This document shows, in pieces, positions 1 to 64,000 of a stretch of DNA of 64,000 nucleotides; position 1 is the stretch's first letter; each line of letters opens with the position of its first letter. The notes beneath the pieces were generated by a model. It worked only from the letters and a program-made list of their open reading frames with translations. It searched no databases and was not told the origin of the DNA. This DNA is from Macrostomum hystrix (lineage: Eukaryota; Animalia; Platyhelminthes): contig CATNEN010000041.1 in the NCBI GenBank assembly GCA_950097015.1, positions 2,976,001 to 3,040,000 on the forward strand, given 5' to 3'. A program made the position numbers and the translations under genes.

Positions 1-364
1 AAGAAGGTGTAAGCCAGGCAGTGTGGTAGCATGTGAGTAGACTCAAGTACAGAGAAGTGCATCTGGGCTTCTCATCATCGTCATTGCTCTTCTATGCTGG
101 AGAGAAGAAATTAAAAAGTTTTACTTGCTTTCATAAGTGAATGAAGAGCAAGCAAAACCAGAGTGTTCCAGGCGGTGGCTGCCATTGTTCTGCTAGCAAG
201 CTCTGCACCGCTTCCTCCACTTTTGCTTTCACATCGCATCCAGCCAGCTTCTTCTCGCGTGCTCCTCTGGGGCGCGGCTGTGCAAAGCTTTGTAGAAACG
301 GCTTTGCAGCAGACTCAGTAGGCAACATCCGAGACTGATTAATAAAACTACTGATTTATGCTGT

Positions 365-374
365 GTGACGTCAC
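365..374. promoter_or_regulatory. CRE/ATF-like palindrome (GTGACGTCAC) upstream of the GLUT gene
   Basis: Perfect 10-bp palindrome containing TGACGTCA, about 340 bp upstream of the ATG at 717. Function is not shown by the sequence. Confidence 0.25.
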
Positions 375-716
375 GCGTGCTGCCAAGACTCAAGGCGAAC
401 AGGCGCAGCAACACCGGAAGAACTGCTCGGAAGGAGAAATGAGGACAGGCAGAGAGACAGCTAAGACAGGAAGGTGGGAGGTAGAAGGGGTGTCCCGGGG
501 CTGGCTGCAAACTGTGGGCGGGCGCGGAGGGGGTGGGGCGGGCGGTGGGGCGGCTGCAAGCGCACTTGGGGGGGGGCGAAGCAATAAAAGCTGAGACCGA
601 GAGAGACATCTGAGTCAGAAGGCTGGGCAGGAGAAAAGACAGAGAAGAAACAGCAGCCTTCTGTCCTGGTCCTCAGTCTGCTGTCTTTTTTCCCGACTGC
701 CCAGAACTCGCAGCTG

Positions 717-3358
717 ATGGAGAACGAGCTATCAGAGCAGAAGCTCCTTCCGGACTCCCAGGCGGCTCCGGCTACCGCGGGCGCCGCCGAAGTCAGCGAA
801 GCTTCTGAGCATCGGGACCGAGTCACGTGCCGGCTGGCGCTCGCCGTGCTGGCCGCGTTCTGGGGCGCAGCGCACTTCGGCTGGAACACCGGGGTCATCA
901 ACAACCCCAAGGCCGGCATCGTCGGCTTCCTCAACCAGTCGGTGGCTGACCGATTCGACAGGCAGCTCAGCGACTACCAGCTCGAGCTGCTCTGGTCCCT
1001 GGTGGTGTCCATCTTTGCCATCGGCGGCATGGCCGGTGCCCTGACTGGCGGCTGCCTTGCTGACAGGTGAGTCCGAATTGAGAGCCTCTGTTGAGTTCCA
1101 GTTGGTATGAGTCCCTACTGAGTCCGGGTTGAGTCCCTACTGAGTCCATGTTGAGTCCCTACTGAGTCCGGGTTGAGTCCCTACTGAGTCCGGGTTGAGT
1201 CCCTACTGAGTCCGGGTTGAGTCCCTACTGAGTCCATGTTGAGTCCCTACTGAGTCCATGTTGAGTCCCTACTGAGTCCGGGTTGAGTCCCTACTGAGTC
1301 CGGGTTGAGTCCCTACTGAGTCCGGGTTGAGTCCCTACTGAGTCCATGTTGAGTCCCTACTGAGTCCACGTTGAGTCACTTCTGAGTCCGGGTTGAGTCC
1401 ACACTGAGTCCATGTTGAGAGCCTCTACTGAGTAAGGATTGAGAGCCCCTACTAGGTTGAGAGCTGAAAGTGCGGGCAGATAGTTCCTACTGTGTCCAGG
1501 CTGTTTTGCAGCTGCTGCTGAGCACAGAAAACGGCCAATCTAAGGGCGAAAAAAATTAAATTTCAGTAAAAAAGACAGTAATTTTCTCATGAGACCATGC
1601 CAGACCTCTATTGTGCTCTGAATGTGCGCTCGGTTGCACACTTAAAGTACATCGGTGCGGGGAGGGACCGGCAAGTTCTCATTTCGAGCGTGCTATTTTT
1701 GGGAGCAGAGGGACGAGTGAAGGAGAGCAGATGAAGCAGCGGGGTGCTGGGGTTGTGAGTCCCCTCACTGAGCCAGAAATGAGTACGGCCGGCCAGCCAG
1801 ATAGCAGCCGCTACTCAGAATGGAGGCCGGTCAAAGTCTGGCCTGGGTTGTGGCGCGAGGCCCGCCACTCGGCCTACGCATGAAGAGATAGGCTGCAGCT
1901 GATTGAGTGTGCCGCTATCAGCCGGGTGTGACAGCACCGTGACTTGCTACAGTTGTGTCTGGCTCACTTGTTGACATTTGGCATACTAAATCTGGCCTGC
2001 AGATGCTCCTATTCGCTACAAAATCAGTTGAAAACTTTTGTTTATTTACTGGCAGAAATCCGCCAGGTTCATCCCACGCCCCCCACACGCTGCTCTGCCG
2101 CCCCCGCAGGCTTGGCCGGTCCCGCGCGATGCTGTGCAACAGCGGCTTCGGCTTCGCCGCCGCGCTGGCCTGCAGCCTCTCCTGCGTGGCCTCCAGCCCG
2201 GAGCTGCTGTTGCTGGGCCGCCTGGCCACCGGCTTCTGCAGCGCAGTGTACACCAGCGTGGTGCCACTGTACATCTCAGAGACGGCGCCTCGGCGTCTCC
2301 GCGGCGGCTTCGGGGTGCTCAACCAGCTGGGCGTGGTGACCGGCCTGCTGCTGTCCCAGGTGGCGAGCACCGACTCACTGCTGGGCGGGCCGAGAATCTG
2401 GCCGCTGCTTTTTGCCCTCTCAGCGGCGCCCTGCCTCCTGCAGCTGGCGCTGCTGCCGTTCTGCCCGGAGACGCCGCGCCACCTGCTGCTCACGCGGCGC
2501 TCCGAGCTGGCAGCCCGCGCCGCGCTGGCGACCCTGCGAGGCCACGACCGCATTGACGCGGAGCTCGCCGAGATCGCCGCCGAGCGAATCGCCGCCAGTT
2601 CATCAGCGGCCTCTCCGACGACCGGCGCGTCAACAACAGCGAAGCTGTGCGCCAAGGCGGAGTTGCGCCGGCCGCTGCTCATCGGGCTGGTGCTGCACCT
2701 GTCCCAGCAGCTGTCTGGCATCAATGTCATCTTCTACTACTCCAGCGACCTCTTCATCGGCGCTGGCGCCAGTCCGCAGGCGTCAAAGTTTGCCACGGTG
2801 GCCGTCGGCTGCGTGATGGTTGCGATGACGGGCGTGACGGTGCCGCTGATGGACCGGGTGGGCCGCCGCTGCCTTCACCTCACGGGCCTGTTGGGAGTCC
2901 TGCTGTGCTCCGTGGGCTTCACCGTCTGCTTCAGCCTGCACAGCCGCCTGGGAGCCGCGGCGCCGACCGGGGCCCTGACCTACGCGAGCATCGGCTTCGC
3001 GCTGCTCATCGTGCTGTTCTTTGCGCTCGGCCCCGGCTCCATCCCGTGGCTGATGCTGTCCGAGATGTTCCAGCAGGAGTCCCGCTCGGCGGCGAACGCC
3101 GTGGGAGTCCTGGTCAACTGGCTGGCCAACTTCAGCGTGGGCCTGATCTTCCCGGTGCTGGTGCAGCACCTGGGCAGCATGCTGTTCGTGCCCTTCTCCG
3201 CCCTGACCGCTGCCTTCCTGCTGTTCCTGTTCTGCTGCATGCCGGAGACCAAGGGTCGCTCCATCGAGGCCATCGCAGCCGGATTTCGCAGCGGCGGCAG
3301 CGGAGCCGGCGGTCTGAGGTGGCGCCCAGCCAAGACCGCTGAATCCGCGCCTGCCTGA
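717..3358 (+). CDS. Facilitated glucose/sugar transporter, class I GLUT (SLC2A family), 2 exons, 532 aa
   Basis: Exons 717-1066 (GACAG|gtgagt) and 2110-3358 (ccgcag|G); the phase-2 junction rebuilds DRLGR. Motifs GWNTGVIN, YISETAP, PETPR, QQLSGINVIFYYS, DRVGRR, GPGSIPW, PETKG. Confidence 0.95.
1090..1450. repeat. 22-bp intronic minisatellite (TTGAGTCCCTACTGAGTCCRKG)
   Basis: Roughly 13-15 tandem units directly downstream of the GLUT 5' splice site. Confidence 0.95.
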
Positions 3359-3961
3359 ACTCCCAGCTGCCAGTGCACTTTGAATTAAGTTTGCATTCGT
3401 GCATCGTAACTTAGCGAAATTCCATATTTAATTACAATTCAAATCTGCTAAACAAGAAATTGCGCTTTAAATTGAGTCCTGCGGCAGCATCTGAAGTGTT
3501 GAGAAAATGCGCGTCAAGCGACCACCGCAACTTGCTAGAAATAAACAGGCAATAAATTTAATATTGATTCTTAAACATAGATGTAAACAAGAAGGAACAC
3601 CTGCACTTATTTTCGTCTTGGTCTCTCGCTGTGCGCTGCTCCGTGCACTGCTCCGTGCGCTGCCCCCCCTCCGCAGGCTTCCTCTCGCCCTCCGGCCAGT
3701 TCAGGCCAGCTCCCGGCCAGCCACATCGCTTTAAATGCCTTCCCCGCCCAGGCCGGGCTGAGGAGAGCGCCGGAGTACTCGCTGCTCGGAGAGAGGCCGC
3801 CCGCTCCGCCTCTGATTGCCACCTCTTCCCAGCTGGTTCAGCTGCCAGTCCGGAGAAAACCGGAGGAGAAGCCCTGGGGCTTTAAATTGAGCACAGTGCT
3901 CCGCACCTCAGACCGAACTCAGAGCAAATCTGCGAGACCCAGCTCCATCCGATTCTCAGCA

Positions 3962-4714
3962 ATGTCTGCCGACCCGTGCGAGCAGCCGCTGAGCGGCATC
4001 AGCTGCGTGCTGTTCGACAAGGACGGCACCGTCGTCTGTTTCCACACCATGTGGTCGCCCTGGGCCGAGGAGGTCGCCACCGAGGTGGCTCGCCAGCTGC
4101 AGCGGCCCGAACTGCGGCTGGCCGTCCTGCGCCGTCTGGGCGTCGATCCGGACACCCTGCGCGCCGGGTCCGGCCTCCTGGCCGAGGGCACCAAGAAGGA
4201 CATTTCCGAGGCGCTCATCAAACTCGCTGTGGACAGCGGCGTCAGCGCCGAGCTGGCTGAGGCCACCGTTCATCGCGTCACCTTCGGCTGCAAACTCGAC
4301 AGCGGCCGCCTGAGCTTCATCGACGGCACCCGGGAGACCTTCGAGCGCCTGACTGCCGCCGGCCTCCGCATCGGCATCTGCACCTCCGACGACCGCGCCG
4401 AGACCGAGGCGGCGCTGCGCCGCGGCGGCCTCCAGCTGCTCGTGGGTGCCGCCGCCTGCGGCGACGATCCCGACATCCGTGCGAAGCCGGACGCCAGCGC
4501 GGCGCTCGCCGTCTGCGCCCGACTCGGCGCAGCCCCCGCTCGCGCGGTGATGGTGGGTGACACGGTCACCGACATGCGGCTTGGGCGCAACGCCGGGCTC
4601 GCCGCCTGCGTTGGCGTCCTCAGCGGAGTTGGTACGGCGGAGCTGCTGCGGGAGGCCGGAGCCACGCACATCGTCGGCTCTCTGGTCGAAGTTCCCCGCC
4701 TGCTCGGCCTCTGA
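3962..4714 (+). CDS. HAD-superfamily phosphatase (phosphoglycolate-phosphatase-like), intronless, 250 aa
   Basis: Motif I FDKDGT, motif II ICTSDD, motif III AKPD, motif IV MVGDTVTDM. ATG at 3962 follows an acceptor-like ttctcag. Confidence 0.92.
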   Translation: MSADPCEQPLSGISCVLFDKDGTVVCFHTMWSPWAEEVATEVARQLQRPELRLAVLRRLGVDPDTLRAGSGLLAEGTKKDISEALIKLAVDSGVSAELAEATVHRVTFGCKLDSGRLSFIDGTRETFERLTAAGLRIGICTSDDRAETEAALRRGGLQLLVGAAACGDDPDIRAKPDASAALAVCARLGAAPARAVMVGDTVTDMRLGRNAGLAACVGVLSGVGTAELLREAGATHIVGSLVEVPRLLGL

Positions 4715-4911
4715 GGTCTTTGAAGAATGGAAGAATGCTTCCGCATGTGTGAGACTTCTCACTGCACGCCCTTATCGAACTTGTTAGTACACAGCAGGTC
4801 ATTGGGATTAGCTAGCTGCGTCCTTACTTAGCACAACCTCTATTTTGTAATAAATATTTTTGTGTTTTAGACTGGCCTGATTTGCTCTCAGCTTTTACTT
4901 GCTTGTACTTC

Positions 4912-5138
4912 AGTAGATCCCTCGCACAGGTTGTAATGATTTTGCTCATCGGTAATTTAGTAGATCCCTCGCACGGCTTGTAATGATTTTGCTCATCGGT
5001 ACTTTAGTAGATCACTCGCACAGGTTGTAATGATTTTGCTCATCGGTACTTTAGTAGATCACTCGCACAGGTTGTAATGATTTTGCTCATCGGTACTTTA
5101 GTAGATCACTCGCACAGGTTGTAATGATTTTGCTCATT
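4912..5138. repeat. 47-bp tandem repeat, about 5 copies
   Basis: Unit TAGTAGATC(C/A)CTCGCACAGGTTGTAATGATTTTGCTCATCGGTACTT. Confidence 0.9.
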
Positions 5139-5494
5139 ATCTGTTTAGTCACATCTTTTAATCGTTTTTTCTTCGTTTTGTTTCAGTAATCTTAGTTTTA
5201 AAAACTGCAATTGATTCTATCTATGAGCTACTTACAGTAGAATGTTTTGCTTCCTAGAATATGTTTTATTAAATATATCCTTCCATATATTCAATAAATT
5301 TTCTTCTGGCAAAAAATATATCTATAAAATTCTTTTTTATGAAAAAGCATTAGCGACTGTTTTCGATTGCGAATTTCACAGATTGGCATTCCAGGAAAAT
5401 TCCTAGCTTAAAACTGCGGTTCCCGAAAATACGCTCGTAAATGCCAAAAACTGTTTGCTGACTTTATTGCGTAGTTTTGAATGAATTTCAGCCT

Positions 5495-6551
5495 CTATTT
5501 AGCTGCATTGTGCTGAAGGGAGGAGGTGTGCGATAGCTCGATAGCTGGATGGATAGCTGGCTAGATAGCTGGATGGATAGCTGGATGGATAGCTGGATGG
5601 ATAGCTGGATGGATAGCTGGATGGATAGCTGGAATTTATTGCAGGATGGATAGCTGGCTAGATAGCTGGATGGATAGCCGGATGGATAGCTGGATGAATA
5701 GCTGGATGGATAAGTGGATGGATAGCTGGAATTTATTGCAGGATGGATAGCTGGATGGATAGCTGGATGAATAGCTAGATGGATAAGTGGATGGATAGCT
5801 GGATGGATAAGTGGATGTATAGCTGGATAGATAGCTGGATGGATAGCGGGATGGATAGCTGGATAGATAGCTAGATGGATAGCTGGATAGAAAGCTGGAT
5901 GGATAGCTGGATGGATAGCTGGATAGATAGCTGGATGGATAGCTGGATGGATAGCTGGATAGATAGCTAGATGGATAGCTGGATGGATAGCTGGATGGAT
6001 AGCTGGATAGATAGCTAGATGGATAGCTGGATAGAAAGCTGGATGGATAGCTGGATGGATAGCTGGATAGATAGCTGGATGGATAGCTGGATAGATAGCT
6101 GGATGGATAGCTGGATAGATAGCTGGATGGATAGCTGGATAGATAGCTGGATGGATAGCTGGATAGATAGCTGGATGGATAGCTGGATAGATAGCTTAAA
6201 CAATAGCGGAATGGATAGTAGGGTGAATAGCTGGGTGCATTGCTGGATGTGTCGAGTTCTCACCAGAGCCAACCGGACTCCCTGCAGTGCTGACCGGCTG
6301 TCGCCGTCTCGCTCCTGCAGGCTGTCCACCTGAACGCGACGCTCGCAGTGCCTTCGTTCCAGAGCATCCAGAAAGCTGCGCCAATAACCGTCATTGTCGC
6401 CAGCCGCTGAAGAGGTCGACATCTCAATGCGGTTGCAAGCGCTGTAGCTGGACTCCACAGTGCGCAGGCTGCGAGTCTCTGTGCAGCTGCTGAACTCGGA
6501 GATCGCGACTGTGCTCCTCTGGCTGACAGACGTGGTGGCAGCTGGCTTCAT
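5495..6551 (-). CDS. Putative small orphan protein (about 101 aa), 2 exons; may have further upstream exons
   Basis: Exon 6551-6264 ends CTG|gtgaga. Terminal exon 5512-5495 follows ctcccttcag and encodes HNAAK*; phase 0 matches. AATAAA lies about 30 bp downstream. No recognisable domain. Confidence 0.5.
5530..6195. repeat. 12-bp minisatellite (GGATAGCTGGAT/AGAT)
   Basis: About 50 units filling the intron of the putative minus-strand gene. Confidence 0.95.
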
Positions 6552-7547
6552 TCTGCGAGTAGGCCAAATTCGGCAGCGCTGAAACTAGGCGAATCCCCTC
6601 GGAGTGCCAAGCGGCATTTTCGGCGCAACAGCTAGTAGTGCGGGCCGCGAACGGCTCTGCGGATGCTTTTCATGGGAGCGGGAGCGGCTGTACATGCTTT
6701 CGCACCTGGCGCCATCGCATCCCGCCTTCATCTTCCCGGCCTGCCCAAATTTCTGCCCCCCACCTGTCTGTTCCTCTACTTCTTCATCTCCCACGCCTCC
6801 GCGGCGTCGCTTCGCAACGCCCCCTGCATCGAATTTCCAAGCCGTGCGGAGGCGTAGAAAGTTGTGCGTTATGCCACCGCACTTCATCGGTCGGGGCCGT
6901 TGCGCCTTGGCATGCTACAGGCCTCTGCAACAACGGCCAGGCCGAGCGCATTGCGGGTGAGAGGCCTAGTTGCCCCTGCTGAATTTGCTATTGCTGCCTG
7001 GCTTTATCTGAGCGATGCAGGAAGAACTGCAGTGTCACGTCAGAGAGTCGAAACAGAGAATGAGCTCGATTGCCCAGGAAAAGCTCAATTCTTTACTTAG
7101 TGAGCTTCATTAAATACGAGTTTCAGGGCTCAGCTGAAGCAATTTTGCAGAAAAGTATTCTGCGGTCCAGAATTCTGAGAAACAGATAAAGCGGGAAAAT
7201 TGAGAGGCATCTGCGGATCTGAGAAAACTGCAGGCTGATTCAACAGAATGTATCGGAATTCGGCAGCATCGCTAATTGCCAATCAATTAGAAGCAGCGGG
7301 AGTCCAGACTGTTGCGCAAAAGTCTTTGTCAGCAAAATTCTTCAGCAAACAAATATTTTTTTTCAAATTCTCTGAAAAGCATTTCTTCTGGATCGTCAGA
7401 GCATGCGGCAGTTACATTTGGAGGGAAGCACTCAGGCACACCTGTCAGCTGTTCAATGCAGTTCAATCAGTATAAAGCCACATGCCTTAGGTGGCAAGTG
7501 TTAAGTTACTCAGCGCTTCCGCACTAATTGAGCTTGAAGTCGCAATC

Positions 7548-8897
7548 ATGAGCCTCAAGCTCTGCATCGGAGTTCTGCTGCTGGCAACAGCTAGCAACGG
7601 ACTCAAGCTGGCTAGACACGGCTACGGCTCTAGCGGCTACGGGTACGGATCTGGTGGCAACGGATCTGTTGGCAACGGATCTGTTGGCAACGGATCTGGT
7701 GGCTACGGATCTGGTGGCTACGGATCTGGTGGCTACGGATCTGGTGGCTACGGATCTGTTGGCTATGGATCTGGGGGTTACGGATCTGGTGGCTACGGAT
7801 CTGGTGGCTACGGATCTGGTGGCTATGGATCTGGAGGCTACGGAGGCGGCTACGGATCTGGTGGCTACGGAAGCGGCTACGGATCTGGTGGCTACGGATC
7901 TGGTGGCAACGGATCTGGTGGCAACGGATCTGGAGGCTACGGATCTGGTGGCTACGGATCTGGTGGCTACGGATCTGGAGGCTACGGAGGCGGCTACGGA
8001 TCTGGTGGCTACGGATCTGGTGGCTACGGATCTGGTGGCAACGGATCTGGTGGCAACGGATCTAGTGGCTACGGATCTGGTGGCTACGGAGGCGGCTACG
8101 GATCTGGTGGCTACGGAGGCGGCTACGGATCTGGTAACAACGGATCTGGTGGCAACGGATCTGGAGGCTACGGATCTGGTGGATACGGATCTGGTGGCTA
8201 CGGATCTGGAGGCTACGGAGGCGGCTACGGATCTGGTGGCTACGGAGGCGGCTACGGATCTGGTAACAACGGATCTGGTGGCAACGGATCTGGAGGCTAC
8301 GGATCTGGTGGCTACGGATCTGGTGGCTACGGATCTGGAGGCTACGGAGGCGGCTACGGATCTGGTGGCTACGGATCTGGTGGCTACGGATCTGGTAACA
8401 ACGGATCTGGTGGCTACGGATCTGGTGGCTACGGATCTGGTGGCTATGGATCTGGTGGCTACGGAGGCGGCTACGGATCTGGTGGCTACGGATCAGGTGG
8501 CTACGGAGGCGGCTACGGATCTGGTGGCTACGGAGGCGGCTATGGATCAGGTGGCTACGGAGGCGGCTACGGATCAGGCGGCTACGGAGGCGGCTACGGA
8601 TCTGGTGGCTACGGATCTGGTGGCTACGGATCTGGTGGCTCACATTATTCAACAAGCTACAATCCGCCAACAAGTTTCGTGTGGAGTCTGCCCTCCTGCT
8701 TCAGCTACTCCAGCAGCTATCCCAGTTATACCCCGAGTTATTCCAGCTATTTCCCGAGCTCCCCCAGCAGCTGTGGCAGCAGCTCTTCTATAAGTTACGT
8801 GTGGAACTTGCCATCTTGCGGGAGCTCCTATCATTCCAGCTACTACTCGAGCGGGCCGCGCACCAGCTTCGTGTGGAGCCTGCCGTCTTGCCGTTAG
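7548..8897 (+). CDS. Secreted Gly/Tyr/Ser-rich repeat structural protein, intronless, 449 aa
   Basis: Signal peptide MSLKLCIGVLLLATASNG, about 340 aa of GSGGY/GSGGN/GGGY repeats, and a Ser/Tyr-rich tail with three (S)[FY]VW[SN]LPSC motifs. Confidence 0.88.
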   Translation: MSLKLCIGVLLLATASNGLKLARHGYGSSGYGYGSGGNGSVGNGSVGNGSGGYGSGGYGSGGYGSGGYGSVGYGSGGYGSGGYGSGGYGSGGYGSGGYGGGYGSGGYGSGYGSGGYGSGGNGSGGNGSGGYGSGGYGSGGYGSGGYGGGYGSGGYGSGGYGSGGNGSGGNGSSGYGSGGYGGGYGSGGYGGGYGSGNNGSGGNGSGGYGSGGYGSGGYGSGGYGGGYGSGGYGGGYGSGNNGSGGNGSGGYGSGGYGSGGYGSGGYGGGYGSGGYGSGGYGSGNNGSGGYGSGGYGSGGYGSGGYGGGYGSGGYGSGGYGGGYGSGGYGGGYGSGGYGGGYGSGGYGGGYGSGGYGSGGYGSGGSHYSTSYNPPTSFVWSLPSCFSYSSSYPSYTPSYSSYFPSSPSSCGSSSSISYVWNLPSCGSSYHSSYYSSGPRTSFVWSLPSCR

Positions 8898-9593
8898 GAA
8901 GTGATTCGCAAGTAACTGGACAGCTGCCACCGCCCATTGATTCCGGCCCGCACCACTGCAAGCTGCAGCCTAGCTGTGAACGCTTTGCAGAGGTGATGGA
9001 ACCCGCTCTGATTAAGCACATTTAAATATACCATTAACTGAATTGCGGCCAAACTCGTCTCGCTCTCAGTCTTTTAGTGGACATTGCTTAGGGAACAATA
9101 GCATGGGGATCTCTGGAATCAGGGAAAACTGGACTGCCTGTGTCCTGCACAAGATTTCAGATTCCGAGCAACTGCCCAAAACTCCACAAGGCCTAGCATA
9201 GGACCAACACTAACTGAGATTCTATCTCGTATCTAAACTTTTGCTGCCTTTCGAGCAATAGCTCCGGCTTCTGCTTGGATTCCAGCTACTGCTTCCGCTT
9301 TGAATATGTGTATTTGTGACAGCAAAAAAGAATGGCGCTGTTGCATGGAATTGAACTTATAATTTTTCAGTTTCATGCATTTTTGGACTTGCACTGCAAG
9401 AGATTGATTACTTTGATTAAAAAATGTGCAAGTCTTAAATTTCCGCGGGTTCGCAGCTCAAATGAATTCAATGTTGAGTTGCATTACGAGTACTCGCAGG
9501 TTCGCAGCTCAAATGAATTCAATGTTAAGTTGCATTACTCGCAGCGTTGCATTGCTTGCAATTTCAAATTTATGGGGTCTTAACCGAATTATT

Positions 9594-10173
9594 CGCAGCC
9601 TGAGGATAATGAAAGGTCTGAGCACTTCAGCATCCGCAGCCTGAGGATAATGAAAGGTCTGAGCACTTCAGCATCCGCAGCCTGAGGATAATGAAAGGTC
9701 TGAGCACTTCAGCATCCGCAGCCTGAGGATAATGAACGGTCTGAGCACTTCAGCATCCGCAGCCTGAGGATAATGAAAGGTCTGAGCACTTCAGCATCCG
9801 CAGCCTGAGGATAATGAAAGGTCTGAGCACTTCAGCATCGCAGCCTGAGGATAATGAACGGTCTGAGCACTTCAGCATCCGCAGCCTGAGGATAATGAAC
9901 GGTCTGAGCACTTCAGCATCCGCAGCCTGAGGAAAATGAAAGGTCTGAGCACTTCAGCATCCGCAGCCTGAGGATAATGAAAGGTCTGAGCACTTCAGCA
10001 TCCGCAGCCTGAGGGTAATGAAAGGTCTGAGCACTTCAGCATCCGCAGCCTGAGGATAATGAAAGGTCTGAGCACTTCAGCATCCGCAGCCTGAGGACAA
10101 TCAAAGGTCTGAGCACTTCAGCATCCGCAGCCTGAGGACAATCAAAGGTCTGAGCACTTCAGCATCCGCAGCC
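9594..10173. repeat. 41-bp tandem repeat containing the last codons and stop of the Rab-like gene
   Basis: About 14 units of CGCAGCCTGAGGATAATGAAAGGTCTGAGCACTTCAGCATC. The minus strand reads GGC TGC GGA TGC TGA in each unit. Confidence 0.95.
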
Positions 10174-13100
10174 GGGTCTGCTTCCTGAGGATGAGGCGCC
10201 AGTGGCCGAAGTTGAACGGCGCTCGCTGTGCAGCTGGAAGCCCTGGGAGCCTCTGGGCTGCTGCGACATCTGCAGCGTGTTCCGCCTGTACTGCGAGCAG
10301 GCAGCCCCGATACGGTCACTGAGCAGGTCGATGCCCTGGCCTTGTTGGCAACGTTTCAGGGGGGTTAATATGTAAGTGAGTGGAAAAGGTCAATGGGTCA
10401 GTGAGTGGTATGGGTCAGTGAGTGGTATGGGTCAGTGAGTGGTATGGGTCAGTGAGTGGTATGGGTCAGTGAGTGGAAAAGGCCAATGGGTCAGTGAGTG
10501 TTATGGCCGGGTCAGTGAGTGTTATGGGTCAGTGAGTGGTATGGGTCAGTGAGTGGTATGGGTCAGTGAGTGTTATGGGTCAGTGAGTGGAATGGGTCAG
10601 TGAGTGTTATAGGTCAGTGAGTGTTATGGGTCAGTGAGTGGAAAAGGCCAATGGGTCAGTGAGTGTTATGGATCAGTGAGTCGTATGGGTCAGTGAGTGT
10701 TATGGGTCAGTGAGTGGTATGGGTCAGTGAGTGGTATGGGTCAGTGAGTGTTATGGGTCAGTGAGTGGAAAAGGCCAATGGGTCAGTGAGTGTTATGGGT
10801 CAGTGAGTGTTATGGGTCAGTGATTGGTATGGGTCAGTGAGTGGTATGGGTCAGTGAGTGGTATGGGTCAGTGAGTGGTATGGGTCAGTGAGTGGTATGG
10901 GTCAGTGAGTGGTATGGGTCAGTGAGTGGTATGGGTCAGTGAGTGGTATGGGTCAGTGAGTGGTATGGGTCAGTGAGTGTTATGGGTCAGTGAGTGTTAT
11001 GGGTCAGTGAGTGTTATGGGTCAGTGAGTGGTATGGGTCAGTGAGTGGTATGGGTCAGTGAGTGTTATGGGTCAGTGAGTGGAAAAGGCCAATGGGTCAG
11101 TGAGTGTTATGGGTCAGTGAGTGTTATGGGTCAGTGATTGGTATGGGTCAGTGAGTGGTATGGGTCAGTGAGTGGTATGGGTCAGTGAGTGTTATGGGTC
11201 AGTGAGTGTTATGGGTCAGTGAGTGTTATGGGTCAGTGAGTGTTATGGGTCAGTGAGTGGTATGGGTCAGTGAGTGGTATGGGTCAGTGAGTGGAAAAGG
11301 CCAATGGGTCAGTGAGTGTTATGGCCGGGTCAGTGAGTGTTATGGGTCAGTGAGTGGTATGGGTCAGTGAGTGGTATGGGTCAGTGAGTGGTATGGGTCA
11401 GTGAGTGGTATGGGTCAGTGAGTGGTATGGGTCAGTGAGTGGTATGGGTCAGTGAGTGGTATGGGTCAGTGAGTGGTATGGGTCAGTGAGTGGTATGGGT
11501 CAGTGAGTGGTATGGGTCAGTGAGTGTTATGGGTCAGTGAGTGTTATGGGTCAGTGAGTGGTATGGGTCAGTGAGTGGTATGGGTCAGTGAGTGTTATGG
11601 GTCAGTGAGTGTTATGGGTCAGTGAGTGGTATGGGTCAGTGAGTGGTATGGGTCAGTGAGTGTTATGGGTCAGTGAGTGGAAAAGGCCAATGGGTCAGTG
11701 AGTGTTATGGGTCAGTGAGTGTTATGGGTCAGTGATTGGTATGGGTCAGTGAGTGGTATGGGTCAGTGAGTGGTATGGGTCAGTGAGTGTTATGGGTCAG
11801 TGAGTGTTATGGGTCAGTGAGTGTTATGGGTCAGTGAGTGGTATGGGTCAGTGAGTGGTATGGGTCAGTGAGTGGAAAAGGCCAATGGGTCAGTGAGTGT
11901 TATGGCCGGGTCAGTGAGTGTTATGGGTCAGTGAGTGGTATGGGTCAGTGAGTGGTATGGGTCAGTGAGTGGTATGGGTCAGTGAGTGGAATGGGTCAGT
12001 GAGTGTTATAGGTCAGTGAGTGTTATGGGTCAGTGAGTGGAAAAGGCCAATGGGTCAGTGAGTGTTATGGATCAGTGAGTCGTATGGGTCAGTGAGTGTT
12101 ATGGGTCAGTGAGTGGTATGGGTCAGTGAGTGGTATGGGTCAGTGAGTGTTATGGGTCAGTGAGTGGAAAAGGCCAATGGGTCAGTGAGTGTTATGGGTC
12201 AGTGAGTGTTATGGGTCAGTGATTGGTATGGGTCAGTGAGTGGTATGGGTCAGTGAGTGGTATGGGTCAGTGAGTGTTATAGGTCAGTGAGTGTTATGGG
12301 TCAGTGAGTGTTATGGGTCAGTGAGTGTTATGGGTCAGTGAGTGGTATGGGTCAGTGAGTGGTATGGGTCAGTGAGTGGAAAAGGCCAATGGGTCAGTGA
12401 GTGTTATGGCCGGGTCAGTGAGTGTTATGGGTCAGTGAGTGGTATGGGTCAGTGAGTGGTATGGGTCAGTGAGTGTTATGGGTCAGTGAGTGGAATGGGT
12501 CAGTGAGTGGTATGGGTCAGTGAGTGTTATGGGTCAGTGAGTGGAAAAGGCCAATGGGTCAGTGAGTGTTATGGGTCAGTGAGTGGTATGGGTCAGTGAG
12601 TGGTATGGGTCAGTGAGTGGTATGGGTCAGTGAGTGTTATGGGTCAGTGAGTGGAATGGGTCAGTGAGTGTTATGGGTCAGTGAGTGGTATGAGTCAGTG
12701 AGTGGTATTTGTCAGTGAGTCGGAGTTTTAAACCAATGGAGCAGGTAAGTATCTAAGTAGAATCGCAGGTGAAAATTGCTCCTTGGGGCTGTGACTTGAG
12801 TGTTTGCACATGAGTCGATACTTCATACCTCGTGTTGATCCTGAGAGTTCAGTAAGTACGTACACGAGAATGAAAGATTAGAAATAGAAAAGCGCCATCA
12901 GTTGTATTCCCATGCCAACCGGTTTTTGCTGAGGTGACCACACTGAAGCAGCACTCCAGGCGATTCTGGTAGGACTCGATGGAGCTCAATAAAACTCCAT
13001 CTGCGTGTGGCGAGTCACCCTTGTTGAGCACCAGGATCATCTGGGCTAAGGAAGTGCGAATGAGTCGATTGACGATGTTATCAAACTCATGCAACTTAAT

Positions 13101-14241
13101 TATACTTAACCTGCTGGACTGAGGCATCCACGGACACCCAACCCAGCATCCCCAGACACTCACCCAAGCAACCCCCGACACTCACCCCAGAAACCCCGGA
13201 CACTCAACCCAGCATCCCCGGACACCCAACCCAGCAACCCCGGACACTCACCCCAGCATACCCGGACAGAAAACCCAGCATCCCAAGACACCCAACCCAG
13301 CATCCCTTTACACTCACCCCAGCGTCCCCGGACACCCAACCCAGCAACCCCGGACACTCACCCCAGCAACCCCGGACACTCACCCCAGCATACCCGGACA
13401 CTCACCCCAGCATACCCGGACACTCACCACAGCATACCCGGACACCCAACCCAGCATCCCTTTACACTCACCACAGCATACCCGGACACCCAACCCAGCA
13501 TCCCTTTACACTCACCCCAGCATACCCGGACACCTAACCCAGCATCCCTGGACACTCACCCCAGCATCCCCGGACACTCACCCCAGCGTCCCCGGACACC
13601 CAACCCAGCATCCCCAGACACTCAAACCACCCTAGGCACGCACCTCTAGGCGCATAGAACGCGGCGCTGTCCCGCCAGTTCTGCAGGCTCTGCACGGACC
13701 GGCTGTCAGTGACGTCAGCAACCAGCAGTACGCAGGCGGCGTCTCTGTAGTAGCTGACAGTGAGCGACTTGTTATCAAAGCGCTCCATTCCGCAGGTGTC
13801 CATCAGCTGGATCTGTCAAGCAATGAGGGCTGTATTAAGTTACGGAGTCCTCATTCCTAATCAGTCTGCTAAGTTGCATCTCATTCCGTGTCGCTAGACT
13901 GTGCACTTAGATTAGCTATCAAGATTCTAAAACTAAACTCACTCGATCATGAGTCATACAGTATTCTGGTCGCATACTACACATCATTGTCTAGTCTAGT
14001 CTTTGATCATTGTGTCGGATACACAGACGGCTTACTCTGTGGATGTGCCGGACAGGATGAGAACTCGGATATAACTCACTTTTGCCCCATTCGGCAGCCG
14101 CACGACACCGGAGCTCCTGGAGGATCCTGGAGTAGTGCCGGTGAGCCGCTGGAAAAGACTGGTCTTGCCAACTCCGAAGTTGCCCGCTAGCACGGCAACG
14201 GCGAGTCGCACCTTAACAGGTCCGATTGATTCTGGTTGCAT
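10159..14241 (-). CDS. Atypical Rab-like small GTPase, 4 exons, 212 aa, C-terminal CGC
   Basis: Exons 14241-14080, 13812-13644, 13045-12920 and 10340-10159 total 639 nt with consistent phases. G1 GNFGVGKT, G3 DTCGMERF, G4 NKGD, G5 TSAKTG joined to QGIDLL, ends PGCGC*. The exon-3 donor (gttggc) is weak. Confidence 0.85.
10376..12720. repeat. 17-bp minisatellite (TGGGTCAGTGAGTG[G/T]TA), about 2.3 kb, Rab intron 3
   Basis: About 135 units with a recurrent GTGGAAAAGGCCAA variant. Confidence 0.97.
13125..13625. repeat. About 22-bp minisatellite in Rab intron 2
   Basis: Units such as CCCGGACACTCACCCCAGCATA and GGACACCCAACCCAGCATC. Confidence 0.93.
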
Positions 14242-15600
14242 GGTTTCGGACCCCTCTGTAGTTTTCTTTATTCATGCAAGAGTGAGTTTAAATAAAGCTT
14301 CGCGATACTGCTTAAGACTGCTCAGGGGTAAGCTGCAGTGCCAGGTGCGCAGCAGTTGCAGCTAGTAAGTTTATCTCGCCCAACCTGACCATGCACTGAG
14401 GCCTGCCCTTCACACGATTGCATTCCACCTTTCGCTGCCGCTTATCGTTGTGCATGCAGAGAGCAGAACTTTAAATTAGATCATGTCCTTACTCTATAGT
14501 TTCTGCAATTTTTAAGGCCATACTTTCTTCTGCGTTACGTGTCAAAAACTGAGCTATATAAAATTTACCTATACGAGCTAAAACCTATGAGACGCATCAG
14601 ATCAGATTTGAACTTCCCGTTCGGTTCGGGTCCTCCAGCGGCTTGCCGCCACTCAATATTTTGCTGCTTTTCAGAACGGATTAACGTAGCAAACTTATGG
14701 GAACGCTGAGAAAGCATGCTGAGAACCGCTGTTCAAAACTTCAAAAGTTTCCTGGCCTGGTGCTGGCCTAAGCAGCCAATTCAAGTGATATAGTTAGTCT
14801 TGTCAATAGTGACTTAAGAATACGAAACCTAGCTCGTACAATATATTTGTAAAATGAATACCAAGCCAAACATTTGATGTTTTCAGCATGGATTCTCAGC
14901 ATAACCAGGAGTCCAGGACTATGCTGTCGTTATTTGTTATAGTAAATGACAGTAAATTGTTACCTTAAAACGTGATGAGTTGTATGATAAATTCGAGTAG
15001 CAAATGAGCTTTGTAAAAAAGAAAAATGATCAGACTTGCATTTTTTATTTGCTAGTTAAACTTAGATTAAACGCTTTAACTTACCCATTTTGTTTAAACG
15101 GTTCACTGTAACATTTTAAATAACGCTCCTTACGTTGATAATGAAAAGCACACTTTAAACACAGTTGTTTTTTGTCTAATAAATTTTAAAATACTTAAAG
15201 AGACGACTTTAATTGGCTAAAGACTAGGAGGCTTTGAGATTAAATTCCGACATCTGATCATATATATGATTTATCTGACAACGTTGAGCTTGTATTCAAT
15301 AGTAGAATACCTTATTTTCTTTGCACTAGTCTAAGCACTTAAATTCAAAGTCCCATGTATTGCTGACGCTGAATTCACCTAGTTTTATTATTGATAGCCA
15401 GTCTAACTTCTTGAGGAATCCATAATTGCACTTGGTGCTGGAGGTCGCATGGCCCTGTTCCAGTCATGGTCTATTAGGTTTTTAAATTATTGTATAGTGT
15501 ATAGTCATAGCTAGCTATATGTGTATTGCCTATACTATATGCATTCTATAACTTTTTATTAAAAATTGACTGCCTAGGCAATTTAATCATAGTAGGCTAG

Positions 15601-16423
15601 GGTGAATTCTGGTCATTTTGGCCATACACAGTTTCAGCCATAGCTGCTTCAGCCAAAAAGCTGTTTCGGCCATAGCCATACATGCACAACTTCCCAAATC
15701 TTAGCTGGCCTTGCGACTAAGTTTTTGCACTCATTTGTGACTTAGTTCATTTCATTGCTCTATTAATGACTTAGTTTGCTCTCATTTGCTCTCTTTTTCT
15801 CTCCCCTTTTTCCTTTTCTTCACGCCTTCCTTTTTTGTCCCTTGGTCCCCCCTTTGATTTTTTTGCACTTGGTCAATTGGTTTTTGCGACTTACCTTGCT
15901 TGGCCCTCGTTTCACCTGGCCGGTTCAGCCGGGTGTTGCGCATGTATAGCCATCGCCGTTTTGGCCATAAGCCAAATGAGCATAATAATGCTACATTTTG
16001 CTACCGAATTGGCAGCCGATTCCATAGCAATAAATGCCATCTTGGACTCGGCAGCTGAACTCATTGGCAATACTCGTAATGGCAAGTGAAATGCGCTCAT
16101 TGGTATTACTAAACTATTCGCATAGGTGCAGAATATTCATGTTTTTACCATTCTTTGTGTACCAAGTCCTCTTCTTTTATTACTTTTATACTGCACAAAT
16201 ACTTTAAGCATGTATTTAAAAAATTTTGTCATTGTTAAAGTCAAGTTTGTGCTTTCCATTGTCACTATCAAATAAAGTTAACAACTCTTAAATAAATTAG
16301 AAATTAGCCATAAGAATGTTGTGAGTTTAAATAAGTATAGGGTCAAACTGGTTTGTGTCCAAAATGGTTTAAGGCCGAAACGGCTTTTGGCTGAAACACC
16401 TATGGCCGAAACAACCAGTTACC
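15601..16423. mobile_element. Non-autonomous DNA transposon (MITE-like), 823 bp
   Basis: GGT...ACC ends flanked by GCTAG on both sides (15596-15600 and 16424-16428). Imperfect inverted subterminal blocks: TTTCAGCCATAGCTGCTTCAGCCAAAAAGCTGTTTCGGCC on the left versus TTTCGGCCATAGGTGTTTCAGCCAAAAGCCGTTTCGGCC as the reverse complement on the right. Confidence 0.7.
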
Positions 16424-17632
16424 GCTAGGGCAGGGCCTAGCCTAGTTTTTTGCCATTAAATTTTTAGGTAATTCATTAGTAAATTAGAGCTTAAGTTAGG
16501 AATTTTTTTCTAAAATTTATATATTACTATAATTTAATATTAGCCATGGTGCAGATGTCTCACAGAAAATATCCCAACTTTTTCATTTTTACTTGGCTTA
16601 CGCCAGCAAATAATTGTCGTGCTTGGCTTATCAATGTCTTTATGACTAAGGTGTATCAAGAAAAATAGGCTTTGTTTGGGTAATGGGTAATTGGGTAATG
16701 GGTTTTGGGTAATCCTCTAGTTTTGCATGTTTAATTATTTTAAGAAAGTTAATTACTTTTCTTTTAGAAAGATAACATTTTATTGAATAAAAAATCTAAC
16801 TTTTGCAAGTGTAACAGGGCTTATCACTCTCAATTAATCTCTTCAGGTAGCATATTACTTAGGCCAATCTTGTTCCTGCCTTCTCACTTAGTTCTGCACT
16901 TATTTCTTTATGTTTTATCTGGTGGCCCTGAAAAGGGCCATTTTAACTCTTAATACTATGCAATTCTTATCTTCCACAGGTCTAACACTCTAATGGTAGC
17001 AACTATTTATAGCACAAGTGGTCTCCTTCTAAGGCTTTCACTGGTATCTCATTCTCAGTCCTCAGCGCTCTCCTGGACTGGAGGGTCATATATATATATT
17101 ATGAAGATGTAAAAGCTTTAAAAAAAGGACAGGATGGTATAGATCATTCTGGGTATACATCTGAGCATACCACTATGATAACTAAGTGGCTTGGTTGTTG
17201 GGTGTCTCTACTTGGTTGTTACTTGTTGAAATATTAAAAAAGTCATTATCTTTCATAAAATAATTAAACATGCAAAACTACAGGATTGCCGTTTATTGAC
17301 TATGATATTTTATAAGACTAGTTACTAAAAAGCAATATATGATTTCTGAATTAAAAATCCCTAACAAAGCCCAAATCTTGCTGCCTTAGATAGGATTTCA
17401 AAAATTTGAAATTTTTAACTTGTTTAAAAAGTTTTGTAGCATAAAATTTTGAGACATGTTTGGAGGTTTTTAAATCTTATAAGTCTTCTTATTTTTATGA
17501 AATTTTAGGGTATTTCAAATTTAATATTTTGTGTAACTTTAAATGACCTATTTTTCATTAACCCTCTTTATATTTAATTTTCCTGTTGTATAAGACTTAA
17601 TAATAGCTGAAAACTTTTCAGATTTTTAGATT

Positions 17633-20600
17633 ATGCAGGCAGCTACTGGTCAAAGTGCAGCTTACTCTAGCTATGACTACAGATATGCAAAAGAGTCTAA
17701 CTTTAATTATCGATCTGACACTAAGCAAGGCCAGACACTTCAGGCGGTGCAGACACAGCAGTCCAGTCAGCTCTATTCCCAAGCTGGAAATCAGCAAAGT
17801 GTAACACAATCACTGGCAGCCAGCAGTAGACTGACTGCTCAACAAGCTTCTCAGGCATCAGAATCTAGATTAGAATCTAATGTTACCTCAGACACCAGGT
17901 TTAATGGTGCTTCAGACAACAGGTTCAGTGGTGCTTCAGACACCAGGTTCAATGGTGCCTCGGACACCAGGTTCAATGGTGCCTCAGACACCAGGTTCAA
18001 TGGTGCTTCGGACACCAGGTTCAATGGTGCCTCGGACACCCGGTTCAATGGTGCTTCAGACAACAGGTTCAGTGGTGCTTCAGACACCAGATACAATGGT
18101 CCTTCAGACAACAGGTTCAGTGGTCCTTCAGACAACAGGTTCAGTGGTGCTTCAGACACCAGGTTCAATGGTGCCTCGGAGGAAGTTAATCAAAGTCGGA
18201 TTAATCAATCCTCAGATGGGGATTTCTTTGCCACTTATGGAACGAAAAAAGAGCGCCGAACTGTGCAAAAAGACTCAAATTTAGATGAAAGCAAGAAGAA
18301 AAATGATAACGCAGCCAGCCAGCAAAGCCGGAGGCAGGACGACAGCCAAGTAGCTGCTGTCATGAGTCTCGCTGACTCAAAGGAAGCAAGTCGTGATCTA
18401 GAGTCTCGAGGCTTAGATAAGAAGCGGGAAGATCACTATGCTCGAGCTAAGAGCAACGAGGAGCGCATTGTGCAAGCAAGGCAGGCAAAAAGCAAGAAAG
18501 AACTTGCGGTCTCTAATCGTAAAAATATAGACAGCAGAAAGAAACAAGCCAGGCAGTCTGAGCTTGGGCAAAATAAAAGAAAGGACCCTCCGCCGCCGCC
18601 GTCATTACCACCACCGTTGCCGCCTAAGACATCGCCGTTTAGGAAGCAGAATGAAGCTCGACTCAACGCCATTGAGCGCAGGTTACCTGAGCTTCAGATT
18701 GCACTGCGCATGCTGCAGCAAGAGAAGTCGAATAACGCCGAATCTCAGACTTCAGTGCCTTTTATATCTGCGCCAGTTGAAGCTTCTAAGAGGCTCCCGG
18801 TTGCTGCAACTTCTACTGTCAACTACAAAACACAGTCGACTGCCACCGATCCAAAACCAACGGTTCTGTGCAGCAACGCACATGTCGGGACTGAAGAAAA
18901 ATTAACTCAGCATCGAAATCAGTCGACCGAAACGTCAGATTTTCGTTTGGGTGTTTTGGATTCTGTTGCGGCTTCAAACGAGCCTAGCGAAAGTAAACTT
19001 AAAGACGCTAAGTCAAGAACTGAGGTTCTGTCAGAGAATAGCTATGCTGCACGTCCATCGAGCCCAAGTTACAGCCCGGACATTTCTGACGAAGAAGTCG
19101 CCTCTAAAACGAAGCCTAATTTAGCACCTGTGTCCAAAGTCAAATCGACTGAACATTCGTCTTTTCACAAGCCACAGGCCAGTCCGGAATCGACAGAAGA
19201 GTCGGAGGTGGAGGACGAAGTAAAACCAAACTACCAGAAAACCGTTCATGCACTAGCTAGTGCACGCTTTAAGCCGGAAAACTCCAAATCAAACGATTCA
19301 GAATCTGAAATTGACGAGAGCGTTTCTTATAAGTCTCACAGTGATCTGGAAGCACCGCCAATTCAGAGCTATCCATTTGATTCCGAGGATTCGTCACCTG
19401 AAATCATCGAGGATCTGAGGCCCCATAAGCGCAAAGACGTTGAAGCTATTAATAGTGGAGAATTACATTCTGACTCTGAAGAATCTTTGCCAGAAATCTA
19501 CGAAGATTTGGCGCCACAAATGGGCACGAATGTCCAAGCACCTAACATTCTCCATGAATCAGCTGATTCGGAAAAATATAATTCAGAAATAGGTAAAGGT
19601 GTAACGCCTAACGCCCATCAAAATGTAGAAGCTCCTGATTCTCATAGGAATTCTACCGTCTCGATGGTGCCAGATGATTCTGACGTTAATGAAGGGTTGG
19701 CGCCTAGCACTCAGAAAACTGTCGAGACACCTTGCGCTAAACGAGTAGATTCATGCTTGGCTATTATTGTTAGTCGTCGTGACTTTTCGCAACACGTTTT
19801 CTCAGACCGCGATACAGTTTTAGAGGAGTTCATTACTCCTGATTATGTGCCAAACGTTTTACAACCAAATAGACGGCCAGAAAAGTCTGAAAAGTTCCCA
19901 CCAAGCGAAGTCAATCTTCCTGCCTTGCTGGACGACCCATTGATCACAGAAAATGTTAGGAAAGAGCACGAAAGACCTATCAACGAGACAATCGAAAAGT
20001 CAACTTGCCGGGTTGTAGAGCTCGAGCCAAGTTTTCGTTGGATGTTTGGTGACAAGTGCGAGCAGACAGATTCTATCTTCAGACCGCTGGTAGACTCCAA
20101 ATTCAGCACTAAGTCAGAAGATGCACTAAAGGGCATCGACGCATGCACGGACGCGCAAGGTGATCTTCTTTCGAGTTCTCTAAGCGCTAGCGGTGCTTCT
20201 ACTATGAGCACAGTGACCAACACTGATACAACGGGTATTATTAGCAAGACAAACTCGCTTGCAAACAAGTTGGCTTTCTCGTCAAGCCAACGAGAAAGTA
20301 ATTTAACTACTGAAATCCTTGAGTATTCGGAGAAGCAGCAGTACTTGAGCGAGATTTCGCGGCTTAAAACGATTGTAAGCGAGTTAGAAAAGCGGGTCTT
20401 TGTGATGGAGACCGTCCGGATCCAAGAATCTCAGACAGCTTCGTATTCGGCTGTTAATCGTAGAACTGTGGGCCTCATGGTAAAGCCACTATGCAGAGAT
20501 GTCGCTATCAATATTTTTATTGAAGACGCCAAGCCGACGCAGCGATCGGTTGGTGTGAATGTTTCCTTTAGGGAAGACAGCAACCAGTCTCAAGCTGCTG

Positions 20601-21529
20601 CTTGTACGATGCGCGCGCCTGAGCTTCTGGGGAATAGAGAAATAGAATCTGGCGGCCTGCAAAGAACAGATAGCTCATCAAGCTCCGCTGCTTCTTTGGT
20701 TTCAATTCAAAGAGTAAACTATTTCCATAGTCTGCGTCAAACTTACGGTATCACTGCAGCTGAGATGATTAACATCATAACGGAATTGCTGAAAAGAGAT
20801 GTGAAAAGTGTTGGACTCCAAGTTTGCATGGATTCTTTGCCGGGTTTTCATGGCAATAATTCATTTAAAACGGAATCTGACGACCTTATTAAAATGCCAA
20901 CCACTTCTGATGGTCTAAGTCTCCACAGAACCTTCGATTCCACAAACTCAGTTGTACTGCATTCTCGCCATCTTGGAGAGAAATGGGATGATGCATCGCA
21001 AAGTACATCGGATTCTTGCGTTGAACCTACTCTTTCTACATATCAAGCCAGTCAGAGCCCTGAAAGTTCGACAGAATCTACCATAGACTTTTCTTACGCC
21101 AGTGCTCGCTCAGATTCCGGTATGCAATGCCAGGAAGAGAGTTCCAACCAGGACTTTCAATACACTAGCGGTGATGGCACTGTCACAACCAGCCGCACGG
21201 TATTCTCCAGCAGGCGAATTGTTCAACAGGGTCTACCTGAGTCTTCTGCTACAGCTTCTGTCGCGATGCACACCGCTACCTTTCAGCAGGAAGTTTCGAA
21301 CAGCAGTGACCAATCAACAGCTGAGCTGGCCTACAGCTGGCATGCAAACCCAATGGATGTCAGGTTAGATTTATTATATTGTTTCTGGTGTCATTTTGAC
21401 CCTCCCAAAATTTCTTGGATAAAGCTCTTTTTTTTCTTTATGCAATGACCCTACAGACCAGATAGAAGAATACTCGATTTCGGCAGCAGCAACTCTGAGA
21501 GTGGGGCGCTACAGTCGATGAGCTCATTT
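17633..21529 (+). CDS. Large low-complexity Ser/Glu/Thr-rich protein (giant exon of about 3.7 kb plus at least one more exon)
   Basis: Stop-free frame from 17633 to the donor GTC AG|gttaga at 21363. Next exon 21457-21529 (ctacag|...TTT|gtgagt) continues in frame. Contains a polyproline stretch, a short coiled coil and SVG-type motifs. Candidate later exons at 22235-22342 and 22543-22603 could not be linked in phase. Confidence 0.75.
17885..18180 (+). repeat. 24-bp coding repeat (SD[T/N]RF[N/S]G[A/P]), about 12 copies
   Basis: TCAGACACCAGGTTCAATGGTGCY units, in frame. Confidence 0.93.
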
Positions 21530-23569
21530 GTGAGTCAGATTTTCATTCTCGAATTGCAATACTTTGCACTCTTTGAGACCATCTGTGGGAACCGGAATCC
21601 CTAACGAGGCGTGCCTCATTACCGCTTTGGCCGGTCTCGCCCCGCTCACACACACTTACGAAACAATAAGTGGAAATTTCTTTCAATTCGTACTGTTCTT
21701 GTTTTGAAGCTCTGGCTGGACTCAACTCATTGTGAGAAAGCAGAGCGGAGGGGTGGCGCAGTGAAGGGCAGGCCGAGCAGCACGGGCCCCATATGTCTGG
21801 GCTGCCTATATTTAGCCGCCCACTGGTGGCGCCTGATGGAAAATGAGCCGCCCACTCGGCGTGGCAAACAATCTGTGCGTAGATTCCACTTTCTCAATCT
21901 GGATTCCATTGTGTAGCCCCCCTCCACTCTCAGCCTCAAATATGGTGTTGTTTTGAGAGCGCGAGTTTCCATGCCTGTTAAGGTCGGCTTCTGCTTTTGG
22001 CCGTCATGAATTTGTTTTTCTCTGCTTGTTTATCAAGCAGTTCTGTAGAGTGCAAATTTTTTCGTGTCTTTCTAACTGTTTCTCTGTCAGCCTCTGGCCA
22101 CACGCAGAATCCAAAATCTCATAGAAATGCCTCCATATGCTATCAACGCGCTGGTCGCCATCCCAGCGATGTGGGTTCGTGGGTATTCAGTAAATGCATT
22201 GATTGCTATTATCTGGTTCTGCTGAATGCTGTAGCGAAACCCCGAACCCGCAGAAGTCGCAGTCGACCAATCAGCTGGCCGGCGGCACTGTCAGCCTGAC
22301 GACTCGGTCAGAGTCCAGGCAGCAGCAGCAGAGGCTTGTTAGGTGAGCTGGGCAGTGAGGAACTGTGAGAGAAAGCATTACGCTCGTATTTTTGAGCTGC
22401 TGCTCATTCGTTTTTTAGTCTCCACGCCGAGACCAAGTAGAAGAAGATTTCCGTTTGTACTTTATTTAGCCGCCTCGCATGACTGGAGCCAGACTAGCCG
22501 CAATGTCACCCCTGGCTCATTCGTTTGTTATTCAAATTCCAGCGCCAAGAGCCGGGACTGGATCTCCTCTGACTCCGCTAGCCAGCTGGCTGACTGGAAC
22601 TGAGGTGAGACCCCATAGTCAGTAGCCATCCACCCTGCGCAGTGACAGGTGGTTTGTCATCTGCAGACAGCAAATAGCATTCCAACTCTAGTATCTTTGC
22701 ACGCGTCTGAGCTGCGCTGCAGTGAAGCCTAAGCCAATTAGTCTATTATAGTATTATGCAGCTTGTCTTTCCAGTGTGCAATAGTGTCTTACTAAATGCC
22801 TTATTAGCGATGAATAAACCGCTCCCAACCCGTTCGAGCTTTATGGCGCTGGCTGGGTCACAATTCAGGGTCTGTCACGCTCTCTCTCTGTATGTTTTAG
22901 GGCACTGGCGAGCGACCTGACCTCCTTCTGCCCAGTTGCTTCATGCCCGCACTATTGACATATCGGCAGCTCCGAGGTTACATGCCAATGATTCATTCTG
23001 AGCAGCGCGAAAACATTTCTATTCGTTTTTTCATGACGCCTTGTTTGTTTGGTTATGCACCGTTTTTAGGCAAGAAAAGTATAGGGATAGCTTCCAATCT
23101 AGCAGCGTTCTGTAACAGCTCAAGAGTCAAGCTGTGTGAGGTGCGAAGAAAAAGGTCAGCCTTCCAAGTAGGGCGAGACTGTATTTATATATTTGCCTCA
23201 ACATGCCACCGATACGATCAACGTGCGCGTGGGGGGCATGTACATAGTGAGCGAGAGTTAGTGATATATGTACATATTCGATTGCCAGGCAAAGCGATAC
23301 ATGAGTGCTAGTAGACTACGGCATCACACGTTCTACTACCGCACACTTGACACCAAAATAATCTTCACTCTTTAATGAGGCCTGGTGAGACAATATGCTA
23401 TGTGTGCCTCCCGTCTATGAAATAGCTATACTTACTCCACCCTTCAATAACATTTACTGATTCCACCTGCCCAAATTGGGCCAGATTTGCAGTCGAGAGC
23501 TGCGTACGGCTGTTCAGTCCATGGACAGGGGGGCACACCCGCCTTTAATTATCCCAGCTTTTATTTTTC

Positions 23570-23643
23570 AGTGGAGTTGGGAATCGAACCCCCGACATTT
23601 AAGTCATGAGTCTGACGCTCCAATCACTAGGCTACAACCACTA
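23570..23643 (-). pseudogene. tRNA-like relic (tRNA-Met-like pseudogene or SINE head)
   Basis: Minus strand shows an A-box-like TAGCCTAGTGATTGG, an anticodon-arm-like CAGACTCATGAC and a B-box GGTTCGATTCC. Acceptor stem is imperfect and an A-rich tail follows. Confidence 0.5.
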
Positions 23644-23998
23644 TTCACTTTTTCGTTCTTTTACAAAAGGCTGCATGCTGTCATTTTGACAGCCACTTTC
23701 TGCCTGGTTGCATGGGTTTGTCAAGTAGCAGGTGCTTGAGTGACCTTGCCATGTACATAGACTCGCATTCACAGCTTGCACAAATAGCCATGTACATAGA
23801 CTCGCATTCACAGCTTGCACAAATTGCCATGCCTTTTTCACATGGCTGTACTTTTTTACAATGCGATTAACACAAGCGGCCTCCGCTCCCCTAGTGCCCA
23901 ATATAGTACAGTGTTAGTATTCCGCTGCATATTTCACTAAGAATCTGCGCACCTTTGATTGAGCTGCCAGATCCGACACACTTTGCGCTTAGAAATCC

Positions 23999-24148
23999 TG
24001 CTAGGGATACTTGCCTATGTAGCACTAGATTCATAATGCGCTAGGGATACTTGCCTATGTAGCACTAGATTCATAATGCGCTAGGGATACTTGCCTATGT
24101 AGCACTAGATTCATAATGCGCTAGGGATACTTGCCTATGTAGCACTAC
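23999..24148. repeat. 40-bp tandem repeat, about 4 copies
   Basis: Unit GCTAGGGATACTTGCCTATGTAGCACTAGATTCATAATGC. Confidence 0.9.
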
Positions 24149-24941
24149 ATTTTAAGATTGCTTGCGCGCCACTAGCTGTGATATTTTTGCTACCTGTCCC
24201 ATCCACCGGGTGCTCTCCACTATTGGAATACTACATTCGCAACTTTTTATTTTTCTGCTGCTAGAAGTATTTTTCCTAAAGTTTAATCTTTATTACTGCT
24301 AAAGCTTATAAATGTTTTTTTACAAATGTTTGTTAGCATTGAGGAACTATGGTATCGCCTGTGCTTTGCCAACAGACAATAGCCCTCCATTATGGACGGT
24401 TTGTACTTTTTCTTTTGCTTTTCTTTTGCTTTTGCTTTTGTTTAAATATACAGCGCCTAATCGGAATCAGTTTGTGACCTTTCTGCTAAAACATATTCGT
24501 TTTTTAACATTGTCACTACAAATACGCTTATTTTGCTTTTATTCTTCAACTCTTAATAGCTTTTGTATCGATGCGCACATATGCTACTGGCTGCTGCCGC
24601 CTATTAAGTAGTATTTGCGTATTTAGTCATTAAAAAATAAATGATGTAAAAAGAACATGCCTACGTTTTTTGCACGTTATAAGGTGCCCATCAATCAAGA
24701 ATGCCTCCCAAGAGTCAGACTAAACAGACTCGAGTTCCGAATGACGCAACTGGTTTAGTCAGGGCACCCTGCTAACTTTACTTACTAGTAGTATAGAGAG
24801 CACACGGCAGTAATAATGAAGCATACAAATAGGAAGAAATGCACCCACCTGAATTTGCAGCGAAAGCTAGTCGCACGCCAGCGTGCCACCGCCCTCAGTA
24901 GCACAGACTAGCAGCAGCAGCAGCAGCAGCAGACCTCGGCG

Positions 24942-27900
24942 ATGTCCTCGCAGGTGCCGGTCAGCCGGATCCTTCTTGTCAGCGGCGACTCCGTCTGGCT
25001 CGGCGCCGCCCTCAATGGCCTGAAGAAGGCCGGCGTCCGGCTGGACAATCCGTACGGCATGGTGTTCGCATCGGCATGCTCTTTCCAGGAAGCCCTCGAC
25101 TGCGTGTCCTCCGATGGCGACGTCCAGATTGTTGTCATCGACAGGTACGCGACAGGCAACTGGTCTTCATGGGCGCTCCATGATCCCTGTGCTCTTCCCC
25201 AGCTCTGATCCCAGTGTTCTTCCCCAGCTCTGATCCCAGTCCTCTTCCCCAACTCTGATCCCAGTGCTCTTCCCCAGCTCTGATCCCATTGTTCTTCCCC
25301 AGCTCTGATCCCAGTCCTCTTCCCCAACTCTGATCCCAGTCCTCTTCCCCAACTCTGATCCCTGTGCTCTTCCCCAGCTCTGATCCCAGTGTTCTTCCCC
25401 AGCTCTGATCCCAGTCCTCTTCCCCAACTCTGATCCCAGTGCTCTTCCCCAGCTCTGATCCCAGTGTTCTTCCCCAGCTCTGATCCCAGTCCTCTTCCCC
25501 AACTCTGATCCCAGTCCTCTTCCCCAACTCTGATCCCAGTCCTCTTCCCCAACTCTGATCCCAGTGCTCTTCCCCAGCTCTGATACCAGCGTTCTTTCCC
25601 AGCTCTGATCCCAGTCCTCTTCCCCAACTCTGATCCCAGTGCTCTTCCCCAGCTCTGATCCCAGTCCTCTTCCCCAACTCTGATCCCAGTGCTCTTCCCC
25701 AACTCTGATCCCAGTGCTCTTCCCCAGCTCTGATCCCAGTCCTCTTCCCCAACTCTGATCCCAGTGCTCTTCCCCAACTCTGATCCCAGTGCTCTTCTCC
25801 AGCTCTGATCCCAGTGTTCTACTCCAGCTCTGATACCAGCGTTCTTTCCCAGCTCTGATCTCAGTGCTATTCCCCAGCTCTGATCCCAGTGTTCTACTCC
25901 AGCTCTGATCCCAGTGTTCTACTCCAGCTCTGATCCCAGTGTTCTACTCCAGCTCTGATCCCAGTGTTCTACTCCAGCTCTGATCCCAGTGTTCTACTCC
26001 AGCTCTGATCCCAGTGTTCTACTCCAGCTCTGATCCCAGTGTTCTACTCCAGCTCTGATCCCAGTGTTCTACTCCAGCTCTGATCCCAGTGTTCTACTCC
26101 AGCTCTGATCCCAGTGTTCTACTCCAGCTCTGATCCCAGTGTTCTACTCCAGCTCTGATCCCAGTGTTCTACTCCAGCTCTGATCCCAGTGTTCTACTCC
26201 AGCTCTGATCCCAGTGTTCTACTCCAGCTCTGATCCCAGTGTTCTACTCCAGCTCTGATCCCAGTGTTCTACTCCAGCTCTGATCCCAGTGTTCTACTCC
26301 AGCTCTGATCCCAGTGTTCTACTCCAGCTCTGATCCCAGTGTTCTACTCCAGCTCTGATCCGAGTGTTCTACTCCAGCTCTGATCCCAGTGTTCTACTCC
26401 AGCTCTGATCCGAGTGTTCTACTCCAGCTCTGATCCCAGTGTTCTACTCCAGCTCTGATCCCAGTGCTAAGTACCTCCTCATTTCCCATCTGATCTGGTT
26501 TTCCACTTGATCTCTTAATATTCTCACCTGACCTCACCTCTTTGTCCACACCTGACCTCCTCATCTTCACACCTGACCTCCTCATCTTCACACCTGACCT
26601 CCTCATCTTCACACCTGACCTCCTTATCTTTACACCTGACCTCCTCATCTTCACACCTGACCTCCTCATCTTCACACCTGACCTCTTCATCTTCGCACCT
26701 GACCTCCTCATCTTCACACCTGACCTCCTCATCTTCACTCCTGATTTCCTCATCTTCCTCATCTGCATACTTGCCCTCCGCCTCAGGCACCTGACCTCCT
26801 CGGAGGTGAGCCAGGCGGCTATCACGCTGGCCAACCGGCTGAACGAGCGCCGGCCGGAGCTGTCCCTCTACGTGGTGCTGAGCGGCGGCGATGACGAGCG
26901 GGCGCTGCTGGAGGAGCTGGTGAGCCACGCGGTGGACGGCTACTTTAACCGAGACGAGTCGGACTACAGCGGCTGGTTCCGAATTCTGTCCGCCGAGCTG
27001 GCCGAGAAGTCGGCCACGCCCTTTTACGACGCCCTGAAGAGCTACGTGAAGATGGCCAAGGACTCGTGGCACACGCCAGGCCACTCTGGCGGCGACTCGC
27101 TGCGCAACTCGCCCTGGGTCGGCGACTTCTACGACTTTGTCGGCGAGCACATGCTGCGGGCCGACCTGTCCGTGTCCGTGCCCATGCTGGACTCGCTCAT
27201 GCACCCCAAGGGAGTCATTGCCGCCGCGCAGTCGCTGGCCGCCAAGGCTTTCGGGGCCCGCAAAACCTACTTTGCCACCAACGGTGCCTCCACCACCAAC
27301 AAAGTGATCTTCCAGACACTGCTGGCCCCCGGAGACAAGCTGCTGCTCGACCGCAACTGCCACAAGTCTGTCCACTACGGCGTCATCCTGTCAGACGCCC
27401 GGCCCGTCTACATCGACTGCTCTGCCAGGCCGCAGTTCGGCACCTTTGGCCCCGTGCCGAAGCGAGCCATCTACGAGGCCATCGAGGCCAACCCGGATGC
27501 CAAGGCGCTTATCCTCACCAACTGCACCTACGACGGCCTGCTGTACGACCTCAAGCCGATCATTGAGGCTGCGCACAAGTGAGACCTGTAGCATTGCAAT
27601 GTTGAGACATCTCTAGGCAGATTTCACACCACATATTTCCCCCGCGGGATCAAATTGTGGCAAGCGATAACCAGTGACCCCCGCTACTCCTTTCGCCCGT
27701 CAGAGCCGGCATCAAGGTGATCATAGACGAGGCCTGGTACGCCTTCGCCCGCTTCCACCCGGCCTTCCGGCCCACCGCCCTAGAGGCGGGCGCCGACTAC
27801 GTCACGCAGAGCAGCCACAAGACCCTGACCGCCTTCTCCCAGGCCAGCATGGTGCATGTTAACGACCCCGCCTTTGATGAGCATCTGTTTCGCGAGAACT

Positions 27901-29604
27901 TCAACATGTACGCCAGCACCAGCCCACAGTACGGCCTCATTGCCAGCCTAGACGTGGGCAGGAAGCAGGTGAGTGCGCGCCGCTGCGACATAGAAAATTA
28001 GCCACAATCCTCTCAGATCTCCAGGTTGGGCCACCATCCTCCCAGATCCCCAGGTTGAGCCGCCATCCTCCCAGATCCCCAGATTGAGCCGCCATCCTCC
28101 CAGATCCCAGGTTGGGCCACCATCCTCCCAGATCCCCAGGTTGGGCCACCATCCTCCCAGATCCCCAGATTGAGCCGCCATCCTCCCAGATCCCAGGTTG
28201 GGCCACCATCCTCCCAGATCCCAGGTTGGGCCATCATCCTCCCAGATCCCCAGATTGGGCCACCATCCTCCCAGATCTCCAGATTGAGCCGCCATCCTCC
28301 CAGATCCCAGGTTGGGCCACCATCCTCCCAGATCCCAGGTTGGGCCACCATCCTCCCAGATCCCAGGTTGGGCCACCATCTTAGATCAGTGCAGTGCAAG
28401 TGTAATCGAGAATTCACGTGACCCCTCCGCCCGCAGGCAGTGATGGAGGGCTACCGACTACTGGACCGCACTCTGAAGCTGTCGGGCGAGCTGCGCCAGA
28501 AAATCAACTCCACCGGGGTGTTTCGCGTGTTAGAGCTAGAGGACCTGCTACCGGAGGAAGTGCAGCAGGACGGCGTCAGGCTGGACCCCACCAAGCTGAC
28601 TGTGGACATTTCCAAGTCCGGCTACAGCGCACAGGAGCTGCAGCAGATCCTGTTCGAGCGGTTCAACATCCAAGGCGAGAAACGTACCTTCAACACCATC
28701 ACCCTGCTGCTCAGCATGGGCACCACTAGCAGCAAGGTGAGCTGCGGAAGTATAAATAACTGTGCCTCAGAGTAGGCGCCCGTTGAAGACTGGGGTATTT
28801 AGGGAGTTAAGAGAAGCGATAAATAATCCCTATCTCACGGACTGTCCCAGACTCCAGTCAGGAATTCCCATATCCTGCACATGTCCCAGTCAGGAATCCC
28901 CATTTCCCGCACCTGTCTCAGGTGTTGCTCAGGATTCCTTATTTCCCGCACCTGTCTCAGGTGTTGCTCAGGATTCCCCATTTCCCGCACCTGTCTCAGG
29001 TGTTGCTCAGGATTCCCCATTTCCCGCACCTGTCTCAGGTGTTGCTCAGGATTCCCCATTTCCCGCACCTGTCTCAGGTGTTGCTCAGGATTCCCCATTT
29101 CCCGCACCTGTCTCAGGTGTTGCTCAGGATTCCCCATTTCCCGCACCTGTCTCAGGTGTTGCTCAGGAATCCCTATATCCCGCACCGTCGCAGGTGTCCC
29201 GCCTATTCGACGCCATGCTCCGTCTGGCCAAGGACCGCCGGCCGCCGCGCAGCTACTTCCGCATCACGGAAATCCCTCGCTTCAGCCGCCTAGCCTGCCT
29301 GCCACGCCATGCCTTCTATGAGAGCGGCGAGCGGCTCCTTCTGCTGGACGACGACGGCCGGCCCAACGAGGCGCTGCTGGGCCGCGTCTGCTGCGACCAG
29401 ATTCTCTCCTACCCGCCCGGCATCCCCATCGTGGTGCCCGGTCAGGTCATCAACCTGGCCATCGTCACCTACCTGGCGCGCCTCACCAAGGGCCCCAAGG
29501 CATTGGAGATTCACGGCCTGGCCGACTGCGACGGCGAGTACGGAGTGCGGGTGCTCACCCAGCACGAGTTCGAGAACATCCCATCCCGCGGTCTGTTTGA
29601 GTAG
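24942..29604 (+). CDS. Bacterial-type PLP-dependent Lys/Arg/Orn decarboxylase (fold type I) with N-terminal receiver-like wing domain, 5 exons, 656 aa
   Basis: Exons 24942-25144, 26787-27578, 27704-27968, 28437-28736 and 29194-29604 total 1971 nt; all introns are GT-AG and phase-consistent. Motifs WHTPGHSGG, ATNGASTTNK, LLDRNCHKS, TNCTYDG, DEAW, TQSSHKT (PLP lysine), STSPQYGLIASLD, DPTKLT, YPPGIP. Confidence 0.95.
25190..26465. repeat. 25-bp minisatellite in decarboxylase intron 1
   Basis: About 50 units. CCCAGCTCTGATCCCAGTGCTCTTC grades into a homogeneous CCAGCTCTGATCCCAGTGTTCTACT block. Confidence 0.96.
26525..26762. repeat. 21-bp minisatellite just upstream of decarboxylase exon 2
   Basis: About 10 units of ACACCTGACCTCCTCATCTTC. 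Confidence 0.93.
28005..28380. repeat. 28-29-bp minisatellite in decarboxylase intron 3
   Basis: About 13 units of CCATCCTCCCAGATCCC(C)AGGTTGGGCCA. Confidence 0.93.
28850..29193. repeat. 39-bp minisatellite in decarboxylase intron 4
   Basis: About 8 units of TTTCCCGCACCTGTCTCAGGTGTTGCTCAGGATTCCCCA. Confidence 0.93.
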
Positions 29605-29757
29605 TGACTGCCTGGAGCATTTTGCATGGCGTTTTTTTGCTAACAGGGCCTGAATCGCTTGCTCTTAGCCTCAACGAGCTGCTGTGCTGTGTCTAACCGA
29701 TCCTAGATAAGTCTCACCTGCTGAAATGCTGTTACTTGCGTAGGCATGCATGCTGAA

Positions 29758-30745
29758 ACTTTCTCCCCATCTCTCCCCGACTTTCTCCCCAGCTCTCCCC
29801 GACTTTCTCCCCAGCTCTCCCCGACTTTCTCCCTCATCTCTCCCCGACCTTCTCCCCAGCTCTCCCAGACTTTCTCCCCATCTCTCCCCGACTTTCTCCC
29901 CAGCTCTCCCCGACTTTCTCCCCATCTCTCCCCGACTTTCTCCCCATCTCTCCCCGACTTTCTCCCCAGCTCTCCCCGACTTTCTCCCCATCTCTCCCCG
30001 ACTTTCTCCCCATCTCTCCCCGACTTTCTCCCCAGCTCTCCCCGACTTTCTCCCCATCTCTCCCCGACTTTCTCCCCATCTCTCCCCGACTTTCTCCCCA
30101 TCTCTCTCCGACTTTCTCCCCATCTCTCTCCGACTTTCTCCCCAGCTCTCCCCGACTTTCTCCCCGGCTCTCCCCGACTTTCTCCCCATCTCTCTCCGAC
30201 TTTCTCCCCATCTCTCTCCGACTTTCTCTTCAGCTCTCCCAGACTTTCTCCCCATCTCTCCCCGACTTTCTCCCCAGCTCTCCCCGACTTTCTCCCCGGC
30301 TCTCCCCGACTTTCTCCCCAGCTCTCCCCGACTTTCTCCCCAGCTCTCCCCGACTTTCTCCCCAGCTCTCCCCGACTTTCTCCCCAGCTCTCCCCGACTT
30401 TCTCCCCATCTCTCCCAGACTTTCTCCCCAGCTCTCCCCGACTTTCTCCCCAGCTCTCCCCGACTTTCTCCCCATCTCTCCCCGACTTTCTCCCCAGCTC
30501 TCCCCGACTTTCTCCCCAGCTCTCCCCGACTTTCTCCCCATCTCTCCCCGACTTTCTCCCCAGCTCTCCCCGACTTTCTCCCCATCTCTCCCAGACTTTC
30601 TCCCCAGCTCTCCCCGACTTTCTCCCCATCTCTCCCAGACTTTCTCCCCAGCTCTCCCCGACTTTCTCCCCGGCTCTCCCAGACTTTCTCCCCAGCTCTC
30701 CCCGACTTTCTCCCCATTTCTCCCCGACTTTCTCCCCCGAACTCT
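29758..30745. repeat. 11/22-bp pyrimidine-rich minisatellite
   Basis: TTTCTCCCCAGCTCTCCCCGAC-type units over about 1 kb. Confidence 0.95.
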
Positions 30746-31625
30746 CCATGCTGCTCATATCTTTGCTAATTTATCCACTATTAGTGCTGCAGGTTATTTA
30801 CTGAGAATCATTTCCTCTTCATATTGATTCGGGACCATGCTGCTGCCCCCAGTGTCTGTCGTTTGACTTCGACATTGCTCTTCCATTTTTGTCAGATTTC
30901 CCATCACTGTCAGCAGGCTCCCGTGGCCGTTTTCTATTTTTACTCAACGGGAAATTTCCCCTTTTGGGATTTCGCCGAACTTTCCATACTGTTTTTTCTC
31001 TGGCTTTTGACATTGTTCGACAAATTTTGAGCTCTATTCCCAATTTTTATTCTTCCCAGTGCAAACATGGCACGCTCGCAGTTTAAGCTTTTTATCGATC
31101 CCACCTGGAGTTCCTGATCCCCGCCTGTGTTAATGCTCAGATTATTGGAGCGGCTGACGAATCGAATTTTTCTCGGGGAGACTGCGCACAAAGACCTATT
31201 CACTCAGTATAATTCATTCGCCAACTATTCAGATTCCTGGCTGCTCATTATCCGATCTCATCTGCGCACGCACATAGCTGATTTTTGACTCTATTGGCCA
31301 AAGTCTGCTTTAGCTTTAAGCCCCGTGCACTTTTGTATTGACAGCCATTGTCTCCAGCTAGTGTTTGCACGTCTCGCTGATTCCGGCACTACCGTTAGAT
31401 CATTTTTACTCCCACGCGTTTCGAAGCATCCCCGCAGTTCCCTGGCGCCCGCATCGCTGAACCCCTGTTTGTAGCCCTAGCTCGTTGAAAGAGACATAAT
31501 ATACAGGTGACAGAATATTGCCGGCCCATCAGCTCTCTGTGCAATTCGCCAAATACCTGCTCGCCTCGATCGATAAGACTCTGCTTGACTTCCGCATTCA
31601 TTTCTGCTTGAATTCCTTTGACAAG

Positions 31626-31938
31626 TTGCCAGCAGCTGACTGGCAGTCTCATAGCGCACAGTGGTTTCACATTGCCAGAAGCTGACTGGCAGTCTCATAG
31701 TGCACAGTGATTCCGCATTGCCAGCAGCTGACTGGCAGTCTCATAGCGCACAGTGATTCCGCATTGCCAGCAGCTGACTGGCAGTCTCATAGCGCACAGT
31801 GATTCCGCATTGCCAGCAGCTGACTGGCAGTCTCATAGCGCACAGTGATTCCGCATTGCCAGCAGCTGACTGGCAGTCTCATAGCGCACAGTGATTCCGC
31901 ATTGCCAGCAGCTGACTGGCAGTCTCATAGCGCACAGC
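31626..31938. repeat. 46-bp tandem repeat, about 7 copies
   Basis: Unit TTGCCAGCAGCTGACTGGCAGTCTCATAGCGCACAGTGATTCCGCA. Confidence 0.92.
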
Positions 31939-32572
31939 GGTTCCGAATAGAATGAGTTCAATCTCGGGTTGCGGGTCTTGTGGGAATTACCTACCTCGGT
32001 GAGCGCATGACTTGGGATATGAAATTGCCAGATGCAGAGGAATCAACGAAGTTGGCAAATTATGCTCAAATCTGCCTTGGTGTATACTCAAAATGCAGCG
32101 CCAAATCAGCTGCTGATTAGAGACTAATGGGAAATTTTTTCGAAACTAGTTTTCGTCCGAACTCGAGCCTAAGGGTCATGACAAATTCTGGTCATATTGA
32201 GTTTTCCAGTAACCATGCTGATCCACGCTTCATAAGCAAACTCTAGCCAACACGCTGACCGACTGCAGTCTTGTCTCACAGTCTGTGGCAGACTGACCAG
32301 TCGCATACGATCTTTTACTTGCTGAAGTCGCAGTCGTGTCTCAGCTGACGCAGACTCTCCAAGCCCTAGAACTGACTCTTGCTTGTTGGACGAAGTTTTA
32401 GAAAAACTTCGCTTGCGGCCAGAGACAGCGGATGGCGATTCGGCCAAGCAGCCAATCAGCTTTACGACTGCGACAAAAAGTTTGGAATCATAATTTTATA
32501 GGAATAAAACTCGCTGCTACGGTATAGTCAACCATCTACCTTCAGTGACAGCCAGCCGCCCAGTTCATTGCC

Positions 32573-34189
32573 ATGACAGCGGGCTGTCTGCGTCAGTTTG
32601 CCAGCGGCACGAGCCTGCGCGGCTTCAGCCGCCTGGTGCGGCCCGACCAGCACCCCTTCCTGCGGCTTCTGTGGGCTGCCTTCGTGCTCAGCATGCTCTG
32701 CCTGCTAGGCGTCAACGCTTGCTACCTGGTCAGCGAGTACTTCGAGTACCACGTTAGCCTGCAGACCGACCAGCTGGCCAACGCGGCCTCCGGGTTCCCA
32801 AGCATCACTGTGTGCTCCCACCAACCCTTCTCGCCTCGCGCCGCCCAGCTCTGGGCCAGCGGCCGGATCCTCAGCCCCGCTGACTTCTCCCGCCGAGTGC
32901 GCACCGCCGTCAGCAGTTTGACGGCCAGCGGCCGCACCCTTGACGCCGCCGACATGTTCCAGAACGACCGAGTGTTCACCTACTTCCAGAACCTGTCGCC
33001 GGCGCAGGCCCGCCAACTCGGCCATCGCTTCGACGACCTGCTGCTTTTGTGCGTGATGCGCCACAGCCGCAACACCAATCCCTCCGTGGCGCATGAGGAG
33101 GAGTGCCGCTTCCGCGTGCGCCGCATTCTGCATCCGCTCTACTTCAGCCGCTACAAGCTGCAGGTCAGCGAGGACCCGGCCTACGTCAGCAGCGTCTCCA
33201 TGGTGATAACCGCTGGTGGCTTCAACGCCAGCGCCGCGGATGACTCGGGTCCTAAGCAGGCCTACAACCTGTTCCACGAAGCGGTCGGCCTGGCCATTGT
33301 GCTGCACGAGCCCGGAACCTACCCCAACATTGACTTCGAGCAGTTCACCGTGCTGCCCGGCACGGCAAGCACCATCCGCTACCGGCCAGAGCGCTACATC
33401 AAGTTCTGCAGTCCCAAGACTGACTGCATGTACGCCAGCGAGCTGCCGGCCGCGCCGCGCATCAGCCAGGACGGCGAGACATTGTTCAACTACACCTACG
33501 AAGCCTGCATCGCCCAGAGCATCAGCCGCTTCATCGCGCACCACTGCAACTGCACATCCGCCTTCCACCTGAGCCCGCGCCCTCACGACCCGCTACTGCT
33601 GCCCTACTGCATCCGCCTGGATCTTGCCGGCCCCGACAGTCTGCTGGCCAGGACCGCCTGCGCCAGGAATATCAGCCTGGACCGCGTCTACTCCGAGCAG
33701 CGCTCCGGCAGCGGCGCCACCAGCGAGGCCGGCGGCGGTGGCATCGAGCAGCCGTGCCACAGGTGTTGCCTGCACTGGCGCTACTCAGTGGAGCAGTCCA
33801 ACTGCGGCTGGCGTCTTGGCGCCACCCAGATGGCGCAGCTCAGACTCCGGCAGCCCGGGGCCAAACAGGATGAGCAAGTCGCCCCCGGGGATCTGGCACT
33901 AGTAACGGTTGCCAGGGCGACCTACATGACGCTGGAGCACAGCGAGAAGCCCGTGATCACGCTTAGCGCCTTGCTGAGCCGCCTCGGCGGGGTCGGAAGT
34001 CTCACCCTGGGCGTCACCCTCACCGTGGACTTCGAGCTGGTGGAGCTGGCCTTCCTGCAGCTGCTGCGGAGGCTGCCGGCTGCCCTCCTCCGCGGTACTA
34101 GCGCCGCCGCCGCCAATGACGACTCGCTGCCGCTGAGACAGCCGGCGTCTGCTGCGGACGGAGAAGCCAGGGGCAACTACTGCGCTTGA
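32573..34189 (+). CDS. DEG/ENaC (amiloride-sensitive sodium channel family) subunit, intronless, 538 aa
   Basis: N-terminal F..GTSLRG, TM1 (LLWAAFVLSMLCLLGV), post-TM1 FPSITVCSHQPF, Cys-rich thumb (YTYEACIAQ...CNC...PYC) and a TM2-like LLSRLGGVGSLTLGVTLTVDFELVE. Confidence 0.9.
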   Translation: MTAGCLRQFASGTSLRGFSRLVRPDQHPFLRLLWAAFVLSMLCLLGVNACYLVSEYFEYHVSLQTDQLANAASGFPSITVCSHQPFSPRAAQLWASGRILSPADFSRRVRTAVSSLTASGRTLDAADMFQNDRVFTYFQNLSPAQARQLGHRFDDLLLLCVMRHSRNTNPSVAHEEECRFRVRRILHPLYFSRYKLQVSEDPAYVSSVSMVITAGGFNASAADDSGPKQAYNLFHEAVGLAIVLHEPGTYPNIDFEQFTVLPGTASTIRYRPERYIKFCSPKTDCMYASELPAAPRISQDGETLFNYTYEACIAQSISRFIAHHCNCTSAFHLSPRPHDPLLLPYCIRLDLAGPDSLLARTACARNISLDRVYSEQRSGSGATSEAGGGGIEQPCHRCCLHWRYSVEQSNCGWRLGATQMAQLRLRQPGAKQDEQVAPGDLALVTVARATYMTLEHSEKPVITLSALLSRLGGVGSLTLGVTLTVDFELVELAFLQLLRRLPAALLRGTSAAAANDDSLPLRQPASAADGEARGNYCA

Positions 34190-34311
34190 TGGCTTCGAGG
34201 CAAAACGGCACTGACGGCTGACGGCCACCTGCGGAACTGAACTGAGAGAGCCAGTGGAATTACCTTGCAAGCTTTATGCGACTCAGCTCACTCGCTGTGC
34301 AGATCGGAGGA

Positions 34312-35185
34312 GAACGGGAAGATCCAGTGGTAGATGAGGGAGCATTGGGGGAAGGTACAGTGGTAGATGAGGGAGCATTGGGGGGAAGGTACAGTGGTAG
34401 ATGAGGGAGCATTGGGGAGGAAGGTACAGTGGTAGATGAGGGAGCATTGGGGGGAAGATCCAGTGGTAGATGAGGGAGCATTGGGGGGGGAAGGTACAGT
34501 GGTAGATGAGGGAGCCTTGGGGGAAGGTACAGTGGTAGATGAGGGAGCACTAGGGGGGAAGATCCAGTGGTAGATGATGGAGCATTGGGGGGAAGATCCA
34601 GTGGTAGATAATGGAGCATTGGGGGGAAGGTACAGTGGTAGATGAGGGAGCATTGGGGGGAAGATCCAGTGGTAGATGAGGGAGCATTGGGGGACAGGTA
34701 CAGTGGTAGATGATGGAGCATTGGGGGAAGATACAGTGGTAGATGATGGAGCATTGGGGGAAGATCCAGTGGTAGATAATGGAGCATTGGGGGGAAGGTA
34801 CAGTGGTAGATGAGGGAGCATTGGGGGGAAGATCCAGTGGTAGATGAGGGAGCATTGGGGGATAGGTACAGTGGTAGATGATGGAGCATTGGGGGAAGAT
34901 ACAGTGGTAAATGATGGAGCATTGGGGGAAGATACAGTGGTAGATGATGGAGCATTGGGGGAAGATACAGTGGTAGATGATGGAGCATTGGGGGAAGATC
35001 CAGTGGTAGATGATGGAGCATTGGGGGAAGATACAGTGGTAGATGAGGGAGCATTGGGGGGAAGGTACAGTGGTAGATGAGGGAGCATTGGGGGGAAGGT
35101 ACAGTGGTAGATGAGGGAGCATTGGGGGGAAGGTACAGTGGTAGATGAGGGAGCATTGGAGGGAAGGTACAGTGGTAGATGATAG
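34312..35185. repeat. 33-34-bp purine-rich minisatellite
   Basis: About 26 units of GGAAGGTACAGTGGTAGATGAGGGAGCATTGGGG. Confidence 0.95.
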
Positions 35186-37845
35186 AGCATGTGCAGAAAG
35201 GGGCTGTTTCCATGTCAAATTGCCGCTGACTGAGCTCGCGGACTTCAAGAAATCTGATGCCTGATTTCCCCTGATGTCATTTTCCAGCACCAGGAAATCG
35301 AAGCACCGACATCCGTCAGTCAAGCAGAATTGCCTCAGTCGAGCTTGTTTCCGTTGCTTTACAATAAAATTGCGCCTCGAGTGGCTGCTCTATTTTCCCC
35401 AACTGTCGGGCCAGGAAATTTGTTCCAGTTTACTTTAAAGTTGAGATGCACCTGGAGATCTGACGCCTCTGCAGTGCGTCTCCGGGATCTGAGCTCAATA
35501 GCTTTGAGGGTCATTTACTTTGAAAGTACTTTAACACATTCCAGCCCTTTGCTTTACTCCCGAGGGTTTAAAGATTTGCCCTCGGTGCTCTTGAGGCCTT
35601 GATCTGTCAGGCCAGTTTGCTGCTGCTGCTGCTGCTGCTCCCACTGACCTACTGGCCAATCTGCAGCAAATGTCAGGGGAGCTTTCCTGACACAGGAGTA
35701 GGCCGATAGAATTCGCCGTATTTCACAGGGTTCGCATCAATTAGAAGTGCATTTCCTGACACCGACTACAGGGAATCCCATGGTCCACTTAAAAAATATT
35801 TGATAGCTTTCTCTGTTGCGAGTATGATCGATGACAAAGCAATCGAAAAGCTAATTTGAGAACATCAGGTGGGTTCTTGTGGGTTCTGCGCATCGGAATT
35901 GGGGTCCTAGAAGTTGAGGGCACCCAACCTGAAAATCGAGAGAGAGGGCCGCTCGCTGCATCAAACATTCAAACATTATCCGTGCCATTGTTATAGGTTA
36001 GAAAGAAGCTTTAATTATATCATGCGCTTCCTTACGGCACCTTAAGGCAAATAATGACAGGCATAAGCAAGCAGCAGAAACTGAAAAGACTCGAAGAAAA
36101 TTTGAACCCTGCATGAACTCCCACTCATCAGTCTCTGTAGAAAAATAATATAGAAATGTTGCCTTTCGGTCCGGAGAGAAATTGTATACGAATATTATAT
36201 AATACTCATGCAATCAATCATGTACGGAGTTAGATCTGAAACCAATACTTGCATGCGCTTTTGCGCTTTTGCATTTGCGCTTCTGTGTAGAGTTTTAAAG
36301 CTAAAATGGTTTAAAATAGAGTTTGTTGCACGGAACAGTACCATGCACGTACTCGTATGACATCGATCCGCAACCGTTTCTTAAAACTTATATTTCGAAT
36401 GTCAAAAAAATGCATGAAGAGCGTGCTGCCAGAAAGATCGCGAAATATACGTTTGTAATATATATTGTCTTTTTTCTGGAGGCGTCTAGGGAACCTTGCG
36501 ACGCTGCTTTAAGCCACTTCGGCGAAGCGTACTCGTTTTGACTTTGTGTTAACATTTGCCAACAACTAACAGCCTCTTCAATAATTATCACACGAGATTC
36601 AGTGAAATTAGTGGCACCGTAAGTGTAATTTTTCTAAAACTATCCTTCTCAGTAGTTTGATTTTTAATTATGTTTAAAATTGCTGTACGCAGTTTTCACG
36701 AGTACGAAGCTGTATAATCAAACTTTATTTGTGCTTTGCTTTACCGGTTTACTTTACGGATGTCTCGTCAATAAAACAAAATGTAGCTAACATAATGTTT
36801 TTTTCTTGATAGCAAGCCGATTAATTAAAGAATTATGGAAGTGTAAGGTGTGTGATTCTTTAAAGTTTATTTCTTTTCTGATTTTTTCTAAAATGTGTAT
36901 AATGTTTATTTTTAGTTCTGAAAATGAATAAGTTTTAAAAACTGTCGTAATAAGTATGAGCTGGTAGGTATAGGGTAGGTATAAGTATAGTGGTAGGTGG
37001 TAGGCCTGCTTGTCAGGTATTTCTTACAGTAGATAACTTGCTTCAACATTTACTTAATCGGAATATATTTTCTTGCTAATCATACTTAGAAGACAAGTGA
37101 ATTAAAAACGCATTGCGCATTCTGCATTAAGAAAGCTGAATCAACTTCAAATTCATTCATTCTTGAATAAATCAAAGATAGTCTTTGATTAAATAAATAA
37201 GTCTTTGATATCTTCTTAAAAAACACAATAGAGACCAATGGTATTCTTAAGTGGAATAATCTAATTTGGCAAATCTTGGGCTAATGCACTTTCTCTGATG
37301 CATATGAAAGTACTTAAAAATACTTAACTTAATAAAAAAATATGTTATAACTTATTCAGCTTTAATATTCGATTTTGTTTAGAACTCAATAAGAAACCTG
37401 ATCTTATATACAAAAATAATATTTAATCTACTTAAATTTAGTCAAATTCAAAACATTCTAGTTAATTATAATGAATTTTAAGGAAAAAAACTGTAAGAGT
37501 GAACTTAAAATAAAATTGTTTTGTATTGTTAACATGCTGCACAGGTTATGTCAATAAAAAGGTCTTATGCATCATTCAAAATACTAGGAAATAGCTCTCT
37601 TTAGTGTATTTTTTCAAATGGAATAATGATATACAGAAATAGTTTTATGTCATTAAAATATAACAATTTGAACCTTCAGGACATCACATTTTTATAACTT
37701 GAAAAAGTATGTTTTTGTTAAAAGGACCTTGCATTTATTAGTAATATCCAGACAAAAGAAAATACCACTAAATCTTATCTCAGCAGCATCCCAAGATGGG
37801 TCCTGTCTGAAGCTCTGGAACCCAGTTCTCAAAGCCCACACTGCA

Positions 37846-40800
37846 ATGGGCAACAAGCTGAGCAGCGAGGAAAATGGTGGCTCATTCCAGGGCCATCGTC
37901 AGTCCTCTTTTCGGCGACTCCGCCGCTGGGCCTCCGGGCTCAGTCTTCGTTCCTCTGGAGCTGGCGGTGGTGCTGGCGCCAATGGTGCCTCAGGCAGCGG
38001 AGCCCGCACACCCACGGAGCCACCAAGTGCGGAGGCCCAGCAGGGCATGGCGCAGAAGTGGAACCGAGAGAGCCGCAAGCGCATCCACCGGTCAACCCTG
38101 TTCGACCCGTTCGGGAGCTCCAAGACAAAGTGGCCTGTGCCCTTCATCGAGTCGCTGTTCCTGCCCGACTTTCAGATTCGCGCTGGGCCAGAGGAGATGG
38201 ACGGCCTGGAAGTGCTCGACGTGATCGCGGCCGGCTCGTTTGGAAATGTGCTCAAGGTGCGCGGGGATGACGACAAGAAAATCTACGCACTGAAGGTGAG
38301 CCGCCCTGCCCGATGTGGCCACCGACAGCCACAATCTCCAGGCCCTGATCGAGATCTGAAGGCCATAAGGACTGTAGAACAGGCTTCCCTCCCCGCCCTG
38401 TCCGCACAGGTGATGGACAAGGACAGTAGAACAGGCTTCCCTCCCCGCCCTGTCCGCACAGGTGATGGACAAGGACAGTAGAACAGGCTTCCCTCCCCGC
38501 CCTGTCCGCACAGGTGATGGACAAGGACAGTAGAACAGGCTTCCCTCCCCGCCCGGTCCGCACAGGTGATAGACAAGGCGCGGGTGCTGCAGCACGGTCA
38601 TGCCGTGGTCCAGCAGTGCAAGGATGAGGTGAGCGCCCAACTGTCGATGGGCCGCAGCAGCTTCGTTGCCAGCCTCCTTGGCCACTGGCAGAGCAGGAAG
38701 CGGCTGTACCTGCTTCTGGAGTACTTCCCCAACGGGGAGCTATTCGCGCTATGGAAGCTGCACGGTCAGTTCTCGGAGTCGCTCAGCCGGCTGTACATTG
38801 CGGAGTTGGCCTGCGCCATAGACTATCTGCACTCGCAGGGCGTGGTGTTCCGCGACCTCAAGCTGGAGAATGTGGTGCTCGATGCCCAGGGTCACCTGGT
38901 GCTCATCGATTTCGGCCTGTGCAAGTGGCTGCGCCGCGGCCAGAGCACGCTCACCATCTGCGGCACCCTGGTCTACGCAGGTGCGTGCCGAGCTTTTTGG
39001 CTTGGTTTCCATAGAAACGGGCAGTACAGACTCGCTAAAAGTGTTAGTACAGGCGCCAAATCCGAATGACAAAGTCAGTTATTTTTCCCCTTCAGCCCCC
39101 GAGATGCTGCTGGGTCAGCCCTACGATCACAGCGTGGACTGGTGGTCGCTGGGGATCCTGTTCTATGCGCTGGTGGTCGGCAAAGTGAGTCCCGCTGCTC
39201 CGCACTTTTGTAACGGACTTTGTCATTTGCTACGCTTCTGTACCCCATCTGTTCGCATCTTTCACTCTCATCTGTTCGCATCTTTCACTCTCATCTGTTC
39301 GCATCTTTCACTCTCATCTGTTCGCATCTTTCACTCTCATCTGTTCGCATCTTTCACTCTCATCTGTTCGCATCTTTCACACTCATCTGTTCGCATCTTT
39401 CACTCTCATCTGTTCGCATCTTTCACTCTCATCTGTTCGCATCTTTCACTCTCATCTGTTCGCATCTTTCACTCTCATCTGTTCGCATCTTTCACTCTCA
39501 TCTGTTCGCATCTTTCACTCTCATCTGTTCGCATCTTTCACTCTCCTACCTGTCCGTCCCGCAGTTCCCTCTGCACGGCGCCCGCACCCATCGGCAGATG
39601 GCGGCGTGGGTCCGCCGGCACGAGTACGAGGCGCCGGGCAGCCTAAGCTGGGAGTGCCGCTGCACCCTGGAGCGCCTGCTGCAGAAGTCCCCGGCCAGGC
39701 GGCTCGCCTCGCTGCCGGCTCTGCGCGCCTCACCGTTCTTCAAGAACCGCATCAGCTTCGACATGGTGCAGATTTGAAGATCTCTGCTTCTGCTTGCCTA
39801 CTTTGCAGCAGTTTACCTGCTTTTGCAGTTTGCCCTGCTAGTCAAGTTTCCATCAGGTTCCCCTGCTAGTGCAGTTTCCATCAGGTTCCCCTGCTAGTGT
39901 AGTTTCCATCAGGTTCCCCTGCTAGTGCAGTTTCCATCAGGTTCCCCTGCTAGTGCAGTTTCCATCAGGTTCCCCTGCTAGTGCAGTTTCCATCAGGTTC
40001 CCCTGCTAGTGCAGTTTTCAGCAGTTTTCCTGCTAGTGCAGTTTCCATCAGGTTCCCCTGCTAGTGCAGTTTCCATCAGGTTCCCCTGCTAGTGCAGTTT
40101 TCAGCAGTTTTCCTGCTAGTGCAGTTTCCATCAGGTTCCCCTGCTAGTGCAGTTTCCATCAGGTTCCCCTGCTAGTGCAGTTTTCAGCAGTTTTCCTGCT
40201 AGTGCAGTTTCCATCAGGTTCCACTGCTAGTGCAGTTTCCATCAGGTTCCCCTGCTAGTGCAGTTTTCAGCAGTTTTCCTGCTAGTGCAGTTTCCATCAG
40301 GTTCCACTGCTAGTGCAGTTTTCAGCAGTTTTCCTGCTAGTGCAGTTTCCATCAGGTTCCCCTGCTAGTGCAGTTTCCATCAGGTTCCCCTGCTAGTGCA
40401 GTTTCCATCAGGTTCCACTGCTAGTGCAGTTTCCATCAGGTTCCCCTGCTAGTGCAGTTTCCATCAGGTTCCCCTGCTAGTGCAGTTTTCAGCAGTTTTC
40501 CTGCTAGTGCAGTTTTCATCAGGTTCCACTGCTAGTGCAGTTTTCAGCAGTTTTCCTGCTAGTGCAGTTTCCATCAGGTTCCCCTGCTAGTGCAGTTTCC
40601 ATCAGGTTCCCCTGCTAGTGCAGTTTCCATCAGGTTCCACTGCTAGTGCAGTTTCCATCAGGTTCCCCTGCTAGTGCAGTTTCCATCAGGTTCCCCTGCT
40701 AGTGCAGTTTTCAGCAGTTTTCCTGCTAGTGCAGTTTTCAGCAGTTTTCCTGCTAGTGCAGTTTCCATCAGGTTCCACTGCTAGTGCAGTTTCCATCAGG

Positions 40801-41195
40801 TTCCCCTGCTAGTGCAGTTTCCATCAGGTTCCCCTGCTAGTGCAGTTTCCATCAGCTTCCCCTGCTAGTGCAGTTTCCATCAGCTTCCCCTGCTAGTGCA
40901 GTTTCCAGCAGTTCTGCCAGTCGCTCAAACCAGCCAGTTTCTCCCGTACGCTCAGGTGCAGTCGCGGGCACTGGACCCGGCCTCCTTCCACACGCAGCTG
41001 GACCTGAGCGGCCGACCGGAGGACGCGGACCAGAAGCGTCTCACGCAGCTGCGGCCGCCCGAGTTCGACCCGGACGATGCCGTTAGCCGCCTCATTGACG
41101 AGTCCTTCCTGTCAGACGGGCCGCCGCCGCCACCGCAGGCAGACGGGCTGATCTCAGCTGCAGGCGGGGCAGCGGGTCCCAGCCGTTGCATCTGA
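37846..41195 (+). CDS. RSKR: Ribosomal protein S6 kinase-related AGC kinase (RSKR/SGK494-like), 5 exons, 464 aa
   Basis: Exons 37846-38295, 38566-38980, 39096-39184, 39565-39765 and 40956-41195 total 1395 nt. Pre-kinase WPVPFIESLFLP, AAGSFGNVLKV, YALK, FRDLKLEN, DFG, CGTLVYAAPE, DWWSLG. Confidence 0.85.
38374..38579. repeat. 52-bp repeat x4 containing the full 3' splice site of kinase exon 2
   Basis: GTAGAACAGGCTTCCCTCCCCGCCCTGTCCGCACAG|GTGATGGACAAGG starting at 38374, 38426, 38478 and 38530. Confidence 0.95.
39245..39545. repeat. 23-bp pyrimidine-rich minisatellite in kinase intron 3
   Basis: About 13 units of TCTCATCTGTTCGCATCTTTCAC. Confidence 0.95.
39830..40910. repeat. 27-28-bp minisatellite in kinase intron 4
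   Basis: CCTGCTAGTGCAGTTTCCATCAGGTTCC interleaved with CCTGCTAGTGCAGTTTTCAGCAGTTTT. Confidence 0.95.
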
Positions 41196-42441
41196 CGGAG
41201 CCCGTGAGAGCCTGCTGAGCCCTCAGTGTTTCAAAGCTCATTTCACTCCCAGATGGGCCACGCACTGCCAGCAGTAGTATGCTACGCAAATAACAAAACC
41301 TTGCCGCTGAGCAATGTAGTCAGCCAACTTCACTGAGCAGTCGAATTATTAGCCAAGCCATCTGCATTCCTATGCGCCTGTCATGTATTTGTCATGCGCC
41401 TGTCATGTATTTGTCATGCGCCTGTCATGTATTTGTCAATACTTTTTCGTGTCTTTCGACGGTTTTCCTTCACCCGAGCTGCAACAGTTTCCATGGATAT
41501 TCAAGAATTGCTTTCTGCTTTCACTGGCTGCCCTATTTGTCCCAATGGACCTTGCGGTGCCTAATCTGCCGCTCAGCAATAGCCAGGCGCTCATGTCTGG
41601 CCTTTGTTTTGCTGAACGAGTCCATGGCAACGGTTACCATGGTCGTTAGGTGCCTGTGGAAATATTTTTGAAAATTAGGAGTTTTATTTACAGTTCATTA
41701 TTTTTGTACTGATTTTTTATAACGCATTCCAAAAGCACTGCTGCTGCTGCAGTGTGGCAGCCCTGAACTTTAGGCAGCAAAGCCAGTACCTGCGTCACAC
41801 ACAATGCCACTGGAACTATTGAGGGAGCACAGAATCATGTTGTGTACATTGCCTACCGCCTTCCTCCCTCCGCCATAAAATTTATCGATTGACTTGTCAG
41901 AGCAATTATCGATTTTCCTGATTCTGCTTTCTGACTATTTTTGCTACAACTGAGGTGTTTGGAGGCTGCCTTGGCACAGGTAAATGCAAGTATAAACTGC
42001 AGCACTGCTGATTTCTGTCAACAGTGCATAATTTGCTAGTGTAACGCAGGTGAAAATTTGCACAGCTACTCAAGCACTACTAAGGCCACCGCTTGTTTTC
42101 CTTTCTTCACTGCTCGGTGTTGCGATTTTTTATCAGAAATTGAGACCGTCGAGTCTTATCTGTGAAGACTGCTCACTGGGTCTCAAATCTGTTGTCAATG
42201 GGGACTGGAATTCGATAGCCACACAAAGGCCAATGTGTGCGATCTCAGTACTCTGGCGCTGTGCGTTGTCATGGCAACAGCAGCTTATCTAATCAGATCG
42301 ATGGCGCACGTTCGAAACAGTTTTTCGCGGCTTTAAATGATTCGGCACCCCGGGCCACGACCTGGCTAATCCGAGCTGCTCGCCTACAACACTTGCGACT
42401 CATCAGCCTACTCACAGTAGTGTGTACCTGCATAGTAAAGC

Positions 42442-43681
42442 ATGACTAAACTGGCCTTTCTGAACCTGCTGGCTGTGGCTCTGTGCTGCCTCGCCTGCTG
42501 CTCGACTGCCGATCAAGGAAGTAAGTTCCCTGACTGCCTCCTGACTGCCCCCTGACTGTCCGCTGACTGCTCCCTGACTGCCCCCTGACTGCCCTCTGAC
42601 TGCCTCCTGACTGCCCCCTGACTGCCCCCTGACTGCCCCCTGACTGTCCGCTGACTGTCCGCTGACTGCCCCCTGACTGCCTCCTGACTGCCCCCTGACT
42701 GTCCGCTGACTGCTCCCTGACTGCCCTCTGACTGCCTCCTGACTGCCCCCTGACTGCTCCCTGACTGCCCCCTGACTGTCCGCTGACTGCTCCCTGACTG
42801 CCCCGGCCCTGACTGCCCCGGCCCTGACTGCCCCCTGACTGCCCCAGCTTTGAGCACATGGAGCAATATAAAACTCGCAGGACCGAGCGAAAAGTTCTCA
42901 TACGTCGGCTGCTTCGGAGATACCTCACGGCGTGACCTGGCTAACTACGTGGCACATAGCCGCATGTCCATCGAGTACTGCTACAGGCAGTGCGACCACC
43001 TGCGCTACAGGTACTTCGGCCTCCAGAGCGGCCATCAGTGCTTCTGCGGCAACACCTACGGACTCTACGGTCAGAAGAGCGAGCGGGAGTGCAACATTCG
43101 ATGCAACGGCAATCGGGATGAATTCTGCGGCGGCCCCTGGCGCAACTGCATCTACAAGATCCATGTTGTGAGTCCTGCGCGGCATTGAGTGACTGAGGGA
43201 TTGACTGAGTTACTGTGATTGGCTGCCTTCTTCAGCTAGTGAATGAGGGTGTGACTGAGCTGTTCTGATTGGCTGCCTGCTTCAGCTAGTGAATGAGGGT
43301 GTGACTGAGCTGTTCTGATTGGCTGCCTGCTTCAGCTAGTAAATGAGGGTGTGACTGAGCTGTTGTGATTGGCTGCCTGCTTCAGCTAGTGAATGAGGGT
43401 GTGACTGAGCTGTTGTGATTGGCTGCCTGCTTCAGCTAGTGAATGAGGGTGTGACTGAGCTGTTGTGATTGGCTGCCTGCTTCAGCTAGTGAATGAGGGT
43501 GTGACTGAGCTGTTGTGCGAGAACTTTTCTGCTATTGACTCCGGGAGTCACTAATATGCTGTGATTGGCAGGAGAATAGGCGGGAGAATAAGATGCTCAG
43601 TACATCTCAAAGCACACCTGTGAATTCAGCGCTGTGAAAAGCCGTAATTTTTAATTGCAGAGCGGCGGCTGGCGGAAGTGA
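42442..43681 (+). CDS. Small secreted WSC-domain protein, paralog 1, 3 exons, 128 aa
   Basis: Exons 42442-42520 (signal peptide), 42881-43167 (YVGCF...MSIEYC...C...YFGLQSGHQCFCG...C..RC.G....CGG) and 43661-43681 (SGGWRK*). Phases are consistent. Confidence 0.9.
42529..42847. repeat. 11-bp minisatellite (CTGACTGCCCC) in WSC-1 intron 1
   Basis: About 28 degenerate units. Confidence 0.92.
43217..43517. repeat. 50-bp tandem repeat x6 in WSC-1 intron 2
   Basis: Unit GATTGGCTGCCTGCTTCAGCTAGTGAATGAGGGTGTGACTGAGCTGTTGT. Confidence 0.92.
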
Positions 43682-44214
43682 TCTCATCCCGTGGCAATCG
43701 GCAGCTTCAGGGAGGCCAGCCCAGACAAAGCTTGTTTCCTAGAATAATTTTAGCCCGCTAATTTTGAGTTAGACTCAATTGCTGAGCCAATCAGGAACGG
43801 CCTTTAAAAGAATCGAAGCTTTGCTAATTTTCTTAACCTAAAGTATTTATTCAAATACAAAAAATAGAACATATTAGATCCACAATCTGTGCTGAAATGA
43901 AAAATGAAATTAGTTATTGTTTTTTTACGAATTTAGCGGCTTGATATATTTAGCGGACAGTGCCTCCACAGATTTTGCACTGCATTTTATTTCTCAAAGT
44001 GTGCAATAAACTTATCTTTATTGTTTAATGAATTTTGTGACAGCAGAAACACAAGCCAGCAACAAATTTCAGATTTATTTGTCAAATCGAATCTACAACA
44101 ATCCAATGATCTCACAACCTTGCTCAGTGCCTTCTCCGGGCACTGCAACACAGGCAGTGCGGAGCTCTCAGACCAGTTGAGCAGATTCCACAAAGGAGTT
44201 TCAGGAATTCGACT

Positions 44215-47200
44215 GGAGAGTTAAGGGGATTTGACTGGGGAGTTGAGAGGATTTAACTGGGGAGTTAAGGAATTCGACTGGGGAGTTGAGAGGGTTTAAC
44301 TGGGGAGTTAAGGAATTCGACTGGGGAGTTGAGAGGATTTAACTGGGGAGTTGAGAGGATTTAACTGGGGAGTTGAGAGGATTTAACTGGGGAGTTGAGA
44401 GGATTTAACTGGGGAGTTGAGGGGTTTTAACTGGGGAGTTGAGAGGATTTAACTGGGGAGTTGAGAGGATTTAACTGGGGAGTTAAGGAATTCGACTGGG
44501 GAGTTGAGAGGATTTAACTGGGGAGTTAAGGGATTCGACTGGGGAGTTGAGAGGATTTAACTGGGGAGTTGAGGGGTTTTAACTGGGGAGTTGAGGGCAT
44601 TTAACTGGGGAGTTGAGGGCATTTAACTGGGGAGTTAAGGGATTCGACTGGGGAGTTGAGGGCATTTAACTGGGGAGTTGAGGGCATTTAACTGGGGAGT
44701 TGAGGGCATTTAACTGGGGAGTTGAGGGCATTTAACTGGGGAGTTGAGGGCATTTAACTGGGGAGTTGAGGGCATTTAACTGGGGAGTTCAGGGCATTTA
44801 ACTGGGGAGTTGAGGAGTTTTAACTGGGGAGTTGAGGGCATTTAACTGGGGAGTTGAGAGCATTTAACTGGGGAGTTGAGGGCATTTAACTGGGGAGTTG
44901 AGGGCATTTAACTGGGGAGTTGAGAGCATTTAAATGGGGAGTTGAGGGCATTTAACTGGGGAGTTGAGGGCATTTAACTGGGGAGTTAAGGGATTCGACT
45001 GGGGAGTTGAGGGCATTTAACTGGGGAGTTGAGGGCATTTAACTGGGGAGTTGAGGGCATTTAACTGGGGAGTTGAGAGCATTTAAATGGGGAGTTGAGG
45101 GCATTTAACTGGGGAGTTGAGGGCATTTAACTGGGGAGTTAAGGGATTCGACTGGGGAGTTGAGGGCATTTAACTGGGGAGTTGAGGGCATTTAACTGGG
45201 GAGTTGAGGGCATTTAACTGGGGAGTTCAGGGCATTTAACTGGGGAGTTGAGGAGTTTTAACTGGGGAGTTGAGGGCATTTAACTGGGGAGTTGAGAGCA
45301 TTTAACTGGGGAGTTGAGGGCATTTAACTGGGGAGTTGAGGGCATTTAACTGGGGAGTTGAGGGCATTTAAATGGGGAGTTGAGGGCATTTAAATGGGGA
45401 GTTGAGGGCATTTAACTGGGGAGTTGAGGGCATTTAACTGGGGAGTTCAGGGCATTTAACTGGGGAGTTGAGGAGTTTTAACTGGGGAGTTGAGGGCATT
45501 TAACTGGGGAGTTGAGGGCATTTAACTGGGGAGTTGAGGGCATTTAACTGGGGAGTTGAGTGCATTTAACTGGGGAGTTGAGGGCATTTAACTGGGGAGT
45601 TGAGGGCATTTAACTGGGGAGTTGAGGGCATTTAACTGGGGAGTTGAGGGCATTTAACTGGGGAGTTGAGGGCATTTAAATGGGGAGTTGAGGGCATTTA
45701 AATGGGGAGTTGAGGGCATTTAACTGGGGAGTTCAGGGCATTTAACTGGGGAGTTGAGGAGTTTTAACTGGGGAGTTGAGGGCATTTAACTGGGGAGTTG
45801 AGGGCATTTAACTGGGGAGTTGAGGGCATTTAACTGGGGAGTTGAGGGCATTTAACTGGGGAGTTGAGGGCATTTAACTGGGGAGTTGAGGGCATTTAAC
45901 TGGGGAGTTGAGGGCATTTAAATGGGGAGTTGAGGGCATTTAAATGGGGAGTTGAGGGCATTTAACTGGGGAGTTCAGGGCATTTAACTGGGGAGTTGAG
46001 GAGTTTTAACTGGGGAGTTGAGGGCATTTAACTGGGGAGTTGAGGGCATTTAACTGGGGAGTTGAGGGCATTTAACTGGGGAGTTGAGGGCATTTAACTG
46101 GGGAGTTGAGGGCATTTAACTGGGGAGTTGAGGGCATTTAAATGGGGAGTTGAGGGCATTTAAATGGGGAGTTGAGGGCATTTAACTGGGGAGTTGAGGG
46201 CATTTAACTGGGGAGTTCAGGGCATTTAACTGGGGAGTTGAGGAGTTTTAACTGGGGAGTTGAGGGCATTTAACTGGGGAGTTGAGGGCATTTAACTGGG
46301 GAGTTGAGGGCATTTAACTGGGGAGTTGAGGGCATTTAACTGGGGAGTTGAGGGCATTTAACTGGGGAGTTGAGAGCATTTAACTGGGGAGTTGAGGGCA
46401 TTTAACTGGGGAGTTGAGGGCATTTAACTGGGGAGTTGAGAGCATTTAACTGGGGAGTTGAGGGCATTTAAATGGGGAGTTGAGGGCATTTAACTGGGGA
46501 GTTGAGGGCATTTAACTGGGGAGTTCAGGGCATTTAACTGGGGAGTTGAGGAGTTTTAACTGGGGAGTTGAGGGCATTTAACTGGGGAGTTGAGAGCATT
46601 TAACTGGGGAGTTGAGGGCATTTAACTGGGGAGTTGAGGGCATTTAAATGGGGAGTTGAGGGCATTTAAATGGGGAGTTGAGGGCATTTAACTGGGGAGT
46701 TGAGGGCATTTAACTGGGGAGTTGAGGGCATTTAACTGGGGAGTTGAGGGCATTTAAATGGGGAGTTGAGGGCATTTAACTGGGGAGTTGAGGGCATTTA
46801 ACTGGGGAGTTGAGGGCATTTAACTGGGGAGTTGAGGGCATTTAACTGGGTAGTTGAGGGCATTTAACTGGGGAGTTGAGGGCATTTAACTGGGGAGTTG
46901 AGGGCATTTAACTGGGGAGTTGAGGGCATTTAACTGGGGAGTTGAGGGCATTTAAATGGGGAGTTGAGGGCATTTAACTGGGGAGTTGAGGGCATTTAAC
47001 TGGGGAGTTGAGGGCATTTAACTGGGGAGTTGAGGGCATTTAACTGGGGAGTTGAGGGCATTTAAATGGGGAGTTGAGGGCATTTAACTGGGGAGTTGAG
47101 GGCATTTAAATGGGGAGTTGAGGGCATTTAACTGGGTAGTTGAGGGCATTTAACTGGGGAGTTGAGGGCATTTAACTGGGGAGTTGAGGGCATTTAAATG

Positions 47201-47570
47201 GGGAGTTGAGGGCATTTAAATGGGGAGTTGAGGGCATTTAACTGGGGAGTTGAGGGCATTTAACTGGGGAGTTAAGGGATTCGACTGGGGAGTTAAAGAA
47301 TTCGACAGGGGAGTTGAGGGGATTTACCTGGGGAGTTAAGGGATCTCACTGGGGAGTTGAGGATCTCACTGGGGAGTTGAGGATCTCACTGGGGAGTTGA
47401 GGATCTCACTGGGGAGTTGAGGATCTGATAGGGGAGTTGTGGATCTCACTGGGGAGTTGAGGATCTGATTGTGGAGTTGAGGATCTCACTGGGGAGTTGA
47501 GGATCTGATTGGGGAGTTGATCTCACTGGGGAGTTGAGGGGATTTACCTGGGGAGTTGAGGATCTCAGTG
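44215..47570. repeat. 22-bp G-rich satellite, about 3.3 kb, between the WSC paralogs
   Basis: About 150 units of CTGGGGAGTTGAGGGCATTTAA, with divergent variants at both ends. Confidence 0.97.
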
Positions 47571-48176
47571 GGATTGGATTCGTTAGATTAAGTAATTTAG
47601 TAATTTGGAATTTGCGGCAGGAGTTGACGCAGGAATCTGCAGGGCAGACAAAGCTTCAAAGTGTAGCTGGCCATTTTGCTTCACGGAACGATGACCTGCA
47701 TTTACACTTGTTTTCCTATCTCTCATCTTCTCCCTGATGTTTTTGTAGCCGAGGTGCGGAGTGGCCGCATTCTGATGAAAGGCCTGTGACACCGACCTGA
47801 CTGCCAGGCCAGCTAATGCTAGTGTGTAATCAGTGATATGAAACATGTAGGCGTTGGCAGAGTCTGCTCAGCCTGGCACTCGCATTTTGTGCTGAGCAGA
47901 CATGGCTGGCCTTTCTAACACCACCCCTTTGGCTACAACTGAGAGATAAAATACAGTTTTAACCTGCTCAGGCATTTGAATAATTAGCTGATTGTTGAAA
48001 TATGTTGGTTATTATCAGTCCAAAAGCAACACTCGAGCTGGCATGGCAACCAACCGACTATCTGCCGAGCTTAGTCTTTAAAAATAATCACAGGCACGCC
48101 AGTGTTGACCGACATCTTTCTAGCCGGACCTCGATCTACTCACATTAGTTTGCTCGCGCTCAGCAACTCAGCTGGC

Positions 48177-48966
48177 ATGACTAAGTTCGCCAAACCACCA
48201 CCGCTGCTGCTGGCTGCGGTCCTGACCTGCCTCGCCTGTCTGGCCGCTGCCCAGCAAGGACGTAAGGCTTTGCCAGCCCGCAGACAGCCCACGGAGCTAG
48301 GAACCCTGGTCACTTTAAACACTTCAGGCACATGTCCCATAAACTGGCTACTAGCCCTGCCAATCCTTTAAACACTTCAAGCACATTTCCCGTCCTCCCA
48401 CAGTGTCTTTGTCGCATTCATTATCGTCAACCAGCTATCAGCTCAAAACGTTCCCACAGAATCAAGCGAAAAGTATTCATACATCGGCTGCTTCGGAGAT
48501 ACCACTCGGCGTGACCTGTCTAACTACGTGGCACATAGCCGCATGTCCATCGAGTACTGCTACAGGCAGTGCGACCACCTGCGCTACAGGTACTTCGGCC
48601 TCCAGAGCGGCCATCAGTGCTTCTGCGGCAACACCTACGGACTCTACGGTCAGAAGAGCGAGCGGGAGTGCAACATTCGATGCAACGGCAATCGGGATGA
48701 ATTCTGCGGCGGCCGCCTGCGCAACTGTATCTACGAGATCCGCGTGGTGAGTCAGAAGCATTCAGAATTCTGATTGGCTGCTTGCCTTTGTGAGGGATTG
48801 TGAGGCTTTCTGATGTACATACGAGTACATAGCTGAGGTTCTGATTGGCTTATTAATTACATATATATAGCTGGGTTTGGATGGGCTGCGCTTTTCACTC
48901 AGTGCACTCACACTCTCAAATCACAAATCTCAGGAGGATCAGTGCGACAGGAGACTGGGCAATTAG
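48177..48966 (+). CDS. Small secreted WSC-domain protein, paralog 2, 3 exons, 134 aa
   Basis: Exons 48177-48261, 48460-48746 and 48934-48966 (EDQCDRRLGN*). Same intron phases and same 287-nt middle exon as paralog 1. Confidence 0.88.
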
Positions 48967-49276
48967 TTCCTCATCTTTGGAATGGACGAGCTGCACAACT
49001 GCCCGAGAGACAGTGGCACAAGTACAAACTAAAACCTGCACTGTTTAGTTGTTTGTTTTTCTCTATTTGTTTGCTTGAGTAAATTTAAAAGATTTTTTTG
49101 ACTGGGCACACAACAAAAATTTTACACTTTCTGGTCTTCTTTTATTATATTTGTTAATTTTATTATTATATTTGTTACTATTGTTCATGATAATAAACTA
49201 TAGAACTCATACTGTTGAATTCGCCATTGGAATATTGTCAGGTACTGCATAGCAGGTCAGCAGTGTTACTAATTTC

Positions 49277-49910
49277 CAGATTTCGCAGGCGCTTCACGTC
49301 AAGCAAATCCCATGATCCCAGATCTCGCAAGTGCTTCACGTCAAGCAAATCCCATGATCCCAGATCTCGCAGGCGCTTCACGTCAAGCAAATCCCATGAT
49401 CCCAGATTTCGCAAGTGCTTCACGTCAAGCAAATCCCATGATCCCAGATTTCGCAAGTGCTTCACGTCAAGCAAATCCCATGATCCCAGATCTCGCAGGC
49501 GCTTCACGTCAAGCAAATCCCATGATCCCAGATTTCGCAAGTGCTTCACGTCAAGCAAATCCCATGATCCCAGATTTCGCAAGTGCTTCACGTCAAGCAA
49601 ATCCCATGATCCCAGATTTCGCAAGTGCTTCACGTCAAGCAAATCCCATGATCCCAGATTTCGCAAGTGCTTCACGTCAAGCAAATCCCATGATCCCAGA
49701 TTTCGCAAGTGCTTCACGTCAAGCAAATCCCATGATCCCAGATTTCGCAGGCGCTTCACGTCAAGCAAATCCCATGATCCCAGATTTCGCAAGTGCTTCA
49801 CGTCAAGCAAATCCCATGATCCCAGATTTCGCAAGTGCTTCACGTCAAGCAAATCCCATGATCCCAGATTTCGCAGGCGCTTCACGTCAAGCAAATCCCA
49901 TTATCCCAGA
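49277..49910 (+). repeat. 42-bp minisatellite, about 15 copies (left member of an inverted pair)
   Basis: Unit TTCACGTCAAGCAAATCCCATGATCCCAGATTTCGCAAGTGC. Confidence 0.95.
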
Positions 49911-50034
49911 TAGAGACAGCACTCCACTACAGTACTGTACAGTTCACAGAAGCCAGAAAATATTGTGATGCAGTCAATAACAAATTTTGAAGCCAATTTT
50001 GTGCAGGAGTGAGCGGTTTAAAGTCTCAGGTACT

Positions 50035-51635
50035 TCAGTCAATGCTGAACGGGTCCAAGCACTCGCACACTGCGTATTTCACACTGCGGCCCGACCACTG
50101 TTTCTGCCTGATCACGGTGACATTGTTTCGCAGATCCAGCAGATCCAGCACGGATTTATTGATGGCCTCTTTGCAGGGCTGCCACAGCCAGCGCAGTTCT
50201 CCGTTCAGGTAGCCAAAGTAGCCGCTAAGGTAGGCCGCCTCCACTTGGTGCTGTTTCAGGAAGTCCAGCAGGTCGTTGGCCTCTTCATCGCTGTTGACGT
50301 CCGCGAACTTCACTAGGCCGGAGCTGAGCCGGCACTCGTACATGCCGCCCAGCCAGCCCTCGAGGTATTCGGCCACAGACACCAGCTGGAACCGGGAGCT
50401 GCCGAACCGCTTGCCAAGGAACCCGATAGGGCACATCGGTGAATGACGACTGAACGTGGCCATGGGCGTCCAGCGCAGCCAGACGTTCTCGGTTATCTCA
50501 CAATTTGGGATGATTAATTTCTCCGAGCAGGCGTTGAAATTGAAGAACTTGCAGACCTTGCGGCCCAGTTGGAAGCCACGGCAGTTAACCTGGTCCCAGC
50601 ACTGCCTCGCGCAGTTCTCAGTTGCGCCCAGGTGCTTGAATTTGCCGGCGGCTTGCTCTTGCTGAACGAAATGCCTTTGCAGGCATGAATTCTGCTTTAC
50701 GAAGCCCCGTTCGGACAGAACTGGATGGGGAGTATGAGGGGAATCATCAGAGCTTCAAGCTGGACTTTTGCCAGGACTTCTGACACAACCCAGCCTGTGG
50801 GAGTGACACAATCCAGCATGTGGGAGTGACACAACCCAGCCTGTGGGAGTGACACAACCCAGCCTGTGGGAGTGGCACAACCCAGCCTGTGGGAGTGGCA
50901 CAACCCAGCCTGTGGGAGTGGCACAATCCAGCCTGTGGGAGTGGCACAACCCAGCCTGTGGGAGTGACACAACCCAGCCTGTGGGAGTGACACAACCCAG
51001 CCTGTGGGAGTGACACAATCCAGCCTGTGGGAGTGACACAATCCAGCCTGTGGGAGTGGCACAATCCAGCCTGTGGGAGTGGCACAATCCAGCCTGTGGG
51101 AGTGACACAATCCAGCCTGTGGGAGTGACACAATCCAGCCTGTGGGAGTGACACAATCCAGCCTGCGGGAGTGGCACAATCCAGCCTGTGGGAGTGGCAC
51201 AATCCAGCCTGTGGGAGTGGCACAATCCAGCCTGTGGGAGTGGCACAATCCAGCCTGTGGGAGTGACACAATCCAGCCTGTGGGAGTGACACAATCCAGC
51301 CTGTGGGAGTGGCACAACCCAGCCTGCGGGAGTGGCACAATCCAGCCTGTGGGAGTGGCACAATCCAGCCTGTGGGAGTGACACAATCCAGCCTGTGGGA
51401 GTGGCACAATCCAGCCTGTGGGAGTGGCACAATCCAGCCTGTGGGAGTGACACAATCCACCCTGTGGGAGTGACACAATCCACCCTGTGGGAGTGGCACA
51501 ACCCAGACAGTGCAAGCTAGCTATAGTTGAAATCTTACGCATAGCCGTACGATGGTCGGGCTGTAAATTTTGTCCGCACGCGAGCATTGCCAAGTAGCAA
51601 AGAAGCCAGAGTTGGTTCAAATTGGTGGCTTGCAT
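50035..51635 (-). CDS. Secreted protein with PAN/apple-like and C-type-lectin-like domains, 2 exons, 272 aa
   Basis: Exon 51635-51503 encodes a signal peptide (MQATNLNQLWLLCYLAMLACG) and joins in phase 1 to exon 50720-50035. CARQCWDQVNCRGF...CKF is PAN-like. CPIGF...W...C...ADVNSDEEAN.L..FL...YLSG...WLW is CTLD-like. Confidence 0.78.
50785..51502. repeat. 23-bp minisatellite filling the PAN/CTL intron
   Basis: About 31 units of (C/T)CCAGCCTGTGGGAGTG(A/G)CACAA. Confidence 0.95.
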
Positions 51636-52014
51636 TGCTGTTCGATCACTCACAGGTGAGTATGGTGCTAACTTTTAAAGGTTTATTTTTGTTGTACTCT
51701 CAGGTCTAAACAATCTAATGGTTGTTGAATGAGTCCTTGTGTTTTCTGTAGGAAATCGATGAAAGCATGCAGTTAAAGTGTTTTCAACCTTACTAACAAA
51801 ACTTATACTTTGGTCCCTGGCCCAGACTGGTCGCAAAGTGGAAAGTTAAGAACAAGCAAGAAACTGTATTCTTTCAACACATTTTCTCGCTCTATTTTGT
51901 CTAATGTGCAACCCAAGTTTAAATATACCTTATTGCTTCCTATTTGGTTTTTACTGCGTCCATTTTGGTGCGTTGCAAATAGCCCAGCAGAAGTCATGTT
52001 CACCATAGACTAAG

Positions 52015-55000
52015 TGTCAAGACTCAAAGGAAGCTTCTTATAGCGAATATAACGAGTGTATTTGGGTTAAAGCCGCGCGTGCGAATAAGCCGTGTAGTCA
52101 CTCTTACGTTTAGCTTGGGGGGGGGTAAAAGGGGTGCAACAGTTGAGGCGAAGCTTAGCTTAACGGGACCATAGACAGAAAAAGAAGAGAGAAAGCCGTT
52201 AGGGCCGGGCTGCTTTGACACTGCACAACATGTCTCCCTCCAGTCAAATGAAACAAAACAACGAGCGCATGTGGCTATTTTTTGTGGCTATGTTAGTCTT
52301 ATCGGGAGGGCAACATATCAACCGTCACAGTGTCAGGGTGTGTATCGGTCTGGCTGTCGCCGATTTCGGTCACCCCTGCGCGGAACTTGATCTGCCACCG
52401 GAGCCGGTGGTGTCGGGGTTTCATTGGGAGGCATGTCTGCCGGCGGCTCCAGACTTTCGTCCTCGTCGTCCTCAGAAGTGCGTGAAAGCATCGGGGCAAT
52501 CTGATTGTTGCTTGCCAGACGCAGTTTGTCGTCCGTCAGCAACCAGGATGTGTTGCGCCCTTGGGTCATGAGGAACTCTGCGCCTCGGGACGGGGTGTGG
52601 TCGGTGGCCTTGTATACGACCTGGTCACCTTGTTGGAAAGCCGAGACAACAGGTACGCGAAGTCGTCGACCGAACACGAGCTCAGCCGGTGTCTTTGACC
52701 TTGCACCTGACGAGTTGCGGTGGTGAAGCAGAACCTTCTGCAAAAACGCAATGAAGTCAGAGTGGGTCAGTCTCTGTGTCCAGGCCTGCAGGGCCCTCTT
52801 GACAGTTTGGACTGCTCGCTCGGCCGCACCATTAGATTGTGGCGAGTAGGGAGGGGTTTCCATCTTTCGGGCGCCGTTGGCATGCAGCCAGGACAGCAGG
52901 GCATCAGACGTGAATTCCGGTCCGTTGTCGGAGACCACCACCTCTGGGACTCCAAATCTCGTGAATACAGTACGTAACGAGCAAATAACCCTGTCTGCCG
53001 TCCTGTCGCGGGATGGAAAGGCTTCAATCCATCCGGAATAGGAATCCACTACAATGAGAATGTTGCCCACCTCGGGCACGAAGGCCCAGTCCATGTGGAT
53101 GCGCTGAAATGGAGCATCAGCAGGTGGCCAAGCATCTCGGGACTTCTGCAGTCGGGGCCGCAGGCTGCTGCATGCAGCACACTGCCGCACGAATCGTTCC
53201 ACGTCGTGCTGCATGCCGGGCCACCAGCAGGACAGCTCCAGGAGGTGGTAGCTGGCAGAAGTACCGCTATGAGTGTCGTGAATCGCATCGAAGGCCTCTT
53301 TCCGGAGACGCGGAGGTATGAATGCGCGCCGGTGCATGTAGAGGAGGCCGTTCTCGATTGTTAGAGCTGCTGCGTTTCTCTTGAAAGCGGCCTCTGCTTG
53401 TGTGCAGTTATGCCAGTCGCCATTGCGTACGCGACGTATGATGCGCTGTAGCAGTGGATCAGAATCAAGTTCGCTAGCGATCCGTCGAGGATTGATAGTA
53501 GGGGATTCAAAGGCAACTGAGTTGATTGCCTCGAATGCGTCGGCCGGGTCTTGACTGTCATTATCAAACGGCAGACGAGAAAGCGCATCGGCATGCGGAA
53601 TGCGCGATCCGGGAACGTAGACCACGCTAAAGTCAAATTGCATCAGGTAAAGGGCCCAGCGACTGATTCTTGCCGATGAACTCATTGGTATGCTGCCACC
53701 GAAAAGCCGTAGAAGAGGCTGATGATCCGTCTGTACCGTAAATCGTCGGCCTTGGAGGTAGTGTTTCAGGCGACAGACGGCCCAGAAGATGGCGAGTGCT
53801 TCCCGTTCAATGTTGGAATAGCTAGTCTCGGCCTTGGACAGTGTCCTAGAGATAAAGATTACAGGGCGTCCTTCCTGGGTAACAACGCCTGCCAACGCTC
53901 CTTTAGAGGCATCTGTTGTGAGGGTCACCTCCTTCTCCAGGCTGTACGGTTGTACTATTGGTCGTGATGAGATCTCCTTCTTGAGATTCTCGAAAGCGCG
54001 AGCACATGCTTCAGACCAGACAAACGGCGTGGATGCCTTGCGCAGTTCGTTCAATGGGGCGACCTTGGCGGAATAGTCAGGAATCAAGCGGCCGAAGAAA
54101 TTCACCAGACCGAGAAATTGCTCGATCTCCTTCTTGGTCTTCGGTGTCGAGATGTGGCGAACTTTGTCCACGAGCTTATCATCGGGCCGAATTCCAGCGG
54201 CAGAAATTTCGAATCCAAGGAATGAAATCGAATCGCAAATGCCTGTACATTTGTCTTCATTGACCGTTACCTTTTTTTCGGCCAGGCGCGTTTTGACTGC
54301 TTTCAGACGCTTCTGGAGTGCTTCAACGTTCTCAGCATAGACCATGATGTCGTCTTGATAGATCAGTAGTCCCTTCAAGTCGGAGAGGATGCTCTCCATT
54401 GTGCGTTGAAAAATGAATGAAGCGTTTTTCATGCCCATCTGAAGGCGTTTGACGCGGTATAGGCCTCGCGAGGTATTGATGATAGAGATGCCTTGGGCGG
54501 ATTCGTCCAGCTCGATCTGCCAGTAAGCCGACCTCAGATCAATCTTGGCAAACTTCTTGGCATTCTTTAACTTGCCAAAGAGGTGCTCGATGCTTGGAAT
54601 AGGGTATGACTCTGGCTTTATTTTGTCGTTCACATGGACCTTGTAATCGGCGCACATGCGCAACGTCCCGTCCTTCTTCTTGATCCAGACGACCGGAGAA
54701 GCGTTGCTCACAGGACCCTCCACAGGCTCGATGATGCCAAGCAGCTGCAGCCGGTTCAACTCTGCGTTGACTTGCTTCTCTAGTGCGATTGGAACCGGAC
54801 GAGCACGGCAGAACTGGGATCGAGCGCCTTCAACCAGCTCCATCTGTGCCTTGATGCCCTTGATGGTGGGCAGCGTTGTAGCTGCAACTGTGGGGCTCGG
54901 AGCTTGAGAGTTGGTGTGAAAGAGAGAGTCGGAATCTAAAAGATCACGGCCAAGGAGGCCGAACGGCTTCAAAGACGAAACCACGACGAATTCGGCGGGG

Positions 55001-56330
55001 TGTAACCTACCCCGCATCTCGACGGTAGAGCACAGCTTGCCGAGAGTCTTTAGGGTGTGGCCGTCGTAGGCCTCGAGGCGTCGGTGACTCTTTTGCAGTG
55101 GGGGCCTGCCCAGAGACTCCCAGATTGTGCTAGAAAGCACGGAGACGGATGCACCGGTATCCACTTGCATTGGTACCTTGGCGCCGTCTACAAGAAGTGT
55201 CTCAGATGCAACTTCGATTGCGTTGACCAGATCAACGTCCATAAGATGCAGGATCTTCGAGGGCTCGGGCGTCATCGATGCATCGGATGGAACATCCGCG
55301 TGATGTACGGATTTGCTAGTCAGAGCAGAGCGGCATACGGCAGCAAAGTGGTTGCGCTTGGAGCACTTGGAACAGGTCTTGCCATATGCCGGGCACTTGC
55401 CTGCGTGATGGGATCCGCCACAGTACTTGCAGCCCTCGATGCGCTGACCATTGGAAGTTGGCCGTCCACCTTTGGAGTAGTGCACCGATTCGTCAGTGGC
55501 CGCATTATGTTGGGCTGGCGGCGACAATGGGCCAGCCGGGCCTACCGGGGGCACCGAGTTACAGGTTTGAACAAACGTGTTGATCTGTTCACAGCTTCGA
55601 ATGAGGTCAACAATCTCCGAGATTGTCTGATCCTTGGTTTGCATTGCACCGAGAATGCGCCGTTGATGCTCAGGGTTGTACAGTCCAGAAATGAGAGTAA
55701 GCCGCACCAGCTCCTCTGCGGGACTGGCGCAGTCCTTCAGAGAGTCAAAGGCGCAGTGCGTTGCTGCTTTCCTCAGGCGAGCTAAATAGTCTGCTATCGG
55801 CTCAGCAGCTTTCTGACGAATTGAGAAAAAGTCGGTTCTTTCGGCGACAATGAGGCGCTTCTGAGGTTGTAAGTAGGACACCAGGGCTGTCTCGATCTCT
55901 TGGAAGGTCAGCTTGTCGATCTCCTTCGGAGCGACGAGATGAGTCAGCTTCTCCAAAGCAGGCAGTCCGCAGGATGCCAAAAACTTGTCTGCGACTTGTC
56001 GGGATTCGGTCGAGTCGGTCCACTTCTTGGCGCGGGCCAGAGCATTGAAGGCCTTGAGCCACATCAGTGCACGGTCGGCATCGCCGAGAAAAAGGTCGCC
56101 AAGCCGCGACGCCATTGTCAAGACTCAAAGGAAGCTTCTTATAGCGAATATAACGAGTGTATTTGGGTTAAAGCCGCGCGTGCGAATAAGCCGTGTAGTC
56201 ACTCTTACGTTTAGCTTGGGGGGGGTAAAAGGGGTGCAACAGTTGAGGCGAAGCTTAGCTTAACGGGACCATAGACAGAAAAAGAAGAGAGAAAGCCGTT
56301 AGGGCCGGGCTGCTTTGACACTGCACAACA
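52015..56330 (-). mobile_element. Full-length Ty3/Gypsy LTR retrotransposon (Mag-like), 4316 bp
   Basis: LTRs 52015-52230 and 56116-56330 have TG...CA ends and are identical except for one G in a homopolymer. 5-bp TSD CTAAG at 52010-52014 and 56331-56335. PBS-like TGGCGTCGCGGC and a purine tract GGAGGGAGA. Confidence 0.98.
52333..56115 (-). CDS. Gag-Pol polyprotein (single intact ORF, 1260 aa)
   Basis: Zn knuckles CKYCGGSH...CSKCSKRNHFAAVC, protease VDTGA, RT YQDD, RNase H TTDAS, integrase HHCC plus D-D-E (IHMDW, SDNGP, AERAV). Domain order PR-RT-RH-INT. Confidence 0.97.
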   Translation of the reverse strand: MASRLGDLFLGDADRALMWLKAFNALARAKKWTDSTESRQVADKFLASCGLPALEKLTHLVAPKEIDKLTFQEIETALVSYLQPQKRLIVAERTDFFSIRQKAAEPIADYLARLRKAATHCAFDSLKDCASPAEELVRLTLISGLYNPEHQRRILGAMQTKDQTISEIVDLIRSCEQINTFVQTCNSVPPVGPAGPLSPPAQHNAATDESVHYSKGGRPTSNGQRIEGCKYCGGSHHAGKCPAYGKTCSKCSKRNHFAAVCRSALTSKSVHHADVPSDASMTPEPSKILHLMDVDLVNAIEVASETLLVDGAKVPMQVDTGASVSVLSSTIWESLGRPPLQKSHRRLEAYDGHTLKTLGKLCSTVEMRGRLHPAEFVVVSSLKPFGLLGRDLLDSDSLFHTNSQAPSPTVAATTLPTIKGIKAQMELVEGARSQFCRARPVPIALEKQVNAELNRLQLLGIIEPVEGPVSNASPVVWIKKKDGTLRMCADYKVHVNDKIKPESYPIPSIEHLFGKLKNAKKFAKIDLRSAYWQIELDESAQGISIINTSRGLYRVKRLQMGMKNASFIFQRTMESILSDLKGLLIYQDDIMVYAENVEALQKRLKAVKTRLAEKKVTVNEDKCTGICDSISFLGFEISAAGIRPDDKLVDKVRHISTPKTKKEIEQFLGLVNFFGRLIPDYSAKVAPLNELRKASTPFVWSEACARAFENLKKEISSRPIVQPYSLEKEVTLTTDASKGALAGVVTQEGRPVIFISRTLSKAETSYSNIEREALAIFWAVCRLKHYLQGRRFTVQTDHQPLLRLFGGSIPMSSSARISRWALYLMQFDFSVVYVPGSRIPHADALSRLPFDNDSQDPADAFEAINSVAFESPTINPRRIASELDSDPLLQRIIRRVRNGDWHNCTQAEAAFKRNAAALTIENGLLYMHRRAFIPPRLRKEAFDAIHDTHSGTSASYHLLELSCWWPGMQHDVERFVRQCAACSSLRPRLQKSRDAWPPADAPFQRIHMDWAFVPEVGNILIVVDSYSGWIEAFPSRDRTADRVICSLRTVFTRFGVPEVVVSDNGPEFTSDALLSWLHANGARKMETPPYSPQSNGAAERAVQTVKRALQAWTQRLTHSDFIAFLQKVLLHHRNSSGARSKTPAELVFGRRLRVPVVSAFQQGDQVVYKATDHTPSRGAEFLMTQGRNTSWLLTDDKLRLASNNQIAPMLSRTSEDDEDESLEPPADMPPNETPTPPAPVADQVPRRGDRNRRQPDRYTP

Positions 56331-56474
56331 CTAAGAACTGAAGTCACCGAGCAATTTGGTTTTTTTCGCGACCAATTTGGTTTATTTCACGAACGTCAAA
56401 CTTTAAACGAGTTAACCGTGGAACACAAAAGCCGTAATGTGACATGTTCTTGATCCTCATGACAAGTGTTCAAT

Positions 56475-57536
56475 CTAAAAGTGAACGTCATCGAGATTCA
56501 GACAACGCTGGAAGTACGTCTGCAAGTGGTTCACCCACTGCAGACACTTTGGTGCCGTGATGCTGCTCATGGATAGCGCAACCTCGCGTTGCAGGATGTG
56601 CATCCTGTGCTGATGCAACGTGAGGCCCTGCGCTGCAGCCTGTTGCCTGTTGGCGACCTCCACCTGGATTCCACCCACGTGCAGGCGTCTCTTCAGGTCA
56701 GCCTTCATGGCAGCGCCCGCTCTTTCGGCCGGGTTCAGGAAGGGCGAGTAAGGTGGAAGGAATCTGTGAATGTGGCCATCGCTCATCCCTGGCGCATTCA
56801 GATGAGCACGGGCGCCATCAGACAGAAGCACGAAGTTTCCTTCCACCAGCTGGTCGACCTCCGAGAGAAAATCCACGAAATGCTCGTTTCTGAATCCACC
56901 TTCGACCAGTGTGTAGTGCACGAACCCCAGCTGTTGCGAGATGACAAGGCAGATTGTAAGATTTTGGCCTCGCTGACCATTCACCACCGTCACTGCTGGT
57001 ATCCCTCTGGGGGCTCGACCCTGAGTTCTGGCCGTCCAGATGTTCACGCCGAACTCGTCCATGAACAAAATATGTTCTTGGCTGCCCTCGTCCAGAAGCC
57101 ACTGCACGTGCATTCTGCGACTTTCTTTCGTGACAGGCGTGTTCCAATCAACAGGGACCTGGCGCAGAAGCTTTAGTGTGATCAACTGGCCATCCAGAGC
57201 ACGACTAATTGCACTGAGACTGATGTTGAAGTCATCGTCGTTGCCCTGAAGCAGGTGCGATCTCATCTGCTCCAGCGTAGCGGCAGGGTAGTCACTGACA
57301 AATTCAACCAGTCTATTCACCAAAGGTTCGGTGAGTTTTTGCGTCTTCACTCCTCCTTTCGGCAGAGTGTGCGTTCTTCCGGTCTCTTCGTACGTGGTCA
57401 CGATGTTTCGAACCGACTGTTTTGCGAAACCCATCATTCGACCAAGCGCCTTCCAGTCGCCACCCGTCACGTATGCATTCACTATCCTCTCTCTGTCCAC
57501 CAGACGGATTTTAGCGTATGGTCCTCTCTGCGCCAT
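56475..57536 (-). mobile_element. IS630/Tc1/mariner-superfamily transposase ORF (353 aa), DD30E
   Basis: N-terminal HTH-like region, LFMDEFG, LSDGARAH and FLPPYSPFLNPAE. Paired CAATTTGG motifs lie in inverted orientation on both flanks. Confidence 0.9.
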
Positions 57537-58513
57537 TCTTTGCTTTAGCTATGCCTTCCAGCTATGGCCCAAATTGCTCGCAGTTAAAACCAAATTGATT
57601 TCTGTTGTCTATGGCTTTCTATGGTTTGTATATGCAGAATCTCTACTACGCTGCCACGTCAGACTGCTGACGGCCACGCACCAATTTGAATGATGAAAAA
57701 ACCAAATAGGAAGCAAAAAGGTAGAATTTCATTAAATTTAAACAGTCTATGGTCTCGCCCGGTCTGTAAGTGGCTTAGACTGGGATGAGTCAAGGACCTC
57801 TGAATATAAGCATCAAGATGCAATTTATAGAAGTCCTTGGATAAGTACAATCGATTTAGATATACTTTTCAATCCAATTCGACAGACTTTGCATATACCA
57901 TAAATCCTATATACCTAGATGGGCCATTCAGCGACTGCAATCGAAGCCATAGATTTCAATATAGCTGAAAATAAATTCTGCGACATTGAGAACTTTTCAG
58001 AAGTGCGAGGGCACACGAACGACGTAATTGATTTTTCTTTTTAGGCTGAATTTATTTAGCAAGACCATTTTTTATAATGCAGCCAATTGATAAAGTAAAC
58101 TGGTATACAGAAACATAATATACATGTATATGGCATATACCCAATTTTGTAGCTTGGGTACCTTGGATAAACAACTCACAGAGAAATAGTCTATGGCCAA
58201 AAGGATAGGTTTTTGTGACATGCAGCAAGAGCTGTTTAAAGCGGACGTTTGGAACACCCAAGGATTTCTATATAATAGCATCTATTAATAGATTCTATTA
58301 TATAGAAGTCCTTGTGAACACCCCTCGTACAAAGCAAGGCAAAGTCTATGGCCAAAGCTACGGCCAAACGATCGTCAAAATTAGTTATATGCAAATTTTG
58401 TATTTTATTTAATTTAAATTTAATTTCTACCTCGATGTAGAAATGGTGTTTGCGATGAGTCTGAAGCTCTTAAAGTGCATTCATTTCCCAAGTGCATTGC
58501 AAAAACGGGATTG

Positions 58514-59584
58514 AGCGCCTGCGAAATATGGGATCACAGTATTTGCTTGACGTGAAGCGCCTGAGAAATCTGGGATCACAGGATTTGCTTGACGTGAAGC
58601 GCCTGCGAAATCTGGGATCCTGGGATTTGCTTGACGTGAAGCACTTGCGAAATCTGGGATCATGGGATTTGCTTGACGTGAAGCGCCTGTGAGATCTGGG
58701 ATCATGGGATTTGCTTGACGTGAAGCACTTGCGAAATCTGGGATCATGGGATTTGCTTGACGTGAAGCGCCTGTGAGATCTGGGATCATGGGATTTGCTT
58801 GACGTGAAGCACTTGCGAAATCTGGGATCACAGGATTTGCTTGACGTGGAGTGCCTGAGAAATCTGGGATCACAGGATTTGCTTGACGTGGAGTGCCTGA
58901 GAAATCTGGGATCACAGGATATGCTTGACGTGGAGTGCCTGAGAAATCTGGGATCACAGGATTTGCTTGACGTGGAGTGCCTGAGAAATCTGGGATCACA
59001 GGATTTGCTTGACGTGGAGTGCCTGAGAAATCTGGGATCACAGGATATGCTTGACGTGGAGTGCCTGAGAAATCTGGGATCACAGGATTTGCTTGACGTG
59101 GAGTGCCTGAGATCGAAATCTGGGATCACAGGATTTGCTTGACGGGAAGCGCCTGAGAAATCTGGGATCACAGGATTTGCTTGACGTGAAGCACTTGCGA
59201 AATCTGGGATCACAGGATTTGCTTGCCGTGGAGTGCCTGAGAAATCTGGGATCACAGGATATGCTTGACGTGGAGTGCCTGAGAAATCTGGGATCACAGG
59301 ATATGCTTGACGTGGAGTGCCTGAGAAATCTGGGATCACAGGATTTGCTTGACGTGGAGTGCCTGAGAAATCTGGGATCACAGGATTTGCTTGACGTGAA
59401 GCACTTGCGAAATCTGGGATCACAGGATTTGCTTGCCGTGGAGTGCCTGAGAAATCTGGGATCACAGGATATGCTTGACGTGGAGTGCCTGAGAAATCTG
59501 GGATCACAGGATTTGCTTGACGTGGAGTGCCTGAGAAATCTGGGATCACAGGATTTGCTTGACGTGAAGCGCCTGAGAAATCTG
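58514..59584 (-). repeat. 42-bp minisatellite, about 25 copies, reverse complement of the 49.3-49.9 kb array
   Basis: GCACTTGCGAAATCTGGGATCATGGGATTTGCTTGACGTGAA plus a CACAGG/GAGTGCCTGA variant. One 4-nt insertion near 59110. Confidence 0.95.
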
Positions 59585-60409
59585 CGACTACGCTTTTTCG
59601 CTATCCAACTTTTTAGTATTTTAAACAGGGTCCAGTTTTAGTTCATAGACTCTGAAGTCCTTGAAGAAGTAAATTTATTAACCCCTCGGTTTCCTTTCTT
59701 TAGTCAAGGACTACTAAAACTACGAGTTTTTAGTTTTTTAGTAGTCTCAGCGCAGCCGACTTGGCCTAAGTCACAGACAAAAAAATCAGGAATGCAATAT
59801 ATGATATGCAATCCTAGATCCTTGCTGGTTTTATCCTTAGACATAGATAAAAAGATGCCACAAATGTCAAGAGTAATTCAGAGAAATAAGACACATATAG
59901 GAAGCTAACGCGGAATCTGTTTTTGTCAAATTTTAGTGCGAGCAAAATTACTTAAAAGGCGATTTCGTTTAACAGCCTCGGTCATCAGCATTCTATTTGT
60001 AAAGATAATAGATAATATGGCTTTAGATACGTGTGTGCATACGTGCAAGAGATTTACCCCCTAACTATTGCAGCCCGAAGAGTAAAAAAAACCAAAAAAC
60101 TGACAACAGCAAACAGATTGACAGCAAATCAAAATCAAATGACGGCCAACAGTCATATAAGCTAGGGCTCGGGCAGAGGGACATTGTTGCTTGGCTGGCG
60201 AACTGTGGCACATTGCGGTAAAACATAGAAAATCTGAGAGAGCTAAGGGTGCGCAAGCACGAGACGATAGATAGAGATAGATGCACAATCCTAATGTACA
60301 TTGTGTAAACTAGATCATACAAGCCCGACTGTTCGACTTGTGGTTGATGGATTTTTGGGTGTACACAGCTAATATGCGATAGCTACTCGCGAATGTATTT
60401 AGCACGTAG

Positions 60410-60590
60410 AATCTGAATGTACATTAGCATGTAGATGCTTGGATGTACATCAGCATGTACATACCTGGATGTACATAAGCATGTACATACCTGGATGTAC
60501 ATCAGCATGTACAAACTTGGATGCAAATCAGCATGTACATGCGTGAATGCATGTTAGCGTGTACAGTGTCTGAATGTACACTAGCATTTG
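60410..60590. repeat. Degenerate about 20-bp repeat (CATGTACATACCTGGATGTA)
   Basis: About 8 decayed units. Confidence 0.7.
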
Positions 60591-61197
60591 ACTTGTGTAA
60601 CTTAATGCACATTTAATTCAGATCCAACAAACCTGTACTTTCATGTGCGCAATAAGCAATCGATGTGAAATAGTTTTAGTTGCAAACGAAAAGGACATCA
60701 GCTGAGAACAAGGAGAGCAAACTAGTCGCTATTTTTGGCACAGGGTACAGCAACCACTCAGTAAACTGACCGATTAAAATTTTTATCAATAGCATAAAAT
60801 TGACAGTCAATTGTGAATCCAAAAGCACGGAGCATCAGCCCAACTAGAATCAGCACGTACCGATTACCGTCATCGAAACATTAAAAACGAGAAAAATAGG
60901 AACTGGTTTAGCAACAGAACACAAGACAATGGACAATAGGGCAAGTCCAGACAGCTTTGCAGGATTCAACTTTAGCTTTCATAGACAATAACACTGAAAA
61001 GACAAATGTTTTATCTGTTTACTACTCACAAAAAATTCTAAAGTACTCGCTTATCAACATATCAGGAATAATTATTGAATTTGTAGTTTCCTCTTCCTAA
61101 TTTAGCAGTCAGCTAAATATAACAAAGAGAGCAGAAATATGAACTAATCTTGAATGAATCACTTTCTCTAGAACCCTGTCTGACACCTTCCAATCCA

Positions 61198-61580
61198 ACT
61201 GAGGACCTGAACTGACACTACTGAGGACCTGAACTGACACTACTGAGGACCTGAACTGACACTACTGAGGACCTGAACTAACACTACTGAGGACCTGAAC
61301 TGACACTACTGAGGACCTGAACTGACACTACTGAGGACCTGAACTGACACTACTGAGGACCTGAACTAACACTACTCAGGACCCTAACTAACACTACTGA
61401 AGACCTGAAATGACACTACTGAGGACCCGAACTAACACTACTGAGGACCTGAACTGACACTACTGAGGACCTGAACTGACACTACTGAGGACCTGAACTA
61501 ACACTACTGAGGACCCTAACTAACACTACTGACGACCCTGACTAACAATACTGAGGACCCGAACTAACACTACTCAGGAA
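61198..61580. repeat. 22-bp minisatellite just 3' of the SDF2-like stop codon
   Basis: About 17 units of ACTGAGGACCTGAACTGACACT. Confidence 0.94.
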
Positions 61581-61626
61581 TTCAACTGAAATTACTGAGG
61601 GCCTCAACGGGCGGCACCCCGAATCC

Positions 61627-63924
61627 TCAGAGCTCTCCAGAGTCGTGGGAAGAGCCGCCACGAGCCCCAGCAGATGCGGAGGCACCCGGTGTCGTCTCGG
61701 TCGGCTTGATGAAGATGCCCTCGGCCACTGTCCAGTGGCTGCCGGGCCTGGGCGAGTTGACGGCGCTGACCTCAGCCTGGCCGGCGATGGGACGGCTGTA
61801 GCGCTGGCCGGCCACGTGCAGGTACTGCTCCGTGACGGCGTGTCGAAGCCGGATGTGGCCGTTGCGGCGCCACAGACCGCCATCGGCGGAGTCGCCGCTG
61901 TCGCAGAGCAGCTTCCAGTCGTCGCCGAGGTCACCTTCGCCGTTCTCGCCATAGGCGGAGACCTGTGAGTGATAAACGCAATATTCAAGCATTTTGAGGA
62001 GACAGCCCATGACATTACTGCTAATAGTAAGATGCAAATGTTTGCGTTAGAAGTTAGGCGTTTGAAGACAACCTTATTTCAGAGCCCGCACAGATTAAGA
62101 ATGCCAGCTCGCTAAAGCTGCTCACTCACCTCCTGCAGGTTGGTGATGGGCGAGCTGTACACGTGGCTGTGCAGGTTCCGGCCGGTAGCCACGTGGGTGA
62201 GGCGCATGGTGCTGCCACACTTGATCGGGTAGCCGCGAGTGCAGTCTACGCCGGTGCGGGCGCGCACTCGCCAGTATGAGTTGCTGTCCCCACTGGACTC
62301 AACGCCGGTGACAGACTGCTGGCCAGAGCCAGAGCCATACTTCACCTCGTGTGAGTGTAAGCGCACATTGTGATCTGTGTTGAGTAGCTTAATAACAGAG
62401 CCACAAGTGACAAAGTCGTATAGGGAGCCTGGCATGCAAGATTGGTGGGATGCAGAAATGGTTGTCCAATGTGTATTAGCTAGCTTTAACTAGCTTGTTC
62501 TGATAACTGATATTAATATTATTTCACAGTATTAATTACCCATTACCAGTAATAATTATCTTAGTATCACAAAATAAGCATAAAATAAATTTGTATAATT
62601 TTAGGAATTCTTTGAGTTTTACTAGACCTAGCCAGAAAGCCTAGCAGTTCATAATTTGCTGAAAATGACAAGGACTGTTACTAGAGTAGATCAACAGAAC
62701 TCTTGATGTAAAATTATTTGTACATATAGCTATACACTTCTAGCAATTTATTAGACATTAGCGGGTTGGCCGGAGAGAGAGGAAAAAGGCGGAACATAGC
62801 AGGTGCAACAAACAAAAACTTATCCTACTGCCCTACAAGTGGGCAACAATATGGGAGTACATTTATAAAAGAAAAGATGAACGAATATGATGAGATTTTT
62901 TCTTGCGGATATTAAAATGGAAAATAACTCAAGACAAGCAAGGCTAGAGCGCAGGCGAGGACAGCACAGTGCGCAGGGCTTAAAGGGGGCCACACACGGC
63001 CACCCACCCTGACCAAAGCCACAGCGCACCCACCCCACAGGCAAAGCACAAACAACCCCTGGCCCCCGCTAACAGCAATAGGCCAGCCAATCTACACATG
63101 ATTGGGAACAACTAGAACAAGTTTCAAAGCAGTCCATAGTTAGTTTATTGATAAGCTTGTAATATTGTTTTATAAAAATGCTACAATCTCTATATATTCT
63201 TACTTATATATAAATTATAAAAATATATTGAATTTGAATCTAGCTCATAAAATAGTAATATTTTCCATAGGTAATACAATGTTTACATTAAAAGCAAGTA
63301 CAAAATGGTACATATTCCACTAATCATTAAGCCTATTCCATGCTATAAGACATAAAACTTGTCAAACTTGTTGATTTTCAATAGAAAATTGTACCTTAAC
63401 TACCCAAATTAAATTAATTAAGTGTCAGGAACTAAGAATATTTGAATAAACACAAGTTAGCAATCTAGTCAAAGCACTAAGTCAAAGTCAAAGTTATAGT
63501 CAAAGCAGAAAGTAATCCTATTTTTGTTTTCTGGCCTATACATAGGCAATGTTACAAGCCTGCTTTGCACTTGTTTACCATCTTGCTGATGACATGGTTG
63601 GACAAAAATGAACAACCAAAAAACTCAACAAATTAAAACACAAAAAATTGTAACTGGAAATAACAAATCTTTGCAAACTTAGTAAATTCTGAATTGTATA
63701 AATCACTTCCATGTAATTTTAAGAGTCTATTTATTAGTTTATTTCCTTATTTAAAAAGAGCAAAAATTATAATTAAGTAACTAGATCCATTCTAATAAAC
63801 CAGCAATTAATTCTTCTTAATATCTAAAGATTCCAATAGTTTTGTTACCTTTGGCTGCATTGAGCTGTAAAAGACCAACAAAGCAAGAAATTCTCAGGAA
63901 GACGAAGCATAGTAAGAATTTCAT
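61627..63924 (-). CDS. SDF2: Stromal cell-derived factor 2-like ER protein (three MIR domains), 3 exons, 236 aa
   Basis: Exons 63924-63849 (signal peptide MKFLLCFVFL..., AAAG|gtaaca), 62428-62130 and 61962-61627. Motifs VTCGSVIKL, RLHSHEVKYGSGSGQQSVT, NLHSH, QEVSAYG, GDLGDDW, RLRH, WTVAEGIF. Confidence 0.92.
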
Positions 63925-64000
63925 GGCTCTTCTGAGACTTGTGTAGCAGCCGCTTCTGTTCTAGAATTGATATTGAACCAAGAGTCTCGTTACAGTTTTC

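Follow-up and report, generated by a model that had tools for sequence, protein, structure and literature searches.

Wing-type decarboxylases of basic amino acids with the AAT fold are described as occurring only in bacteria and in a handful of archaea (PMC6257575). Plants, Paulinella, and Apicomplexa possess other OKR_DC_1 subfamilies (PMC8503589, PMC13506015), and the eukaryotic subfamilies known from publications are either wingless or long, unlike the flatworm protein described below. An earlier note on the DNA analyzed here had called the family essentially prokaryotic; given the eukaryotic subfamilies just named, it is not strictly so. In LdcI, the pocket for the epsilon-ammonium group of lysine consists of T149, S181, S183, and E526 (Hafnia alvei/Escherichia coli LdcI numbering; PMC12091041). 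The best-scoring solved structure in our searches, Mycobacterium tuberculosis Rv2531c, is that of a glutamate decarboxylase (PMC13506015), showing how unreliable annotation in this superfamily is.

We analyzed a 64,000-nt stretch of the Macrostomum hystrix genome (contig CATNEN010000041.1), here called the window, which holds a gene of this family. A literature search for prior reports on Macrostomum HGT, decarboxylase, or OKR_DC_1 found none.

Results

The five exons of the Orn/Lys/Arg-decarboxylase-family (OKR_DC_1) gene (Table 1) join into 1971 nt, comprising 656 codons and a stop, with zero internal stops. The single 656-residue frame and four GT-AG introns proposed in the earlier note were thus borne out. 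The spliced model is co-linear with 652-residue bacterial proteins from residue 5-6 to residue 655 and is gap-free at the exon joins, arguing that the exon set does not consist of chance ORFs. The minisatellites that fill three of the introns are of the kind typical of this genome.

Table 1. Exons and introns of the decarboxylase gene, in window positions
Feature	Positions	Strand	Description
Exon 1	24942..25144	+	ATG at 24942; residues 1-67 plus 2 nt; GT donor at 25145; start of the N-terminal wing-like domain, matching bacterial residues 2-65
Intron 1	25145..26786	+	1642 nt, GT..AG; nearly all minisatellite (25-mer x 51 at 25181-26466, 21-mer x 10 at 26547-26757)
Exon 2	26787..27578	+	Residues 68-331; remaining wing and linker, initial half of the PLP domain, pocket residues of HTPGH and DLSVSV, NCHKS
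Intron 2	27579..27703	+	125 nt, GT..AG; repeat-free
Exon 3	27704..27968	+	Residues 332-419; DEAW, SSHK PLP-lysine, STSP
Intron 3	27969..28436	+	468 nt, GT..AG; 29-mer x 13 minisatellite at 28001-28380
Exon 4	28437..28736	+	Residues 420-519; closes the OKR_DC_1 major domain; carries the Glu counterpart of LdcI E526
Intron 4	28737..29193	+	457 nt, GT..AG; 39-mer x 8 minisatellite at 28890-29197
Exon 5 (coding)	29194..29604	+	Residues 520-656, TAG at 29602-29604; OKR_DC_1_C, YPPGIP

Intron-less transcript contigs from public runs were compared with positions 26500-29650 of the window. The intron 2 joint (27578>27704) was present in contigs of runs X6 and X7, the intron 3 joint (27964>28433, equivalent to 27968>28437) in contigs of X6, X7, and X2, and the intron 4 joint (28734>29192, equivalent to 28736>29194) in X6/X7 contigs. 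For intron 1, X6/X7 contigs had a loose end at 26784 that reads ...GTCATCGA, which is the 3' end of exon 1, and X7 contig 12 carried 305 nt upstream of the intron 1 joint. Removal of introns 2-4 is therefore backed by exact joints and that of intron 1 by a loose end with no listed joint, owing to the 25-mer array within it. The 3' untranslated region extends beyond 29650, since X7 contig 13 runs past this position, and the contigs differed from the window at just two positions, both synonymous. These observations, which bore out the junction check that the earlier note had proposed, show that a Macrostomum flatworm carries the decarboxylase as a nuclear gene, which is expressed and spliced.

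Profile matches and active-site motifs show the product to be a predicted fold-type-I (AAT-fold) PLP-dependent amino acid decarboxylase of the Orn/Lys/Arg family. Pfam OKR_DC_1 (PF01276; cutoff, 27 bits) matched exons 2, 3, and 4 at profile positions 1-195, 201-293, and 349-416 with 212, 78.9, and 22.9 bits, respectively, exon 4 on its own lying below the cutoff; OKR_DC_1_C (PF03711) matched exon 5 with 28.6 bits against a cutoff of 24.2. Two of the three domain profiles named in the earlier note, PF01276 and PF03711, are thus found on the exons. All of the signatures from which it had assigned the protein to the AAT-fold LdcI/AdiA/SpeF family (HKS, DEAW, SSHK, STSP, and YPPG) are also present, with NCHKS at residue 258, DEAW at 340, SSHK at 368, STSP at 403, and YPPG at 593; the PLP-site residues align with E. 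coli LdcI H245, D330, W333, S364, H366, K367, T398, and S400. The wing profile PF03709 found no match in the exons, in the Macrostomum lignano paralogue P0291, or in the bacterial relative P0292 even at E<=1; a few bacterial relatives do carry a precomputed match to it. About 163 residues stand before the T149 equivalent (148 in LdcI), co-linear with the bacterial relatives, and the alignment of P0292 to AdiA begins at residue 40. The NCBIfam equivalog models for LdcI, LdcC, AdiA, and SpeC/F gave 195-252 bits for the bacterial relative P0002 against cutoffs of 794-1310, and the window exons were also far under these cutoffs. By these models the decarboxylase is in none of the named LdcI/LdcC, AdiA, and SpeC/SpeF equivalog subfamilies, and no substrate call follows from them, since every cutoff was missed.

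Among M. lignano entries in UniProt, the partial protein P0290 is 97% identical to the window protein, P0008 is a frameshifted model of the decarboxylase, and the paralogue P0291 has an intact frame, is 77% identical (23% of residues differ), and matches OKR_DC_1 over profile positions 1-417 with 338.8 bits. When exon 2 was searched for among short transcript-derived proteins of flatworms, P0290 was the sole match, and a search for the contig encoding P0291 found none; shared 31-mers give no more than a hint of the gene beyond M. lignano-like samples. The animal neighbors described in the earlier note are confirmed: a DEG/ENaC channel gene lies about 3 kb from the decarboxylase, and the window also carries an MFS transporter gene as well as Ty3 and Tc1 elements. 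The argument that host-like GC3 speaks against contamination fails. The gene has a GC3 of 0.87 and its neighbors 0.86-0.89, but bacterial homologues span 0.71-0.93 (0.93 for the closest, L006/L007); this measure is uninformative because the donors are as GC3 rich as host genes.

The closest proteins come from Chromobacteriaceae-like freshwater Betaproteobacteria, with about 71-77.5% identity over the full length. Bacterial P0292/P0293, 77.5% identical, lie on a contig that also encodes DnaB, flagellin, DinG, argF, and argG; the Chromobacterium, Aquitalea, and Vogesella homologues are 71-74% identical. A frameshifted Aquitalea-like gene, P0523, was considered as a closer donor (80.6% over 391 aa) and rejected, as it is no closer than P0292 in that region. 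In a collection of 5.8 billion proteins, no other eukaryote was among the top matches, and all named non-Macrostomum matches were bacterial; absence from other animals was judged within the protein collections searched. As a query, P0002 (the first full-length match) returned only its own Burkholderiales relatives, and P0008 returned the nearest kin. Identity falls from 77% for the Chromobacteriaceae-like proteins to 68% for Sphaerotilaceae and 59% for a Burkholderiales MAG clade (P0002), and the order is the same when measured from P0292. The gradient favors placement of the Macrostomum gene inside bacteria, as judged from sequence identity. In the maximum-likelihood tree, the window protein and the M. 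lignano paralogue form a clade (support, 100/99) that is sister to P0292/3 with a support of only 65/62 (SH-aLRT of 88 in a quick tree). Both Macrostomum copies also share derived residues at three bacterial-invariant sites (G271D, R320L, and H401Y), which, together with the well-supported clade, points to a single acquisition that would have been followed by duplication. In the phylogeny proposed in the earlier note, the Macrostomum clade is well supported and its sister relation to P0292/3 weakly so; nesting was not demonstrated by the tree, as an AU test did not reject (P = 0.28; outgroup branch lengths, 2-4) a topology in which the bacteria are a single clade. The direction of transfer is read from the distribution of the gene and from the identity gradient. 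The bacterial ancestry suggested in the earlier note is upheld: the kin are betaproteobacterial and the sole eukaryotic matches are Macrostomum's own paralogues. The flatworm lineage probably obtained the decarboxylase gene from bacteria.

Two other accounts of its origin were weighed. Bacterial contamination or a chimeric assembly, in which bacterial DNA was misjoined to flatworm DNA, could draw on the high identity to Betaproteobacteria and on a GC3 that is typical of donors too. Spliceosomal introns are absent from bacteria, and the account is refuted because transcript contigs splice such introns out of this coding sequence exactly. In addition, the nearest bacterial gene shares only 76.6% of its nucleotides (58% at third positions), the introns hold host-type minisatellites, and run X11, perhaps the sample from which the assembly was made, contains all sampled words across exon 2-intron 2-exon 3; we give this account practically no credence. 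It is very improbable, if slightly less so, that the gene came down vertically from ancient eukaryotes or animals and was lost in nearly all other lineages. OKR_DC_1 proteins do exist in other eukaryotes (PMC13506015, PMC8503589), and the AU test is compatible with Macrostomum outside all sampled bacteria of the subfamily. Yet 77% identity to one betaproteobacterial family is far more than lineages parted at the root of cellular life would retain, the bacterial groups stand at unequal distances from the gene, none of the best matches is from another eukaryote, and the eukaryotic subfamilies in the literature are of a different type.

We next turn to function. By sequence alignment, the LdcI pocket positions are T/S/S/E in the window protein, S/S/S/E in the paralogue, and T/S/S/E in 9/9 bacterial relatives and in Pseudomonas aeruginosa LdcA; they are A/G/E/T in AdiA, C/C/A/E in SpeC/SpeF, and A/S/T/N in Rv2531c. 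In a PDB search with P0292, LdcA was the top characterized basic amino acid decarboxylase (275 bits; ornithine decarboxylase, 156). Since the pocket is identical to that of LdcI and LdcA and unlike that of AdiA, SpeC/F, and Rv2531c, conversion of lysine to cadaverine is predicted, and the window protein most likely turns L-lysine into cadaverine and CO2. The earlier note had left lysine, arginine, and ornithine open, but the only enzymes whose pocket residues the protein matches are lysine decarboxylases. An active enzyme with another substrate (ornithine, arginine, glutamate, or another amino acid) is a serious but less favored possibility. Source databases label the bacterial relatives arginine or ornithine decarboxylase, the bacterial genes adjoin argF/argG or argD/argF, and Rv2531c shows that the superfamily conceals other activities (PMC13506015); a literature search for a characterized enzyme of the ~650-aa betaproteobacterial clade found none. 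Against this possibility, the pockets of AdiA, SpeC/F, and Rv2531c differ at two to four of the four positions, and P. aeruginosa LdcA is likewise arginine regulated yet a lysine decarboxylase (PMC6257575). The glutamate decarboxylase reading, suggested by Rv2531c, was dropped on the pocket residues; moreover, R576, the Rv2531c arginine for the glutamate gamma-carboxylate, is serine in lysine decarboxylases and in P0292, and the window protein has the same ...AFSQAS motif.

Could the gene be transcribed but enzymatically dead, as a decaying relic or through noncatalytic co-option? Predicted activity is read from sequence, and eight of 193 bacterial-invariant residues are changed (185 are retained). 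The changes include the leading proline of VPYPPG and H401Y, which adjoins the STSP phosphate-binding loop, is found in both flatworm paralogues, and replaces a residue that is His in LdcI, AdiA, SpeC/F, and 83/83 bacterial relatives. On the other side, the two paralogues, different at nearly a quarter of their residues, both keep their frames intact, every PLP-contact motif is retained, the transcript variants are synonymous, and substitutions after duplication avoid conserved columns: the paralogues differ at 5% of invariant columns versus 56% of poorly conserved ones (P = 6e-14). This pattern suggests that both copies have been retained under the same protein-level constraints as the bacterial enzymes, and we regard a dead enzyme as improbable.

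Discussion

Taken as a whole, the data are very likely best explained by a transferred, spliced, and conserved bacterial-type decarboxylase that is probably a lysine-to-cadaverine enzyme. We propose that a flatworm ancestor took in the bacterial gene once, that the gene gained four spliceosomal introns after transfer, three of them now minisatellite filled, and that it then duplicated, with both copies being maintained. The protein would probably be cytosolic, as it is without an N-terminal extension; it would bind PLP via the SSHK lysine (residue 371) and most likely convert L-lysine to cadaverine and CO2, beyond the reach of the antizyme that regulates the animal's own fold-III ornithine decarboxylase. 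Of the new route to putrescine, cadaverine, or agmatine envisaged in the earlier note, the acquired enzyme family stands, and cadaverine is the product predicted from the lysine-type pocket. More tentatively, Macrostomum may possess, in a bacterial-type lysine decarboxylase with two conserved paralogues, a dedicated cadaverine pathway outside antizyme control.

We know of no dedicated cadaverine pathway in animals. If this proposal is correct, cadaverine could have a lineage-specific role, for instance in adhesion and release, defense, pH handling, or polyamine supply linked to regeneration. All four introns, of which three are nearly all minisatellite, would be datable posttransfer gains whose maximum age is fixed by the date of transfer. 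To our knowledge, few bacterial genes in animals are so far well supported, expressed, and maintained by selection; the animal list of acquired enzymes would gain the class of wing-type AAT-fold decarboxylases of basic amino acids. RNA interference, transgenesis, and in situ methods are available in the laboratory model M. lignano, making the function of the decarboxylase directly testable in the animal. For bacteria, a large betaproteobacterial clade named arginine/ornithine decarboxylase appears to have a lysine-specific pocket.

Comparison with known systems

Animal ornithine decarboxylase is likewise PLP dependent, acts on a basic amino acid, and feeds polyamine metabolism, but it has an alanine-racemase fold (fold-type III), unrelated ancestry, and antizyme control. 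Antizyme mRNA is present in M. lignano (PMC1874602); the flatworm AAT-fold decarboxylase appears to be without a known antizyme link. M. tuberculosis Rv2531c (PDB 9N0O), a "cloaked" glutamate decarboxylase, had the top PDB score (290 bits with P0292 and 155 with exon 2), but it differs in its 947-aa length with an extra N-terminal domain, its pocket, and R576 (PMC13506015). The flatworm protein lacks these traits, having 656 aa and starting level with the 652-aa bacterial proteins. E. coli/H. alvei LdcI (CadA) has in common with it the AAT fold, the S-x-H-K lysine, H245, D330, W333, the T/S-T-S-P loop, and an identical epsilon-ammonium pocket (PMC12091041). LdcI is nevertheless distant: with the NCBIfam models of LdcI and LdcC, P0002 reaches 219 and 252 bits against cutoffs of 1056 and 968, the flatworm locus is without the cadB antiporter, and LdcI His396 is Tyr in the flatworm protein. 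The lysine decarboxylase LdcA of P. aeruginosa (PDB 6Q6I) shares the T, S, S, E pocket, HTPGH, DLSVSV, and NCHKS, a likeness of score and motifs; it differs in its length of 751 aa, about 100 aa longer, and its C-terminal half is alignable only piecewise. Closest of all are the ~652-aa betaproteobacterial OKR_DC_1 enzymes (Chromobacterium, Aquitalea, Vogesella, Pseudogulbenkiania, and P0292/P0293), which have the same length and domain order, the same T/S/S/E pocket, and identical residues at the checked PLP contacts. Compared with them, the flatworm gene is split by four spliceosomal introns and has animal neighbors instead of argF/argG, and its protein is altered at eight invariant positions, three of which are common to the paralogue.

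Gene structure and transcription

Between 24942 and 29604, five open segments with GT..AG junctions join into 1971 nt, or 656 codons followed by TAG. Every PLP-family motif quoted in the earlier note was found in this joined frame. Residues 5 to 655 of the model are co-linear with 652-aa bacterial proteins, with zero gaps at the exon joins; thus, exon 1, though blank in Pfam, is part of the gene. Minisatellites make up most of the sequence in three of the four introns. A bacterial origin of the gene implies that the introns arose only once it was in its new host, and the almost wholly minisatellite content of three of them may be a clue to intron birth or growth in the M. hystrix genome.

Features of the decarboxylase gene and its surroundings in the window
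Feature	Position	Strand	Content
Exon 1	24942-25144	+	Without Pfam match
Exon 2	26787-27578	+	Pfam Orn/Lys/Arg decarboxylase major domain, profile 1-195
Exon 3	27704-27968	+	Same major domain, profile 201-293
Exon 4	28437-28736	+	Same major domain, profile 349-416
Exon 5	29194-29604	+	Pfam C-terminal domain of the Orn/Lys/Arg decarboxylase family
Intron 1	25145-26786	+	Minisatellites: 25-mer x 51 and 21-mer x 10
Intron 3	27969-28436	+	Minisatellite: 29-mer x 13
Intron 4	28737-29193	+	Minisatellite: 39-mer x 8
MFS sugar transporter	1955-3358		
DEG/ENaC (ASC) channel	32573-34189	+	Complete; one intronless 538-aa ORF; GC3 0.86
Kinase fragment			
Ty3-type pol ORF and adjoining Tc1-like DDE_3 transposase ORF	52333-57536	-	Transposase ORF, 353 aa
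ORF without Pfam match	17633-21448	+	1271 aa; GC of stretch 0.35-0.47; GC3 0.43
GC-skewed segments	10001-12000, 44001-48000		Skew +0.53 to +0.60 (2-kb bins)

Every sampled exon 2 word was present in the public sequencing runs X6 and X7, in only ~45 million letters. Contigs from these runs (1415 and 1601 nt) were aligned to 26500-29650 of the window. They omit 27579-27703, 27969-28436, and 28737-29193; the joints over the latter two have 4- and 2-base ambiguities, resolvable to GT..AG at the model boundaries, and the intron 3 joint was seen in run X2 too. Each contig differs from the exons once, and the transcript differences from the window, at 28685 and 29532, are both synonymous. At 26784 the contigs diverge from the window, and upstream of it they read the 3' end of exon 1; the divergence point is offset by three bases because exon 1 and intron 1 both end in CAG. 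The X7 contig extends 305 nt upstream of this point, room for exon 1 and a leader of ~100 nt. The four GT-AG introns claimed earlier were therefore recovered when junctions were checked in the contigs, introns 2 to 4 as sequence joined out of the contigs and intron 1 through the loose contig end at 26784, on which evidence of its removal rests. Run X11, possibly the sample from which the assembly was made, contained all words over exon 2-intron 2-exon 3; transcript-like runs contained 73% of them, approximately the exonic share of the stretch.

Wastewater metatranscriptomes (X3 to X5), a freshwater metagenome (X15), and runs X16 to X18 had 3 to 12% of the 31-mers of exons 2 and 3 in common with the gene. 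At 77% DNA identity, almost no 31-mers would be expected in common with a bacterial homologue, so the source of the matches in these runs is either a related flatworm or a bacterium with a much closer homologue.

Origin of the gene

With exon 2 as the query, an exhaustive profile search returned thousands of homologues, the best full-length representative being a Burkholderiales MAG protein (P0002) from a plainly bacterial contig. The M. lignano model, used as a query, retrieved closer relatives. Identity to the model is 77.5% for the bacterial proteins P0292/P0293, 71 to 74% for Chromobacterium, Aquitalea, Pseudogulbenkiania, Vogesella, and Gulbenkiania, ~68% for Sphaerotilaceae, and ~59% for the MAG clade of P0002; P0292 itself ranks the other bacterial groups in the same order. 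All named matches apart from M. lignano are bacterial, as are the nearest Atlas clusters. The proposed bacterial ancestry is supported, with betaproteobacterial closest relatives and no eukaryote other than Macrostomum among the named matches. The P0292/P0293 genes are flanked by a DinG-like helicase on one side and argF-argG on the other, with DnaB and flagellin close by. In Betaproteobacteria (loci L001, L006, L007, and L091), the gene immediately preceding argF-argG or argD-argF encodes the homologous decarboxylase. Compared as DNA, the gene and its closest bacterial counterpart agree at 76.6% of sites and, among third codon positions, at 58%; therefore, the transfer was not recent.

We built a quick tree of 91 rows and a careful one of 49 rows (LG+C20). 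Both trees group the three Macrostomum rows in a single clade (support, 99 and 100/99, respectively), sister, weakly, to P0292/P0293 (SH-aLRT, 88 in the quick tree; 65/62 in the careful one). With very long outgroups, constraining all ingroup bacteria to a single clade cost only 0.45 log-likelihood units and was not rejected (AU p, 0.28), so formal nesting inside bacteria does not follow from the trees. The direction of transfer, from bacteria to animal, rests on distribution and the identity gradient: hundreds of Betaproteobacteria have the family, with conserved synteny, the matches include a single animal genus, and identity falls in the order seen for bacterial P0292. The Macrostomum clade, together with identical derived G271D, R320L, and H401Y at bacterial-invariant sites in both paralogues, supports one acquisition followed by duplication.

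Contamination would offer another explanation for a bacterial-type gene in this assembly. The earlier note had argued against it from host-like GC3, and the value itself stands (0.87, against 0.86 to 0.89 in host neighbors). However, donors range from 0.71 to 0.93, the closest at 0.93, so GC3 has no bearing on the question because donors match as well as the host does. Introns and spliced transcripts, unlike GC3, do bear on it. The animal neighbors were also confirmed: the DEG/ENaC channel, ~3 kb downstream of the decarboxylase gene, the MFS transporter, Ty3 pol, and the Tc1 transposase share the window. The model shares 97% identity with A0A1I8HG80, a partial protein entry for M. lignano in UniProt. 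A second entry, A0A1I8FFN8, represents the same or a near-identical gene, full of frameshifts; its UniProt name, "protein kinase domain-containing," is wrong, an annotation error from an early, error-rich M. lignano assembly.

Elsewhere in the window, the Ty3-type pol ORF (1262 aa) looks intact, with protease, RT, RNase H, and integrase. The composition of the 1271-aa ORF contrasts with that of the GC3-rich host genes nearby, and the GC-skewed segments are probably strand-biased satellite arrays.

Constraint and predicted substrate

Across 83 bacterial relatives, 193 alignment columns are invariant; 185 of these are retained in the window protein and 182 in paralogue B, the second M. lignano copy (A0A1I8HZQ0), compared with at least 98% in bacteria left out singly. 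Every substitution that separates the two flatworm paralogues dates from within the animal lineage. These differences affect 5% of bacterial-invariant, 13% of highly conserved, 28% of moderately conserved, and 56% of poorly conserved columns (invariant versus rest, Fisher p = 6e-14). All residues aligned with the PLP contacts of LdcI are retained in the window protein. Because the differences track the bacterial conservation gradient and the PLP contacts persist, the alignments indicate purifying selection on a working fold, rather than decay. The histidine replaced by H401Y in both flatworm copies is conserved in all enzymes compared.

None of the NCBIfam equivalog cutoffs for LdcI, LdcC, AdiA, SpeC, and SpeF was approached; therefore, the clade is none of these. 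Among solved structures, Rv2531c scores best, followed by Pseudomonas aeruginosa LdcA, both well above LdcI, LdcC, and AdiA, with ornithine decarboxylase structures lower still. Rv2531c is a glutamate decarboxylase in which R576 is proposed to bind the gamma-carboxylate (PMC13506015), whereas the flatworm/bacterial clade has Ser at the aligned site, as do lysine decarboxylases. Cryo-EM of Hafnia alvei LdcI with a lysine analogue placed the epsilon-ammonium in a pocket of T149, S181, S183, and E526 (PMC12091041). We aligned E. coli LdcI, AdiA, SpeC, and SpeF (from MG1655) with the clade. At LdcI positions 149/181/183/526, LdcI, LdcA, the window protein, and nine bacterial relatives have T/S/S/E and paralogue B has S/S/S/E; AdiA has A/G/E/T, SpeC and SpeF have C/C/A/E, and Rv2531c has A/S/T/N. 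Since the pocket matches LdcI and LdcA and differs from the others, these four aligned residues predict conversion of lysine to cadaverine, contrary to the bacterial "arginine/ornithine decarboxylase" labels, and would narrow the Lys/Arg/Orn range proposed earlier to lysine. The argF/argG neighborhood is compatible with this prediction, since LdcA, a member of the ArgR regulon, is yet a lysine decarboxylase (PMC6257575). Sources label the bacterial homologues arginine or ornithine decarboxylases, yet their pocket agrees with that of lysine decarboxylases; annotation may be wrong throughout the bacterial clade.

Comparison with known systems

We found no published report of this decarboxylase gene or of its transfer into Macrostomum, and the flatworm proteins in UniProt are automatic entries only. 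The view of the family as essentially prokaryotic has exceptions: wingless forms occur in Viridiplantae and Paulinella (PMC8503589) and a long Rv2531c-type form in Apicomplexa (PMC13506015). The literature describing these eukaryotic forms mentions no animal members (PMC8503589, PMC13506015). Antizyme mRNA is present in M. lignano (PMC1874602), which suggests that its fold III ornithine decarboxylase is under the usual antizyme regulation; the acquired decarboxylase would lie outside that circuit. Our data support a new, well-documented case of a bacterial metabolic gene acquired by an animal, intronized, duplicated, and conserved, and one that yields a testable prediction, cadaverine synthesis.
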